In this document: positions 1-64,000 of the stretch, in pieces | Position numbering within the stretch: the first letter of the stretch is position 1 | Layout: the number at the start of each line of letters is the position of its first letter | Assembly: GCA_963817895.1 (NCBI GenBank) | Contig: CAWFQB010000002.1 | Span: 384,001 to 448,000, forward strand | Length of the DNA: 64,000 bases | From: an uncultured Chthonomonadaceae bacterium | GTDB taxonomy: Bacteria; Armatimonadota; Chthonomonadetes; Chthonomonadales; Chthonomonadaceae | Reading direction: 5' to 3' | Position numbers and translations under genes: made by a program | The notes under the pieces: model-generated | What the model saw: only the letters and a program-made list of their open reading frames with translations | Told to the model about the DNA's origin: nothing | Database searches by the model: none

Positions 1-524
1 CGGGCATACGCGGGTTGCGGTCAGCGGGCTGTTCGGCAATCCATTGCGGGCAAATTCTTGTGGAAGCCGGGGATGCACTGAAAACCGCCCATATCCGTAT
101 CCGTATCGGAAAGACATAGCACAGCCTGTACGCCCAATCGGGGCGGCAGTTTTGAGGTGTCCACATCCCAGTGCGTAAAGCCTTTGTGGTCGTAGTCGGG
201 ATGGTCGGGATGCCGGGGCAGTTTCATGCCCACGCGGTCAATGGTGACCGCAAGGTGGGGCGTTCCCAAAATCTCTGTAAACGCCTCGTACAATCGGGGA
301 TTTTGGCGATTGTCCCACATCGCCGGATGCTGGTACATTTCGATCATGCCGCCCGGTTTAAGCGGTTCGCGGTAACTGTCCTCTATATGGTTGCGGTCCA
401 ATCCCAGAAACTTCCACATCGCGTCAATCACGCGGTCGCAGTTTTCTTTGGGAATCACTTCGCGGGCAACGACATACCCCTGCTCGTCAAAAAACCGACG
501 GTTTTCCTCAGTCAAAATAGCCAT
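1..524 (-). CDS. Phytanoyl-CoA dioxygenase (PhyH)-family Fe(II)/2OG dioxygenase, partial; frameshift near 45-50, continues past window edge
   Basis: MAILTEENRRFFDEQGYVVAREVI, HWD iron motif (FTHWDVDT), GGFQCIPGFHK. Removing one C at ~48 restores KNLPQWIAEQPADRNPRMP. Confidence 0.75.
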
Positions 525-573
525 TGCGCAACATTCTCCCTGCTTTCCAGAAGCGTATGATTTATGCGCTGTT

Positions 574-1245
574 TTACGCCATATTCGCGTTGGTTTCCTC
601 CTCAGTTTCGCCTGCGCTCCCCTCGTCTTCTGTATCCTCCTCCTCTTCATCAGCGAAAATCGAATCCACACTCAAATTCAGCCCCTGCAGAACATGGGAA
701 ACAATCACATTGCCGCTGCCATACAAGCCTGACCGAACATACTGTCCATTCTGCAATTGCAGCACTTCCACAGTTTGTATCGGCGCGCGAACTGCCCATA
801 TTTCCGGTACGCTGATGAGGGCGTAATCATCCAGTTTGCTTTGATATTTGCGTCCAACTTCATCGGGAGATAACACTTCGACCACCAATTCCGGCGTTAC
901 TTCAAGAACCTGTTGGTTACGCAATTGCCTGCGCCCGGAAATGCCCGTCCGGGCGCGACTTAAAAACAGTATGTCCGGCTGGCGTGTTTTCACGCGCGGC
1001 TCACGCGCAATCACCACATCTACTGGCGCATTGAGAACTACGCCCAATCTGTTACGGCGGACATACTCTTTCAACGGCTCGTAGATTTCGCCCGAAACCC
1101 ATTGATGGTCGAGCAAGGGGGCTGGACACATAGTTACCACTCCGTCAATGATTTCGTAGGGCCGATTGGTTTCCGGCGTACACAGGTATTCCTCATAGGA
1201 TATCGGCCTGCCGGAACGCGCGGCTCCTTCAATGGTTAATCGCAT
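574..1245 (-). CDS. Uma2/DUF820-family PD-(D/E)XK endonuclease with acidic C-terminal tail
   Basis: YEIIDGVVTMCPAP..HQ, RQPDI, PELVVEVLSP, KLDDYALISVPEIW pattern typical of Uma2. Confidence 0.85.
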   Translation of the reverse strand: MRLTIEGAARSGRPISYEEYLCTPETNRPYEIIDGVVTMCPAPLLDHQWVSGEIYEPLKEYVRRNRLGVVLNAPVDVVIAREPRVKTRQPDILFLSRARTGISGRRQLRNQQVLEVTPELVVEVLSPDEVGRKYQSKLDDYALISVPEIWAVRAPIQTVEVLQLQNGQYVRSGLYGSGNVIVSHVLQGLNLSVDSIFADEEEEDTEDEGSAGETEEETNANMA

Positions 1246-1540
1246 GGTCTTGCTCCTGCGTGTCTTGACTACGCATTTTGATTTGCGCGGTCAGGAGTTG
1301 GTTTTGCGTTGCCGCCAACTGCGTTTGCGTTACGGCCAATTTCGTTCGGGTTTGGCGTAATTGCTGCTGTGACAGCGTCAGTTCTCGCGCCAGATACGCG
1401 TTATTGTGCTGAAAGCCATCTGCGCGGTGTTTCCATTGCCCCATCACGCCGATGCTGTGCATCGTTATAAACCCACACATCACCGTCCACACGCCCAACA
1501 TCGCCCAAATCGGCGTAGACATTTTCGGTAATCGCTGCAT
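1229..1540 (-). CDS. Small hypothetical protein: N-terminal TM helix plus coiled coil
   Basis: Hydrophobic stretch IWAMLGVWTVMCGFITM followed by Q/T/L heptads; GGAG SD upstream. Confidence 0.55.
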   Translation of the reverse strand: MQRLPKMSTPIWAMLGVWTVMCGFITMHSIGVMGQWKHRADGFQHNNAYLARELTLSQQQLRQTRTKLAVTQTQLAATQNQLLTAQIKMRSQDTQEQDHAINH

Positions 1541-1565
1541 CGTTGATACTCCTTCTAACTGAGGC

Positions 1566-1700
1566 AGGTTATCAGGTTGTCAGGTTGTTAGTTGTTAGGT
1601 TGTTAGGACAATGCAAGAGTTTGTGTTTACTTGTATACAGTAAGACCATCTGCCGAGTACCTAACAACTAACAACCTGACAACCTGACAACCTAACCTAA
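1566..1700. repeat. Inverted tandem-repeat element, (G)GTTGTTAG/GGTTGTCA units
   Basis: Left arm GGTTGTCAGGTTGTTAGTTGTTAGG (1566-1607) is the reverse complement of right arm CCTAACAACTAACAACCTGACAACC (1660-1700); abuts the ggt stop codon. Confidence 0.9.
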
Positions 1701-3378
1701 AATCCTGCCGCGTGGCCGTCGCAACGCGGGTCGGAACCGCCATGATACGCGCCGGTTTGCGGGTCGCGGGCAATAAGTTGGTACGAACTGCTGTGTCCCC
1801 ATTCCGGCAGCCAGTCTACCGCGTGTCCCCGCGCTTCCAATTCCTCGCGCACTCCTGTTTCTATACGCGATTCGATTGCCAGAACTTCCCGCCCTGCTCC
1901 AGATTCTGCATCCCCCCTCGTCACCACTTCGCCATGCTGCCACCGCGCCGCTTCAATCGCCTCCTGCGGGTTCATGCCATAATCTATGATATTGCAAATC
2001 ACCTGCAAATTGCTCTGCACCTGCACATCCGCGCCGGGAGTGCCGCCGATAAAGGCAAGGGATGAGGGATGAGGGATGAGGGATGAAGCGTGGAAGTTGG
2101 CATTGTAATCATCTTGCATCCTTCTCCTTCTCCTTTTCTTTATCCTTTGTCACGATATACGCATTGAGCGTGTGGGCGGTGCGCTTGCCGGGGGCGAGGA
2201 CATTGACATCGGTCGGGATCGAGGGAAAAGCCGGTCATGCGGTTGTTGAACAGGATGCCCGTACCCGGAACAATCACGCCGCTGCCCCACACATAAAAGA
2301 CGCTTTGTATGAAGCTGATGGCGTTGCCTTCCGCGTCGGCAATGCAGAAGTAGGTGGTGTCGTGATGGATGTTGCCGGGGCGGGCGCGATTGGCGGCGTG
2401 ATGCAGGTCAATCTCATTCCGGCGCTGTTCGGCGTAGGGTTTGGACAGCAGCGTATCTATGGGAACCTTAACAAAGTTCGGGTCGCCCAGATACGCGGCG
2501 CGATCCGCAAATGCCAGTTTCTTGGCTTCCACCTGTACGTGAATCGCGTCCGCGCTGTTGTGGCCCATGCCGGCAAGGTCGAAACCCTCCACAAGATTAA
2601 GTTCCTGTAACAGAATATGCCCCTGCGATACGGGCGGCTGACCGTGAACCGTGTAGCCGCGATAGTTGGTTTTAATGGGTTCCGTGATTTGCGTTTGGTG
2701 GTTTGCGAAGTCTTCTGAGGTGAACAAACCGCCATTGGCATCGCTGTATTCCAGAACGCGGCGGGTGATTTCACCCTTATAAAAAGCGTCGCGCCCGCCG
2801 TCTGCAATCTGTTGCAGCGTCCACGCGAGTTCAGGCTGATGAATGGTTTGGCCGGGAATGGGAGGAGTGTTGTCGGGCAGCCAGATACGCGCGCTGTCGG
2901 GAAACGGGCGCAGAGTGGGGGCGTTCATCCGGCAAACGCGGGACATGCGGTAACTGAGCGGAAAGCCGTCCTGCGCGTATCCGATGGCGGGCGCAAGCAG
3001 TTCCGCAACGGGCAGTTTGCCCCACTTCTCATGCAGCGCGAACCATGTATCCACCAGACCGGGTACGCTTGCCGCCGACAAACCGCGCAGGGGAATGGCG
3101 TTGCCGAAAAGCGCTAATGTGGCGCGGCCCGGCGCGGCTCCGCTGCCGTTCAACGCCGTTGTTTGTTCGGTTTTGGCGTCGTACACGATCACGAACGCAT
3201 CGCCGCCGATCTGACTGGCCGAGGGTTCCACAACCGCAAGCGTTGCCGAAACCGCAAGCGCGGCATCCACGAACGTTCCCCCGCGCATCAGCACGTTCAA
3301 GCCCGCCGAAACCGCGAGGGGCTGCGACGCCGCCACCATGCCCTGCTTTGCCACCACCACGCCCCGATGCTGTGCCAT
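1697..3378 (-). CDS. ggt: Gamma-glutamyltransferase; frameshifts near 2215 and 2120, with an in-gene repeat insertion
   Basis: GMVAASQPLA, IGGDAF, nucleophile motif HDTTYF, NNRMTGFSLDP, GGTPGADVQVQ, GGSDPRCDGHAAGF. Confidence 0.9.
2059..2147. repeat. (GGGATGA)n tandem repeat with degenerate pyrimidine-rich counter-arm, inside ggt
   Basis: GGGATGAGGGATGAGGGATGAGGGATGAA at 2059-2087 translates as SSLIPHPSSL; ATCCTTCTCCTTCTCCTT arm translates as KEKEKEK. Confidence 0.75.
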
Positions 3379-3407
3379 GCTTGCCTCCAAAGAAATGAAG
3401 TTAATAC

Positions 3408-3568
3408 TTTTCACCACCAAGACGCCAAGAACACCAAGAAATTCAGAAGAGAGTACAAGAATACTAAAAACCACGCATCTATTGATGTGAATGTCCCGAT
3501 CCCTCTTAAATCCGTTCTTTTATCTTCTCTTGTATTTCTTGGTGTTCTTGGCGTCTTGGTGGTGAAAA
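3408..3568. repeat. Inverted repeat element with perfect 35-bp arms (9-nt ACCAAGAAC-type units)
   Basis: TTTTCACCACCAAGACGCCAAGAACACCAAGAAAT (3408-3442) is the exact reverse complement of 3534-3568; AT-rich spacer. Confidence 0.95.
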
Positions 3569-3640
3569 CTTACGAAGTTTACTTGAATTGCGGTACTATT
3601 ACCACAACTTCGATTGAACTGGAAAGGCTTATCCAAAACT

Positions 3641-6091
3641 ATGCGCTTTCATACGGTTCCGTTCGCGTTTGCTGTTGGCGTTGTCGCGTCCATAATAAGT
3701 GCGTTGTTTGCCGCTCCTGTCTACGCGCAAAACGGGTACCAGAAACCTCCCGCCGCGATACTGAATGTACTGAATACGCCGCCGCCGCCAACAACGTCCC
3801 TCAGCCCGGACGGAAGCGCGTTGCTGCTGGAAGAGTATAGCCGTTATCCGGCGATTGCGGAAATCTCGCAGCCCATGCTGCGGCTTGCCGGACTGCGCAT
3901 CAATCCTGATACGAACGGCCCGCATCTCGCTTTTCATGGCCGCGCGCTGACGCTGAAAATGCTGGCAGACGGCAAAAGCCATGCTCTTGCCCTGCCGCCC
4001 AATGCGTTTCTCAGCGCGCCCGTGTGGTCCCACGACGGCAAACGGTTCGCGTTTACCAATACTCTGCCGGGACGCATTGAACTATGGATTGGCTCAACAG
4101 AAAGCGCGACTGTAAAACGCTTTCCCATGCCGAATGTCAATGCCGCCTTTGGTCCCGGCCTGCAATGGATGCCGGACAATAAAACACTGTTGTGTCCGGC
4201 TGTTCCTCCGATGCGAGGCAACCCGCCTGTCGCGCCCCGTGTTCCGTCCGGTCCCATGGTACAGGAGAGTGAAGGCAAGGCCGCGCCCGTCCGCACCTAT
4301 GAGGACATGCTGCAAAACCGGCATGACGAAGACCTGTTTGAGTATTATGCCACGTCGCAATGGATGCTTGTCGAGCCGGATACGGGCCGCGCAGGTTCCG
4401 TGGGGCAAGCCCGCCATTTACCAGAACGCCGAGCCGTCGCCGGATGGCAGGCATCTGCTTGTCAATCGCGTTCATCGGCCTTTTTCGTATCTGCTGCCCG
4501 CGTCCGAGTTCCCGCATGATGTGGAGATATGGGATCGGCAGGGGAAAGTGGAAGCGCAAATCGCCAGCCTGCCGCTTGCCGACAACGTTCCCATTGATGG
4601 CGTTCCCGTCGGCCCGCGCAGCGTGCAGTGGAAGCCGACGGAACCGGCGACGCTGTTGTGGGTGGAAGCATTGGACGGCGGCAATCCCAAAACCAACGCC
4701 GCGTACCGGGATCAGGTACGGATGCAGGCCGCGCCGTTCACGGTTCCGCCCCTGACGCTTGTCCAGACCGAACAGCGCTTTCAATCCCTGTTGTGGACAG
4801 CCGACGGCAAAAGCGCCCTGCTGCGCGACTACGACCCGCTGAAGCGCCGAACCCGAACGTTTTTGCTGTCCGGCAATCCGCCCGCAACTCCCCTGCGCCC
4901 CTGTGGGACAAGTCCAGCGAAGAGCGGTATACCGACCCCGGCGTAGCCCCTGCTTCGTCGCCTGCCGACCGGCGGAAACGTCTTGTGGGGGCAGGGCAAT
5001 ACGATTTATTTGAGCCGGTTTGGGCGCGTCCCCGACCGGCGACCATCCATTTTTAGACCGCTTCAATGTGATGACGCGGCAGGCCGAACGCCTGTTTCAG
5101 TCGGATAACGCGGGTTACGAAACCGTAGTCGGATTGCTTGCCCCGGATGGCAGCCGCTTCGTCACGCGCCGGGAAACCCAAACCGAGCCGCCCAATCTCT
5201 ATATTCGCAACGCGAAAAGCGACGCGAAAACCGCCCTGACCGATTTCCGCGATCCGTCCCCGCAACTGCGTGGCATCACCAAACGGCTTGTCACCTACAA
5301 GCGCGCGGACGGCGTACCCCTGTCGTTCACCCTCTATCTGCCTCCGACTACAAACCGGGCGAACGCCTGCCGACGGTTATATGGGCGTACCCGCGCGAGT
5401 TCGGGGACGCGAATACGGCGGGGCAGGTGTCCGGTTCGCCCAACCGATTCACCACGATTGGCAGCTACTCGCACCTGTTCTTTTTGACGCAGGGCTACGC
5501 GGTTCTGGACGACGCGACGATGCCGGTAGTCGGGGACAGGGAAACGCAGAACAACACCTACATCGAGCAGATCGTTTCCAGCGCGCAGCCGCTATTGATA
5601 AAGCCGTTGAACTGGGTGTCACGGACCGCAACCGCGTGGGCGTGGGCGGACACAGTTACGGCGCGTTTATGACCGCAAATCTACTGGCGCACTCCGATTT
5701 GTTCCGGGCGGGCATTGCCCGAAGCGGAGCCTACAACCGCACGCTCACGCCGTTCGGATTCCAGAGCGAACGGCGAACGCTATGGGAAGCGCCCGACATG
5801 TACATGAAGGTATCGCCCTTTCTGTACGCGGATAAAATCCGCGCGCCCCTGCTGATGATTCACGGCATCGCGGACGACAACCCCGGCACGTTCCCCATTC
5901 AAAGCCAGCGCATGTACGAGGCGATACGCGGCAACGGCGGGCATGTTCGCCTTGTCATGCTGCCCGACGAAGCGCACGGCTATCAGGCGCGCGAGTCCGT
6001 AGAACATGTTCTGTACGAAATGGTGGCATGGTTCGACAAATACGTCAAAAACGCGCCCCAACCCTCCTTCAGCGGCAGTGGAGGAGAGTGA
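3641..6091 (+). CDS. Secreted S9-family (prolyl oligopeptidase-like) peptidase; several frameshifts
   Basis: Signal peptide; GGHSYGAFMTANLL nucleophile motif, RSGAYNRTLTPFGFQ, HGIADDN, EAHGY. Spread across ORFs 3614, 4134, 5020, 5427 and 5270. Confidence 0.85.
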
Positions 6092-6260
6092 AGGAGAGCG
6101 ATTATTCCGTTAAGTTCGCCTGAAATTGCATCATTGAACAATATAGCAGGTAATATGTAGAAATTGAACGTAAACCTGCGCGTTGCGCAGAAAAAGCATA
6201 AGCATGATCTAACCGGAAGATTGTACGCGATACGGTCAGGATAGCAGGTTAGGACTTAAT

Positions 6261-9200
6261 CTGATAAGTCAGACGATTGCAGGCTATACCATTGTCGAGC
6301 GACCTTATCGCGGCAAAACGTCCCTGGTTTACCGGGCCATACACCCGACGGACGCGCGCCGCGTGGTCATTAAAACGTCGGCTACACCCATCCCGATGAG
6401 CAGGAACGGGAGCGCCTGCGCCGCGAATTTCGGCTGATGCGGCAGATAAGCGATCCGGGCGTGGCGCAGGCGTTTGCGCTCGAACCCTGCGGCGACAGCC
6501 TGGCCCTGATCATGGAACACGCGCCCGGACAAACGCTGCATGCCTACCTGAACGGCGTGGCCATGCCGGTATCGGAGTTTTTGCCGACCGCCATTGCCCT
6601 GTCCGACGCGCTGACAGCCGTTCACAAAGCGGGAATCGCGCATCGAGACGTGACGGCTTCCAACATCGTGCTGCACCCGACCAGCGGCAGCGTCAAATTG
6701 ATTGACTTCGACATCGCTTCCGCCCTGCCGCGCCTGGCCCCGTCCACCCGCAATCCTCATGCGCTGGAGGGAACGCTGGCCTATATCGCGCCCGAACAAA
6801 CGGGGCGCATCAACCGCTCCGTGGACAGCCGCGCCGATTTGTACTCGCTGGGCGTGGTGTTTTACCAGATGCTGACCGGCAGCCTGCCCTTTTCGTCCCG
6901 CGACCCGCTGGAACTGGTGCATTGCCACCTCGCGCAGACGCCGCCCGATCCCACAAGAGTAGAATCCTGCCGTTCCGCCCGTTCTGGCGCAAATCGCGCT
7001 GCGGTTGATGGCGAAAATGCCGGAAGACCGCTATCAGAGCGCGGCGGGCCTGAAAGCGGATTTGCAGAAATGTCTGAACGCAGAGCCGGGACAGCCGTTC
7101 CCCGACTTTGTGCTCGGCGAAAACGATGTTTCGCCCCGGTTCGCGCTGCCGGAAAAGCTGTACGGGCGCGAACAGGAAATTGCGCGACTACAGACCGCCT
7201 TCGCGCAAAACGATAATCAACCCCGGCTTGTGCTGATCCGGGGCTATTCCGGGGTCGGCAAATCCCGGCTGGTGGCGGAACTGCAGGGCGCGATTGCAGA
7301 CAGGCGCGGTTTTTTTCTCACGGGTAAATTCGATCAGATGAACCGCGATGCGCCGTTCCAAACACTGCGCAATTCATTTCGCGAGCTGATGCGGCAGATC
7401 ATGGCGGAAAGCGAGGAGGCCGTTGCCCAATGGCGCGAACGCCTGCGGGACGCCCTGGGAACAAACGGACAAATCGTTGCCGAAGCCCTGCCCGAACTCA
7501 CGCAAATTCTCGGCCCGCAGTTGCCCGTTCCCCTCTTACCCCCCGTTGAATCACAAAATCGCTTCGAGCGCGTGTTTCGAGCCTTCCTACAGGTATTTTG
7601 TCGTCCAGAACATCCTCTGTGCCTGTTTCTGGATGACCTGCAATGGATTGACGCGGCCACGCTGGCGTGGCTGGAAACCACCGTCGGGGATGTGGCATTG
7701 GGTTCGCTGCTGCTCATCGGCGCGTACCGGGAGAACGAGGTCAGCGCGTCCCATCTCCTGCAAATCGCGCTGGACCGCATCCGGGAGCGGAATCTGCCCC
7801 TCGAAACCCTCCTTTTGCAGCTACCCCCTTTTACCGCCGTGTCGCGCTTTGTGGCGGATGCCGTACATGTCGATGAGGCCGGCGCAAGGGAACTGGCGCA
7901 GGTTCTTTACGATAAAACGCAGGGCAATCCCTTCTTCCTCAACCAACTGCTGCTGTCGCTGCATGAAGAAGACTTGTTGCGCTTCGACTATGTTCATCTG
8001 CGGTGGACATGGGACATCGAGGCCATTGCCGCCCGCGAGGTCAGCGTCAATGTGGTCGAACTGCTTGTAGACCGCATGGCCCGCCTGAGCGCGGAGTGCC
8101 GGGAAATGCTGCCGCTTGCCGCCTGCATCGGCGCGGAGTTTACGCTCGGCCTGCTGCAAAGCGTGAGCGGATGGGAGGCGCAGGAACTGGAAACGCGCCT
8201 GTACGAAGCCGCCACTCTGGGCCTGATTGCGCCGACCAACTCCGAACGGGCGTTTCGCTTCCGGCACGACCGCGTACAGCAAAGCGCTCTCTTGCTGCTG
8301 TCGGAGGCGACAGCGGATCGCGTTCATCTGCTGATCGGGCGCAAGATGGTGGCGGAGGGCGCGGACGCGCCTGCCGATCCCCGCTTATTTGCCGCGCTCG
8401 GGCATTTACTGGCTGCTGAAGACCAAATTACCGACCATGCGGAGCGCGAACAAATCGCGCGTTTGAGCGTCACGGCGGCGGGGCGAGCGCGGCGGGCGAC
8501 GGCGTATGCGCGGGCGTTGGACTATTGCCGCGCCGGAATGCGTCTGATGGCCGGACTGGAAACCGCGCAATCGCCCCTGTGGCTCGAGTGCCTGCTGGAA
8601 AGCGCGCAGGCCGCGTATTTGAGTGGCGACGACGCGCAGGCGGAACAATTTTTCGCGCGCGCTCTGGAGGCCGGCACAGACGATTTCGACCGCGCCCGCG
8701 TGTACGAGCAGAAAACGCATTTTCTAACGCAGAAGGCGGATTTTCCCGGCGCGTATGCCTGCGGGCGCGAAGGCGCGGCGCTGTTCGGCGTGTGTCTGCC
8801 TGCCGGCTTCCATCCCGCGTATCTGGCGCGTCAACTCGCGCTTGTGAAAGCGGGAATGCGGGGGCGCAGTCCGCGCGAACTCGCCGGCCTCCCCGAAATG
8901 ACCGACCCGCGCCTGCGGATTGGAGCGCGGCTGGCAACCGCCGTTCTCAAAGCGGCGTACCAGATCAGGCCAGAATTGTGCGTGGCCGGCTCCGCCACTC
9001 TGGTCAATCTGTGTCTGCGGCGCGGCAACTTTCCCGAGTGTCCCGTCGCGTATTTGCCCCTGGGTCCTATTTTTCTGGGCGGCGTCCTGGGGCGGCATAA
9101 GGCCGGACACGAGTGGGGACAGCTTTGCCTTGCGTTGCTGGACAAATTCCATGTTACTCAGCAAACGGCAGAAGTAAATTTTGTATACGCCTACTTCGCG

Positions 9201-11771
9201 CATGCCTGGCTGCGTCCTTTAGAAACCACGGAAGCCTATTTTCGAGTCGCATACCAATCCGGCGCGCAGATGGGGGACTTTTTCCATGCGGGTTGCGGGT
9301 GCAGCGGATTGGCGCAACACGCGCTTATGCAGGGCGCAGACTTGAATTCCGTGTTGGCGGAGTGTGAGCGCGGCATGGACTTTTTGGAACGGGTTCAGAA
9401 TCGGGAAAACCTCGGCACGCTGCTGGCGGTTCGGCAGGCGGTACGGTGTCTGCGGGGGGAAACCCACGCTCCCGACTCGTTTGCCGATGCGACCTTCGAC
9501 GAAGCCGCCTATGTCGAAGAGCTGAAAGGGTACGGCTCACCACATTTCGCGCACTATTACCATGTCAACAAGCTGCAAACGCTCGTCTTGTGGCGCGAAC
9601 ATGACGCGGCGTTGAACGTGGCGCGGGCTTCGTCCGCCTATTTGAAATCGTCCATCGGGATGCAGCATGCTGTGGAACACCATTTTTACGCGGGACTGCT
9701 TTATGCGGAATTAATCGCTCTGCGCCGCCCCGGCCCGCGCCGTCGCTGGCTGCAGACTCTGCGCGCCACAATCCGGCGGTTCCGGCAGTGGGCGCGAAAC
9801 TGCCCCGAAAATTTTCTGCATCGCGCTCTGCTGCTGGAAGCGGAACTGGCGCAAGTCACGGGACAGGATACAATCGCCGGGACGCGCTACGACCAGGCGA
9901 TTGAAGCCGCCGCGCAGCGCGGGTTTGCCCACCACGAGGCGCTTGCCAACGCGCTGTGCGGGCGCTGGCATCGGGCGCGGGGACGGATGCGTAACGCGCG
10001 TTTTTACCTGCGCGAAGCGGCGTATGGCTACCGGCGCTGGGGCGCGACCGCGATTGCGGACGCGCTCATCGAGGAGATCGGCGAATGGGTGTCCCGGGAG
10101 CAGAGCAGCGCGGAGGCCGCCGAGTCCACCAGGGCGGCGAGTGGCTCGACGCGCCACGACGCGCTAAATCTGGACATGGATACAGTGGTGAAAGCGGCGC
10201 AGGCGATTGCCAGCGAAGTGAAATTGTCTGAACTGCTGGCGCGGCTGCTGCATCTGGTCATGGAAAACGCGGGGGCAACGCGCGGTATTTTGCTCCTCCC
10301 GCGCGGCGGAGATTATGTGGCGCAGGCCGAGGGGAACGGCGCGGACATTCAGGTTAAATCCGGCTTGCCGCTTGCCGAGCATCCCGCTCTGGCGCGGTCA
10401 GTCGTTAATTATGTCGCGCGTTCGCGTGAAACCACGATTGTCAATCGTATGGGGCAGGACGCCCGATTTGCCGCCGACGCGTATTTACAGGCTGCCAGAC
10501 CGCGTTCCGTGTTGTGCGCCCCGCTCCTCAATCGCGGCGTTTTAAGCGGCATCCTCTATCTGGAAAACGGGTTGATTGAAGACGCTTTTACCGCTTCGCG
10601 CATCCAACTGCTGCAACTGCTTTCCGCGCAATTCGCTATTTCCATCGAAAACGCGCTGGCGTATGAAGTGCTGGAACAAAAGGTACAGGAGCGCACAGCG
10701 CAACTGGAAGCCCGCAACGCCCTGATACAGCAGATTTTCGGACGCTACAACACGCCGGAAGTTGTGGAGCGACTGCTGGAAGACCCCGGGGGGCTGAAAA
10801 TGGGCGGCGAAAAGCGCGAAGTGACCGCGCTAATTGCCGACCTGCGTGGGTTTGCCGCCTGCGCGGAGAGTCTCGCGCCCGACCAGGTGGTAACGCTGAT
10901 TAACAATTTTCTGCGGGTAATGACCGAAATCATTATTGCGCGCGGGGGAACAGTCAACGGACTTACGGGCGACGGCATGCTGGTGATATTCGGCGCTCCC
11001 CTCTCCTGTCCCGACCATGCCAATCGCGCGGTCAGGTGCGGCCTGGCGATGCAGCTTGCTATGGCGCAGGTAAATGAGTTCAATGCCGCGAATGGCCTGT
11101 CCCAGGTGCAAATGGGCATCGGCATCAGCACGGGCGAAGTGGTTGCGGGCAATATCGGCTCCCTGCAGCGCGCGTCTTACACGGTCATGGGAACCGCCGT
11201 CAATCTGGCCTCGCGTATTGAATCCGTAACTACAGGCGGACAGATTTTTATTTCCGAAGCCACGCTGACGCAGGCAGGCCCGGATGTAGAGATCGGCGCG
11301 CGGCTGGAAATCGAGGCCAAAGGCTTCCGTGGCAAAATTGCCATCTACGATACGCGCGGGGTCGCGGGCAGGGACAGCCTGCGCTTACCCGAAGAGACAT
11401 CCGAACTTATTCAGTTACCACACCCCATTGCCATTCGCTATACGCCCCTCAAAGACAAAAGCATGAGCGGCGAATCACAGGCGGGACGTATTACCTGGCT
11501 GTCCGAAGTCGAAGCGCATATCAGCGCGCCCAATCCGCCCCCGCCACTGACCGATGTGGCCGTCCGGCTGGCGCGGGAGGATGGGAGCGCGATAGACGCC
11601 CTGGCGTATGCTAAAGTGACAGCCGACGCCGCGCGAGAGGGAGCCGATTTTGTGTGCCGGTTCACCTCCGTGGAAACGGAAGCGCGCGATTTTTTGAATC
11701 TTGCCGTCATGCCATGCGCCCTCGTGAAAAATATAGAGGTAATAAAGGAGGAATTGACAACACAAAAGTGA
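6261..11771 (+). CDS. Multidomain Ser/Thr kinase - AAA (P-loop) - helical repeat - GAF - class III adenylate/guanylate cyclase - PilZ-like C-terminus; frameshifts near 6390 and 6960-7000
   Basis: VYRA..VVIK, HRDVTASN, IDFDIAS, GTLAYIAPEQTGR; GYSGVGKS, FLDDLQWID, GNPFF; GAF (SVLCAPLL..GILYLEN); cyclase ADLRGF, GDG, GIGISTGEVVAGNIGS, VNLASRIES. Start (CTG 6261) uncertain. Confidence 0.85.
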
Positions 11772-11845
11772 ATAGAAGCATCGTAACTCATATCTTCAAA
11801 AACTACCCGCCGCAATACGCCGCGCTGTTCGCTGAAAGGGACTAC

Positions 11846-13696
11846 ATGAGCTATCTCGATGTACCGCGAATTCACATTGCGGGCCGGTTTTTTACCGACC
11901 CATCTTCCATTAACAATGACCCTGCCCATTATGACCCGAACTGCGAGCGCCCGTCACCCTGGCAAATGCCCAAAGGCAAGCACTACTTCAAACTCGTTGA
12001 CTGCGCTGTCCGCTCGGTACTGAACGATGTGGGCGCGTCTCCAACCGATGACCCGCTGATCGGAGCGCCGTTTCTAAGCACCGATTTGTTTGTTACGCCG
12101 CCCATGTTCCAGGAGAACGCGCCCTCTTCCGCAGCGAAAATGATTGATCTGGATGTGTACCAGCAGGGCGTATCCACGATTTACGGCCTACAGGTGCAGA
12201 TTGCTGTCAGCGAGACGGTTTCGCTCATCGGAAATGTACTGCCATCTCCGTCCCTGAACAGCTACACGTTCAGCCGCGTCCTGCCCACGCGCGGCTGGAA
12301 CGACGATTCGCAGCAGGCGAGCTACGGCAACGACATCAACGCCTGCGGCAATTTCCAAACTTGTATTCGCGTCCCCATTGCGAACTGGCCGGTAAATGCC
12401 TCGCCCGTCCTCGACCTTCTGCGCGCCAGAACCATTACCGAAAATGGCGACGTTCTGCTGGCCCTCAAATTTACCCTCGATGCTTTTAATAACGTGTATT
12501 TCGGCTGCCCTTCCGAAAATTGCTATCATGGCCGCTTGACGGGCTGTATCGGCCCGATGAAGGCCGGCGACCCGCTACAGGCTCCCGGCGCGCGCTGGCT
12601 GGCGGCCCGCGCGCTGCCTGCCAACGCGCCCTGGTTCGTGCCGACGTTCAATTCTGCGCCGTTTCAGGTGGACGCCACGCGCCGCAAACTGGTGGTGGAC
12701 CTTGCCAACAGCCTGTGCCTCGAAACCATCGGCGGCCCTCCGGTTGATCTGGGCGTGTTAAGCGCCGTGATGGGAGGGGAAGACGGACCGGTTACATTGG
12801 GCGCGCTGCAGTACGATCAATTCGGCTATGAAAATAATGCCGGAATCGCGGAACTGGATTTGACCGACGCGCAGGTACAGCAATTGGCGCATTCGCCGCT
12901 CGCTCTGGTCACCTCGCGGCAGGACATCGGCCCGCAGGCCGTGCTGTCGGAAGACCCTTCCGGGCTGTGGTGGGCGGTGGATACCCGTATTCTGCGCATG
13001 AGCAGCGAAGCGAACAGCGCAGCCAGTGTCGCGACGATTCGGGTGCATGCCACGCAATGGGGCTTGCCCGCTCCCCATGTCGCGCTGCAGGCGCAGGTGG
13101 TTCCCGTTCAGGGCACTACCCCGGGCGCGACCGTGCCGCCCACCTATGCGGGGGATACCTTCAATGCTGAGGGCGCGTTGACGGCCTCCATCACGCCGAC
13201 GGATTATGATGGTTACGCGCAATTGACCCTCAATGTCATCAAAGACCCTGGCTCCCGTACTCCCTGGCTGGACAGCCAACTCTACTTCGTCAATATTTAC
13301 AGGGACGCCCCGCAGCAGGGACAGGTTCAGGAACAGCAATTGTCGTGCCAGGTATGGGCGCGATACCCGGTCAATCCCAATCCGACCTGGGATGTGATTG
13401 CCGCCATGATGGCTGCGTATAACCGGTTATACCCGGCCATGAGGGAGATGATTGATCTGACGGATGAACACTCGTTCCGCGTATTCGCCTTCAATCCGCC
13501 CTGGTCTGTGCCGGACGGCATCACCTTCAACGTGCCAGCCGACTATAGCGTGGATGGTATCAACAGCGGCGCAATCCCGTTTTTCCTGACCCGCGATGGG
13601 GATGACCCGCGCTTTATGCCGCCCACTCGCGACCTGTCGCCCAATAAAATTCAGACCATTCTCAACTACATCAAGAACAATCCGCCGCAGTCGTAA
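11846..13696 (+). CDS. VioB/RebD/StaD N-terminal-region-like protein without a C-terminal ferritin-like domain
   Basis: MSYLDVPRIHIAGRFFTDPSSINND and C-terminal YNRLYPAM...RFMPPTRDLSPNK resemble motifs recalled for VioB-like proteins. Confidence 0.6.
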   Translation: MSYLDVPRIHIAGRFFTDPSSINNDPAHYDPNCERPSPWQMPKGKHYFKLVDCAVRSVLNDVGASPTDDPLIGAPFLSTDLFVTPPMFQENAPSSAAKMIDLDVYQQGVSTIYGLQVQIAVSETVSLIGNVLPSPSLNSYTFSRVLPTRGWNDDSQQASYGNDINACGNFQTCIRVPIANWPVNASPVLDLLRARTITENGDVLLALKFTLDAFNNVYFGCPSENCYHGRLTGCIGPMKAGDPLQAPGARWLAARALPANAPWFVPTFNSAPFQVDATRRKLVVDLANSLCLETIGGPPVDLGVLSAVMGGEDGPVTLGALQYDQFGYENNAGIAELDLTDAQVQQLAHSPLALVTSRQDIGPQAVLSEDPSGLWWAVDTRILRMSSEANSAASVATIRVHATQWGLPAPHVALQAQVVPVQGTTPGATVPPTYAGDTFNAEGALTASITPTDYDGYAQLTLNVIKDPGSRTPWLDSQLYFVNIYRDAPQQGQVQEQQLSCQVWARYPVNPNPTWDVIAAMMAAYNRLYPAMREMIDLTDEHSFRVFAFNPPWSVPDGITFNVPADYSVDGINSGAIPFFLTRDGDDPRFMPPTRDLSPNKIQTILNYIKNNPPQS

Positions 13697-13734
13697 GAGG
13701 GCTGTCGGCTCGAATTTTTACGAGGATACATACT

Positions 13735-15285
13735 ATGCGCGGTTTCAAAACCTCTGTTGCCCTTGCTCTGCTGATTGTGTGTCTGTCAGGAATAGCGGCG
13801 CGTGGCCGGGCGCAAAACGATCCCAATAGCGACCCCAACATCGTTCCCAATGCGCTGCCGTATACGCTGACGTTTACTCCGATGACGTATGCGCCGAGTA
13901 CGCGGTATGCGGCTCTGCCCGCGCTGCACTCTTATCGCTCGGTTGTCACAAAAGACGGGAAGTGGCTGGTTCTGGGCGGACGCTACAATGCCGGTCTGCA
14001 CACGTTCAAAACGCCGGTGGCGGGCGTGAACAACTTTTCCAGCCCCAATAAATGGCTGTGGGTGATTGACCCGGAAAAGGGCGTGTTGGGCAAGTTCGAC
14101 GTGACGACCCTGCCGCCCGGCATGGCGCCGCTGTTTCAGGCGACCAATCAGGAGTCCTACTACGACCGCGCTAACGACCGGTTGTACGTGGTGGGCGGCT
14201 ACGGTCTGAATGGACAGGGCAGCTACGTCACGTTTAGCGCCATGATGCGCTTTTCGCCGACACTGGTGATTCAGGAGATACTCAGCGCGGACAGCAATGC
14301 CGTGAAGTCGCAGAAAATTCAGGGGATGGTGCAGCAGTTGCAGGACGACAATCTTGCGGTTACAGGCGGCGAGATGTTTCGGCTGAACGGCGTGTTTTAC
14401 CTCACATTCGGGCAAAAAGCGTCAGGCAAATATGATGCGTTCGGTGGTTCGCTCAACCAACAATACACCCAACAGGTGCGCTACTTCACCCTCAACCCCA
14501 ACGCGCCCGGCCTGTCCTTTTTGACGTTGCCGGTGGGAACGGCGCAAAAGCCCGAGTATCATCGGCGCGATGGCAACATCATGTCCACCATTGACCCGCA
14601 AACCGGAAACCAGCAGATCGGCGTGTTTGGCGGCGTATTTCCCGATGGCGTTATCGGAGCGTTCCCCAATCCCATCTACATTTCGCAGGATCGCTCCATC
14701 GTCATAGACACGGCGAACCAGTATTTCAGCGCGTATAACTGCCCCGTGATCGTGGCCTATGACCCGACAGGCAAGCGGACGTACCATACGTTCTTCGGCG
14801 GTATCAGCCACTACTTCTACAGCGAAACCGCCGCGCAGCAGGTGGTCTACAAGCTGGCGACGGGACAGGGGCGCAACGATGGCCTGCCGTTTATTCGCGA
14901 CATCAGCACGTTTATCCGTAAGGGCGACGGCACATGCGAAGAGTGGATTCTGCCGTCTCCTGTTCCCGGCAGCCTGATGCAGGGAACCGGCGCGGCGTTC
15001 ATGCCGGTCGCCTCGCTGATTGGCGGCGCGCTGGATGAGGAGGGCATTGTGTGGCTGAACAAACTAGCGCCGGAAAGCAGCCAGACTATCGGCTATATCT
15101 ACGGCGGCATCACCGCCCTCAACCCGTTCCCGACGATTCCCAACACGGGTACATCGGGAAGCAATACGGTCTACAAAGTGACGCTGAACATGTCGCCTTC
15201 CGGCGCGATTCCGGTGTCCAAAGCGACAGCGGCAGTGTCTAACGGCACGCCGCCTTTTACCCCGCCCGCTGCGGCGAACCGGTAA
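13735..15285 (+). CDS. Secreted protein, probable Kelch-like beta-propeller
   Basis: Signal peptide (ALALLIVCLSGIAARGRA); repeated hydrophobic-GG motifs (WLVLGGR, LYVVGGY, LAVTGGE, IGVFGG, TFFGG, YIYGG). Confidence 0.6.
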   Translation: MRGFKTSVALALLIVCLSGIAARGRAQNDPNSDPNIVPNALPYTLTFTPMTYAPSTRYAALPALHSYRSVVTKDGKWLVLGGRYNAGLHTFKTPVAGVNNFSSPNKWLWVIDPEKGVLGKFDVTTLPPGMAPLFQATNQESYYDRANDRLYVVGGYGLNGQGSYVTFSAMMRFSPTLVIQEILSADSNAVKSQKIQGMVQQLQDDNLAVTGGEMFRLNGVFYLTFGQKASGKYDAFGGSLNQQYTQQVRYFTLNPNAPGLSFLTLPVGTAQKPEYHRRDGNIMSTIDPQTGNQQIGVFGGVFPDGVIGAFPNPIYISQDRSIVIDTANQYFSAYNCPVIVAYDPTGKRTYHTFFGGISHYFYSETAAQQVVYKLATGQGRNDGLPFIRDISTFIRKGDGTCEEWILPSPVPGSLMQGTGAAFMPVASLIGGALDEEGIVWLNKLAPESSQTIGYIYGGITALNPFPTIPNTGTSGSNTVYKVTLNMSPSGAIPVSKATAAVSNGTPPFTPPAAANR

Positions 15286-15297
15286 TGAATCCAACCG

Positions 15298-15537
15298 CTA
15301 TTCGTCTTCCGGCGCAATGTCCTCATCACCGCCGCCGAGCAGACTGCGGGCCTGCTGCAAGCGTTGAGAAGCCGCGTCGCCGCCCGCTTTGAGTTTCTCA
15401 ATATCGGTCAGCGACAGGTACACTTTCGCCGCGCCCTCCAGATCGGCGCCCTTCAAATCCAGCACGATCCACCCGTCCGGGTCGGTCTTGCCTTTGAATG
15501 TGCCGGTGAACTTGATACGGTTTTTGGGGAAAAGCAA
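15298..15537 (-). CDS. Small hypothetical protein
   Basis: 79-aa ORF with host-like codon usage. Confidence 0.5.
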   Translation of the reverse strand: MLFPKNRIKFTGTFKGKTDPDGWIVLDLKGADLEGAAKVYLSLTDIEKLKAGGDAASQRLQQARSLLGGGDEDIAPEDE

Positions 15538-15822
15538 CGGAGTTCCTCTGCGTGGCTAAAATAAGGGAGTCACATCTGCTACGAAAGTCTTTTGGTGGTT
15601 TCTTTGTACGCAGAAATAGTCGTCATCTTGTGAAGCGAGGTTTCATAAACGCCATACTGATGTAGTAACCCAAGTTGCTACCTTAAACCGTGTTTGAGAT
15701 AGCAACGTACCAAAAGTAGCAATATTCGCCAGAATCTTCCAGATGAGAATTAAGGTAGCAAATTGAATTAGTAGAATATATTAAAAACTATAACTTAGTT
15801 CTTGTTGTTGACGATGAATCTA

Positions 15823-17625
15823 CTAAAAACTGGTCGCATCAAATCGGCGTGAAGTCGTTTTTAGAAGCAAGGTGACAACTATATAGAGTGTCACGGCGAT
15901 TACAACAGTTATCCCACCAATTGCATAGATGCCTGGATTAAATCCTGACTTCATCTTGCCATTGATATACAAGCTTAACATTTGATTTGAACCGCTTAAG
16001 AATGATGACCTTACATAGTCATTAACCGAAAGCAAAATACCGATAATAAATGCACTGACGATGCCAGGCCATGTCAAACTAAAGAGAACTCGACGGCAGA
16101 TAAAGACTCGTGAGGCTCCCATTTCTCGTGCAACTGCAAACAATGTAGGATTCACACTACTATTCACAGCAAAAATAACTGCAACGCAAAAAGGTAACGC
16201 CCAAGCTATATGTGATGCAGCCACAAGTATAAGTGAGGCACCTTTCATGCCGCAGGATTTGTAAATCTTTTGTATTGCTTGAACGTAAGAATTTGCTGGC
16301 AGGAGAACTAATATACTTAGTCCACAAATTACAACAAAGCGCCACAACTGGTGCCACCATACCAATCCAATAATAAATGCCAAGGTTGCACAGAGAAACC
16401 CGACCGGCAACGCTATTTCAAGTGAGTTAATCCATGCTTGTCTTAACGTATCTCCTTCAAATACCTTCCAATACCAATGTAAACTCAACTCAAACTTTGA
16501 ACTGTTAATTACTCTATATGGCGCAATTGAAAGTATTAAGATCGAGCATACCGGTGAGAGTAGGAATAGCATGATTGCCGCCACTATTCCCCCTTCTAGG
16601 AGCGAAGAGGTAACTTGCCTGTAGTGTTGATGCACTGCCCTTATGGAAGGAATAAAAGTCTCAACATCATTCATTTTTCCAAGTTCGTTAGGTTGGTGTT
16701 CTGAAAGGGTGTTGCTGTCTGGGATAGACCTGCCTACATGGCGGAATAATAAACATCCCAACGCACCGCTGACCAGAAAACAAGCTATAAGTAACGAACT
16801 GAGAGCATGTACCGCAGCAAATTTGTTAGCGCTTTGCAGACCATTAATGAAAGCACTCAGACTTCTGTCTTGCTTTTCAAGTAGGGAAGGCTCCACAGAG
16901 TTTCCGAAAGCTAACCAGAAGGCGCAGAACCATCCAAAAAGAATACCGGGTGCAGCTACAGGTAGAACAATGCGGACGAGTCTCGTACCAGTATTGGCAC
17001 CTATTTCATCGCAGGCTATCCAAAAGCTGTTGCGGCTACTGGGTAAAGCAAGAACCACAGGAAAAACAACGAACGGCAGGGTGGCTGCTATTAAAGTGAT
17101 TACAATAGAAGTCCGAGTGTAAATCAGCCATCGAAGTGGGGTAGCATGTGGGATGGTTGAAGTCAAGAATGAGTTTACAAATCCATTAAGATTGAGAAGA
17201 TGCAACCATCCATATGAACGTGATGTGGCATTTACCAGAAATGGAACATTGAGTGTCATTAACAATGTCCACCGCCAGATTGCTGATTTGCGACGAACAA
17301 TAAAATCTGCAAGTGCTATGCCAATTATAATATCAATTGTGGCTACAATTACGCCCCGAAACACGAGTTCTGATAAAGCTGTGACATACTGCGGTTGAAG
17401 AATTTCCTTATACCCTTGCGTCGAACCCCATCCTACCTGCCGCAACCCATCCCAAGTTACCAAACTCTCGTGAAGGACTACAAACATGGGTATCAGACAC
17501 AAAAATAGAAGGCAGAGGCATGGAATAATAGCCATCGCACTATGCCAAAAGTTTCGGTAGCTATCTTTCATCTCACTCCTCAGAATAAACTCATGTGCCT
17601 GATCTACTATATGCAGATCAGGCAC
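15823..17625 (-). CDS. Fused double ABC permease (PotB+PotC-like)
   Basis: Two TM modules, each with a degenerate EAA loop (IACDEIGAN..RIVLP; AVAREMGAS..RVLFSLTWPG); ~600 aa. Confidence 0.8.
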   Translation of the reverse strand: MPDLHIVDQAHEFILRSEMKDSYRNFWHSAMAIIPCLCLLFLCLIPMFVVLHESLVTWDGLRQVGWGSTQGYKEILQPQYVTALSELVFRGVIVATIDIIIGIALADFIVRRKSAIWRWTLLMTLNVPFLVNATSRSYGWLHLLNLNGFVNSFLTSTIPHATPLRWLIYTRTSIVITLIAATLPFVVFPVVLALPSSRNSFWIACDEIGANTGTRLVRIVLPVAAPGILFGWFCAFWLAFGNSVEPSLLEKQDRSLSAFINGLQSANKFAAVHALSSLLIACFLVSGALGCLLFRHVGRSIPDSNTLSEHQPNELGKMNDVETFIPSIRAVHQHYRQVTSSLLEGGIVAAIMLFLLSPVCSILILSIAPYRVINSSKFELSLHWYWKVFEGDTLRQAWINSLEIALPVGFLCATLAFIIGLVWWHQLWRFVVICGLSILVLLPANSYVQAIQKIYKSCGMKGASLILVAASHIAWALPFCVAVIFAVNSSVNPTLFAVAREMGASRVFICRRVLFSLTWPGIVSAFIIGILLSVNDYVRSSFLSGSNQMLSLYINGKMKSGFNPGIYAIGGITVVIAVTLYIVVTLLLKTTSRRFDATSF

Positions 17626-17637
17626 ACACTTGTGACG

Positions 17638-18849
17638 TCAAGCACTACGTAGCTTGCTCCACCACTCCTCATACAACTTATACTCCTTCGGCCGAGAGTT
17701 CTGCCAAAATGCCTGTCCACCTTGCTTCAGGAACTTGTCATGAACATGCTGTGCAGTCGCAGCTATGACTTTCGAGTCGAATTCTGATGGATTCTTGCCG
17801 GCGTAATCCACAGCCTTGTCCGTTGGGACAACATAGCCCCTGAGTTTAGACAATGCACACCCATAATACCCCCCCAACTCCCAGTTGGCAAACTGGTGCG
17901 CCAAATCTATTAGGTCACGAGACTTTGCGCCCGTGTGCAAAATCAGATCGTTGGACCAGCCCTCATACCCTTCTTTGGGTACAGCATACTGAGCATTCAC
18001 TCCGGCTTTCTGAGCAGCAAGAACAATAGGCTCCCACCCGGTCATTACCCACACCTCTTGGCTCTTTATGAGCTGTAGGCCGTCTTCCCATCCGTTCCAA
18101 AGACGGCGAAATTGACCGTCCTTTTTTTTCTTGATTAGAAACTCCATAACCACTCCGAGTTCATCGGGAGTAAGGTTACCAGGATCTTGAATTTTCGAGA
18201 TGGCGTTTTGTTTGAGATAGATCGCCGTGAAAATAGCACTGTTGATCCAAGCATCCTCCATTGAGGTCTTGCCCTTTAGTTTAGGATCAAATACAGCGGC
18301 ATAACTGTCAATTTTACCTACCTTATCGGGAAGGTAAATCATGGAGTCGGCATTGATAACGATTGGTAAACCGTATTGTTTTCCGTCGTATTTGGCATGG
18401 CGAATGTCTTGAGCCCAAGGCCAGACCGCCTGCCAGTTGGGAATTTTAGTTAAATCCCATGGAAGAATTTTGCCTGCTTGTGCCAGTTCTGCTTCAGCCC
18501 CACCTTGTAGACCGCCCAAGTCAAAGTCGTCAGCTACTGTGCCTGAGACCATCTGAGTAACAACTGGTCCTGCATCGTTGTTGTTGTCCTTGAACGTTAG
18601 TTTAACGTGCAAGTCCTGTTGTGCTTGTGCCCACGACTCAAGGTTGAGGGTGCCAGTACCGTACAACTTGAGTTCACGGATGCTGGTTACAAGCTTATCA
18701 GATGTAGCCGTACCAGAGTGGTTGTCGCCTCCACGACAACCACTCATTACTGCTGCAAGGCCGATGCCTGAATAGCCGAGTCGGCGAAGTAGGTCACGTC
18801 TTGATATATTGGAGTCGTAACCATGGTGCTGATCTTTGGGTAAGGTCAT
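17638..18849 (-). CDS. ABC substrate-binding lipoprotein, PotD/PotF-like, Tat-exported
   Basis: Twin-Arg SRRDLL plus lipobox MSGC; DLTKIPNW, DGKQYGLP, FDPKLKGK, YAVPKEG. Confidence 0.8.
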   Translation of the reverse strand: MTLPKDQHHGYDSNISRRDLLRRLGYSGIGLAAVMSGCRGGDNHSGTATSDKLVTSIRELKLYGTGTLNLESWAQAQQDLHVKLTFKDNNNDAGPVVTQMVSGTVADDFDLGGLQGGAEAELAQAGKILPWDLTKIPNWQAVWPWAQDIRHAKYDGKQYGLPIVINADSMIYLPDKVGKIDSYAAVFDPKLKGKTSMEDAWINSAIFTAIYLKQNAISKIQDPGNLTPDELGVVMEFLIKKKKDGQFRRLWNGWEDGLQLIKSQEVWVMTGWEPIVLAAQKAGVNAQYAVPKEGYEGWSNDLILHTGAKSRDLIDLAHQFANWELGGYYGCALSKLRGYVVPTDKAVDYAGKNPSEFDSKVIAATAQHVHDKFLKQGGQAFWQNSRPKEYKLYEEWWSKLRSA

Positions 18850-18883
18850 CTTAATCCTCCTAAAAACTTTCTAAGTAGACCGA

Positions 18884-18932
18884 GGGCTAAAGTTCGTAGA
18901 TTTTACATCTCGAAAAACTACGAACTTAGTCC
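18884..18932. other. Intergenic stem-loop between the ATPase and SBP genes
   Basis: AAGTTCGTAG (18890-18899) pairs with CTACGAACTT (18918-18927). Confidence 0.5.
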
Positions 18933-18982
18933 AATGCCCGCCTTAGTTCAACTCAATCCTTGTTCAATCCCTACATTGTTTA

Positions 18983-20131
18983 TCATGTCTGTAGTGGTAC
19001 CGCATAAGCATCAGACAAAGAGAATGAGAATGATATGGGGTCGCCGGGATTGTACTCTACTTCCATCACACGTCGCGGCACATCACAAATGACTAAGTGC
19101 TTATCAATTTGTCCAAGCATGGTAATGTGGATGCGCTTATAAAATCCGCGGAACTGCACAGTACGCACAATTCCACTAAGGTTGATGTAATTATTATTGT
19201 TATTACGTAAACAAATATCCTCTGCCCTAACTAAAATGGCACATTGTTTGTCATATATATGGTTATATTCTTGAGGCAGATGCAACACAACGTTTAAATG
19301 GGCAGATGTGAATTTGCCACTAAGGTCGCATTCACCCTCCAATATAGTATGACCGTCCAAAATTCTTGCGGCTTCCACACATGGCGGGCGTAATACTATA
19401 TCCTCTGTGTTGCCGTAAGCAATTAATTTTCCATGATTTATTATTGCTAAATGACTACATAGCGACATAGCGAAGTCATGATCATGTGTAACGGTAAGAA
19501 TTGTGGGACGGTTATTCCCATTGGAAACTTCTGTTAGCAACAGAGCCAAGTTGCTTTTCTGCTCTGCATCTAGTGACGCTGTTGGCTCATCCAAAAGTAG
19601 AATGGATGGTTGCATAATAAATGCTCTAGCTAAAGCAGTACGTTGTTTCTCTCCTCCACTAATACTAACTGGTTTATGAAATCTTTGATCCCATATACCG
19701 AAACGCTTCAAGTATTCATTCACGCGGGCTTCAGGAGTTGCTTTTATTTCAGTTGGAATGGCATTTTGACGTTTTAATATTTTGAAAAGTTTCAAGAACA
19801 CATCTCTGATGCTCTTCCTGGAAACAGTCAACGGGAACTCTACATTTTTAAAAACAGTGAGATTGGGAAACAGAGCGTGATCCTGAAATACAGTTATGAC
19901 GCTACGTTCGCCAGGTACATGCTGAGTTATATCACAACTGTCAAGTAAAATATTACCATTAGATACTGGAAGGTGTCCTGCTACAATACTCAGCAGTGAG
20001 GTTTTACCTGCACCACTAGGCCCTATAATGCCAACATGTGCACCTTTTTCAACTTTCAAATTTATATCGTCAAGCTGAAATTTATTGTAACCATAGCTAT
20101 AAGACACCTTCCTAATTTCAAGGTAAGCCAC
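18983..20131 (-). CDS. ABC ATPase, PotA-like, with C-terminal TOBE region
   Basis: Walker A GPSGAGKT, VFQDHALFPNLTV, signature ISGGEKQRTALARA, LLLDEP, VTHD. Confidence 0.9.
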   Translation of the reverse strand: MAYLEIRKVSYSYGYNKFQLDDINLKVEKGAHVGIIGPSGAGKTSLLSIVAGHLPVSNGNILLDSCDITQHVPGERSVITVFQDHALFPNLTVFKNVEFPLTVSRKSIRDVFLKLFKILKRQNAIPTEIKATPEARVNEYLKRFGIWDQRFHKPVSISGGEKQRTALARAFIMQPSILLLDEPTASLDAEQKSNLALLLTEVSNGNNRPTILTVTHDHDFAMSLCSHLAIINHGKLIAYGNTEDIVLRPPCVEAARILDGHTILEGECDLSGKFTSAHLNVVLHLPQEYNHIYDKQCAILVRAEDICLRNNNNNYINLSGIVRTVQFRGFYKRIHITMLGQIDKHLVICDVPRRVMEVEYNPGDPISFSFSLSDAYAVPLQT

Positions 20132-20768
20132 TAGTATTCTCCATTTTTGGATCTACAATGATGTATGGTAATCGTTGCTTCGCTACAGGTAGCAGTTCAA
20201 GGTACTTTCCTTCATAGATTGCAACAATTATATCCATCTCTGCGGCAGGCCCAAATTCTAAATCAACTATGTTCTGGTCTGCAATAAAGAGCTTCATTGC
20301 AATTTCTTCAATGATGTAAGGTGCAAGACGTACCATCATGGGATGTCGTTTGCTCGAAATTCCATGCTGGCGTAGTAAGGGCTGGAGATTCCGAAATATC
20401 TGGTTGTGACAATGACTCGCGAACTCTCGCGAATGTGTATACACATTATTTACTGTCTCCAGATAATATATGAAGTTAGGTAAATTTGCATAATTAGTCC
20501 ACGAATTTATTTTTATATTGGGAAGATTTGAAGCCATCAATGCTGAACTTAAATCTTTGCAACGCTTCTGAACGTGCGCTTCAGCAGAAGCGATTGAAAG
20601 GTGGCAAAGATGTGACTGATTGGTTATTTCTGGTTTGTCAAGAAGACAAATAATTAGCTCATCGCACATACTCTGTGTATGCCGTGCAACATAACTCAAA
20701 TAATGTGGTGTCATGACGTACGCGCCTAGACTAACTAAGATTATACCTTCTTTTTTATTATTTATCAT
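20118..20768 (-). CDS. Divergent tRNA-dependent cyclodipeptide synthase (CDPS)-fold protein
   Basis: 216 aa. LVS13LG (catalytic Ser position), LLD44, SIASAEAHVQKRCKDL, INSW, EFASHC, Y151IIEE155 (YxxxE) and PYIIVDP are colinear with AlbC motifs as recalled. Confidence 0.7.
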   Translation of the reverse strand: MINNKKEGIILVSLGAYVMTPHYLSYVARHTQSMCDELIICLLDKPEITNQSHLCHLSIASAEAHVQKRCKDLSSALMASNLPNIKINSWTNYANLPNFIYYLETVNNVYTHSREFASHCHNQIFRNLQPLLRQHGISSKRHPMMVRLAPYIIEEIAMKLFIADQNIVDLEFGPAAEMDIIVAIYEGKYLELLPVAKQRLPYIIVDPKMENTSGLP

Positions 20769-22587
20769 CGATATGCCTCGAGTAGAATGTGTTTATTGTT
20801 GCGTACTTTTGCCAGAATCTGTGTGGACGTCCGTCATTTTTATAGTTTTTCCATTGTTGTGGATCCGATATGCTGACCGCGCCTTTATCGAACAAATTCC
20901 TTTTAGCAATTTGGCTGAGACCAGCCGCATTTGCTATATTTGCATCAAAGCAGGATTGAATCTTATCCAAGCTCCTTACATTGTGGAAGTTGGCCCCACT
21001 TAAGTCTGCAAACTCAAAATTTGCGCCTCGTAATGATGTAAAACTGAAGTTAACATAACGCGCTGATATAAAACTGAGGTTCGCGTCATCAAGAAGGGCA
21101 TTTTGAAAGTTCGCACCATCAAGATTGGCTCCCTTAAAATCAGAAAACTGTAGATGGGCCATCTGAAGGAAAGCATTCTGAAAAGAGGCATTAAGAAAGA
21201 AAGCTCCAACACCAAGTGGATGTTCATCACTGTCCGCATGAACATTACTCAAATCGGCATCATCAAAGCAGGCGTTAAAGAACTTAGCCCCGTCGATGCG
21301 TGAGCCACGTAATCTTGTCATGCGTAAGTCACAGTTACGAAAATCCGCGTTTGTGAGAATAGTATCAACTAAATAAGCTTCGACAAGAGAAGAGTGTTCA
21401 AAGATAGCATTTGTTAAGCGTGCGTTGGAGAAATCAGCATCATCCAGAATAGACAACGCAAATGTTGAATTTTGAAGATTTGCTCCCTTAAATAATCCTC
21501 CCTCAACATAGCTTCGTTGAAAACTGGCACCAACTAAATTGTAGTATTCAAGATTTAGTTTTGCGAAGCGCGTCCTTTCAAACAATTGTGCAGGATTATC
21601 ATACTTATTGCGCACAGATTGTAATGGCTTTGACCACACCCAAGCCAAGCCATTTCGAGACGTTTCACTACGTTTAGGTTGACCTACTCCATACCAACTT
21701 TCGGGACGTATGGTAGTTAGCATGTCTACAACCGCCTCGGACTTATCAGGTGATAGCATCGATGCTACATTTTCAGTACGGTTCTTTTTTTCATGTAATG
21801 GGCGCATACTCCTAGCTTGTAGTTCTTCAAGAGTAACAGGAACTCCACGCTTCATAAACGTTTGTACGAGATGTTTAACTTCATCTGCGTAAAGGGCATG
21901 AGTGTGCATACGTCCGCTCAATACTTCACGAACTCCATCTACTACATTGATGCGAACGGAGTCAGGTACTTGACGTGTCATCATAACTGGAACGCGACTA
22001 AGAGAAGCGATGCGTCGTTGCTCGGTTGTACTTCCAATGTCATCTGCCAGACGGGTAAAAGAGCGTTCAGCATTATCTATCATTGAAATACGATTTTGGA
22101 ATTGGTAAGTTAAAATAGCAACCAATATGCCGAAGGCACTGCCAACTGTGAGTAGTGCCTTGCCGAGCATTTGATAACCCTCCGGGCTACTAAAGCTCTT
22201 CCAAAAGTGTTGCCACCAACCTGCAAGCATACTTTTCTTCATGCGACACCACATACTGCGAAGAAGCACTGGTACATTGCTCTTTATTGAAACCCACACA
22301 TCTCCCATCTTCTTTCTACACTTTGCAAGTCCCTTTATGTGTGTAGATTTAAGCCGTATGATACTTGGCATAACTATTTTATTCATCTTGTTTTGATGAG
22401 GAGTTTGAGCAATTCTCTCATCTTGTATGTTCTGAGTTGCAGGTAGTTCAACCCGAATTACATTATTCGACGTTGTTTCAGGAATGACTACTTGAGATGA
22501 GACATGAACAGTATGAGTGTTGTTAGAGTTCCCATGTACCTCATCTCTATGTTGTGCTTCTACAGTATTTTTTTGTGAGTTTTCCAT
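20758..22587 (-). CDS. Membrane-anchored pentapeptide-repeat protein
   Basis: Low-complexity N-terminus, TM helix (ALLTVGSAFGILVAILTY), helical FTRLADDIGS..RRIASL segment, long A-[DN]-[LF]-x-x repeat tract; GGGGAG SD before ATG 22587. Confidence 0.85.
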   Translation of the reverse strand: MENSQKNTVEAQHRDEVHGNSNNTHTVHVSSQVVIPETTSNNVIRVELPATQNIQDERIAQTPHQNKMNKIVMPSIIRLKSTHIKGLAKCRKKMGDVWVSIKSNVPVLLRSMWCRMKKSMLAGWWQHFWKSFSSPEGYQMLGKALLTVGSAFGILVAILTYQFQNRISMIDNAERSFTRLADDIGSTTEQRRIASLSRVPVMMTRQVPDSVRINVVDGVREVLSGRMHTHALYADEVKHLVQTFMKRGVPVTLEELQARSMRPLHEKKNRTENVASMLSPDKSEAVVDMLTTIRPESWYGVGQPKRSETSRNGLAWVWSKPLQSVRNKYDNPAQLFERTRFAKLNLEYYNLVGASFQRSYVEGGLFKGANLQNSTFALSILDDADFSNARLTNAIFEHSSLVEAYLVDTILTNADFRNCDLRMTRLRGSRIDGAKFFNACFDDADLSNVHADSDEHPLGVGAFFLNASFQNAFLQMAHLQFSDFKGANLDGANFQNALLDDANLSFISARYVNFSFTSLRGANFEFADLSGANFHNVRSLDKIQSCFDANIANAAGLSQIAKRNLFDKGAVSISDPQQWKNYKNDGRPHRFWQKYATINTFYSRHIDDK

Positions 22588-22753
22588 TCTAAACTCCCCA
22601 ATATTTAATCGCACTACAAACTCGAATGTTGTGACCTGCCTTCTATTGCTTCTACGCTCATAAAGTCCTAAGTAATTTTAACATGATATTCCTTAAAAAT
22701 CAATAGGTTTCCAATTTTTTTATCCGGTGGTGTATTTTGATCAACGTTAAACA

Positions 22754-23338
22754 CTAAAATATGCCATCACCAACCACTGTAATTATCCTCGCCAGCGACA
22801 TGACCGTGCCAAGACACCAGCGAACCGCGTCTATCAGGCGATGCCGCGTGATGTTCTTTTGTTCGATGAAATCGCCGTAGAATTGGTTCTGGTCAACGTA
22901 ACTGCCGAACTCGATCAGGGCGTCGGCAAACACAGGCGGGACGCCCACGCCGAGCGCGGTTAAAATGCGCGCGAACAGGTCGAGCGTGTTGGCGATGATT
23001 TTGCGCTCGTCGGCGGACTGCGATTGCAGCAGAAACAGTGTTTGCGAGATGTCAATCAGATAGACATTGCGCAGCGAGAGTTCCTTAAATTCCGCCTGAA
23101 TGTTCGCCAGTTTCAGAGCCGTTTGCGCAAGGCTGATGTCCGCGAAGAGAACAACCTGTCCATCAGCGATCAGCGGCTGCATTTGCCCGTCCTGCTCAAT
23201 GAGAAAGGTGAAAAAGTCGGGCCGGTCGCGCCTGCCGTCCAGCCGCAGGCCGGTCAAAAAGAAGGTTGCGGTGGACTCAGAATTGGCTTCGTTACCAGCT
23301 TCAAAGGGTAATGGGGTTGTATTTTCATCGGACTGCAT
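22754..23338 (-). CDS. Hypothetical protein
   Basis: ~194-aa ORF from ATG 23338 with host-like codon usage. Confidence 0.6.
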   Translation of the reverse strand: MQSDENTTPLPFEAGNEANSESTATFFLTGLRLDGRRDRPDFFTFLIEQDGQMQPLIADGQVVLFADISLAQTALKLANIQAEFKELSLRNVYLIDISQTLFLLQSQSADERKIIANTLDLFARILTALGVGVPPVFADALIEFGSYVDQNQFYGDFIEQKNITRHRLIDAVRWCLGTVMSLARIITVVGDGIF

Positions 23339-23412
23339 AATTTGTTCCTGATTTTGGTATACTCTCAACAAGCGAAATGAACGCGAGAATGTTGTTTGAC
23401 AGCGGCATTGCG

Positions 23413-23442
23413 TTGACAAAGAGTTGCGTGGTGCGTTATACT
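23413..23442 (+). promoter_or_regulatory. Sigma70-type promoter of the aminotransferase operon
   Basis: TTGACA-18 nt-TATACT. Confidence 0.6.
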
Positions 23443-23515
23443 TATCGCAGTTTACCCAATTCTGTTGAGTTCCGCTTTCCCAATTTCAAGCCGCGAGAGA
23501 GAAACATAAAAATAC

Positions 23516-24880
23516 ATGACGCCGCCGCGCCGTCCGCTTAACCATACCATAACCAACTGCCCGCCTTCGGGCATCCGCCGCTTTTTCGACATCGCGCAGC
23601 AGATGGAAAACGTTATTTCGCTGGGCGTGGGCGAGCCGGACTTTGTCACTCCCCTGCGCATCCGCGAAGCCGGGGTTCATGCGCTGGAACGGGGCGTGAC
23701 CACGTACACCTCCAACAGCGGACTGCCCCTGCTGCGGCAGCGCATTTGCGAAATGCTCGCCACGCGCTATGATGCCCATTACGACCCGCAAACCGAATGT
23801 TTGATTACGGTTGGCGTATCGGAAGGGTTGGATCTGGCTCTTCGCGTCCTGATTAATCCCGGCGACGAAATTCTGGTCCCCGAACCCTGCTATGTGTCCT
23901 ATATTCCCGGCATCCTGTTCGCGGGCGGCGTTCCCGTTCTGGTTCCCACCGACGCGAGTGATGGTTTCCGTCTGCATCAGGAGCGGGTTGCCGAGCGCGT
24001 CACGCCCCGCACCAAAGCCCTGCTGATCGGCTCTCCGGCCAACCCCACGGGCGCCACTCAGTCCCGCGAAGACTTGCAGCAGTTGGTGAACCTTGCCGAA
24101 CAGCACGACTTTTATCTGCTTTCGGATGAAATTTATGACCGCCTGACGTATGTGGGACAGCATACCTGTCTTGGTTCCCTCCCCGGCGCGCGGGATCGCA
24201 CGATTGTTTTCAACGGCTTTTCCAAAGCCTATGCCATGACCGGCTGGCGCGTGGGCTACGTCTGCGCCCCGGAACCCCTGACGACGCTAATGACGCGGGT
24301 ACACCAGTTTACGATGCTGTGCGCCCCGCACGTCGCGCAAATCGCGGCTATCGAAGCGTTGGAACACGCCGAACCGGACGTGGCGGAAATGGTAGCGGAT
24401 TATGATAAGCGCAGGCGCGTGTTCGTGGACGGCCTGAACAGCCTTGGACTGACCTGCCCCGTTCCGCAGGGCGCGTTTTACGCCTTTCCCTCCATACAAA
24501 GTTCCGGCCTGAGCAGTGAAGAGTTTGCCGAGCGGCTGCTGATGGAGGAGCGCGTGGCCGTCGTGCCGGGAACCGCCTTCGGGCCGAGCGGAACCGGGCA
24601 TGTCCGCTGCTCCTACGCCACCGCCATGAGCCAACTGGAAGAGGCGTTGAGCCGCATAGGACGCTTTTTGCGCCGGCTGAAAGCAGAGGGCGAACACGTT
24701 CCGCCTTCACGCCGCGTCCTCAGCAGCAGGAGAACCGCGCTGCAAACCTCACTCCTGACACGCACGGGAGGAACCATCGGGGAGGAAAACGCCGCGCCCG
24801 CGCACGGAAGTTCCGCTCCGGTGTTGCGCGCGGGCGAACTGGTGACGGAAGAATCGCCCCGAAAGGCAGTGGCGCCATGA
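23516..24880 (+). CDS. PLP-dependent aminotransferase class I/II with ~60-aa low-complexity C-terminal extension
   Basis: ISLGVGEPDF, SPANPTG, SDEIY, NGFSKAYAMTGWRVG, GAFY, HVRCSY. Confidence 0.9.
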   Translation: MTPPRRPLNHTITNCPPSGIRRFFDIAQQMENVISLGVGEPDFVTPLRIREAGVHALERGVTTYTSNSGLPLLRQRICEMLATRYDAHYDPQTECLITVGVSEGLDLALRVLINPGDEILVPEPCYVSYIPGILFAGGVPVLVPTDASDGFRLHQERVAERVTPRTKALLIGSPANPTGATQSREDLQQLVNLAEQHDFYLLSDEIYDRLTYVGQHTCLGSLPGARDRTIVFNGFSKAYAMTGWRVGYVCAPEPLTTLMTRVHQFTMLCAPHVAQIAAIEALEHAEPDVAEMVADYDKRRRVFVDGLNSLGLTCPVPQGAFYAFPSIQSSGLSSEEFAERLLMEERVAVVPGTAFGPSGTGHVRCSYATAMSQLEEALSRIGRFLRRLKAEGEHVPPSRRVLSSRRTALQTSLLTRTGGTIGEENAAPAHGSSAPVLRAGELVTEESPRKAVAP

Positions 24881-25525
24881 GCCAAACGCGCTTCATCACG
24901 CGCTTCTGTGGAACCTTAACGCTGTTTCTAGCGTTGCTTATAGCATCTATGGGCGTTCGGGCGGACCGAATTGTGCTGGGGCCGGACGGAGCCACGCTGG
25001 ACCCGAAGGGCCTCAAGGCGGAATTTGCCGTCACTCCCTATCGCGGCCAACAAAATATCAGCTGGCTGCAATACTCCGCTGCCGCTGGGCATCGAAATTC
25101 AGACGCAGTTTATCAATATTGCCAACAAGCAGCGAAATTTAACTTCGCTGGACGTGCAATATCCGATTCTTTCCGAGTTCGGGCAGTTTCCGTCCGTTTC
25201 CGTGGGCGTTCGCGATCTGCTGGGGACGGGCAGCGAACATCACTCGCTGTATGCCGCAGCGGGCAAATCGTTCATCCTGTCCAAAGATCAACTGAAATTC
25301 GCGCATGATTTTCGGGTCACGCTGGGCTACGGAACCGAACGTCTGGACGGGGCTTTTATCGGCTTTCACTCTTTTTTGAAAGCGGGCGTGTTTGTGGACG
25401 CGGAATTGTACAAGCGTCATCCCAATATCAGCATCGCCCTGCCTCTTGTACGCAACATGAAGGCGCGGGCTTACAGTCTTGATGGCAATATCTTTTACGG
25501 ATTGTCGTACACCTTAGTAAGGTAG
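24877..25525 (+). CDS. Secreted/outer-membrane hypothetical protein; frameshift near 25080
   Basis: Signal peptide in ORF 24877 continues in ORF 24971; beta-strand-rich, ends FYGLSYTLVR. Confidence 0.55.
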
Positions 25526-25639
25526 GGAGTAGGGAATAGGGAGTAGGGAGTAGGAGCTTGCAACAATCAGCATGGTCTTGAATAGCATGTTGAGCAGAAG
25601 TGTTTATCTACTCCCTACTCCCTATTCCCTACTCCCTAC
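25522..25639. repeat. Inverted tandem-repeat element, (GGGAGTA)n, perfect 32-bp arms
   Basis: GTAGGGAGTAGGGAATAGGGAGTAGGGAGTAG (25522-25553) vs 25608-25639; variant unit GGGAATA mirrored; includes the upstream TAG stop. Confidence 0.95.
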
Positions 25640-25640
25640 G

Positions 25641-26845
25641 ATGGAAGCAACCATGACGATGCATTCTCAGAACGATCCCCGGCGCGTGGCGCTTATCAAG
25701 AGCCTGCTGACCAAGAACCGCTTTTACGCGCTTGTAGACCCGAATCGCGGCATTCGCAACGCCGATACCGTTGAGTTTATTCCCGCCGATCTTATCCTTG
25801 GGATCGCTTATCCCTGCCTGGAAGACGGGCTGAACGACTTCGCCGTAATTCGCACCACCTTTGAAACGCTCGACCTGTTTCCCGAAGACGACCCCATCCG
25901 CGAAGAGATGATGGAGATCGTCACCGACGCCCGCAGCAACCTGCTGCGCCGCCTGAACGAACTCCGCGACAAAATCCACGACAACCATGCCCATTTTCTC
26001 GGCACGGACTACAACGAGTTCAAAAGCTACTCGCTGGATATGGTGAACCGGGGCTACCCACGCCGCAACCTCGACAGCATGATGAAACTTAACGTGTTCA
26101 GTTCCGTCGCGGAAGCGGAAGGCTATACGGACAGCAACGAACTGCTCTACCACTACCAGTTTATTCCCGGCACGGATGTTGCGGCTGTGGCCGCCCTGCC
26201 CGCCCGCGAATTCATCGTGGAACTGTTCAACGACGTGCTGACAAGCGTTCTGGATGATGACAACTACAAAAGCAAGTATCTGTTCGACCGCAATGTGTTC
26301 CAGAAATTCATCGCCGTGATGTTCGTCAACTACGCCACAACCGACCCGATGTTCTACGGCATCAACCGCAGCGATTACGGCGTGTCGGGCGAAAAGGACA
26401 TGGACACAACGCCGCTGTATGTCGCTATTCGCAAAGAGTTGCTGGAGATCGAACAGCGCTTGAAGTTGGAAGGGCAGGGCCTGTTCCTGCCCGGGACGCA
26501 GCCGGGCCATGCGGAACCGGACATGGACGCGCCGGACTTCAGCGGCGGGGCACATCCGAGTTCGATATTCCCGACTTCACGCAGACCGGCGAAGCCGGGC
26601 ATCTGGAGCAGTCTAACACCGAACATCTGGCGTCGCGCCTGCCCGTTGTTCTCGTCAATGAGGAGGTGCTGCTCGGCCCCATCCATTCCCTGTGTTCCGC
26701 CGCGCTGGTGTTGAAGCGGCAGGGGGATGCGGAAACGCAGCGGTTTGCGCGCGTGATTCTTGCGGATGCGTGTCGTCTGGTGGATGAACTCAAGCGCCTG
26801 AGCATCATTTCGCCCCTGTCGAACAATCCGGGGCAGTGTGATTGA
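25641..26845 (+). CDS. Hypothetical acidic cytoplasmic protein; frameshift near 26550
   Basis: Strong host codon bias; coding-like sequence continues in another frame to TGA 26843-26845. Confidence 0.6.
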
Positions 26846-26855
26846 GGAGGAAGGC

Positions 26856-26908
26856 AGGAATATGGGAATAGGTCAAGCCCTTCTTCATTCCCATATTCCC
26901 ATATTCCT
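26856..26908. repeat. Short inverted tandem-repeat element, (GGGAATAT)n
   Basis: AGGAATATGGGAATA pairs with TATTCCCATATTCCT, just after a stop codon. Confidence 0.75.
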
Positions 26909-26919
26909 CCCCTTCCCTC

Positions 26920-26948
26920 TTGACAAACCCTGTCTGTAACGCTACAAT
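26920..26948 (+). promoter_or_regulatory. Sigma70-type promoter upstream of shc
   Basis: TTGACA-17 nt-TACAAT. Confidence 0.65.
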
Positions 26949-27285
26949 AGGCAGCCCTCGACCCTCACGCATTTCTCATCGGACGTATGCCTTCTAATTG
27001 GCCGCATACTGTCACGCCGGGATTACGCGCGCGTAGTTTGCAGAAGTTGCCTGCAAAAGCATACGCGCGGATTGTGGGCGAAATATGACGCCCGGATGCA
27101 GCAATATGGACGTCCGGCGCGTAACAATATACAATTCAAAACAGGTCGGGGCTATTTTTGGCCCCTGTCACGTTTGCCGCAGGCGCTTTGTCTGTGGAAT
27201 AACGATGCGTTTTCGCGGGGCGCAGCCCCCTGACACTCTGCGCCGTGCGGAAACCAGAGCCGAACTTTATTCGGACGGTGAATAG

Positions 27286-29451
27286 TTGAAGACGAGAGCA
27301 GAACACGCAAAGCCCGGTTCTTTCGATCAGGCTGTGACCACCCAACCTAAAAACCACGCGATGGTTACTTCTTCCCCTTCCGAAGTCTCCTCCCGGCCCC
27401 GGACACTCTCCTCAGTTTCCGGCAATGTGGCTGTCTCCCATGCTCTGACGACGGAAACCGTCTCGCTGGAAGCCGTTCGCCACGCCATTACGGGCGCGCA
27501 GCACTATCTGCTGGATCGGCAGGAGCCGGAGGGCTACTGGGTCGCCGAACTGGAAGGCGATACCATCCTCGAAAGCGAGTATATTCTGCTCCTGCAGTTT
27601 CTGGATCGCCGCGATCCGGAGAAATTTCGCAAACTCGCCAAATACATTCGCAGCAAGCAGCATCCGGAAGGCTACTGGTCTATCTATCCCGGCGGCCCGC
27701 CGGATGTCAGCGCGTCCGTGAAAGCCTATTTCGCCTGCAAACTGGCCGGGCATAAGGAGAACGAGCCGTTTATGCGCCGCGCCCGCAACGCCATTCTCGA
27801 AGAGGGCGGCGTGACGCAGTGCAATACCTTCACCAAACTCTACCTCTCCATGTTCGGGCAGTACGACTGGCGCGGCGTTCCGACCATTCCGCCGGAAGCC
27901 GTGCTGATGCCCAAGTGGTTCTACTTCAATATCTACAACATGTCCTCGTGGTCGCGGGCGATTCTGGTTCCGCTTGCCGTGATGAACGCCACGCGCCCGC
28001 AGCGTCCCATTCCCGATAACGCGGGCATACCGGAACTGTTCGTGGGCGGGCGCGACCGCAAGCGGATGCGTGCTGTCGTGGGACCGCAAGCCGCTCACCT
28101 GGCGCAACGTGTTCCTGGTCATGGACAAAATCCTCAAGCTCTACGATGCCAGCCCCGTCAAGCCGTTCCGCAAACTGGCGCTGAAGCGGTCACTGGAATG
28201 GCTGCTGGAGCGCGAAGAGAACAGCGGCGGACTGGGCGCGATTTTCCCCGCCATGACGCACGCGATCATGGCCTACAAGTGCATGGGCTATGCCGGACAA
28301 CCATTGGGCGATCTGCAAAGAACTGGCGGAACTGGCCGCGTTCGAGATCGAAGAAGACGACACGATCCGCCTGCAGCCCTGCGTGTCGCCGATCTGGGAT
28401 ACGGCCATCGTCATCAATTCGCTGGTCGACAGCGGCTATGCCGCCGACAGCGAAGCGGTGCAGCAGGCGGCGGAATGGCTGCTGTCCAAGCAGACCACGC
28501 GCAAGGGCGACTGGGCGGTGAAAGTGCCCAATGTCGAGCCGGGCGGCTGGTACTTCGAGATGGAAAACGAGTACTATCCGGATGTGGACGACACCATCAT
28601 GGTGCTGATGGGCCTGTACAAGGCCTACTGTCCGAATGGCGAGCACTGGACGGAAGCGCCCGCCGCATGTCCGCGAAGTCGATGCGCAAGGGGCTGGACT
28701 GGGTCTTCGCCATGCAGAACAGGGATGGCGGCTGGGGCAGTTTCGACAAAGACAACAACAAGACGCTGTTCCAGTACGTGCCCTATGCCGACCACAACGC
28801 GATGCTCGATCCCTCCTCCGCCGACATCACCGCCCGCACGCTGGAAATGTGTCCTACTTCAGCATCGGAAACGCATCCGAATGGGGCCGCGATGTGCAAC
28901 GCGCCCTGGACTATCTCTACCGCGAGCAGGAAGCGGACGGCTCCTGGTTCGGCCGCTGGGGCGTGAACTATCTGTACGGGACGTGGCAGGTGCTGCGCGG
29001 GCTGGCGCGGTATCGGCGAGGATATGCAGTCCGAGCGGATTCAGCGCGCCGTGCGCTGGCTGCACTCCGTGCAGAACGAGGATGGCGGCTGGGGCGAAAC
29101 CTGCCAGTCCTACGATCCCGAACATCCGAAAGCCAACGGGCCAAGCACGCCGTCGCAAACCGCCTGGGCGCTGATGGGCCTGTTCAATGCGGGCGATCTG
29201 GACAGCCGCGTTCGTGCAGCGCGGGCTGGACTACCTGCTGAACAATCAGGACGAGCGACGGAACCTGGGAAGAGGAGTGGTTCACGGGAACCGGCTTTCC
29301 CCGCGTGTTCTACCTGCGCTACCACTACTACCGGCACTATTTCCCGCTCTGGGCGCTGGCGCAGTACCATACGTTTGTTACCGGCGAACCCTGCGACGGC
29401 CCCGCCAACAGCAAAGCGCATGGGGGCAGGTTCGCCAATTTGGAAGTGTAG
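27286..29451 (+). CDS. shc: Squalene-hopene cyclase; multiple frameshifts
   Basis: QEPEGYWVAELEGD, QPCVSPIWDT, YYPDVDDT (DXDD), QW motifs QNRDGGW and QEADGSWFGRWGVNY, TGTGFPRVFYLRYH; ends TAG 29449-29451. Confidence 0.92.
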
Positions 29452-29454
29452 CGC

Positions 29455-30504
29455 GTGAAAGACAAAATCGCTAAAGTCGCGTCTAAAATGCAGTGGAACC
29501 TGCTGGCCGCCGCGAATAATTCACGCCCGCCGCAGATTGAAATTGTGCATGAGCGCCAGGCGGACGCGCCGTTTCCCGGCTTGGAATATGTGTATAGGTG
29601 CGTGGAACCGGCGTGTATCGAGCCGGAATTCGGATACGTGATTACCGGGCGCGGCCAGTTGCTGGAAGCGTCTTTGCAGCCCAACGATACCGACAATTTT
29701 CCGCCCTGGCGACAGGGCCTCCCCTCCCCATCCGCCTTTCGCAAAGCCATGCTTCCGTCTGCCGCGAACGTGGTGTCCGTCCCCGCCGCCATCTCCCTGC
29801 GCCACTGGTGGGAGTGGAATTACTTTCATTTCTACAATGATGTGCTGGGTAAACTGCATCTGCTGGAAAAAGCGGGCGTGTCTGCTTCTATCCCTCTGGT
29901 GTTGGGAAAATACGCGAATGAACTCCCGTTCGTGAAGCAGATTATTTCGCGGGGCGAATTGGGAAAGCGGCAGTGGATTATTCAGGAGGATAATTATATT
30001 CGGGCGGACACGATCTACTATTGCCGCAGCAAAGAGACGAAGCGGGAGCGGTTCGGAACCATTCTTCAAATGGCGGACGCGCCCCTCCCGAACCCCGGTT
30101 CACCAAACCGCGTATTTCTGACCCGCAGCCCGAAAGCAAAGCGGCATGTCGCTAATGCCGGGGAGGTAATGGAGGTTGCGGGCAAATACGGTTTTCGCGT
30201 GGTGGATACGGACGGTATGAGTATCCAAAAGCAGATGGAACTGTTTGCCGACACGCGCTATCTGATAATGACGCATGGCGCGGGATTTACCAATATTCTG
30301 TACCGGCAGGACGCGCCCCTGTCCATTCTGGAACTTCACGCCAGTAATTATCTGACTCGCGACCCGCGAGACCTGGCGGAAACGTTCGGACACCCCTATG
30401 ACGAGCTTGGCGGGCCGGCGAATGGCGCAAATCCTCAACATGCCAACTATCACATAGATGCAGCTGAATTGGAGCGCAGAATCCAACAGATTTTGACAGG
30501 GTAA
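29455..30504 (+). CDS. Glycosyltransferase family 61 (DUF563)-like protein
   Basis: NYFHFYND, RVFLTR..RHVAN, QMELFADT..IMTHGAGFTNILY. Confidence 0.8.
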   Translation: MKDKIAKVASKMQWNLLAAANNSRPPQIEIVHERQADAPFPGLEYVYRCVEPACIEPEFGYVITGRGQLLEASLQPNDTDNFPPWRQGLPSPSAFRKAMLPSAANVVSVPAAISLRHWWEWNYFHFYNDVLGKLHLLEKAGVSASIPLVLGKYANELPFVKQIISRGELGKRQWIIQEDNYIRADTIYYCRSKETKRERFGTILQMADAPLPNPGSPNRVFLTRSPKAKRHVANAGEVMEVAGKYGFRVVDTDGMSIQKQMELFADTRYLIMTHGAGFTNILYRQDAPLSILELHASNYLTRDPRDLAETFGHPYDELGGPANGANPQHANYHIDAAELERRIQQILTG

Positions 30505-30511
30505 GGCCGAC

Positions 30512-31914
30512 ATGAAACAAACCTCAGCTGCGGAATTGAAAACAGGGCTGCACAGGGCGCGACTTGCCATTGTAATGTATTTTCTGATTGTCTGCGGACT
30601 ATGCGCGTTCGCTGTTCCCGTCGGACAGGGACCGGATGAAACCGCGCACCTGACCTACGTCAATTTCGTTACGTCCCGCAATCAGTTGCCCAACCAGTAT
30701 GTGCCAGACCGGTTCGTGGATTGGGAGGGCCATCAGCCGCCGCTGTACTACATGGTGGCCTCCATTCTGCTCCGCGTGGTCAACGGGGGCGAAGCGTGTC
30801 GTCTGGAAGGGCGGCCTGATTCCGCGCGCGAATGGACGCCGATTGCCTTTCACCTGAAAGACGGGTGGGAACATTGGGACATTCGCTTTATCGGCGCGCG
30901 GGATAAATCCGCATTTTACGCGCTGCGGTTTTTTCCCTGTTGCTCGGGCTTGGCATTGTGCTGCTGACCTTGCAAATCGGACGTTTGTTTTGTGAGGATT
31001 CGCTGTGGCAGGTGATTCCGGGCGTGTTTGTGACCACGCTGCCGCAATTTATTTTCAACTGCGCTTACATCAACAATGACCCGTTGAACAACTTGTTCAC
31101 TACAGCGGCCATTTATTACGGCCTGCGCCTGATAACGGCAAAGCAGCCTGACGGCGACGCGTTGCGCCTGGGGCTGTATACCGGACTGTCGCTGTGTACA
31201 AAGAAAACGGGCCTGTTTTTGTGACCATGTATTTTTGCCTTGATCTGGCAAGTGAGTCTCAGTCCCCGCGCCCGAACCCGGACCACGCCGCTTGTGACGA
31301 GCGTGAAACTTGCGCTGGGGATATTCGGAGTGGCGGGCCTGGTAAGCAGCTGGATGTTGCTGCGTAATCGCCTGCTGTATGGAGAATGGCTCGGCAACGG
31401 CATGGAACGCCGCGCGTTTCCCTGGATGATACAGGAAAAATCGCTGCTGTCCCCTTATTTTCGCGGTATGTTTCCGAAACTCCTGTATACTTCTTTTGTG
31501 GGACGGTTTGGGTGGATGGACGTGCTGCTGCCCACATTCGCTTACGGATTCTACCTGCTGCTTATGGGAGCGGCGGGCGTGGGCGTGTGCTGGTATCTGG
31601 CGCGGCGGCCTGCGGGTGAGGAACCGTTTTCACCCTTACGCGTCCGCGTGTACGGCGCGCTGGGCTGTATCGCCTGCTGTCTGGCTGGCATTATCCTGTT
31701 CAACTTGACGCATTCGCAGCCGCAGGGCCGCTACCTGTTTTCCGTTTTGTCCCTGATTGGCGCGCTGGTCGCCCTCGGCGGATTAACCCTTGCCGCGCGG
31801 CTGAAGCTGTTTCGCCGCCTATCGCGTAGTGGCGCATACGCGCTTGCCGCCGTCTGCGCCGCGCTGCTGATCGGCATTGATCTGCTGTCGCTGTGGCGTA
31901 TATACCGAAGCTAA
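30512..31914 (+). CDS. GT-C / ArnT-PMT-like integral membrane glycosyltransferase; frameshift near 30935 and in-frame TGA at 31222
   Basis: GPDETAH, HQPPLYY, INND, TK, SFVGRFGW, QGRYLF. Confidence 0.7.
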
Positions 31915-32078
31915 CGTTTATTTTGCAGTACGGCGCATGGAAAGCAGAACGGGACTGAAGCCGATAATTATCAGGAAGTCCATTCCTCCACATGCGTAAA
32001 CCCAGTGGCTTTCTGGACTTATTTCGGTAAATCGGTTATGGGAGTGTGGAAGCGAAAAGGATAGCAGAGGACAGGCGC

Positions 32079-33056
32079 ATGATTTCTATTATTTTACCGG
32101 TGTACAATGCCGGGCGATTTCTTGACGCGACCCTGCAAATGGCGCTGGCGCAGACCTGCGCGGATTGGGAACTGATTGCGGTAGACGATGGCTCGACCGA
32201 CGAAACGCCCATCCTGCTGCAAGCGTTCGCGCGGCAGGATAGGCGTATTCGCGTGGTGACGCAGGCCAATGGCGGGTGCGCGTCGGCACGGAATACAGGC
32301 GTGAACCACATTGCCGCGAATGCGGAATACGTAATATTTTTAGACCACGATGATTTGTGGGAACCGGACGCGCTGGAAACACTGCTGCGTGTGGCGCCGC
32401 GCCCGTCCCGAAGCGGTTGCTGTTATGGGACAGGTAGCCGAACTTCCCGATACAGAGGCGGATAAAGTGTTCCTTACGTTGCAGCGCAAAGCCGCTTTGC
32501 CGCGTGAACAGGCGGCTGGCGAAGAATCCGCCCCGCCGTTAATATCTGTCCCTGTCACCTTTGCGGATAACGCGATTGTGTGCTGCGCCGGCACAATGGG
32601 ACAGGTCTTGATTCGGCGCGACGCGCTGGCTCAGACGGGGCCGCTGAATGTAAAATGTGTTCCCTGTGACGATTGGGAACTCTATTTGCGGCTCGGACTG
32701 CTCGGCGTAATGGCGAAGACAGAACGGAATGTCATCTGGTGGCGTTCCCATGCGTCCAATACCTCTAAGAACCATCAGCGTATGTACAACGCCGAAATGC
32801 GGGTTCGACAGTGCCTCTTAGCGCGCGCGGACCTGACGCCGGAACAACGCCGTCAGGTAAGAGATGGGTTTCAAGTCGGCAAAAAACGCCTTGCCGCGCA
32901 GCAGTGCGGCTACGCATGGGAATTCGGCGCCAACTACAGTTCGGCAAAGCCTTCCGGCAATTGCGCTACGCGCTGCGCAATTACGCCCGCTCGTTTCAGA
33001 ACCCGCCTTTGCCCTCCGTTGCCGTGCCGTCCCTGCCCTCGAACTCTCTCTCCTGA
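32079..33056 (+). CDS. Glycosyltransferase family 2; frameshifts
   Basis: ISIILPVYN, VDDGSTD, NGGCASARN, FLDHDD, DDWELYLRL. Confidence 0.8.
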
Positions 33057-33161
33057 AAGTAGCCCTCAACCCGGGCGTCCACTTGTGGACATACCCCTTC
33101 TCCCACAAAATGTATTTCCAAAGCGAAGCAGAAATACGGAACATGGGGGAAGGGGAGTCAC

Positions 33162-33395
33162 TTGTTTTCATGCGCTAAGGCGAACGGAGTTCATGGAAGT
33201 TCCCCTGAAACCGGCAAAACCATTGGCAGTGGCCGTATGGAAAAAGGCGTGGATCAGGTGATCGGCATCCGCCAAAAAGACAACGGCATGAGTTGGAGCA
33301 AAGCTGGCAGTTACGCGCCGGGGATGCTCACCGCCGCCTGCGCCAACGGCTACTGGAACCAACTCTGGAACTCCGTCGAAATGATAACAGCGTAG
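33162..33395 (+). pseudogene. Probable C-terminal remnant of an ISKra4/ISLre2 (UPF0236)-like transposase
   Basis: IGSGRMEKGVDQVIGIRQKDNGMSWSKAGS...NGYWNQLW fits the GSG-x-(I/V)E...R-x-K...GM-x-W pattern recalled for these transposases. Confidence 0.55.
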
Positions 33396-33485
33396 CAACG
33401 AGATTTGGACAGCAACAATTCATTCCGTTGCGCTCGAATGGGTTCATTCCGTTGTATTAGAAACTCGGACGCTCGGTGGATTTAG

Positions 33486-35021
33486 TTAAATGCGTTGCCG
33501 CACATACCCAAATAATTGATCAATCGGGATACGAATCTGCTCCATTGTGTCGCGGTCGCGCAGGGTGACGGTATCTTTGAGAGACGTGTCGCCGTCCTTG
33601 CCCCTGCCGATGGTGTCGAAATCCACGGTGACGCAGAAGGGCGTTCCCACCTCGTCCTGACGGCGGTACAGCTTGCCGATACCGGCGGAATCGTCATAGA
33701 CCGCCCGCATTTCGCCGGTCGCTTGCAGGCTGTTCTTGATGCGTTTGGCGGTTGCCACAATGTCCGGCTCGTTCTTTTTGAGGGGAAGCACGGCTACTTT
33801 GATGGGCGCGAGCGCGGGGGGGAGGCGCAAAACGGTTCGGGTTTCGCCGTTTTCCAATGTCTCTTCCGCGTATGCTTCGCACAGCGCGGCGAGACAACCT
33901 CTGTCCACGCCCGCAGCGGGTTCCACGACATACGGTATGATGTGCTTGTTGTTGGGCTGATCGAAATACGTCAGTTTTTCCGTCGAGTGTTCGTTTTTCA
34001 TCACGCGCTTTGTCGTGTTTTCGGACGCGCCGAGATTGGCCTGATCCCGCGAGTGCGAAACCAAATCCCAATCCGTGCGGTTGGCGATGCCTTCCAGTTC
34101 GTCGAAACCAAGCGAGGGGAAATTGTACAGAATGTCAACCGTGCGAGCGGAATAGTGCGACAGTTTTTCCTTCGGATGTTCAAGCAACTTGAGGTTTTCG
34201 CGCTTCAGGCCGATGACATTCACCCACCAATCAACATGGTCTTGAATCCAATCGTCATGCACAGTTGGCGCGTCACCCGGCTGCACGAAATACTCGATCT
34301 CCATCTGTTCCAGTTCCCGAACCCGGAAAATGAAATTGCGGGGCGTGATCTCGTTGCGGAACGATTTGCCGATTTGCGCGATACCGAACGGCAGTTTACG
34401 GTTCGTGGAATCCAGCACGTTTTTGAAGTTAACGAACATGCCCTGCGCGGTTTCGGGGCGCAGGTACGCGAAACTCTCCTCATCGGCAACCGGCCCGACC
34501 TGCGTTTTGAACATCAGATTGAAGGCGCGGGGTTCCGTCCAATCCCCCGGCTTGTTATCGAGAGGGTCAATTACTTTGGCGGAAAGCATGACTTCACGGG
34601 CGCGGGCGGGATCGGCAAGCAGGGGCGTCACCAAATCTTCCGAATCGTCCGTAGCCTCGACGCCAATGGCCTGCGCAATTGCCGCCAGCACTTCCGGCTT
34701 CTGGTCGCGCAGTAAGTGATCGAAGCGATACCGCTTTTTTGTGGTCTTGTTGTCAATCAGCGGATCGGTAAACGTCACCTCATGCCCGGAGTAGCGCCAC
34801 ACGTATTTGTTCATCAGAATGGCGGTTTCGATGCCCTCCATGTCGTCGCGCTCATACACGTTATGCCGCCACCACAGGCGTTTGAGGTTGTTTTTGAGTT
34901 CCACGCCGAGCGGCCCGTAATCGAATGTTCCCTGCAAGCCGCCATAAATCTCACTGCCGGCAAAGATAAACCCCCGGCGCTTGCACAGGGAAACGATCTG
35001 CTCCATATTGTCTGCGGCCAT
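33486..35021 (-). CDS. glyQS: Glycine--tRNA ligase, alpha2 type
   Basis: [53 protein letters not shown]. Confidence 0.95.
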
Positions 35022-35038
35022 GGTATGCTCCTTCGGAT

Positions 35039-35249
35039 AGGTTGTTAGTTGTTAGTTGTTAGGTTGTTAGTTGTTAGGTTGTTAGTTGTTAGGTTGTTAG
35101 TTGTTAGGTTGTCAGGATGGAAACGCGCTTGTTCTTGACTTGACAGAGCGCGGTTCGGGAAAGTTCTTTGTTGTACCCGAAAACAGGCAGTAAAGAAAAC
35201 CTGCCTTAAAGTAGTTCTCCGCCTGTTTCACCTAACAACTAACAACCTA
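35039..35249. repeat. Inverted tandem-repeat element, (G)GTTGTTAG; expanded left arm
   Basis: About 10 units at 35039-35116; short counter-arm CCTAACAACTAACAACCTA at 35231-35249. Confidence 0.9.
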
Positions 35250-35258
35250 CTCCCTCCC

Positions 35259-35636
35259 CTACGCATCCCCTTCATCCGCCCCCTGACTTCCAAACAGCGC
35301 GTCGCCCGTATCCTGGTCAGGGCGGCTGTGCAGGGCGAACAGGGGCAAGAGTTGATGCAGCAGTTGGATAAGGCCGTTGATGTCGCGGATAAAAACGTGA
35401 TGCGGAAAGCGCACCAGATTAACAACGGCGGCGTACTGAAACGCGGCAGCGGCTCCCGGTTTGGCCTCGTACACTTTCACGTACACATCGGGATACTGCC
35501 CCCATACCTGCTCCTGATCGGCGTAGCCCTGCTGCGCCATGTAATCGCTCCACTCCAACTGGTCCCGAACCGCTTCCGCAAACGGCGCAAACTGCCCGTT
35601 CTCAAACACGTAGGTATCAAAATTCTCGCCTGCCAT
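35259..35636 (-). CDS. Hypothetical protein
   Basis: MAGENFDTYVFENG..., AAAGGAG SD upstream. Confidence 0.6.
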   Translation of the reverse strand: MAGENFDTYVFENGQFAPFAEAVRDQLEWSDYMAQQGYADQEQVWGQYPDVYVKVYEAKPGAAAAFQYAAVVNLVRFPHHVFIRDINGLIQLLHQLLPLFALHSRPDQDTGDALFGSQGADEGDA

Positions 35637-35748
35637 AATGCTGCTCCTTTGTGTAATATCGTTCTTCAAGCAACGCGCAAACGCGGAAAAGGTTCCGAAG
35701 AAGGGGTATACTTCTTGACACGAACACCGCTTTTCGAGGAGAAATTCA

Positions 35749-36243
35749 GTGATAGCGCCACCATTGGTCGGAGTCATTATGGGGTCGAAGTCGGATTGGG
35801 AAACCATGCAGCATACGACGGATACGCTGAACAAATTGGGCGTGCCGTTTGAAACCCGCGTAGTATCGGCGCATCGGACGCCCGATTTGCTGTTTGAATA
35901 CGCGAGTCAGGCGGAGGGGCGCGGATTGGAAGTAATTATCGCGGGCGCGGGCGGCGCGGCGCATCTTCCCGGCATGGCAGCGGCGAAAACAACTCTCCCC
36001 GTCTTAGGTGTCCCCGTGCAGTCCAAAGCCCTCAACGGCATGGACTCGCTGCTGTCCATCGCGCAGATGCCTGCGGGTATTCCGGTCGGCACACTCGCCA
36101 TTGGCCGCGCCGGGGCCATTAACGCCGCCCTGCTGGCGACCGCCATCCTCGCCAACAAATACGAACCGTTCCGCGTTGCCCTGCGCGAGTACCGCGAACA
36201 GCAAACACAAACCGTACTCGCCTCTCCCAACCCGGAGGAATAG
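35749..36243 (+). CDS. purE: N5-CAIR mutase
   Basis: [36 protein letters not shown]. Confidence 0.95.
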
Positions 36244-36253
36244 TAGGAGAAAC

Positions 36254-36417
36254 TCACCACAGAGGCACAGAGACACAGAGGTTTCACAGAGAGAAGATGC
36301 GAGAGACAATAACCACAAGTTTGGCTGCCTCGTAGCAAATCCTGATCATTCTGTCTATTCTCCTCTTATTTCTTATCTTCTCTGTGAAACCTCTGTGTCT
36401 CTGTGCCTCTGTGGTGA
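36254..36417. repeat. Inverted repeat element, CACAGAG 9-nt-type units, 39-bp arms
   Basis: TCACCACAGAGGCACAGAGACACAGAGGTTTCACAGAGA and its reverse complement ending at 36417, between purE and purK. Confidence 0.95.
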
Positions 36418-36434
36418 AGGATTCAAGGAATATT

Positions 36435-37523
36435 ATGAAAATCGGTATACTGGGTGGGGGGCAGTTGGCGCGGATGCTGTGTCTGGCGGGGCTTCCGTTG
36501 GGATTGGAGTTTCGGGTTTTGGATCCGTCACCCCAATCTTGCGCGGCGGCGGTTGCGGAACATATTGTCGCGGATTATGAGGATACAGACGCGCTGGAGC
36601 GGTTTGTGGCGGGCGTGGATGTGGTCACGTATGAGTTTGAGAATGTGCCGCAGATGTCGGCGGCGTGGCTGGAAAAGCGCGTGTCTGTGTTTCCACCGCC
36701 TGTAGCTTTGGAAAAATCGCAGGACAGGCTTGTTGAAAAGACGTTCTTGCAGGGTTTGGACATTCCGACCGCGCCTTTTGTAGCCGTGAGCAGTCAGGAA
36801 GAACTGGACGCGGCACTGGCAAAAATTGGCTTGCCTGCCGTGCTGAAAACGCGGCGCATGGGATACGACGGCAAAGGGCAGTTTGTACTGCGGACGCAGG
36901 AGGATGCCGACAACGCCTGGCGGGAGTTGAGTGGGCAGGAATTGATTCTGGAAGGGTTTGTGCGGTTCGATAGAGAACTATCCATTCTAGCGGTACGGGG
37001 CAGAGCGGGCGAAACGGCCTTTTATCCACTGGTAGAAAACCATCACCGGGAGGGGATACTGCGCCTGTCGCTGTGTCCCGCGCCGAATTCTACAAGTGCA
37101 TTGCAGGCACAGGGGGAAACTTACGCCCGCAACGTATTGGAAACCTTGAACTATGTCGGCGTCCTTGCGATAGAGTTTTTTGAATTCGGCGGCACATTGG
37201 TCGCCAACGAAATGGCTCCCCGCGTTCACAATTCCGGGCATTGGACGATTGAGGGCGCGGAGTACAGCCAGTTTGAAAACCATGTTCGGGCGGTTGCCGG
37301 ACTGCCGCTCGGTTCCACGTCCCTGAATGGCGTTTCCGCCATGCTCAACATCATCGGCGACCTACCCGACACGCGCAAAATACTGGAAACGGAACACGCG
37401 CATCTGCACCTGTACGGCAAATCCCCCCGCGCAGGCCGTAAAATTGGGCATGTCACGATTCGTGAGCAGAATTTGGAAGATCGAAATAATAAAGTTGCAG
37501 CCTTGCGTGAGTTGGGACTGTAA
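36435..37523 (+). CDS. purK: N5-CAIR synthetase
   Basis: IGILGGGQLARM, TYEFENV, GYDGKGQ, NEMAPRVHNSGHW, YGK..RKIGH. Confidence 0.95.
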   Translation: MKIGILGGGQLARMLCLAGLPLGLEFRVLDPSPQSCAAAVAEHIVADYEDTDALERFVAGVDVVTYEFENVPQMSAAWLEKRVSVFPPPVALEKSQDRLVEKTFLQGLDIPTAPFVAVSSQEELDAALAKIGLPAVLKTRRMGYDGKGQFVLRTQEDADNAWRELSGQELILEGFVRFDRELSILAVRGRAGETAFYPLVENHHREGILRLSLCPAPNSTSALQAQGETYARNVLETLNYVGVLAIEFFEFGGTLVANEMAPRVHNSGHWTIEGAEYSQFENHVRAVAGLPLGSTSLNGVSAMLNIIGDLPDTRKILETEHAHLHLYGKSPRAGRKIGHVTIREQNLEDRNNKVAALRELGL

Positions 37524-37575
37524 GGACAATATCCTCTCGTATGCGCCGGGGAGTTTATTCCACGGAGATTGATTT

Positions 37576-38355
37576 ATGAAAACATGGGTTCCGCGTTACG
37601 AACAAATCGCGCATTTGTCGCCGGATGAGAAGGTTCGCGCCTACATACGCGGCGAGAGAGTATTAAACAATACCTTGCTGGGGCTATGTGGCTGGATATG
37701 CCTGCTTGGGGTGGCGGAGGGAGCGGGAATTTATAATCTTCATGGGTGGCTCAATCATGCGTTTACCAGTGTTCCCTGCTTAATCGGCCTGTATCTGGCG
37801 ATTATCAACGCTTCGGCGCTACACGAAATAGAGGCGGGAATACGCCGCGAACATTGGCATTCTCCATACGCCTTTTCCGCTCTAGTGGAGTTTGCGAGCA
37901 TTGGCAAGGGGCGCAAAGATAAGAGCAGCCGCATGTGGGGCTTAAATAACCTGACAAAAGTATTACCCCTGCTTACAGAAGATCAGTATGCCCTGCTTTC
38001 CCCAAAGCAAAAAAGCCGCTTCTACGCGCTGATAACGGTGGAGGCTACCCCGGATTTTCTGATGGCGGCTATTGAAACGTTGGGGTGCTTTGCGGATGTG
38101 GAAGCCCTGCCGACGGTTCGCAAAGTGGCGGAGGCGGCGGCTTTCACACCGCAACAAAGAGAAGTGCGGCAGCGGGCGCAAGAGTGCGTGGCGTTTCTGG
38201 AAGCGCGTGTGCAGGAGAAGACGCTGGAACAATCCCTGTTGCGCGGTTCGGCAGCCAATGCTGATGCTTCCCATATTCTGTTGCGGGCCGCTGCGGGACA
38301 GGAGACTTCGGAAACGGAACGACAAGAGTTGCTGCGAGCCAATGTTCAACAATGA
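37576..38355 (+). CDS. Hypothetical membrane protein with HEAT-like C-terminus
   Basis: Two TM helices; AAIETLGCFADVEALPTVRK; repeated LLRxx tail. Confidence 0.55.
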   Translation: MKTWVPRYEQIAHLSPDEKVRAYIRGERVLNNTLLGLCGWICLLGVAEGAGIYNLHGWLNHAFTSVPCLIGLYLAIINASALHEIEAGIRREHWHSPYAFSALVEFASIGKGRKDKSSRMWGLNNLTKVLPLLTEDQYALLSPKQKSRFYALITVEATPDFLMAAIETLGCFADVEALPTVRKVAEAAAFTPQQREVRQRAQECVAFLEARVQEKTLEQSLLRGSAANADASHILLRAAAGQETSETERQELLRANVQQ

Positions 38356-38492
38356 TTGTCTTGAACCATGATTAGGCATGATTTTGATGATTGACATGAT
38401 GCTGCGCAGTTCACGCTTCCGCCCGCCGTATATTCTCACTCCTTGAAATCATGTTAATCAGCCTAATCATGCCTAATCATGGTTCAAGACAA
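38356..38492. repeat. Inverted repeat element, CATGATT-type units, perfect 28-bp arms
   Basis: TTGTCTTGAACCATGATTAGGCATGATT (38356-38383) vs 38465-38492; begins right after the TGA stop. Confidence 0.95.
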
Positions 38493-38526
38493 CAAAGAAC
38501 TTAGAACGAAAGGCAAGACAAAGATA

Positions 38527-40174
38527 ATGCGTTTTGGAAAGTTGGGCGTTTGCGCGTTGCTGTCCCTGGCCGTTGTATCGGGCGTGATGGCGGACAAGGC
38601 GAAAACGGCGAAGAAGACGAATGACATAAAACAGGTCAGTGTGACGAACAGAGTGGTCGCGCAGGGGGATACGGTTCCTGCCGTCAGCCGGGAGTTTCGG
38701 GGCGTGTGGGTGGCGACGGTAGAAAACATTGACTGGCCCACCAAGCGCGGGTTGTCTACCGAAAAGCAGAAAGCCGAACTGGTCGCCATTATGGACAAGG
38801 CGGCGCAACTGCATCTGAACGCGATTGTGTTTCAGGTGCGGCCTACGTGCGACGCGCTGTACGATTCGCAACTGGAACCCTGGTCGGAATACATCACGGG
38901 AACGCAGGGCAAAGCGCCCGATCCCTATTATGACCCGCTCACGTTCGCCATTGACGAGGCGCACAAGCGCGGCATGGAACTTCACGCCTGGATCAACCCC
39001 TATCGCGCCAAACATCCCTCCTCCAAATCTACCGCGCCCAACCACATCAGCAAAACGCAGCCTGCTATTGTGCGCAAATACGGGACGCACCTGTGGCTCG
39101 ATCCGGGCGAACCGGACACGCAGGAGTGGTCGCGCAATGTGATTATGGACATCGTGAAACGGTACGACGTGGACGGTATCCACGTAGACGATTACTTTTA
39201 TCCGTACCGCGAAAACGACAAGAACAAGAAAGGAAATTCCGTTTCCCGACGACGCCAGTTATAAGAAGTATACAAACGGGGGCGGAACGCTCAGTCGAGA
39301 CGATTGGCGGCGCGAAAACGTCAACCAGTTTATCCAGAAGGTGTACAGCAGCGTGAAGGCGGAAAAGCCCTGGGTCAAGGTGGGCATCAGTCCGTTCGGC
39401 ATTTATCGTCCCGGCTATCCCGCGCAAATCAAGGGTTTCGACGCCTATCAGGAAATCTATTGCGACTCGCAAAAGTGGCTGCGCGAAGGCTGGTGCGATT
39501 ATCTCGCGCCGCAACTCTACTGGCCGATTGCGCAGACGCCGCAAAGTTACCCGGTTCTGCTGAAATGGTGGACGGAACAGAACGTCAAGGGGCGGCATAT
39601 CTGGGCGGGCAACTATACCAGCCGGGTGGCGGACGGCGGCGCGAAGTCGTACAGCGTGGAGGAAGTTGTCAATCAGGTGCAGGCTACCCGCAATCAGCCG
39701 GGCGCGACGGGCAACGTCCATTTCAGCATGGAAGTTTTGATGCACGACCGCAAGGGACTGGATGAGCGATTGCTGCAAACGGTGTACCAGTCGCCCGCGC
39801 TGATTCCCGCGTCGCCCTGGTTGAGCAGCAAACAGCCCGGTCAGCCCCTGACGCTGATACAGATTGACCCGAATACCAACGACGTGAAACTGGCGTGGAG
39901 CGCGCCGCAAGGGGATACTCCGGCGCAATGGGTGGTGCAGACGCGGCAGGCGGGAACGTGGAAAACGCAGATTTTACCCGGCAAGCAGGGCGGCGCAACC
40001 ATCAATTCCAGCGGCCACGCGCTGAACGTGGACATGGTAGCCCTGTCTCTCGTAGACCGCTACGGCAATCAGGGCAAGCCGTTCGTATTTGAACTCAAGC
40101 CCTCGGCGGCGAATGGAACTACGGTGAGCGTTGACCTCACCCCCGGCCCCTCTCCTGGCCGCGCAACGCGCTAG
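38527..40174 (+). CDS. Secreted DUF187 / GHL10 (YddW/DigH-like) glycoside hydrolase; frameshift near 39230
   Basis: EFRGVWVATV.NIDWP, FQVRP, HAWINPYR, YDVDGIHVDDYFYPY, GISPFGI, DYLAPQLYW. Confidence 0.85.
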
Positions 40175-40359
40175 GAGAGGGGAGGCTGTAAACAAATATC
40201 CTGTTGCAGTGTCTAAGCGTTTGACTCACTGATGTACACACGTTATACACCTTCGTTACATGAGTAACTCTCTTCCTTAACTGGCAAAATAAACAATGAA
40301 CTGCCTCCCCTCTCCTAGCGCGTTGCGCGGCCAGGAGAGGGGCCGGGGGTGAGGTCAAC
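40130..40359. repeat. MITE/REP-like element with perfect 57-bp inverted arms, each an internal hairpin
   Basis: 40130-40186 is the exact reverse complement of 40303-40359; each arm has CCCCTCTCCT...AGGAGAGGGG; 116-bp AT-rich spacer. Confidence 0.95.
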
Positions 40360-40361
40360 CA

Positions 40362-41134
40362 GTGAGCAGCAAAGCAAAAATCATTTTCATAGTAGCGTCT
40401 ACCCTGCTATGGCTGCTTTATAGCGTGTACCCCGTAAAGGCACAGCAACACGCCTTAGCCGAAACAACGGAAGTGTACGGCAAATCCGTTCAGGGCAGGC
40501 CGCTTACGGCGTACATTCTTGGCGATGGCGAGAATGTCACCTGCATTTTCGGCGCGTTTCATGGCAACGAGCGCGGCACGGTGGGCGTGGCAGAGAAATT
40601 GCGGGCGTATCTGAAAACACATGCGGCGGACATTGGAAAACTGCCGCGTGATTCTCGTGCCCTGCGCCAACCCGGACGGCTGGAACGCCAACACGCGGAC
40701 AAACGCGCATGGCGTGGACTTGAACCGCAATTTCCCGTTTCACTGGCAGGCGAAGGCGGCATCAAAGCATACCAATCCCGGCCCGCAACCCCGCTTCCGA
40801 ACCGGAAACGCAGGCAATCATGCGGCTGTTGGCGAAATACAAGCCATTGAAAGTCATCAGCCTCCATTCGCCCCTGCATGAACTGGTGTGGACAGGCGAC
40901 AGCGGTTTGCGCATGGCACAACTTATGCGCAACAGGAACCATTACAAAGTTGCGGAAACAACCGGCTACCCAACTCCGGGCAGTTTCGGCAACTATTGCG
41001 GCAAGCAGTTGAACATCGGCATCGTCACGCTGGAACTGCCCTCCCAAAGCGCAGACGCCGCCTGGAAAGCAAATCAAACCGCGCTGCTGGCGGCTATCCA
41101 CTTTGATGTGAGCGTAGACAAACCCGCGCATTAA
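40362..41134 (+). CDS. M14 zinc carboxypeptidase / murein peptide amidase A-like; frameshifts
   Basis: [51 protein letters not shown]. Confidence 0.8.
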
Positions 41135-41207
41135 CTTTTCGCGTTATTTCGTGTTTTTCGCGGTTTATTTTAGAATTTTTACACCAACGAGGGAGTTGAA
41201 GAAACAC

Positions 41208-42939
<1,732 letters not shown>

Positions 42940-43134
42940 AATCATGCGAATCCGTGGCAAACCGCGAAACACGCGAAGCAAACGAAAAGGACGAACCAGT
43001 TCCGGAGAAAGGTTCAAGGCGCGAATCGCGGAAGCGAAACTCGAGGGGAACGAACAGGCGTAACTGCGCGTCTGTAACGAGGCAAGCCGCCTCGTCGGCG
43101 ATAGCCTCTCATCCCCATTCAGGAGCGTATCTCT

Positions 43135-44554
43135 ATGCGTCAAACCCACTACTCTTCGACAACTAACCCGGCATATTGCGGGCGCATTCGCCTGCCTTGA
43201 CCGCGCTGCTGTTCCTTGCCGGATGCGGCGGCGGCAACATCAGCGGGGGCGGAACCCCCGCCGTCACGCAGACCATCGGCAGCGGGGGCGGCGGCAGTCA
43301 TCAACGGCAACGCCACGCTCACGATCGGTTCCAGCACCAGCACGACGGACTCAACCACCGCGCTGTACTCGGTGCAGCAGACCAATTCCTACCCGGCAGA
43401 TGCCCGCGTCGTGTCCGGCACAGCCTATCAACTTCACCAGTTCCGCCGCCACGCTCACGTCAACCGCCGCGCATTTCCATTCGCTACAATGGCGGCGCGT
43501 TGCCGAAAGGGGCGCAGGAGAGCAGTCTGCAATTGTATCAGGTCGTGAGCGGGGCCTGGACGCTGGTGAGCGACAGTACCCTCGACATCAACAACAAAGT
43601 GGTATCGGGCACGGCAACCACGCTGGGCGTGTACGCGGTTCTGGCTTCCACGATTGTCGCGACCAGCACGGGCGGCACGGGCAGCACTCGCGCCACCGGA
43701 CTGCTGTTTCTTGTCCAACAGCGGATCGTCGAACGCCGGAACGCTGTACGCTACCAGCTGTGGGCAGTTCCTACCGCATTGCCCATCACCACAACGGGCG
43801 GGCAGGGCAGCGAAATCATCGGACACGCCTCCCTTTCGCCGGACGTGAAAAGTCTGGTCTACGATACGCAATCCACAACTGGCAATCTGCTTGTTGTCGC
43901 GACAGGCCGACGGCAGCAGCATAAAGCCGATTGTCACGGGCGGCTTGCAGCCCAGCAATCAGCCGGCAGTACCCCGAACGCCCTCCTACAGCTCGGACGG
44001 CAGTAAACCATCGTGTTCATTTACAATCTGACCGGCAGCGACCAGATTTACACCGTCAAGCCGGATGGAACCGGACTGACGCAGATCACGAAAAACTTCA
44101 CGGGTTCTAACGTGAGCAATCCCGCGTTCACAAAATCGGGCAAATTCGTTTCACCTCGACCTCTACCGCCACCAGTACCACGACACAGTACAACCTGGTA
44201 AACACGGATGGAACCAGCCTGACCACGACAACCACCTTCGGCCCGACCGTTCTGCCCTGGTACACCTACAGCCCGGACGGCAGCAAAATCGTGTATGTGG
44301 CGCAGTCCAACAATAAATACGACGTATTCACGATAAACGCGGACGGCTCCAGCCCGACGCAGATTACGAAACTGGCCGCTCCCTCCATTGATACAGCCCG
44401 GTTCAGCGCGGACGGAACGCAGATTATTTTCAGCGCCACTACAACCGGCAATGCCATCAACAGCCTGTACACGATCAAAACCGATGGAACCGGCCAGCAG
44501 GCCCTGACCACGCCCGTCACCGGAAACAACCTTACCCTTCTGGACGCCCACTAA
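43135..44554 (+). CDS. Lipoprotein with TolB/PD40-like propeller repeats; many frameshifts
   Basis: Lipobox LAGC-GGG; repeats [30 protein letters not shown]. Confidence 0.65.
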
Positions 44555-44734
44555 TCCAGTTCATTTCCAACTCCTTCAGCGCGTCAAAGGTGAACAGCTT
44601 TATCTCGGCTCGAAAATATTGGAACTGGCGCATGTGCAAATTGCTGTGCGAGATGCGAGTTGCCTTTCTCGCCTACATCTGGTAAAATTTGCCTGATACT
44701 CATGTGGATACTGTTTATTCTGGAGGGCTTCACC

Positions 44735-44959
44735 GTGGAAAAATTGAATTTGCCGCCATCACACCCGGAGGTTCATAAGCGTGTTATAGAGCGCATACAA
44801 TAGATGTCGCCGGAAGAACTGCTTGCAATATGGGAATATCGGGAACCAGGGATTCCTGAAACCGATATGAACGGGGATTTGGCTGCCTGGTACCGCGAAG
44901 AGCGTGAAGAGCGCGAACGCCGCGAATCCAAAAGTCTGCCGCCTGACGCTCATGCTTGA
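44735..44959 (+). pseudogene. Small hypothetical ORF interrupted by an in-frame TAG
   Basis: GGAGG SD, GTG start; MEKLNLPPSHPEVHKRVIERIQ*MSPEELLAIWEYREPG...; TAG at 44801. Confidence 0.45.
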
Positions 44960-44971
44960 GGAGAGTTTATT

Positions 44972-45322
44972 TTGCAGTTACTGGGGATACGAGCGATGGT
45001 GATGGTGCAGGATATTGACCGCGCTCTGCGTTTTTATCGCGACGTTCTGGCGTTTACGGTCGAGTCCGAACAGGAAGACATTGTGCTGTTCGCGGAGGGG
45101 GTTGGACTGCAACTGGCTGCCGAAGTCTCGCCCGATGTGCGCTTCGATCCCAACGCCGTATCCCTCGCCCTGTTCGTCGAAGATGTCCATGCCACCTTCG
45201 CCGAACTGACTTCTAAAGGCGCGGCCTTCTTCCTGCCGCCCACCAGCGAGGGCGGCTACACCTTCGCCATGTTCCGCGACACGGAGAACAACCTGCTGCA
45301 ATTGATGCAAATTCAGGATTGA
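44972..45322 (+). CDS. VOC / glyoxalase-family protein
   Basis: VQDIDRALRFYRDVL, LFVEDV..TFAEL..KG, FRDTENNLLQL. Confidence 0.85.
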   Translation: MQLLGIRAMVMVQDIDRALRFYRDVLAFTVESEQEDIVLFAEGVGLQLAAEVSPDVRFDPNAVSLALFVEDVHATFAELTSKGAAFFLPPTSEGGYTFAMFRDTENNLLQLMQIQD

Positions 45323-45450
45323 ACCACCAAGAAAAAAGAACGCCAAGAAAAAAGAAGAAGAGAGGAGAAGAGGCTATGTCCTTTGTTACTCTCCCAATAC
45401 CTTTCTTGCATTTGTATTCTTGGTGTTCTTTGCGTCTTGGTGGTTCAATC
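45317..45450. repeat. Inverted repeat element (AACCACCAAGA type) between convergent genes
   Basis: GATTGAACCACCAAGA (45317-45332) vs TCTTGGTGGTTCAATC (45435-45450); contains the VOC stop codon. Confidence 0.85.
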
Positions 45451-45470
45451 TCCTCTTTTTCCTCCGTGGT

Positions 45471-46258
45471 TTATTGTGTTTCCTCTGTATTGGCGTTTGA
45501 GCGGGTGACGAGGACGAGGACGAGGATGGTCAGCAGAGTAAGGACGCCGAACATCACGCCCGGACCGCCGATGTGGGGGCCGAAGTCGTTGAGCAGGAAG
45601 TCCATGCGGTCAATGAGCAGGGCGAGGCGGGCCATGATGGTGGAGCCGAAGATCGCGCCGAAGGTGAACATCAGCAGCCAGCGTCCGAGTTTCGCGGAGC
45701 CTTTCAGAACCGGATGCTTCTGCTCGAACGAGAAGAAGAAGTAACTCAACACGCACAGCAGAATGAACATGAACAGCAGATTGTTGATGGCGTCCGCGAC
45801 GGTTAAGGCTTTGAGGGCGGGATGGCCGGCGCGTGCGGCAACGGCAGGATGCGGAATGAGCGGCTTGAACGATGTGGCGATTTGCGGCCAGGTGTCGTTG
45901 ACAAACGCTTTGAACGCCTGCCCGGACGCGACGCCCAGGAAGAAGCCGACGACAAGCCGCGCAATCCAGTTGTGCTTGCGCGAAAAAACGAAATAGTACA
46001 TCAGTCCGGGCATGAGCGCGAAGATGTACCACCACTGCCCCTTGTCGTGCATCGGCTGCCACCACTTTACCAGCAGCACATCCGTCCAGGAGAGCGCGAT
46101 CATGTAGCCGGTCGCGAGTCCGAGAAACAGATGCTCGAACAGGCGGTACAGGCGGTTCTCTTTGTACAGAACCGAGTACAGGCCAGCGTACAGATAGCGC
46201 CGAACCAGGCGGTCAGCGTGGAAACATGAGCGGCAAGCCAGGGCGAAAACCAGGTCAT
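45471..46258 (-). CDS. Uncharacterised polytopic membrane protein (DUF6754-operon gene 4); frameshift near 46190
   Basis: YSVLYKENRLYRLFEHLFLG, SYFFFS, GRWLLMFTFGAIFGSTIMAR. Confidence 0.65.
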
Positions 46259-46273
46259 ACAGACAAACCTCAG

Positions 46274-46399
46274 TATTCGGTGTTGGGTGTTCGGTATTAG
46301 GTGTTCGGGTGTAGGTTATTTTTACGCCCTGAACCTTATTTCGATGTTGCAGGTACTCCGGTACTCGACATTCGCGTTTATTCGCGTTCATTCGCGGCT
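46274..46399. repeat. Two unpaired repeat arms: (GGTGTTC/G)n and (ATTCGCGTT)n
   Basis: TATTCGGTGTTGGGTGTTCGGTATTAGGTGTTCGGG at 46274-46309; ATTCGCGTTTATTCGCGTTCATTCGCGG at 46370-46397. Confidence 0.7.
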
Positions 46400-46408
46400 A
46401 AAACCACT

Positions 46409-47254
46409 TTAACGGGTGTAGCCGATTTGTCGGGCGCGTTGTCGGCGTTCCAGCAGCATGGCGACGTTGCCGAGCGCGATAAAGGTGATAATGAGCAGGT
46501 GCGCCAGTGACGACGAGTTACTGGCCCGCGACGCCTTGCCGAACACGCCGAGCAGTTGTTCGTACTCGTTGCCGCCCTTCAAGCCGTTGAGCATCCCCAC
46601 AATCTGCTTGCTGTCCACATAATTGTACGCTTCGGGAGCCATGACTGCCGTGAGCGCGACGGCCATCGGCACATCCGCCGGCCCCTGCATGAACTGAATG
46701 TAGATGTTGAACGTGTTGGTTCCGGTTATTTCCAGCAGAAACGCCACGTCATGCCCACTGTTGATGCCTTTCATGACGGGCAGGGTTTCAATGGGAATTC
46801 CTCGAAAGTCCGCGCCGATGGAGGCGGGAATATTGCGAACAAACGCCTGCAAGAAGTTCTGCTGATCGGTTTTGTAGCCGAAATTGCACCAGTCAATGCC
46901 TTCCCGATAGCCGTACTCTGTTTGCAGGCGCTCGGCAATCGTTTGTCCCAGCGTCGCGCCCTGCGGACTGGAAAACGCCAGCATCGCGAATCGCAGTTTG
47001 CGCTTCATCAGATGCCGCATCAGGGCTTCCGTTTGCGCCCCGTTTTCGCCCCGCGTTCCCGCAGACCAGTCTATGCCCAACAGCACGAAACTTCCGGGTG
47101 GCAGCGATTCGATTTTGTCGTACAGCGCCTGTGTTTCGGGCGAAATCGGAACCGGTATCCGCGTTTTCAGGAAGAACGGCGCGCACACCGCCAGCAGCAG
47201 CAGCGCGTACAAAAACCGCCGGTCCACTTCTTGTAAGAAACGTAGTAGGTTCAT
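46409..47254 (-). CDS. Uncharacterised membrane protein with extracytoplasmic alpha/beta domain (DUF6754-operon gene 3)
   Basis: DRRFLY, YGYREGIDWCNFGYK, TAVMAPE, GLKGGNEYE, AHLLIITFIALGN. Confidence 0.65.
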   Translation of the reverse strand: MNLLRFLQEVDRRFLYALLLLAVCAPFFLKTRIPVPISPETQALYDKIESLPPGSFVLLGIDWSAGTRGENGAQTEALMRHLMKRKLRFAMLAFSSPQGATLGQTIAERLQTEYGYREGIDWCNFGYKTDQQNFLQAFVRNIPASIGADFRGIPIETLPVMKGINSGHDVAFLLEITGTNTFNIYIQFMQGPADVPMAVALTAVMAPEAYNYVDSKQIVGMLNGLKGGNEYEQLLGVFGKASRASNSSSLAHLLIITFIALGNVAMLLERRQRARQIGYTR

Positions 47255-47257
47255 GTG

Positions 47258-48103
47258 CTATCCGTTATTATCGAAATAACTGCCCCGTTCCAGTCCGAGC
47301 CAGATGCGCAGGGCGACGGCAAGGCCGCCGATGCCAAGCCCGAAGGCGATGGCGCGGCTCGCGGGGGCGTTGGCTTTGGTTAAAATCCAGTCGCGAATGA
47401 TTTCAAGGCGCAGGTTGTGCATCCAGCCCATTGCGCCGGTATTGGTGGCGGGCAGGGATTGGGTGAGCCAGGTTCCCACCGCAATTTGGCCGAGCATGAC
47501 GAGGGTTGCCGTGATGAGCAGCAGGGTTGCTTCGACGGAGCGAACCCGGAACGCGCGATAGGCGGCGGATACGATGTAAAACGCGACAATGGAAAACATC
47601 GTGGCGTCCATAGTTTGGTAGCCGCCGTCAAAAAACAGCGTGTTCAGATTCTTGTTAATGGCGTTAGGATGGGCTTTGCGCAGAATGCCGACAGTCAGCA
47701 TCAGGATCAGTCCGAGAAAAAACGCCGCGCTATTGAAGGCATTCGAGCCGCCTTTGGAAACCCGCTTGCCGTGTACCTGCGCCAGATTGATGACGCCCAA
47801 CCCCACCGCAAATGCCGCCACGATGCTCGCCACATTCCCAAACGGCACGACATACGGCGTCAGAAAGTTGCCGACGGCTTTGGGCGATTGCGCGGTAGGC
47901 ATGGGATGCGTGGGCCAGAAGAATTCCAATGCCCAGTACAGCCCGCCCAAAAACGTCGCGCCCTGAATCACGAATCGGCGCAGGTTCTGCGGAACCAGTG
48001 TCAGCAGGCCGAAAAACACGCCTGATGCGACAAGCGCGCCTACGATGTAGACGTACCAGAGAGCGCCGTGTACCGGATGGAAAAGGCTGGACAGCAAAAG
48101 CAT
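47258..48103 (-). CDS. Uncharacterised polytopic membrane protein (DUF6754-operon gene 2)
   Basis: ATMFSIVAFYIVSAAYRAFRVRSVEA, RAIAFGLGIG..LRIWLGLER. Confidence 0.65.
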   Translation of the reverse strand: MLLLSSLFHPVHGALWYVYIVGALVASGVFFGLLTLVPQNLRRFVIQGATFLGGLYWALEFFWPTHPMPTAQSPKAVGNFLTPYVVPFGNVASIVAAFAVGLGVINLAQVHGKRVSKGGSNAFNSAAFFLGLILMLTVGILRKAHPNAINKNLNTLFFDGGYQTMDATMFSIVAFYIVSAAYRAFRVRSVEATLLLITATLVMLGQIAVGTWLTQSLPATNTGAMGWMHNLRLEIIRDWILTKANAPASRAIAFGLGIGGLAVALRIWLGLERGSYFDNNG

Positions 48104-48122
48104 TGTTCCTTTTAGGAGAGGC

Positions 48123-48905
48123 TCATTTTGCCAGAAATTCAATAAATTTTGGCGCAAGCGCGGGCGCAAGGGACGCGAGGGCGCTGCCGATGACGACAAG
48201 CGCGATAACGATGCCCTTGCAAATGTCCTGCCCGACAAGGCTGCCCAGTAAAGTAGGTTCGCGGGACAAATACGCGCTTGCCGCGTAAAACTCGTCGCCG
48301 ATAATCACGTAATCGCAGGCGGCAATAAAAAACGGAATCTGTGTCGTCGTGGGCGTTCCCGCCACCTGAATCGCCCCTGCCTGCTGCCCGGTTTCCGCAA
48401 AAATCAGGGCTTCGGCATAAAAGTAACCAAATAGAAAACTGGCCGCTACCTGTTCGCGCCAGATGATACCCGACACGGCGGCGGCAAAGGCGAACTGCTG
48501 ATTGGACAGGAACCGCACATCATTGGGGTTGTACAGGTCGCTTCGGCCCTCCGCGGTATAGGCGTTCTGAACCATCTCCTGCGCGATAGGCAACGTGGTC
48601 GACTGATAAACCGGCACGATGGCGCGGGTTCCGAACTTGGCGGACGAGCGTATGACATAATTGATAATGGACAGCGCTTGCAGCGTGTCAATGTCCGTGC
48701 CGCTTGTCGTCGCTCGCCCCAGCCCGTTGCAGCACAGCATGGGCCGTCCCATCTCCGTTGCCCGTCCTATCGCCTCGTCAATCGCCGTCAGCCCCTGAAT
48801 CCGCCGAATAAAGAGCGGACGCTTGCGAGCCGTCAAAATCATCACCACGATAATCAGGCTGAACAGCGGTACGAAAAACCGCACAGCGGTATTGGCGTGT
48901 TCCAT
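48123..48905 (-). CDS. DUF6754-like membrane protein
   Basis: FIRRIQGLTAIDEAIGRATEMGRP, RFLSNQQFAF, AGAIQVAGT, QIPFFIAACDYVIIGDEFYAASAYLSREP. Confidence 0.7.
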   Translation of the reverse strand: MEHANTAVRFFVPLFSLIIVVMILTARKRPLFIRRIQGLTAIDEAIGRATEMGRPMLCCNGLGRATTSGTDIDTLQALSIINYVIRSSAKFGTRAIVPVYQSTTLPIAQEMVQNAYTAEGRSDLYNPNDVRFLSNQQFAFAAAVSGIIWREQVAASFLFGYFYAEALIFAETGQQAGAIQVAGTPTTTQIPFFIAACDYVIIGDEFYAASAYLSREPTLLGSLVGQDICKGIVIALVVIGSALASLAPALAPKFIEFLAK

Positions 48906-48914
48906 GAGCGCTCC

Positions 48915-49042
48915 AGGTAGATGGGTAGATGGTAGATAGGTAGGCGGTAGAACAATCCTCTTCCTGCTTCTATAGTTTGCGCAAAGTGAGGATTAGAGGG
49001 CATTTGCTACTGTCTACCTATCTACCATCTACCCATCTACCT
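48915..49042. repeat. Inverted tandem-repeat element, (GGTAGAT)n, arms matching at 34 of 36 positions
   Basis: 48915-48950 vs 49007-49042; supplies the stop codon of ORF 49029-49313. Confidence 0.9.
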
Positions 49043-49313
49043 CCTCTATCTTCCGAATCAACAACTCGATATTGTCGCGGGATTCGAGCAGGCGGGCGTA
49101 CTGCTGCACATTTTTCGGGCCGAACAGGGGCGCGAGAAAGCCGGAACTCAGCAACAACCCCTGCCCGGTCAGAAACGCCAGCGGCTTGTGCATTTCCAGA
49201 AATAGGATCGCGGGCGTTTGCAGCTTTCGCGCCCCGACCTGCCGCGCCAGATGGTCAATCAGGGCGTCGCGCTGCGCATCCGTAAGTTCCGCGTCCCAAT
49301 CAAATGCCGTCAT
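49029..49313 (-). CDS. Conserved hypothetical protein
   Basis: PAILFLEMHKPLAFL..Q, LLESRDNIELLI. Confidence 0.65.
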   Translation of the reverse strand: MTAFDWDAELTDAQRDALIDHLARQVGARKLQTPAILFLEMHKPLAFLTGQGLLLSSGFLAPLFGPKNVQQYARLLESRDNIELLIRKIEEVDG

Positions 49314-49927
49314 GTCTGCGAATTCTCCACACATAAGGTTTCCGGGGTTGCGGTTGGAATAGCGCAGGTGTTCGCGGGTTCCTTTTCAGCCATTAGCAGA
49401 GTATTCTCCGGTAAGACATGTGGCGCACAGCGCGCAATCATGGCGCGGAGGGAAGATTTGTCGCCGGGTTGTCCTTCGGGCGCGAAGCGCAACAGGACGC
49501 CGCGAAACGCATCCAGACGGGACGGTTCAGCCAGCGAAGTCAGCAGCAGCGCTTTATGTCCTATCTGGCAGCGGCGCACATCTTTCCAGGGCAACTGTAT
49601 GCGCGACGTAAGCGCCTCCTGATAAATGGCTTCTTCTGTCAATCGGTACGTGACGGGAAACAGATACTCGCTGACGCTTCCAGTCAACAACAGGGCGGAA
49701 GCAAAGACGGGAAGCAGCGTTCCAAATATCAGCCATACGCAAACCGCGCCCATTCCCGTTACCAACAGCAGGATTGGCAGGCGTTTCGGTTCGCGCGCCA
49801 GCAAATGGACGCGCCAGCATACAGGCGTAACCGGAGGTTGCGCCTGCTGTGTTGACGCTTCGGGACTGAATGGTAAACAGAGTTCTTCTGTCAAGGGCGG
49901 GACAATCTTTGCTGACAATGGCAGCAC
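49310..49927 (-). CDS. Hypothetical membrane protein, two TM helices plus PH-like domain
   Basis: YLFPVTYRLTEE, PW..VRR, SRLDAFRGVLLRF. Confidence 0.6.
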   Translation of the reverse strand: MLPLSAKIVPPLTEELCLPFSPEASTQQAQPPVTPVCWRVHLLAREPKRLPILLLVTGMGAVCVWLIFGTLLPVFASALLLTGSVSEYLFPVTYRLTEEAIYQEALTSRIQLPWKDVRRCQIGHKALLLTSLAEPSRLDAFRGVLLRFAPEGQPGDKSSLRAMIARCAPHVLPENTLLMAEKEPANTCAIPTATPETLCVENSQT

Positions 49928-49953
49928 AAACCAAGCCTCAAGATTAAAGGTGT

Positions 49954-49982
49954 ATTATAGCCGTTTGGCAATCGCCTGTCAA
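49954..49982 (-). promoter_or_regulatory. Consensus sigma70 promoter of the membrane-protein operon
   Basis: Minus strand TTGACA-17 nt-TATAAT. Confidence 0.8.
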
Positions 49983-50089
49983 CGCTTTTATCTCATCCTT
50001 AATGAGGATATACGAGGCAGAGGAACCGCAGGGAGTCAGCATAAAATGCTCCTGGAATGAATCTTCTGCAAGTTTTCACTTGAAATCGG

Positions 50090-50118
50090 TTGACAGCGGC
50101 ACAGGTTTCTGGTACACT
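50090..50118 (+). promoter_or_regulatory. Sigma70 promoter of the infC operon
   Basis: TTGACA-17 nt-TACACT with TG extended -10. Confidence 0.75.
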
Positions 50119-50231
50119 ATTCTTTGTCTGGCAGCACTTGCTTCCATCAGGCTCCCATTTCGGGACTTTTATCGTCGGAAGCCGCGCGTGAACTGGTCAC
50201 GTTGCGCTGTGAGTTGCCGGAGGGGTGATCC

Positions 50232-50762
50232 ATCAACAAAGACTTTCGTGTTAATGAACAAATTTTGCGGATGCTGAACGGCGTCCGTGTGCGCGACGTT
50301 CGCCTGATTGATGAAGAGGGTCAGCCCCTCGGCATCCTGAACGTCCGCGATGCTCTCGCGCTGGCCGTTGAAAAAGGGCTGGACCTGATTGAGGTGGCCC
50401 CCGCCGCCCAGCCGCCCGTCTGCAAAATCGGAGATTACGGCAAAATCCGGTACGAGCAGGGCAAGCGTGAGCGCGAACAGCATAAAAAACAGAAGCAGCA
50501 GGAAATCAAAGGTATCAAAATGCGGCCCGTAACCGCTGAACACGATTTTCAGGTGCGGCTGAGACACACGCAAAAGTTCTTAGAAGAGGGCGACAAGGTC
50601 AAAGTCACCATTCAGTTCAAGGCGCGCGAGATTACCCACCCGGAAATCGCCCGCAAACTGATGGATAAAATGGTCGAGTCGGTGGGCGACAAGGCGATTA
50701 TCGAAAAACCGCCGTCCATCGAAGGCCGTATGATGACCATGATTCTCAGCCCCAAACCCTGA
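50232..50762 (+). CDS. infC: Translation initiation factor IF-3, non-canonical ATC start
   Basis: GGAGGGGTG SD then ATC-AAC-AAA-GAC-TTT-CGT-GTT-AAT-GAA; VRLIDEEG, LDLIEVAP, PPVCKIGDYGK, GDKVKV. Confidence 0.93.
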   Translation: MNKDFRVNEQILRMLNGVRVRDVRLIDEEGQPLGILNVRDALALAVEKGLDLIEVAPAAQPPVCKIGDYGKIRYEQGKREREQHKKQKQQEIKGIKMRPVTAEHDFQVRLRHTQKFLEEGDKVKVTIQFKAREITHPEIARKLMDKMVESVGDKAIIEKPPSIEGRMMTMILSPKP

Positions 50763-50938
50763 TACCGGTTTCTGTCTTGTCGGCCTGTCCGCAAGCGGGC
50801 GCGAACGTCGTTCCGAAGCCGGGTCATGTCCCGGCTTCGTTGCTGTCTGTTCTGCGTGTTTCTTTAATTGTGTCTGTTGGCTATCCTATCTTGCTTGCGC
50901 CGTCGGGGTTTGCCCGGTTGCGCAGAAGGTTCTTACGC

Positions 50939-51145
50939 ATGAAAACCAAAATGAAAACGCGCAAAACAGCGGCCAAGCGGTTTACCAAAACCGGAACCGG
51001 CAAACTGATGCGCGGTAAAACCGGCCTCAACCACCTTATGCGCAAAAAAGATGGCGCGCGCCGCCGCACCCTGCTCGCCGATGGCGAACTGTTCAAAGGC
51101 GACAAAAAGCGCGTCCTGCGCATGTTAGGACAAGGACTCGATTAG
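50939..51145 (+). CDS. rpmI: 50S ribosomal protein L35
   Basis: KMKTRKTAAKRFTKTGTGKL; position after infC. Confidence 0.95.
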   Translation: MKTKMKTRKTAAKRFTKTGTGKLMRGKTGLNHLMRKKDGARRRTLLADGELFKGDKKRVLRMLGQGLD

Positions 51146-51258
51146 GGAGTAGGGGGTAGGGAGTAGGGAGTAGGAAATGCGCTCATCTTGATTTGCACAT
51201 TCCAATTAAATCAGGCTTGAGTGTTTTCCTACTCCCTACTCCCTACCCCCTACTCCCT
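51144..51258. repeat. Inverted tandem-repeat element, (GGGAGTA)n, perfect 34-bp arms
   Basis: 51144-51177 vs 51225-51258; variant unit GGGGGTA mirrored; spacer partly self-complementary. Confidence 0.95.
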
Positions 51259-51282
51259 TCTGATACGGAAGGAGCGTTCCCT

Positions 51283-51663
51283 ATGCCGCGCGTGAAACGT
51301 GGCACGATGACCCATAAGCGCCACAAGAAAGTGCTGGAAACCGCCAAAGGCAACTTCGGCGGCAAGCGCAATCTGTTTAAGACGGCGCACGAGCAGATGC
51401 TCAAATCAGGCAACTATGCGTACCGTGACCGCCGCAACAAAAAGCGCGAGTTCCGGGCGCTGTGGATTGTCCGTATCAGCGCTGCCTGCCGCGCGCAGGG
51501 TATGCAATACTGCCGCTTTATTGAAGGCATGACCAAAGCCGGCATTGAACTGGACCGCAAAGTTCTGGCCGAAATGGCTGTCAGCGATCCCGATACGTTT
51601 ACGCAGCTCGTCGCGCAGGCGACGAGCGCCCTCAAAACGGCGGGAAGCCCGGCAACGGCGTAA
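51283..51663 (+). CDS. rplT: 50S ribosomal protein L20
   Basis: MPRVKRG, YAYRDRRNKKREFRALWIVRI, LDRKVLAEMA. Confidence 0.97.
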   Translation: MPRVKRGTMTHKRHKKVLETAKGNFGGKRNLFKTAHEQMLKSGNYAYRDRRNKKREFRALWIVRISAACRAQGMQYCRFIEGMTKAGIELDRKVLAEMAVSDPDTFTQLVAQATSALKTAGSPATA

Positions 51664-51890
51664 TCGGTGTTGGGTGTTGGGTATCAGGTGACAGGGAACA
51701 ATCCTGTCTTAATCTGATGCGTGGCACTGAACTCTGGTCATTGTGAAAATTCAAACGCCCTTCAATGCTCTCCCGCAATTTTTGCAAGAGGCATTGAAGG
51801 GCGTTTTGGCGTTTGGAATGTCGGTGTTCGGTGTTCGGAAGGCGATTGTTCAATAAGCGCATTTCCCGAACACCAAATACCGAACACCAA
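51664..51890. repeat. Composite inverted-repeat element, (GGTGTTC/G)n with nested hairpin
   Basis: TCGGTGTTGGGTGTTGGG after the stop; inner AAACGCCCTTCAATGC/GCATTGAAGGGCGTTT stem; GGTGTTCGG/CCGAACACC pair before pheS. Confidence 0.8.
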
Positions 51891-51904
51891 TGGGGAAGTT
51901 GGTT

Positions 51905-52921
51905 ATGTCAAACACCATTCCTGTACAAAATAGCGGAGCGTTTGAAAGCGTGGAGCAGCTTGCGCAGGAGGCGCGGGACGCGCTACAACAGGCGGGCAGC
52001 ACACAGGATTTGAGCGCGATTGAGACGCGCTATCTGGGACGCAAAGGCAGCCTGAACGAACTGCGCAAAGCCATTGGCGGCTTGCCCAGAGAGGACCGTC
52101 CCGCTTTCGGCGCGAAAATCAATGAGGCGGTAGAAGCATTGACAGCCCTGATAGCGTCGCGTCAGGCGGTCTTTTCCGAACAGGAACTTCACGCCCGCCT
52201 GCAAACCGAAACCATTGATGTCACCCTGCCCGGACGCCAGGGGGCGCAGGGGCGGCTGCATCCGCTCACGCAAACGGCAGGACGTATCAAGCAGGCGTTG
52301 ACGGGCATGGGCTTCGAGTTCGTGGACGGGCCGGAACTGGAAGAGTACCGGTACAACTTCGCCGCCCTTAACTACCCGGAAGACCATCCCGCAATGGATG
52401 AGCAAAACTCGTTCTTTGTCACCGACTCGCGCCTGTTGCGGACGCAGACGACGGCCTTGCAGGGGCGCATCATGGCGGACCGCCGCCCGCCTTTTCGCAT
52501 TGCGACATTAGGCCGTTGCTTCCGCTATGAGGCCGTTGACGCCACGCACCACCACACGTTTCATCAGATAGACGTATTCATGGTGGACGAGAAAATCTCC
52601 ATGTCGGACTTGAAAGGGACGCTCGGCTCATTTGCCCGCCAGATGTTCGGCCCGCAAACCCTGGTGCGCTTTCGCCCCGACTTTTTCCCGTTCGTGGAAC
52701 CCGGCGTGGACTATTCCATCTCGTGGCGCGGCAGATGGCTGGAATTAGGCGGCGCAGGCTTAATCCATCCCAATATCCTACAGGCGCACGGCATCAACAC
52801 GGAAAAATACAGCGGCTTTGCGTTCGGGCTTGGCGTGGAGCGCGTCCACATGATTCAAACCGGCGTGGACGATCTGCGCCTGTATCTGGAAAATGATTTG
52901 CGGTTTTTGAAGCAGTTTTAG
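51905..52921 (+). CDS. pheS: Phenylalanine--tRNA ligase alpha subunit
   Basis: GRLHPL, NFAALN..DHPA, LLRTQT, DATH, FRPDFFPFVEP, GFAFGLGVER. Confidence 0.97.
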   Translation: MSNTIPVQNSGAFESVEQLAQEARDALQQAGSTQDLSAIETRYLGRKGSLNELRKAIGGLPREDRPAFGAKINEAVEALTALIASRQAVFSEQELHARLQTETIDVTLPGRQGAQGRLHPLTQTAGRIKQALTGMGFEFVDGPELEEYRYNFAALNYPEDHPAMDEQNSFFVTDSRLLRTQTTALQGRIMADRRPPFRIATLGRCFRYEAVDATHHHTFHQIDVFMVDEKISMSDLKGTLGSFARQMFGPQTLVRFRPDFFPFVEPGVDYSISWRGRWLELGGAGLIHPNILQAHGINTEKYSGFAFGLGVERVHMIQTGVDDLRLYLENDLRFLKQF

Positions 52922-53025
52922 AGGAGGTAGATAGGTAGATGGGTAGATGGGTAGAAATGCCTGCTACTCTTCTCGTAGCGCGATTTTTGAAGAAGGTGGA
53001 GAGTTTTTCTACCTATCTACCTCCT
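52922..53025. repeat. Inverted tandem-repeat element, (GGTAGAT)n
   Basis: AGGAGGTAGATAGGTAGA (52922-52939) vs 53008-53025; starts immediately after the pheS TAG. Confidence 0.9.
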
Positions 53026-53039
53026 AAAAGGATTTCCCC

Positions 53040-55145
53040 ATGCGTATCCCTTTGAAATGGTTACAGCAGTATGTGAATGTGCAGGCGAGCGGGCAGGAAG
53101 TCGGCGTGAAACTGACGATGGGCGGGCTGGAAGTGGAAGGCATCGAGGAGTCCGCGCTTGGCCCCGTATTGGATGTGTATGTCACGCCGAACCGGGGCGA
53201 TTGCCTGTCCCTGCTCGGCGTGGCGCGTGAAGTGTCCGCGCTGTACGGCCTGCCTTTGACGCTGCCCACGCCGCCTCATTCGGAAAAGGGTGGTGATGTG
53301 GCGGGGCAAACATCGGTTACAATTGAGGACGCGGATTTATGCCCCCGGTACGCGGCGCGGATTGTACGGGGCGTGAAGATTGGCGACTCCCCGGCATGGA
53401 TGCAGGCGCGATTGGAAGCGGCGGGACAGCGGCCTATCAACAACATTGTGGACGTGACCAATTATGTCATGCTGGAATTGGGCCAGCCGCTTCATGCTTT
53501 CGACCTGCACAAACTGGCGGGTAAGCGGATTGTGGTACGGCGGGCGCGGGATGGCGAAACCATTACCACGCTTGACGGCGAAGCGCGAACGCTTTCCACA
53601 AATACGCTTGTGATTGCCGATGCCGAAAAACCCGTTGCGGTTGCGGGTGTAATGGGGGGCGCAGACTCGGAAGTGGACGCGAACAGCGTGGATATTCTGA
53701 TTGAATCCGCGCATTTTGATCCGCTTGCCATTCGGCGCGCGTCCCGGCTGCTGAAACTGCGCACGGAAGCCTCGTACCGTTTCGAGCGCGTGGTGGATAT
53801 AGAGGGCGTTCAACGGGCGGTAGACCGCGCCTGCGAACTACTGGCCGACATGGGACAAACGGGAGTGGTTCCGGGCATCATAGATGTGTATCCGCAGCCA
53901 TATAAAGCGCGTCATCTGAATCTGCGCGTGTCGCGTGCGGCGGAACTGCTCGGCATGAACATCACGACGGATGTGGCAACGGATTGCCTGACGCGATTGG
54001 GCTTTACGGTCGGGCCGCGCGTGGATAGCGACACGCTGAACGTTCAGGTTCCCTCGTTCCGGCCCGATGTTACGCTGGAAGAGGATTTGATTGAGGAGGT
54101 CGGGCGTATCTACGGGTATGAGAACATTCCCGAAACCCTGCCGCGCGGCTTTACCACGCAGGGCGGCGACAGCCCGGACGGTTTATTCATAGACCGTATC
54201 AAGCACATTCTGGCGTCTGCGGGCTTGCAGGAGGTCGTGACGCACAGCCTGACCGCGCCCGCGTTCTTCAACTCGCCCGACGACGCTTCGCGCCGCGTGT
54301 CCGTGCGCAACGCGCTGTCTGCGGAAGTGGGCGGACTGCGCCGTTCGCTATTGCCCACCCTGCTGGACGTAGCAAAGCACAACGCCGCCTATCAGCAGGC
54401 GAACATGGCTCTGTTTGAAGTCGGGCGCGTGTGGCAGATGCAGGCGGTTCCGGCTGAGGATGGCGGTTCTGGCGAACCTGTGCCTACGGAGTACATCGCG
54501 GTCGGCGGCTTGCTTGTCGGCTCACTGGAACCGGGCGAATGGCACAACCGGGGCAAAGGCGCAAGCGCGGACTTTTATACCATCAGGGGCATTGTCGAGC
54601 GGCTGACGGCAAATCTTGGAATGGCAAACGTAACTTTTGCGCCATTGGGCGAGAAAGCCGCTGCCCTGCCCCTCCTGCACCCCGGACGCGGCGCCCTCGT
54701 GATGCGCAACGAGAGTCAGGTGATTGGAATGGTGGGAGAACTGCATCCACGCGCGGCGCAGCAGGCCGATTTGCGCGACAAAATCTATGTGTTCGAACTC
54801 AGCTACGATGCGCTGAAACAGGAGGGCGACACGCCCTCCGCCGCGTACCACGCCCTGCCGCGCTTCCCGGCTGTCACGCGCGATCTGGCCCCGCGTCTGG
54901 CTGCCGCAATCCCGTACAGACAGGTTCAGGCGGCAGTGGAAAGCGTCACCGCGCCCCTGCTCGAATCCATGCGCCTGACCGACGTATTCGAGGGTTCACC
55001 CGTGCCGGAAGACCAGAAAAGCCTGACGCTTTCGTTCACCTTCCGCGCGCCCGACCGAACGCTCAACGAACCCGAAGTCACCGCAGCGCTGCTGGAACTG
55101 CGTAACGCGCTGGAAACACACTGCGCGGCAACCTTTGTAGGATAA
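53040..55145 (+). CDS. pheT: Phenylalanine--tRNA ligase beta subunit, short form lacking the B2 OB-fold
   Basis: TPNRGDCLS, INNIVDVTNYVMLELGQPLHAFD, FRPDV..EEDLIEEVGRIYGY, FDX-ACB domain (PRFPAVTRDL). Confidence 0.95.
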   Translation: MRIPLKWLQQYVNVQASGQEVGVKLTMGGLEVEGIEESALGPVLDVYVTPNRGDCLSLLGVAREVSALYGLPLTLPTPPHSEKGGDVAGQTSVTIEDADLCPRYAARIVRGVKIGDSPAWMQARLEAAGQRPINNIVDVTNYVMLELGQPLHAFDLHKLAGKRIVVRRARDGETITTLDGEARTLSTNTLVIADAEKPVAVAGVMGGADSEVDANSVDILIESAHFDPLAIRRASRLLKLRTEASYRFERVVDIEGVQRAVDRACELLADMGQTGVVPGIIDVYPQPYKARHLNLRVSRAAELLGMNITTDVATDCLTRLGFTVGPRVDSDTLNVQVPSFRPDVTLEEDLIEEVGRIYGYENIPETLPRGFTTQGGDSPDGLFIDRIKHILASAGLQEVVTHSLTAPAFFNSPDDASRRVSVRNALSAEVGGLRRSLLPTLLDVAKHNAAYQQANMALFEVGRVWQMQAVPAEDGGSGEPVPTEYIAVGGLLVGSLEPGEWHNRGKGASADFYTIRGIVERLTANLGMANVTFAPLGEKAAALPLLHPGRGALVMRNESQVIGMVGELHPRAAQQADLRDKIYVFELSYDALKQEGDTPSAAYHALPRFPAVTRDLAPRLAAAIPYRQVQAAVESVTAPLLESMRLTDVFEGSPVPEDQKSLTLSFTFRAPDRTLNEPEVTAALLELRNALETHCAATFVG

Positions 55146-55156
55146 GAGGAGATTGT

Positions 55157-56266
55157 ATGAAAGTAGGTATTATAGGTTTGCCGCAGTCCGGCAAGACCAG
55201 TTTGTATAACGCCCTCACGCGCTCACAGGTGGAGTTGAACCGCTTTGGCGCAACCGAAGTCAATGTCGGCGTGATCGCCGTACCCGATCCGCGCTTTGAT
55301 TACGCGGTAGAGCAGTGTGAGCCGAAGAAAATCACGCCCGCCGTAATCGAGTTTACCGAAGGCGGGGCGCGAGTGGAGCGGGACGAGAACCGGGGGCAGG
55401 GCGCGCGGGATAAATTCGGCACGGACTTTTTCGCCAGTGTGCGCAACATGGACGCGCTTGTTCTTGTGGCGCGCGCGTTTACGGACAGCGCGGTTACGCT
55501 TCCGTCCGGCGGCGTCAACCCCCGGCGCGAGGCCGAGCAGATTTTAGAGGAACTGCTGCTGGCCGATTTGGGCGTAGTAGAGAACCGGCTGGAAAAATTG
55601 GAAAAGGCCAAGCTGCAAAAGCGGCAAACGCCCGGAGAGGCCGTCGAGCATCAGGTGATGATTCGGATCAAAAATCATCTGGAAAGCCTGGAACCTATCC
55701 GCACGTTGGAACTCACGGAAGATGAAAAACGCTCGTTGCGCGGCTACATGTTCGTGTCCGGCAAACCCCTGATACTGGTTGCCAATGTGGGCGAGGACGA
55801 GGTTGGCGAGGATACGCCCGTCAGTGTTTTGCCTGCATCCGCGTACGCGCAGGAGCAGGGCTTGCTTCTCGTCACGCTGTGCGCCAAAGTGGAGATGGAA
55901 GTGGCGCAAATGGAGCCTGCCGAAGAGCGCGAGTTTCTGGAAGCGATGGGCATTGCCGAAGCCGCCCGCGACCGCCTGATTCGCGTCGCGTATGCCGCGC
56001 TCGGCCTGATGAGCTTCTTCACGGTTGGCGAAGACGAAGTGCGGGCTTGGACAATCACCAAAGGCACGAACGCGGTGGGAGCGGCGGAAAAGATACATAG
56101 CGATCTGGCGCGCGGCTTCATTCGCGCCGAAGTGATGGCGTTTGAGGATTTCCGCAGCGCGGCAGGCTGTTGGGATGAAGCAAGGGCGGCAGGCAAAATG
56201 CGACTGGAGGGCAAAGAGTACCTCATAAAAGACGGCGATATAATGCACGTTCGGTTTAAGGTATAA
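55157..56266 (+). CDS. ychF: YchF-family ATPase
   Basis: GIIGLPQSGKTSL, VPDPR, FFTVGEDEVRAW, IHSDLARGFIRAEV, RLEGKEY..KDGD. Confidence 0.9.
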   Translation: MKVGIIGLPQSGKTSLYNALTRSQVELNRFGATEVNVGVIAVPDPRFDYAVEQCEPKKITPAVIEFTEGGARVERDENRGQGARDKFGTDFFASVRNMDALVLVARAFTDSAVTLPSGGVNPRREAEQILEELLLADLGVVENRLEKLEKAKLQKRQTPGEAVEHQVMIRIKNHLESLEPIRTLELTEDEKRSLRGYMFVSGKPLILVANVGEDEVGEDTPVSVLPASAYAQEQGLLLVTLCAKVEMEVAQMEPAEEREFLEAMGIAEAARDRLIRVAYAALGLMSFFTVGEDEVRAWTITKGTNAVGAAEKIHSDLARGFIRAEVMAFEDFRSAAGCWDEARAAGKMRLEGKEYLIKDGDIMHVRFKV

Positions 56267-56710
56267 GGGTTTTAAGGTTCTATGGTTTTAGGTTCCAGTG
56301 ACTGGATTAAACGGTGCAGGAGTTTGCTGATTGATTCCGTTTGTTGGAGGAGTGGCTGGATTTGTTCTGCTGTTGCCAGTTGTATATCAGGGCAGAGCAG
56401 CAGGAACGTTTCAAGTTCCCGCAAACTGCCCTGTGCTATACGAAGGAACTGCTGGTAATCTTTCCGTGTTCCGCGCCCGCTTCCCTCAGCAATATTGGCG
56501 GGTACGGCTGTTGCCGCCCGCCGCATCTGGCTTGTGAGGCCATAGAGTTCTTCTTTGGGAAACATCCGCGTCAGGAAATAACACGCTTTCGCCAGTTGCA
56601 TTGCCTGCTGCCAAACGAGCAAATCACGATAAGAACGTATCTCCTCCTATGCCATTACCAACCCCTTCCTATTCCCTTAAAACCCTAAAACCATAGAACT
56701 CTAAAACCCT
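56266..56710. mobile_element. Inverted-repeat-bounded cassette carrying a four-helix-bundle gene
   Basis: AGGGTTTTAAGGTTCTATGGTTTTAGG (56266-56292) vs 56684-56710 (25/27 match); fills the gap between the ychF and exosortase stop codons. Confidence 0.7.
56272..56655 (-). CDS. Four-helix-bundle protein (TIGR02436 / 23S rRNA IVS-protein-like); in-frame TAG at codon 3
   Basis: SYRDLLVWQQAM, FPKEELYGLTSQMRRAATAVPANIAEG, QFLRIAQGSLRELET; ATG-GCA-TAG-GAG at the 5' end. Confidence 0.85.
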
Positions 56711-58481
56711 ACCTCTGACCGGGAGGACGAGACGGATGGGGCGGGGCTTCGGGCTGGCCGGGAATGGTTCCGTGCAGGACGGGGCCGATGTGCTGCCATA
56801 AACCCGCGATGAAGTTGCGCATCTGCTCGCGCTGCGCTTCATCGGTTCCCGGCGCCTCCTGACACACGCGCACGAAGTACGAGGGCTGGCCGCCGTCCCC
56901 GAAGAAGGTCTGCCAGATCAGGGCGTTGCGTATCTGTGTCGTGGATTGCAGCACCTTGCCCTGCACCACATAGCAGAACATCATCTCCGTTTGTTCCGGG
57001 CGGCCCGTCTGCTTGAAGTGGGACTCCTGAACGGAAATTGTTTCCGCAGGCGTTTTCAGGGGAATGGGTCCCTGATCCAGAATCACGGCGTCGCTGCCCA
57101 ACGCGCAGTTGTGTGGGTCATGGAACACCTTGCGCCCGGTTCCCGCCGTCATAAACAGTTGGATATGGGAGCCGTCCGTCCCCACATAATCGCGGTTGAC
57201 GACGCGCAGGGGACTGAGCATTTCCAGCTGCGCTTCCGGCAGCGTATCCGTCTCTTCCAGCGGATTGTCTTTCGTGGTATACGTGACGCTGTTGTAGGCG
57301 AACGTTTTGGGAACCTGGAAAGTGGCAATGGGCGCTTTCTGCGTGGGTACGCTGCTGCGCAGGGCCGCATACGTGACCAGCGAAACCAGCAATATAACGT
57401 CCAGAGCGACCGCCTGCGGCAGCGTTTTGCGCAATTGCCCCGTCGTGGGACGCCACGCGAGGAGTTCCTGCCACCATTCCGGGGCGGGCGGAGTTTCCGG
57501 CCCCTGTGCGTCCTTCGCGGCTTTGGCGGCTTCTCGGTCCCTCTGTTCCATCTCGTCCGTCAGGGGTACGCCCAGAAACCGTTCGCACTTTAACACGCGG
57601 GCAAAGTTGAACAGAAACGTGAAGGCGAGAATCAACACGATAAAGCCGCTGTAATCGTGGAAAAACTGCGCGGAACTTGTGCTGAACAACTCGCCCACAA
57701 CGCCGATAAGCGCGATACGCAGGCCGTTGATAAGCAGACTGAGGGGCGCGGTCATCAGAAACAGCGTCCAGCGTTTCCACGCGGGCGCTTCCACGAGGTA
57801 CGCGAAGGCGGCGGAAAAGGTGAGCAGCGACAGCAGCGTTTTGAAGCCGCTGCACGGCAGCTCGACCGCCATGCGATAGTGTTCCATGTGAATCTGCGTA
57901 CCCTCCTGCATGGAGGTCAGGCCGATATAATTCATCATCCAGGTGGCAATCTGCGCCGATTTCATCTGAATGGGAAACGCGATGCCGTTAATCAACTGGT
58001 CGGGAACCAGCGGCATCATCATCGTGACGAACAGCAGGGGAAACAGCAGCAGCCGCGTTTTGGGCGTTCCCAGGAACAGCAGGCTGCCGCCCACCAGCAG
58101 AAAGATGAACGACATTGACTGCACGGTGGGAATATCCGAGTGCAGCGCAAGCAGCAGCAACAGCAGGCCCGGAACAATCAGGGCCAGGCCTGTCCAGGAG
58201 GGCTGCCGCCGCACATGCTGCAAACGATCCCGGCTGCGCCATAGCATAACGGCCACGAAAAAAGGCACAAAGGCCGCATGAGCGTAAAAACTGCCCGGCG
58301 CTTTCCACTCGTAGTACCAGATCAGAAAGGTGTTGGAATACAACACCAACGCCAGAACGAGCGCGGCCACGTAGGGCAGGCCATACATCAGGCGCTTCCG
58401 GTCGGAACCGGGAAGCGCCTGCGACTCATCCACATCGGATTCCAGCGTGTTTTTGGAAGCGCGGCTATCGAGAATATCCAT
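56709..58481 (-). CDS. Exosortase (EpsH) fused to an EpsI-like extracytoplasmic domain
   Basis: Catalytic triad motifs PCSG, NGLRI and FHDYSG; C-terminal HDPHNC..G motif. Confidence 0.85.
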   Translation of the reverse strand: MDILDSRASKNTLESDVDESQALPGSDRKRLMYGLPYVAALVLALVLYSNTFLIWYYEWKAPGSFYAHAAFVPFFVAVMLWRSRDRLQHVRRQPSWTGLALIVPGLLLLLLALHSDIPTVQSMSFIFLLVGGSLLFLGTPKTRLLLFPLLFVTMMMPLVPDQLINGIAFPIQMKSAQIATWMMNYIGLTSMQEGTQIHMEHYRMAVELPCSGFKTLLSLLTFSAAFAYLVEAPAWKRWTLFLMTAPLSLLINGLRIALIGVVGELFSTSSAQFFHDYSGFIVLILAFTFLFNFARVLKCERFLGVPLTDEMEQRDREAAKAAKDAQGPETPPAPEWWQELLAWRPTTGQLRKTLPQAVALDVILLVSLVTYAALRSSVPTQKAPIATFQVPKTFAYNSVTYTTKDNPLEETDTLPEAQLEMLSPLRVVNRDYVGTDGSHIQLFMTAGTGRKVFHDPHNCALGSDAVILDQGPIPLKTPAETISVQESHFKQTGRPEQTEMMFCYVVQGKVLQSTTQIRNALIWQTFFGDGGQPSYFVRVCQEAPGTDEAQREQMRNFIAGLWQHIGPVLHGTIPGQPEAPPHPSRPPGQR

Positions 58482-58516
58482 CGGGTGTTACTTTCAATCA
58501 GAAAACGCAGTCTGTT

Positions 58517-59503
58517 CTAATGGTTCTTTTTGCCTAAGAACTGGTTGATAATCGCCTTGTCGTTGGGGTCTTCGCTCTTGAAGTTGCTGCCATCGCCCCA
58601 CACTTTGTTCAGATACTCCAATGGCGGTTTGGCTCGTTTGCCCGCGACGACCTCACGTATTTTTTCATGCGTTTTCTTATCATTCAGGTCGGCTTTGCTG
58701 CCCGGCGTGATGTCATCAATCATGCGAATAACCAACTTTTGCGCGCCCGCCTTTGAAAACACGTCCGGCGGAAATACCTGCACCTGTCCCTTTTTCATGG
58801 CGAAAATCTGCGCGTTCTGCTGAGTTCCAAACGGCTGAACGAAGGTGAACACTTGACCGGGTATATGGGATTGCGCCTGATTGTCGTCGCCCACGAACCG
58901 GACAGACGTGGGAAAGTTGGTCTGAATCAGCGTGGGGCTGACATCCTTCTCCATCAGTTCTTTGACCTTGTCAATGTCGCTGATATTGTACACCAGCGCC
59001 AGTCGGGTATGCGCTTTGGCGGGCGTGTCGAACGCCGGCGGCTGCGCGTTGTATTCCTCTTTGATCTGGTCATCGGAAACGGCAATGTCCGCTGTGCGCA
59101 GGCGAATGTCTTCCATCTGCTGCTTGATACGCGCCTTGTACTCCGGTTCCATCCAGGGCTGCGCGGCGAGTTCCTGCGCGAACTGAAGATTGAGTTCGCG
59201 CATCTGGTTGAACGCTTCGTCCACCTCTTTGGTGTCCGGGGCCAGATTGCGCTTTGCCGCCTCATCATCGAGCATGTAGCGCTGAATCATGCTGAATTTG
59301 ACCGCCGGGCCGCTGTTTTGCGTCATATAATCGTACACATCCTGCTGCGTGATAGCATGAGTGCCGTAAGACATGACCACGCGCCGGTTACGAAAGCGCT
59401 GGTACATAAAAGCGTTTGCCGCCAGAGAAATCAGCAGCAGCACGACGAGAATTAAACGAACCGCATTACGCATAAGATCATACTCCCCTGCTTGCCGCGA
59501 CAT
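58517..59503 (-). CDS. SurA/PrsA-like peptidyl-prolyl isomerase / chaperone
   Basis: N-terminal TM anchor, ITQQDVY, DDEAAKRNL, VSDDQIKEEY..FDTP. Confidence 0.6.
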   Translation of the reverse strand: MSRQAGEYDLMRNAVRLILVVLLLISLAANAFMYQRFRNRRVVMSYGTHAITQQDVYDYMTQNSGPAVKFSMIQRYMLDDEAAKRNLAPDTKEVDEAFNQMRELNLQFAQELAAQPWMEPEYKARIKQQMEDIRLRTADIAVSDDQIKEEYNAQPPAFDTPAKAHTRLALVYNISDIDKVKELMEKDVSPTLIQTNFPTSVRFVGDDNQAQSHIPGQVFTFVQPFGTQQNAQIFAMKKGQVQVFPPDVFSKAGAQKLVIRMIDDITPGSKADLNDKKTHEKIREVVAGKRAKPPLEYLNKVWGDGSNFKSEDPNDKAIINQFLGKKNH

Positions 59504-59542
59504 CCGTGTCGGCTGTAACCCGGCGGGCAGGCTGTTGAAAGA

Positions 59543-60643
59543 TTACTGAACGGATATTGCCATCACGCCGCGCTCAACGCGCCGCGCGTGCAGATTTCGA
59601 ATCACGGCAGCGATACGCGCTACCCAGTGTTCCAGGGACAAAGACGTTTCCATATCGCGCCGCGCCTGATCGCCCATGCGCTGCGCCTCTTCCGGGCTGT
59701 CCAGCAGGCGCGTAATGGCCTTTCGCCAGCCGTCCACATCGCCCGGAGCGACATACAGGCCGTTTTCGCCCTGCCGGATAGCGTCTTTTTGACCCGTTGT
59801 GCTGGTGGTGATAATGGCTTTGCCCATTGCCATGCCCTCCAGTATCGTGGTAATGCCCGCCTGAAAATCGTTCTCATACAGCGGCACGACCACAAATCTC
59901 GAGTCGGCGTACAATCGCCGCAGCTCGTTGTACTCGTAGCGTTTGGCCGTCACATTGGGCGGCAGAACACGCTCTTCTGTCTCGTTACGGTGCTTGCTCC
60001 ACGGACTTGCCGCCGCCAGCCGCACTTCCACATCCAACCCCTCTACCGCCGCCAGCAGCGTGGGATAATCCCGCCATTCCAGGCCCGCGCTGCAAATCAG
60101 GCGCGGAGGCGCGTCGGTTTCGGCAGGCAGGGGGCGATAAAACTTAGCGTCGGCGTGAAACGGAATCAAATGCAGCCGGGATTCGGGAATATTCAACTGA
60201 ACCCGCGCAAAATCGTATTGAGTCGCCGCGTACACAAAAATCGCGTCCATCTGCGCCTGCAAACTTCGCAGCAGCAGGCGCTTCTTGCCCGTAGACACCT
60301 TATGCCCGATGAGAACATGACCGGGACGCCGCTCGCCGTGCCGTTTCAACAGCAGGGAAAGGGGTATCCCGACATTTTCCCCGTTTGAATAGATAATATC
60401 ATATTTCTGCCGCTGCGCGTAGCCCAATGCGGCAAGGGCGGCATCCTTGCCCGCGCGCTGCGCCAGCCGTACCAGAAGTGGATTCGACTGCGCTTCCAGC
60501 GCGGCATAGTCCAGCAAATCCGCGTTCAGTTCCGCCTGCAGCGCATAATAGTCCATCTGCGGGTGCGCGTCCCCTCGGACGGCATCGGCAATCCCCTGTT
60601 TGGCGACGCTCGGCACGAGCATCAAGACGCGAGGCGAAGTCAA
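59543..60643 (-). CDS. Glycosyltransferase family 4
   Basis: RDYPTLL, AGITTILEGMAMGKAII, GENGLYV; TTG start after GGAG. Confidence 0.85.
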   Translation of the reverse strand: MTSPRVLMLVPSVAKQGIADAVRGDAHPQMDYYALQAELNADLLDYAALEAQSNPLLVRLAQRAGKDAALAALGYAQRQKYDIIYSNGENVGIPLSLLLKRHGERRPGHVLIGHKVSTGKKRLLLRSLQAQMDAIFVYAATQYDFARVQLNIPESRLHLIPFHADAKFYRPLPAETDAPPRLICSAGLEWRDYPTLLAAVEGLDVEVRLAAASPWSKHRNETEERVLPPNVTAKRYEYNELRRLYADSRFVVVPLYENDFQAGITTILEGMAMGKAIITTSTTGQKDAIRQGENGLYVAPGDVDGWRKAITRLLDSPEEAQRMGDQARRDMETSLSLEHWVARIAAVIRNLHARRVERGVMAISVQ

Positions 60644-60655
60644 AATAGTTACTCC

Positions 60656-60771
60656 AGAGTGAGAGCGGAGAGTGAGAGTACATGTGTATTTTCTCTCACT
60701 CTCACTCTCCACTCTTCACTTTTGCCCACTCTCAGTTTGTCTTTCTCTCACTCTCACTCTTCACTCTCACT
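60656..60771. repeat. Inverted tandem-repeat element, (GAGAGT)n/(ACTCTC)n, overlapping a GT4 3' end
   Basis: AGAGTGAGAGCGGAGAGTGAGAGT vs repeated ACTCTCACTCTC; encodes the tail VKSESERKTN. Confidence 0.75.
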
Positions 60772-61865
60772 TCTTTCAACAGAGTCAAAATCGCGTTATA
60801 ATTGCGGCAGGCGTCGAAACGAGTTTCCGCCAGTTCGCGGGACGCGCGGGACATTGCTATGCGCCGGGGTTCGTCGGCAAGCAATGTTCGTACCGCTGTG
60901 GTAATCGCGCCCGCGTCGCCGGGCGCGATGATGAGGCCGTTGACATCGGCTTCCACCTCCTCGCGCAAGGCTCCGACATTCGTGGTGACAATCGGCAATC
61001 CCGCCGCCATCGCCTCCATCACGGCTATGGGCAGGCAATCGCCCTTTGTCGGAAACACGAACACATCGGCCTGCGCGTACAATCCGCATAGTTCATGGCT
61101 GTTGGCTGTCAATCCCTGATGAACCCGGATACCCTCCACGCCGGATAATTCCCGCGCGGCTTTCGGGTCTTTCGTGACAATATCGAGAACGCAATCCGAG
61201 CGTAAATTATGATGGAACGCTTCTATCAGTTCCGGGCCGCCCTTGCGCGCGAAATCGCCGCCGACAAACAACAATCGCAGCGGCTTTCCCGTTTCGCGTG
61301 GGGGACGCTCCTGCCCGAATGTCCATTTCGCCATGTCCACGCCGGGAGGAATCACGGTTACTTTGCCCGCTTCCACGCCATAATCGTTGACAAGCGAGTC
61401 TTTTGCCCACTGACACCACGTAGTCAGCGCGGTGGCGGTATGGAACGAGCGCCGATTCCATTCATATTTACGGCGTTCCAGCCAGGAATCGTTACCCCCC
61501 GCGTCGCCATATTCCGCTCCAACCGTATCATAATTCAGGGGCGTGGCATCCAGGGAGATCACAGCGGGTATGCGCCGCATCCAGTCGAGCGCGAATAACG
61601 TGGTTGTTTGGGTGTGGAAGAATAGAGCTTCAAAGGGTTGCGCGGGGTTTGCCGCTTTCAGGGCAGCGCGGGCGCGCAGGCTGGACTTTAATGACCAGTT
61701 GCCTCGTATTCCCGGCAAGCGTTCCCAGACATCCGGCGCGTGGGGAACAATCGGCAGCCATGTCGGGGCTAAGGCAGCATCCTGATCCGCCCAGTACGCC
61801 AGATTCTGGTGGTGCGTCACATGTCCGAGCGCCTGCTCCATGATAAATGCAATCGGAGTCGGCAT
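60732..61865 (-). CDS. Glycosyltransferase family 4
   Basis: LFVGGDFARKGG, YAQADVFVFPT, MEAMAAGLPIV. Confidence 0.88.
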   Translation of the reverse strand: MPTPIAFIMEQALGHVTHHQNLAYWADQDAALAPTWLPIVPHAPDVWERLPGIRGNWSLKSSLRARAALKAANPAQPFEALFFHTQTTTLFALDWMRRIPAVISLDATPLNYDTVGAEYGDAGGNDSWLERRKYEWNRRSFHTATALTTWCQWAKDSLVNDYGVEAGKVTVIPPGVDMAKWTFGQERPPRETGKPLRLLFVGGDFARKGGPELIEAFHHNLRSDCVLDIVTKDPKAARELSGVEGIRVHQGLTANSHELCGLYAQADVFVFPTKGDCLPIAVMEAMAAGLPIVTTNVGALREEVEADVNGLIIAPGDAGAITTAVRTLLADEPRRIAMSRASRELAETRFDACRNYNAILTLLKEVRVKSESERKTN

Positions 61866-61869
61866 AATG

Positions 61870-63117
61870 TTACTCTTGCGCCGCAGGGGTAGCTGTCGCG
61901 GGACTCAGGCTGCGCTGCTTTTCCTGTACCACGCGCAGGTGGAACTGCTCCATCGTCTGCACAATAGAAGCCCAACTGTAATGGTCTTCCACAAGCGCGC
62001 GGCCCGCCGTTCCCAACCTTTGCGCCAGTTCCCGGTCATTCATCAGGCGAACCACAGCCTGCGCGAACGCCTGCGGGTCGTCCTCTATCAGCAGGTGTTC
62101 CCCGTCCCGCGCGTCAATACCCTCGCAGCCCACGCTGGTGGAAACCATCGGCTTGCCCATCGCCAGCCCCTCCAGCACTTTCAGGCGCGTGCCGCTGCCC
62201 ATGCGCAGGGGAACCACAAAAACGCTCGATTTCTCAATATAGGGGCGCACATCCGGCACTTCATCCGTGACAATGACATTCGGGCCGGCAAGCCGAACCA
62301 CCTCTTCGGGCGGCCCCATGCCGACAATCGAAAACACGGTTTCGGGGCGCGCGTTGACGATATGTGGCAGCACTTCCCTGACAAAGAACAGAACCGCATC
62401 CGTGTTGGGACGGTAACTGATTAACCCAGTAAACACCAGACTGTTCGTGTCCACGACTGCGGAAGAGGGCTGAAAATACTCGATATCCACGCCATTAGGC
62501 GCGACGTGCGCGGCCTTGCGGGGCATTTGCGCGTTCACAATCTGCTGTTCGCGCTCGGACGTGAAAATGCACGCATCCGATTTTTGCCAGCAGTCCTGCT
62601 CTTCGCGCTTGAATTTCGTATACTCCAGCCAGTTATATATACGGCGCAGGAGCGAACGCTCCGTCTGATACATGCGATACAGCAGTTCATATTCCAGATT
62701 ATGCTCGTCCACGATCAAAACCGGGCGGGTTCCATAAGGATAGGAGCCTAACTGACTGGATTCGATCTGCACAATATCGAAATTTTCGGTTGCCAGCAGT
62801 TCCGCAAGCAGATTCTGCATGGCGGGAGTGCGCAAACTGCCCGATGAGAACGAGCGGGGAGAAACAAGCGAAGCTAACTGCGCAGCCCGCTTGTCGGACT
62901 GTCGGTTGAGCGGGGCGGGAACCGTATGCACCGCATGGCAGATTTTTTGCAGTTCGGCAACCTTCGCCTCTTCGCCCGGATGCGCGTAGCAAAGCAGCGA
63001 CACCTCATGCGTATGCGAAAGGTGTTTGAGAAACTGATACACGCGGATTCCAAAGCCCCAGTTGGGGGGATAAGGAATGGAGGGCGTTACCACTAAGATG
63101 CGCTGACATATCGCCAT
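61870..63117 (-). CDS. Glycosyltransferase family 4, exosortase/EPS-associated type
   Basis: PYPPNWGFGIR, PNGVD, FTGLISYRPN, PLRMGSGTRLKVLEGLAMG. Confidence 0.88.
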   Translation of the reverse strand: MAICQRILVVTPSIPYPPNWGFGIRVYQFLKHLSHTHEVSLLCYAHPGEEAKVAELQKICHAVHTVPAPLNRQSDKRAAQLASLVSPRSFSSGSLRTPAMQNLLAELLATENFDIVQIESSQLGSYPYGTRPVLIVDEHNLEYELLYRMYQTERSLLRRIYNWLEYTKFKREEQDCWQKSDACIFTSEREQQIVNAQMPRKAAHVAPNGVDIEYFQPSSAVVDTNSLVFTGLISYRPNTDAVLFFVREVLPHIVNARPETVFSIVGMGPPEEVVRLAGPNVIVTDEVPDVRPYIEKSSVFVVPLRMGSGTRLKVLEGLAMGKPMVSTSVGCEGIDARDGEHLLIEDDPQAFAQAVVRLMNDRELAQRLGTAGRALVEDHYSWASIVQTMEQFHLRVVQEKQRSLSPATATPAAQE

Positions 63118-63221
63118 GTTCGTCAAAAAGTCTGTCTGTGAAATCTATTCGCCTTCAGTGGCAGAATATAAAAATGGTTGTGTTATTCTAGCACAGATAC
63201 CCGCCTGCTGCCAACAGGAAG

Positions 63222-63326
63222 AAGATACGAGATACGAGAGAGTAGTTCGCTGTTTTTATCTGACACTGCGGATATAATTTGTTCAAGACGCGCCACTCGT
63301 ATCTTCTATCTCGTATCTCGTATCTT
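63222..63326. repeat. Inverted tandem-repeat element, (AGATACG)n
   Basis: AAGATACGAGATACGAGA (63222-63239) vs 63309-63326; overlaps the acyltransferase stop codon. Confidence 0.85.
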
Positions 63327-64000
63327 AACTTCGCTGCGTGTTCATAAAGGGCCGTTCGCAGAGCAGATAAAATAAATAGGAAACGATAACGATGATCGGC
63401 AGGCCGACAAAGATGAGAAACACGTAGCCCGCCACGCCCTCGATGCCATGCGGCTGCATCACAAAGCGCAGCAGAAACACGATAATCGGCACGTGAATCA
63501 GGTACAGGCTGTACGAAAACGATCCGGCCCACGCGAGGGGACGCCAGGAACAGACGCGATGCGCAAGACTTCGCGGCGCAATAGACGCGGTAATCAGCAG
63601 GCAGGCCGCCATGATGCCCCCCGGCAAATCATAAAAAGGGTACTGCTCGATGGCGCGCTGCCAGCCCAGGGCATACGCGAGGCAGGCAATAATAACCGCG
63701 CAAATCGCGGCGGTAACGCCAAACGGGAAACGCTCGCGAAATCGCTGCAACTGCGGCTCCGGGGCAAACGCGACGGAAGCGGCAGCCATACCGAGCGTAA
63801 ACAATCCCACGTACTGCACGGACATGTGCCCAAACCGCGTGTCCCGCAGCGCGTAACACAGCGCGTAGCCCACTCCCAGGGTTCCCAAGGTAGCCGCCGT
63901 ATTGCCGAAACGCCGCAGGGCGAACAGCAGCAGGGGGAACAGAAAGTAGATTTGAAATTCCGTCGCGATAGACCAGTAAACGTAGCTGATGCGTCCGGCT
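63325..64000 (-). CDS. Acyltransferase-3 (OafA-like), partial
   Basis: YWSIATEFQIYFLFPLL, GSFSYSLYLIH, SYLFYLLCERPF. Confidence 0.85.
   Translation of the reverse strand, partial: AGRISYVYWSIATEFQIYFLFPLLLFALRRFGNTAATLGTLGVGYALCYALRDTRFGHMSVQYVGLFTLGMAAASVAFAPEPQLQRFRERFPFGVTAAICAVIIACLAYALGWQRAIEQYPFYDLPGGIMAACLLITASIAPRSLAHRVCSWRPLAWAGSFSYSLYLIHVPIIVFLLRFVMQPHGIEGVAGYVFLIFVGLPIIVIVSYLFYLLCERPFMNTQRS

Follow-up and report, generated by a model that had tools for sequence, protein, structure and literature searches.

An inserted five-gene cassette

Within the window, by which the whole 64-kb stretch of DNA under analysis is meant, ORF reading identified five intact open reading frames, all co-oriented on the minus strand, which encode a membrane-anchored pentapeptide-repeat protein (PRP), a protein with the fold of cyclodipeptide synthases (CDPSs) and the ATPase, substrate-binding protein (SBP) and permease of an ABC importer. 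The PRP and CDPS-like genes overlap by 11 bp, the CDPS-like and ATPase genes by 14 bp, and the ATPase and SBP genes are spaced by 133 bp. The genes reside in an AT-rich insertion of 7.2 kb (15537..22777 with approximate ends, no strand assigned), identified by an empty site in a congener, a GC step and the lowest GC of any 7-kb window: GC is 0.42 for 15531-22760, whereas the genome averages 0.568 (sd 0.019), and none of the 7387 7-kb windows of the genome is equally low; no other stretch of the genome is as rich in AT as the cassette, on which the GC minimum falls. In the congener G002 the counterparts of 15299-15536 and 22778-23269 lie 69 bp apart. The cassette is missing at the same site in two congeners, and in G001 this site holds a C5 DNA methyltransferase gene and an unknown ORF. 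Among related cassettes, 13 of 15 likewise possess a GC below that of their flanks. Neither terminal repeats nor an integrase mark the insertion, promoter-like sites occur near chance level (22 vs 16 +/- 4), the ORFs and family-model searches revealed no tailoring enzyme and no exporter within it, and the cassette holds no output gene. The cassette is rare, horizontally acquired and mobile. The preceding sequence-only reading, which had described five co-oriented, frameshift-free genes with overlaps of 11 and 14 bp inside a compositionally foreign island devoid of tailoring enzymes and exporters, was borne out in these points.

All parts of a type I SBP-dependent importer are found in this one operon, namely an SBP with export signal, permeases and an ATPase with intact motifs. 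Family models assign the ATPase (18983..20131, minus strand, 382 aa) as PotA-like with a TOBE domain, and in relatives it is fused to the enzyme. The SBP (17638..18849, minus strand, 403 aa) matches PF13416 and carries, by sequence reading, a twin-arginine/Cys signal. Family models and hydropathy identify the permease (15823..17625, minus strand) as a fused PotB+PotC-like protein with about 11 transmembrane (TM) segments, whereby the PotB model covers residues 28-240 and the PotC model residues 341-591. Its first GTG (17625) has no ribosome-binding site, and an ATG at 17571 is preceded by GAGGAG 6 nt upstream. This ATG is likely the true start, in which case the SBP-permease gap would amount to 66 bp, and the 12 bp reported earlier would hold for the first GTG but not for the likely gene start. 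The larger gap would contain a strong RNA hairpin (17592..17628, minus strand; z -4.9, with none of 200 shuffles as stable), which possibly tunes the SBP/permease ratio.

With PotABCD, PotFGHI and YdcSTUV the importer shares an ATPase with TOBE domain, two permease halves and an SBP of the polyamine-type cluster. It differs from them in that the permease halves are fused, an enzyme is attached to the ATPase, the SBP family is its own and all models score far under their cut-offs (PotA 165 vs 482; PotB 102 vs 348; for the SBP, YdcS 51 bits vs 725 and PotF 17 vs 636). PDB matches of the SBP to PotF are weak only, and at least 120 relatives are found at 53-77% identity; on these scores and identities, the SBP represents a highly conserved family of its own, far from PotF. 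The label of a Pot-like importer given earlier fits ATPase and permease in type but does not extend to orthology, and the plain putrescine binder unrelated to the enzyme, named at that time as an outcome that would speak against the module, is not indicated by the family relationship of the SBP. Viral contigs yielded no relatives of the SBP; 21 plasmid records hold relatives of less than 60% identity, 19 of them from Rhizobium, Aminobacter, Pararhizobium or Microvirga.

A CDPS fold without the cyclising tyrosine

The enzyme gene (20118..20768, minus strand) encodes 216 aa, for which a structure model of high confidence (pLDDT 96.5) was obtained. Structure comparison revealed a class-Ic aaRS-like Rossmann fold, and ten CDPS structures occupied the top ranks of the structure search (Z 13.9-21.1), the best match of the predicted model being 9gun (Z 21.1, rmsd 2.5, 196 aligned). 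TIGR04539 gave 21.3 bits, under its cut-off of 45, and Pfam at E 0.1 gave no match. Within the family, whose members are 25-48% identical, Ser13 (AlbC S37, the acyl-accepting Ser) is kept in 93 of 94 aligned members and Glu155 (AlbC E182, the catalytic Glu) in 108 of 108, whereas the Tyr151 position (AlbC Y178) is Tyr in 91 and Phe in 17 of 108. The cyclising Tyr (Tyr202 of the NYH or XYP signature) is Tyr in none of 107 aligned members; the window protein has Gly173 at this site and reads, according to sequence alignments only, E-F-G-P as compared to E-I-Y-P of 9gun. One column before, Tyr occurs in 24 of 107 members and Phe in the window protein. Basic residues are common at positions 117-141 of the family.

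A passage of PMC5935735 describes the cyclising Tyr as strictly conserved among active CDPSs and the Y202F variant as stalling at the dipeptidyl-enzyme stage; as for another tyrosine exchange, a passage of PMC7613923 indicates that ParcuCDPS Y167F appears to retain activity. The XYP CDPSs (9gun putative CDPS, 5ocd Fdum-CDPS, 9j61 BcmA) resemble the window enzyme in fold (Z 18-21, TM 0.72-0.76), in the equivalents of AlbC S37, Y178 and E182 and, for most of its family, in the Pro at 203, but the window enzyme lacks Tyr202, is 10-19% identical to them and is coupled or, in relatives, fused to an importer ATPase, with neither tailoring enzymes nor exporter. The earlier designation as CDPS-like thus stands with regard to the fold, but judged by its sequence the enzyme, being devoid of the cyclising Tyr, is not a standard CDPS. 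The family lacking this residue is apparently undescribed: literature searches, with subscription papers and supplements outside their scope, returned no paper on this enzyme family or operon. Being naturally Tyr-less, it puts the current view of the CDPS mechanism to the test and might yield a transferase that depends on aminoacyl-tRNA.

Enzyme, importer and upstream partner in related loci

Among 111 enzyme homologues, 41 carry the ABC ATPase as C-terminal domain, whereby at least 13 fused/split changes over the enzyme tree render these fusions frequent and scattered; a subgroup of 26 members shows no ATPase fusions, and in one homologue the fusion partner is a protein kinase. Synteny was counted in nine distinct metagenome cassettes, for which the enzyme served as sole query: the next gene is that of the ATPase in 8 of 8, and the SBP family of the window follows in 7 of 7 that extend far enough. 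The synteny is present in five named phyla, and among the carriers of the cassette is the cultured Novosphingobium lentum type strain NBRC 107847 (L035). The sequence-only reading had proposed that the enzyme is coupled to the importer and had asked whether homologues co-occur with this ABC set; they do, and as far as fusions and gene order tell, the coupling is conserved more strongly than had been claimed. The broad alignments A1 and A2 diverged too strongly to serve in locus scans; the narrower pattern A3 used instead is biased towards one branch and would overlook the unfused subgroup of 26. No family member was detected in 400 further host-phylum genomes, phylum samples of about 1900 genomes yielded none beyond the loci already known, and neither viral contigs nor plasmids contained enzyme relatives. 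NYH CDPSs fused to ABC-transporter domains are mentioned in one sentence of Gondry et al. 2018 (PMC5816076). Compared by description only, these share with the window relatives a CDPS domain that is followed C-terminally by an ABC-transporter domain, but differ in being called NYH, and neither family nor operon nor function is stated there. Locus L067 combines the importer of the cassettes and the PBP2 gene that usually fills their upstream slot (see below) with a CDPS of canonical NYH type which keeps Tyr-His (128 bits, cut-off 45); among SBP-bearing loci, it has the ATPase and permease most similar to those of the window.

The PRP (20758..22587, minus strand, 609 aa; PF00805, E 5e-28) possesses a single TM segment by hydropathy (141-159) and repeats at about 336-546; searching with its non-repeat region matched only the PRP itself. 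In L068 and L011 a homologue immediately precedes the enzyme, giving three cassettes in all, as compared to 11 in which the same slot is occupied by a cytoplasmic ligand-binding PBP2-fold protein. The PRP is hence a variable, minor upstream partner and not a core part of the module proposed earlier. The pentapeptide repeats are shared with Qnr, MfpA, McbG and AlbG, but the 609-aa PRP differs by its membrane anchor and by scoring under the cut-offs (41 bits vs 240 for Qnr, 39 vs 360 for MfpA); a small, soluble, all-repeat gyrase-protecting protein of the Qnr/MfpA type was accordingly rejected, leaving the proposed self-protection role unsupported. The usual partner adopts the TauA/SsuA/NrtA fold (Z ~21) and also aligns with the regulatory domain of CmpC (Z 20.7). 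Among nine N-termini tested, a ribbon-helix-helix (RHH) domain scored above cut-off in L081 and weakly in L035, and the seven Bacteroidota-type N-termini gave no DNA-binding domain. The host genome (81% complete) yielded no match to the PBP2 partner.

In 64 of 80 loci, a sister SBP clade (support 0.999, with the window SBP outside) is accompanied by hydantoinase/oxoprolinase genes of caprolactamase-like type, and in none of these 80 does it occur together with the enzyme. The corresponding MalT-like regulator/hydantoinase-oxoprolinase AB/ABC operons (L003-L080; Rhizobiales and others) share the SBP family at 51-62% identity and the order enzyme-ATPase-SBP-permeases with the cassette; they differ in that catabolic lactamase-like genes replace the CDPS-like gene, both residing in the same slot directly before the ATPase, and are uncharacterised. 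These sister operons and the canonical CDPS of L067 point to a cyclic amide or dipeptide rather than putrescine as importer cargo. A literature search returned no paper that links the hydantoinase/oxoprolinase family to diketopiperazines. An SBP ligand, once found, would assign a substrate to this common rhizobial operon.

Candidate functions of the cassette

Most cyclodipeptides have no settled biological role, and only few are known to possess a receptor or an uptake system of their own. The cassette would unite a candidate maker, importer and receptor within one operon, and fold, kept Ser and Glu, common basic residues, ATPase fusion, synteny, PBP2 partner, the CDPS swap in L067 and the lactamase-linked sister SBP clade together suggest that it may be a module which makes, imports and senses a small-peptide signal. 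This explanation is tentatively preferred, with confidence somewhat short of even. Ser13 would be acylated from aminoacyl-tRNA, and the dipeptidyl ester would be released without Tyr by spontaneous ring closure or hydrolysis. The dipeptide-type product might exit by diffusion or a host exporter, be captured by the SBP and be brought back in by the importer, whereupon the PBP2 protein, in some loci equipped with an RHH domain, would bind it and control transcription. In the host genome the membrane PRP takes the PBP2 slot, probably as receptor or scaffold, which is the weakest step. Signalling circuits with re-import and an intracellular receptor are known from Rap-Phr/Opp, arbitrium and AI-2 Lsr. 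The proposed module resembles them in logic, in that a mobile element combines a signal maker, an importer and a regulator which binds the ligand in the cytoplasm, but shares no homologous parts, its maker would be tRNA-dependent and non-ribosomal and its receptor of PBP2 fold. Against a signal speak the cyclising Tyr lacking in all 107 aligned members, the lack of exporter and output gene in the cassette, the restriction of the canonical-CDPS swap to one locus, a DNA-binding domain in one (weakly two) of nine N-termini and the host genome without a PBP2-partner match; moreover, an importer ATPase with a synthase fused to it would be more apt for processing cargo on its way in than for a signal that is exported. 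Further points against it are that the enzyme, absent from 400 host-phylum genomes, is too rare to feed the common catabolic operons as main nutrient source, and the missing literature link of their hydrolase family to diketopiperazines.

Action on incoming cargo would be achieved by the main rival to the signal module, an import-coupled aminoacyl transferase, in which the ATPase-tethered enzyme moves an amino acid from aminoacyl-tRNA via Ser13 onto an imported amine or cyclic amide, the PBP2 protein sensing substrate or product. Loss of the cyclising Tyr alone with Ser and Glu kept is as such a transferase would show; the scattered fusions and the slot shared with the hydrolase genes also speak for it, it needs no exporter, and a more distant Tyr-less CDPS (L102) too abuts a multi-pass membrane gene. 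As L067 couples the same importer with a CDPS keeping Tyr-His, and neither an acceptor nor a downstream enzyme using the modified product was identified, this explanation is rather unlikely. Somewhat broader, and doubtful though to be taken seriously, is the idea of a new tRNA-dependent enzyme branch which, without cyclisation and at the cytoplasmic face of the importer, either acylates the entering cargo or makes a non-cyclic signal, with the PBP2 or pentapeptide protein as receptor; if true, signalling or group transfer would here be fed by tRNA and tethered to a transporter, for which no precedent has been described. That the CDPS-fold domain is instead a non-catalytic regulator, which through binding of aminoacyl-tRNA, or acylation by it, sets the transporter according to amino-acid status in analogy to NrtC/CmpC-fused domains, is improbable: its fusion to a motif-intact ATPase, the erosion of both active-site tyrosines and the CmpC-like partner would fit, but near-invariant Ser and Glu across such divergence argue for chemistry, and the activity apparently left in ParcuCDPS Y167F and the interchange with a canonical CDPS in L067 likewise stand against it.

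An anti-phage or conflict system, with a small molecule as alarm for neighbouring cells or the membrane PRP as effector, is quite improbable. It would agree with the sporadic, mostly low-GC cassettes, the methyltransferase and unknown ORF of G001, the kinase fusion and the presence of Pycsar, pAgo/AbiE, methyltransferases or SoFic near four of nine long loci; but since defence-like neighbours were also found, at a stricter E cut-off, at two of nine control catabolic loci, defence enrichment is not established, and the PADLOC 2023 models, mute on undescribed systems, gave no match for enzyme, PRP, SBP and two PBP2 partners. An ordinary polyamine importer with unrelated passengers is highly improbable. 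Relatives of the SBP bear automatic names of spermidine/putrescine binders and permease and ATPase are Pot-like, yet the SBP is remote from PotF and the synteny is conserved, and the enzyme-ATPase fusions largely refute it. The preferred signal reading is directly testable in the cultured Novosphingobium strain.

Besides the family itself, the phylum samples of about 1900 genomes contained three more distant CDPSs (L100, L102 and L106); no ABC genes occur in the 3-kb loci of distant CDPSs, nor in the 12 kb listed for L104. The membrane genes adjoining L100 and L102 matched no Pfam or NCBIfam family but resemble each other (E 1e-12), and by eye their products look like solute symporters.

Active site and standing of the enzyme

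The 216-aa enzyme of the cassette (20118-20768, - strand) scored below the family cut-offs in profile searches. Its structural model (pLDDT 96.5) returned cyclodipeptide synthase (CDPS) structures as top matches, with 9gun as the best of them (Z 21.1, rmsd 2.5, 196 residues), and a profile built from 58 enzyme homologues led to the same structure (E 2.5e-22). A search of cluster representatives yielded 111 homologues, which, upon removal of the outgroup-like P0111 and P0112 and addition of the window protein, gave an alignment of 110 rows, whereby only rows having a residue at the respective column were counted. Ser13 (S37 in AlbC) was found to be kept in 93 of 94 rows and Glu155 (E182) in 108 of 108, while position 151 (Y178) is Tyr in 91 and Phe in 17 of 108. 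The column of the cyclising Tyr (Y202; Gly173 in the window enzyme) holds Tyr in 0 of 107 rows; one column earlier Tyr is present in 24 rows and Phe in the window protein. S37 and Y202 were described as strictly conserved in active CDPSs and Y202F as accumulating the dipeptidyl-enzyme (PMC5935735, in the part available), and the accessible parts of PMC11580168 and PMC7613923 give the same residue set. Because Ser and Glu are conserved and the cyclising Tyr is absent, the window enzyme, judged by its sequence, is probably still able to be acylated, yet it lacks a defining CDPS feature.

The available portions of earlier reports cover stand-alone CDPSs with tailoring genes (Aravind 2010, PMC2922099), a single siderophore-like cluster that has pumps for both import and export (Skinnider 2018, PMC5767969), NYH CDPSs fused to ABC-transporter domains, mentioned in one sentence (Gondry 2018, PMC5816076), and diketopiperazine degradation by whole strains (PMC3852281). 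The literature searched, i.e., papers without their supplements, which may list members, held no description of the Tyr-less family or operon. The window operon is a variant form of CDPS gene clusters not previously described in that literature; that it represents a categorically new transporter-tethered enzyme system is rather doubtful.

Linkage to the importer and the upstream gene

Fusions to a PotA-like ATPase make up 41 of the 111 homologues, their Walker A/B, signature and H-loop motifs being mostly intact, and at least 13 changes between fused and unfused forms were counted on a FastTree tree, a figure which fragments may inflate. With the enzyme alone as query, a metagenome scan identified 11 loci representing nine distinct cassettes, whereby the ATPase came next after the enzyme in 8/8, and the window-type SBP family was present in 7/7, of those with enough sequence. 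Among the best 80 of 122 loci from a genome scan with the SBP, nine held the enzyme, one a canonical CDPS, 64 hydantoinase/oxoprolinase and six other genes; none of these 80 combined enzyme and hydantoinase/oxoprolinase. By record titles, enzyme cassettes occur in Bacteroidota, Desulfobacterota, Alphaproteobacteria, Verrucomicrobiota and Acidobacteriota. The enzyme-importer link was traced for the fused members and the cassettes found rather than across the whole family, which includes a 26-member subgroup of the tree without any ATPase fusion. To this subgroup belong P0116, with the CDPS-like domain behind a Ser/Thr protein kinase, and P0110, with the domain fused before DUF1232. In another importer cassette (L015, 8276-12989) an integrase gene replaces the ATPase 5' part and the upstream genes, and no enzyme match was found in that genome.

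The slot upstream of the enzyme was surveyed in 18 distinct cassettes, window included. In 11 it encodes a 460-515-aa protein of TauA/SsuA/NrtA-type PBP2 fold without evident signal peptide (the profile was built from ten members, L086 not being among them) and in three a pentapeptide-repeat protein (PRP; window, L068, L011); L082 is assigned to neither class, L092 apparently lacks the gene and two slots are off contig. The N-terminus of the PBP2 partner carries a ribbon-helix-helix domain in L081, with a weak match in L035 (Novosphingobium lentum NBRC 107847), and seven other N-termini gave no domain match; the window's genome holds no match to this partner. From slot equivalence, the window PRP (20758-22587) may be a receptor or scaffold. 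Self-protection of the Qnr/McbG/AlbG type, also raised by the sequence-only reading, was not upheld: gyrase protection is unsupported because the PRP scores far below the Qnr and MfpA cut-offs and has one TM segment. In N. lentum, an AlaX-like tRNA editing protein (PF01411, PF07973; L035, 4328-5074) is encoded on the opposite strand ~1.7 kb upstream of the cassette.

More distant CDPSs lie beside multi-pass membrane genes at L102 (1480-3629; likewise without the Tyr) and L100 (2-2145; PhyH dioxygenase also present). These membrane genes are mutually related and resemble solute symporters, possibly a second CDPS-plus-uptake theme. At L106 (764-2130), an XYP CDPS directly follows an XRE-type HTH gene.

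Cargo and mechanism

The SBP (17638-18849) is far from PotF and much more conserved among relatives than the enzyme (53-77% vs 23-54%). A sister SBP clade (support 0.999), which excludes the window protein, has its genes behind caprolactamase-like gene pairs scoring below that family's cut-off. Such enzymes were related to ATP-dependent lactam hydrolases (PMC8453981, in the part available), and no report of their action on diketopiperazines was found in the literature searched. L067 has the PBP2 gene and the importer together with a canonical CDPS of the NYH type, in which Cys takes the place of the Ser; the ATPase and permease of L067 are closest to the window's among SBP-bearing loci. Taken together, the position of the sister clade and the canonical CDPS of L067 suggest a cyclic amide or dipeptide as cargo. 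The 64 hydantoinase/oxoprolinase loci (within L003-L080) form a widespread operon of B and A genes followed by the ABC importer, often after a MalT-like regulator.

The cassette is tentatively, at a little short of an even chance, considered a make-import-sense circuit, in which the enzyme would form a dipeptide from aminoacyl-tRNA, which would be released without the cyclising Tyr, re-imported and read out by the upstream partner. Its main weaknesses, i.e., the missing Tyr, the lack of both exporter and output gene and the fusion of the enzyme to an importer, all fit the main rival, in which an aminoacyl group would be transferred onto imported cargo, a reading that is itself unlikely. Less supported are a non-catalytic switch, which is quite improbable, and a defence system, slightly more so, with no PADLOC match and defence neighbours at 4/9 enzyme loci vs 2/9 control loci.

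Operon layout, insertion and surroundings

The five ORFs were confirmed to lie frameshift-free on the - strand, with the claimed overlaps of 11 bp (PRP/enzyme) and 14 bp (enzyme/ATPase, 18983-20131). The proposed 12-bp spacing between SBP and fused permease (15823-17625) assumes the first GTG (17625); the start more probably lies at 17571, where an RBS is seen, giving a 66-bp gap in which RNA folding places a strong hairpin. The ATPase-SBP gap, which as a whole folds no better than shuffles, contains an inverted repeat (18890-18927; 15-bp arms, 8-nt spacer), possibly an operator or RNA stem.

The island is compositionally foreign, as had been proposed (GC 0.42 vs 0.568 for the genome; none of the others among 7387 7-kb windows is this low), and an empty site in the congener G002 bounds the insertion at ~15537-22777. 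The SBP had no match in 60 relatives and the enzyme none in 400 other genomes of the host phylum. In the congener G001 the same site (L097, 10876-12885) holds a C5 DNA methyltransferase facing a 280-aa ORF that matched no family, possibly a novel restriction nuclease.

A second insertion (3391-15298) is absent from G002. Among its genes are one for an AAA_16/GAF/adenylate cyclase protein of 1588 aa (7005-11771) and two whose products could be assigned to no clear family (11654-13696 and 13735-15285); the second of these two had no match in five relatives. An unannotated 79-aa ORF with TTG start (15298-15537, - strand) and no Pfam match is conserved in G002 and adjoins the left end of the cassette insertion. 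The gene at 27286-29241, recognised by eye as squalene-hopene-cyclase-like, is apparently split across several frames, perhaps owing to assembly errors.

Follow-up and report, generated by a model that had tools for sequence, protein, structure and literature searches.

An apparently undescribed branch of the predicted cyclodipeptide synthase fold lacks the cyclisation tyrosine and is carried in an enzyme-importer cassette

In active cyclodipeptide synthases (CDPSs) Tyr202 is reported to be strictly conserved, and in a Y202F mutant the dipeptidyl-enzyme builds up (PMC5935735). Activity falls 200-fold in Rv2275 Y253F, and about 11% is left in AlbC Y202F (PMC3105412). The Tyr is common to the NYH and XYP signatures. 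The former also contains Asn40, His203 and a basic helix alpha4, and the latter Pro203 together with any residue at position 40, this X being described as non-conserved (PMC5935735). For tRNA the XYP enzymes are reported to have a basic beta2 strand and long basic beta2/beta7 strands (PMC7566563), and the replacement of Tyr178 by Phe is tolerated in one of them (PMC7613923).

The CDPS-like gene studied here lies in a five-gene minus-strand operon within the 64,000-nucleotide stretch of DNA that was analysed (the window), with the following features:

20118..20768, minus strand: predicted CDPS-fold protein without the cyclisation Tyr, 216 aa (profile, AF2 model, structural search and alignment)
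20758..22614, minus strand: pentapeptide-repeat protein; a single hydrophobic segment lies near residue 150
18983..20131, minus strand: PotA-like ABC ATPase with a TOBE domain (domain search)
17638..18849, minus strand: substrate-binding protein (SBP), SBP_bac_8, with a twin-Arg, Cys-bearing leader as read from the sequence
15823..17625, minus strand: fused PotB/PotC-like double permease, 600 aa (domain search)
15700..22900, no strand: low-GC island with all five genes (GC3)

The operon thus runs from the membrane pentapeptide protein through the CDPS-like gene, the ATPase and the SBP to the fused permease. The pentapeptide gene overlaps the start of the CDPS-like gene by 11 bp and the ATPase gene overlaps its stop by 14 bp; the Walker A/B, Q-loop, signature and H-loop motifs of the ATPase are all intact. 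GC3 is 0.34-0.50 in the cassette versus 0.64-0.74 in the flanking genes, at a genome GC of 0.568. No tRNA gene was found within the window and no exporter gene in its cassette, and scans of the window for promoters, terminators and repeats gave nothing clearly above chance. An assembly frameshift that split a single CDPS/ATPase gene is unlikely, as each of the nine closest relatives stands alone, at 209-228 aa, and the identical 14-bp overlap of CDPS-like and ATPase genes recurs at a second locus (L005). Complex prediction for the CDPS-like protein and its ATPase returned a score of 0.00, which is evidence neither for nor against an interaction.

The preliminary description of this DNA had aligned the 216-aa ORF by eye with AlbC-type CDPSs, and the ORF was found at 20118-20768 on the minus strand with all of the quoted motifs present. 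The match to PF16715 that it had put forward as a check did not materialise: searched alone, the query has no match in Pfam, and it matches TIGR04539 (E 1.6e-4) at 21.3 bits, below the curated cut-off of 45. Only two matches were returned by a PDB sequence search with the query alone, both of them CDPSs (9gun, E 0.089; 5ocd, E 0.12). A search of 1.84 billion sequence representatives yielded 111 relatives at E<=0.001, and a family profile built from 58 stand-alone sequences matched 9gun at 2.5e-22, 5ocd at 1.2e-13 and AlbC at 1.5e-7 in the PDB. TIGR04539 is matched weakly by 48 of these 58 members, and the PF16715 cut-off is passed by 6 of 100 relatives scanned, the outliers P0107 and P0108 being among the six. 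Clusters in which 10-41% of the members have PF16715 were suggested by an Atlas feature search, at a recognition value under the threshold of the tool, and this result serves as a lead only.

The AF2 model of the protein has a pLDDT of 96.4 and a pTM of 0.92. In a structural search with this model the best match was 9gun (VIA Z 21.1, rmsd 2.5, 196 aligned residues); ranks 1 to 10 were held exclusively by CDPSs (Z 21.1 to 13.9), followed by Tyr/TrpRS. Foldseek agreed on the CDPS assignment, and the superposition on CDPSs covers the full length of the model. The predicted structure settles the fold as that of a CDPS, a class-Ic aaRS-like Rossmann domain, and bears out the assignment previously made by eye.

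Active-site positions were compared in an alignment of 100 family domains drawn from the 111 relatives, from which sequences of <180 aa, the kinase fusion P0112 and the outliers P0107 and P0108 were excluded. Ser13, equivalent to Ser37, is kept in 90 of the 92 domains covering the position. Residue 151, equivalent to Tyr178, is Tyr in 85/99 and Phe in 14/99 and hence one or the other in 99/99, while Glu155 (Glu182) is kept in 99/100. The catalytic Ser, Tyr and Glu are retained as described, and from the whole-domain superposition we infer that S13, Y151 and E155 lie in one pocket. In alignment, the query motif EFGP falls on EIYP in 9gun and on EVYP in 5ocd, which places Gly173 at the Tyr202 site and Pro174 at the Pro203 site. 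Across the family the Tyr202 site is occupied by Ala, Gly, Leu, Ser or Met, and by Tyr in 0 of 100 domains. The loss of Tyr202 reported for the single protein thus extends to the whole alignment, in keeping with the distinct CDPS subfamily that had been suggested. A Tyr is present one position earlier in 23/100 domains, where the query has Phe, in a column of variable hydrophobic residues. Pro174 is kept in 54/99. The Asn40 site is Ala16 in the query and mostly Ser in the family, and the conserved CDPS Gly35 is also lost (Leu11 in the query). The family invariants are D44, E47, N50, Q123, N127, P130 and E177, of which Glu47 (93/96) is a new acid of this family. The loss of Gly35, the fusion to an ABC importer and the cassette itself had gone unnoticed in the preliminary description.

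Compared with the NYH signature, the protein has Ala16 for Asn40, Pro174 for His203 and a neutral helix alpha4, whereas Ala16 and Pro174 both agree with XYP; Gly173 departs from the Tyr202 that the two share. As X is non-conserved, Ala16 is no mismatch to XYP, and the Tyr is the sole signature residue broken. Judged from the aligned residues, the family is a putative XYP-derived branch missing only the signature Tyr. Since the protein lacks Tyr202 and scores below the curated cut-off, it should be filed as neither NYH nor XYP: it is probably most like an XYP CDPS in its working, yet should not be filed within either group. The earlier view that it fits neither signature consequently holds with respect to the missing Tyr, but not with respect to position 40, nor to the Pro, which is kept.

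The substrate pockets were assigned by sequence register in BcmA numbering (PMC11580168). By this register P1 consists of I9, L11, C41, L43, W90, M158, K159 and E171. Two P1 positions that are Gly in the Leu-specific BcmA are here Leu in 57 and Phe in 19 of 92 domains, and Leu in 81/96, respectively; a characterised CDPS with Gly in P1 is reported to be likewise bulky at position 35 (PMC5816076). The bulky Leu/Phe side chains suggest a shallow P1 that could accept Gly or Ala. P2, by register Q123, R126, N127, P130, A175, E177 and M178, contains several of the most invariant residues of the family (Q123 in 90/100, N127 in 92/100, P130 in 98/100 and E177 in 77/98), and its Q..N pattern is common to the Tyr-bearing 9gun and P0108. 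The P2 helix, residues 113-134, is strongly basic, with a mean of 4.8 basic versus 0.8 acidic residues over 100 domains, and would be compatible with tRNA contact; the AlbC-type helix alpha4 is here neutral (3.5 basic versus 3.1 acidic). The catalytic Ser lies close to the N-terminus (median residue 16). The C-terminal strand is weakly basic and the N-terminus short. With the Ser so near the N-terminus there is little room for a basic beta2 like that of XYP enzymes, and tRNA use by the family, although plausible, is not assured.

Of the 111 relatives, 43 are at least 300 aa long; in 41 of these the CDPS-like domain is N-terminal to an ABC ATPase, and two are fused to DUF1232 or a kinase instead. 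The family occurred in 0/400 other genomes of its own phylum and, in samples of two further phyla, in 1/401 apiece, in both cases found by way of the SBP, while a class sample contained 2 true members among 251. The cassette was also found in Acidobacteriota and Bacteroidota. No family member was present in plasmid records, 22 of which hold the SBP family and none the CDPS-like gene, and the SBP was not found in phages or viral contigs. The family is rare, mobile and patchily distributed, and comprises at least 100 divergent clusters. In the family tree, with a single-outgroup root, the Tyr-less members group together with P0107 at a local support of 0.98, and fused and free forms are interspersed. 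The weak matches G1369 and G1498 and a Kitasatospora match found with P0108 were rejected as members and served as outgroups, since their Tyr is retained at the site or in the adjoining position and cassette genes are missing from the stretches examined. G1228, with a weak score, was left out of the tree. Two sequences, P0055 and P0107, are already labelled as CDPS by JGI, so that individual members of the family may be included in CDPS lists without comment.

Nine loci of the family, that of the window included, were examined. The ATPase is found in the same operon at 7/9; of the remaining two, L003 is interrupted by an IS and L007 stops at the contig edge. The SBP is present at 5/9, where L005-L007 end before its position, and a search of the L003 genome for the SBP gave no match. 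A pentapeptide homolog flanks the CDPS-like gene at 5/9 (the window, L003 as a remnant, L006, L007 and L021). A CDPS-like::ATPase fusion is carried by L015, which had been found via its SBP alone and also encodes a 516-aa RHH protein with no usable Atlas match. Conversely, it was the family profile that led to L021, where ATPase, SBP, DUF1232, two permeases and a pentapeptide gene are bounded by a tRNA-Glu gene and an IS, with the CDPS-like gene and the ATPase at opposite ends of the operon. The linkage has indirect support from 28 further family clusters (P0107 and P0108 left out), 14 of which have a contig of at least 7 kb: for 10, all among those 14, the longest contig is exactly as long as that of one of the best 120 of 646 SBP matches, as compared by eye. 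The SBP is the best conserved of the cassette genes, at 46-54% identity among four cassettes compared with 31-35% for the ATPase and 22-30% for the permeases. The CDPS-like protein is a fixed, often fused, partner of one particular ABC importer.

The SBP has a PotD-class fold, is 13-20% identical to PotD/PotF-type structures, and ranks YdcS first. At 1e-5 its profile matches only YdcS and Lmo0810. It scores 17 bits against the NCBIfam PotF model (cut-off 636) and 51 against YdcS (cut-off 725), and all NCBIfam scores of the transporter genes fall under the curated cut-offs, so that on score and sequence closeness the SBP stands outside the PotD/PotF polyamine-binding family. In 4/4 annotated loci opened for relatives at 52-55% identity the SBP is preceded by hydantoinase A/B, in the order MalT-type regulator, hydantoinase B, hydantoinase A, ATPase, SBP and permeases, with an added M20 amidohydrolase in one. 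Among relatives at 32-34% identity, pyroglutamyl peptidase I is encoded within the transporter operon of a Microvirga locus, and homologs both of this peptidase and of hydantoinase A/B are present at a Halomarina locus; two remoter loci (28-31%) instead contain SDRs, a polysaccharide deacetylase and an amidase/asparaginase. Genes annotated as oxoprolinase are possibly lactamases or cyclic dipeptide hydrolases (PMC6061476). The theme common to the hydantoinase and pyroglutamyl-peptidase loci appears to be a 5-oxoproline or lactam ring. With hydantoinase/oxoprolinase and pyroglutamyl peptidase genes beside the SBP family, the importer ligand looks like a lactam or pyroglutamyl peptide, and a polyamine is disfavoured. 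In the SBP tree the 14 CDPS-linked SBPs are spread over all main clades and the four hydantoinase-linked ones lie in one nested clade; as the set (the best 120 of 646 matches, 117 once filtered by length, together with 6 taken from loci) is biased to best matches, no evolutionary direction is claimed.

Our tentative proposal, possible but somewhat short of probable, is that the family carries out tRNA-dependent synthesis of a pyroglutamyl dipeptide that is taken up by the co-encoded importer. An aminoacyl-tRNA would donate a small residue, Gly or Ala, to Ser13, and a second, polar residue, most simply Gln, would be held in the Q/N/E-lined P2 to give the dipeptidyl-enzyme. Conversion of N-terminal Gln to pyroglutamate is spontaneous chemistry. 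Closure of the Gln onto its own side chain would consume the amine needed for diketopiperazine (DKP) formation and could make Tyr202 dispensable, and water, possibly aided by Glu47, would release pGlu-Gly or pGlu-Ala; pGlu-Gly has the same formula (C7H10N2O4) as cyclo(Gly-Glu). The importer would bind and import such molecules, forming a synthase-plus-receptor unit that perhaps acts in signalling, and catabolic operons with the same SBP family would consume them. This scheme would account together for the loss of the Tyr, the invariant polar P2 and the neighbours of the SBP. It does not explain the ATPase fusion, for which handling or detection of a ligand on its way in is no less natural a reading than synthesis, nor the absent exporter and the role of the pentapeptide protein. 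In its broadest form, which we consider rather unlikely, the mobile cassette would encode the first non-diketopiperazine CDPS-fold enzyme, a tRNA-dependent pyroglutamyl-dipeptide synthase tied to its own ABC receptor-importer. Bacteria would have here a new system of signalling or conflict based on small peptides, and other bacteria as well as archaea would eat the signal through the same SBP family.

The fusion to an import ATPase would also suit an enzyme working in reverse, a serine hydrolase acting via acyl-Ser13 to open the ring of a diketopiperazine or other cyclic amide brought in by the importer, and filling the slot of the ATP-dependent lactamase of the sister operons. The CDPS-like gene directly precedes ATPase, SBP and permease, as hydantoinase B/A does elsewhere, and the new invariant Glu47 could activate the Ser in the manner reported for Asp58 of ParcuCDPS (PMC7613923). 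DKP-hydrolysing enzymes were described as unidentified in 2013 (PMC3852281), and some 'oxoprolinases' have been proposed as cyclic dipeptide hydrolases (PMC6061476). We nevertheless regard such a hydrolase as unlikely: by reversibility the proton relay of the Tyr should aid ring opening too, the sister enzymes use ATP on such amides, a regulator or downstream peptidase was seen in none of the family cassettes read, and the conserved basic helix suggests nucleic-acid binding. Alternatively, ligand uptake could switch the CDPS-fold domain, or the domain regulate the ATPase, in a conflict or stress cassette whose output is aminoacyl-tRNA consumption or a second messenger. The patchy distribution (0/400 and twice 1/401), the low-GC islands adjoining a tRNA gene or IS elements and the accessory pentapeptide, DUF1232 and kinase partners would fit such a sensor or effector. 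So would the faster divergence of ATPase and permeases than of the SBP in the four cassettes, but the ATPases share only 29-40% identity with their counterparts in the catabolic operons, and this divergence may be a property of the transporter family. With the CDPS-like gene of L021 far from the ATPase, and with only generic ATPase matches, one marginal match and no meaningful system returned by PADLOC 2023 for the cassette proteins, this coupling is quite unlikely.

Retention of cyclodipeptide synthesis, for example of cyclo(Gly-Gln/Glu), would require slow closure or replacement of the Tyr by Glu47 or Glu177, with the importer binding the DKP. The residual activity reported for AlbC Y202F makes loss of Tyr202 compatible with cyclisation (PMC3105412), P2 is inherited from Tyr-bearing relatives, and the matches to TIGR04539 and PF16715 given above are in line with a CDPS. 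We hold this decidedly unlikely in view of the 200-fold fall in activity of Rv2275 Y253F (PMC3105412) and of a Tyr202 site free to vary among A, G, L, S and M, which points to no selection at the position. The preliminary description had suggested possible release of a linear dipeptide or aminoacyl transfer from tRNA to an amine or polyamine. A linear-type product is plausible. Transfer to an imported amine draws on the kept first-half residues, on the invariant acids E47 and E177 that could bind an amine, and on a transporter of the PotABCD structural class, but is weakened by an SBP that is 13-20% identical to PotD/PotF-type structures and misses them at 1e-5, and by neighbour genes that indicate lactam or pGlu ligands; it appears very unlikely. 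In a pyroglutamyl ligand the N-terminal amine is not free for aminoacylation.

Under the pyroglutamyl-dipeptide proposal, if true, the synthase would represent a new reaction; a ring-opening hydrolase, if true, would be the long-missing DKP hydrolase. For the cyclisation step, the existence of at least 100 clusters that keep the acylation machinery without the Tyr amounts to a natural experiment. The family could harbour new tRNA-dependent chemistry, and its product or substrate may be a small peptide of another kind. No published account of a Tyr-less, importer-linked CDPS family was found in the CDPS, tRNA, ABC, defence and pyroglutamyl literature, in which subscription papers were thinly covered, and no CDPS-fold enzyme fused to an import ATPase was found in print except two unrelated NYH-ABC fusions. 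This rare offshoot of the tRNA-using cyclic-dipeptide enzymes, set in a mobile enzyme-importer cassette, is apparently undescribed.

Among known systems, the putative CDPS of Porphyromonas gingivalis (9GUN), for whose product no paper was found in the literature on the P. gingivalis CDPS, is both the closest structure and the closest profile match, and has the same short N-terminus, Q..NL on the P2 helix and E-x-x-P strand. Unlike the family, it has Gly35 and Tyr202 (EIYP) and is without Glu47, at 18% identity. The XYP CDPSs (Fdum 5OCD, BcmA 9J61, Nbra and Rgry) share the Rossmann CDPS fold, the Ser37, Tyr178 and Glu182 equivalents and, in 54/99 family domains, Pro203. The family differs from them in the missing Tyr202 (100/100), in Leu/Phe for Gly/Pro35 and in the invariant polar P2, and is tied to an importer whereas the XYP enzymes are tied to tailoring enzymes. 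Two CPR proteins listed by Gondry 2018 likewise join a CDPS domain to a C-terminal ABC-transporter domain; they are NYH proteins with pocket motifs unrelated to those of the family. The hydantoinase/oxoprolinase and pyroglutamyl-peptidase ABC operons (Aminobacter, Rhizobium, Leisingera, Microvirga and Halomarina plasmids) use the same SBP family, in the four hydantoinase loci with an identical ATPase-SBP-permease order. They are without a CDPS-like gene (plasmid search; the profile search of L009-L012 was empty), and in the four hydantoinase loci the layout, with its MalT-type regulator, is catabolic. Finally, PotABCD, PotFGHI and YdcSTUV resemble the importer in SBP structural class and in their ATPase and permease families, but are set apart from it by an SBP identity of 13-20% and by NCBIfam scores below the curated cut-offs.

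The ATPase encoded in the window's cassette (18983-20131, minus strand) carries an insertion of about 20 aa in the interval between Q-loop and signature, and the TOBE tail is missing from the Bacteroidota-type ATPases of two cassette loci elsewhere, L004 and L008. The following features were recorded at further loci with the CDPS-like gene or domain:

L003, 7390-7445: tRNA 3'-half-like sequence, directly upstream of a pentapeptide remnant
L015, 6556-8106: 516-aa protein with an N-terminal ribbon-helix-helix, the remainder without a recognised domain
L021, 4800-5591: DUF1232 gene within the cassette
L022, 2342-3880: 512-aa protein with a C-terminal CDPS-like domain and a Tyr-His motif

At L003, where ARAGORN made no tRNA call for the 3'-half-like sequence, an insertion sequence interrupts the cassette past this sequence and the pentapeptide remnant. 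The ribbon-helix-helix protein of L015 occupies the slot of the pentapeptide gene, and divergent CitMHS-like and ABC exporter genes are located upstream of it. Among the CDPS-like relatives, the domain is fused to DUF1232 in P0106 and, in degenerate form, to a Ser/Thr kinase in P0112; at L019 a CDPS-like domain makes up the C-terminal part of a roughly 700-aa open frame.

Outside the cassette genes, the window contains:

11654-15285: two large ORFs (680 aa and 516 aa)
15663-15773: inverted repeat, 24-nt arms, 83%
27286-29458: presumably a squalene-hopene cyclase-like gene, judged by its motifs

The repeat lies directly downstream of the permease gene, at the edge of the low-GC island. Both ORFs are found downstream of a 1588-aa, putatively ATPase/GAF/cyclase-like protein; the 680-aa ORF had no Pfam match, and the 516-aa ORF gave weak Pfam matches to kelch. 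The putative cyclase-like gene appears to be distributed over several reading frames, a pattern suggestive of decay or of indel errors.

Relatives of the cassette's substrate-binding protein (SBP) occur beside pyroglutamyl and lactam enzymes, and hydantoinase homologs are also present in the window's own genome:

L025 (Microvirga), 7980-12580: pyroglutamyl peptidase I beside an SBP relative
L028 (Halomarina), 4582-13025: pyroglutamyl peptidase I and hydantoinase/oxoprolinase A/B homologs beside an SBP relative
Own genome, C14:478535-480085 and C5:211044-212472: hydantoinase B and A homologs

The SBP subfamily of L025 and L028, usually labelled spermidine/putrescine-binding, is likely a pyroglutamyl-peptide importer family. 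The homologs of the own genome are on contigs other than that of the cassette, with no linkage to it, and the alignment of the A homolog falls into three pieces. On plasmids of Aminobacter, Leisingera, Rhizobium and Pararhizobium (L009-L012), a conserved operon comprises a MalT-type regulator, hydantoinase B/A and an ABC importer, of which the hydantoinase B/A is a candidate lactamase or diketopiperazine hydrolase.
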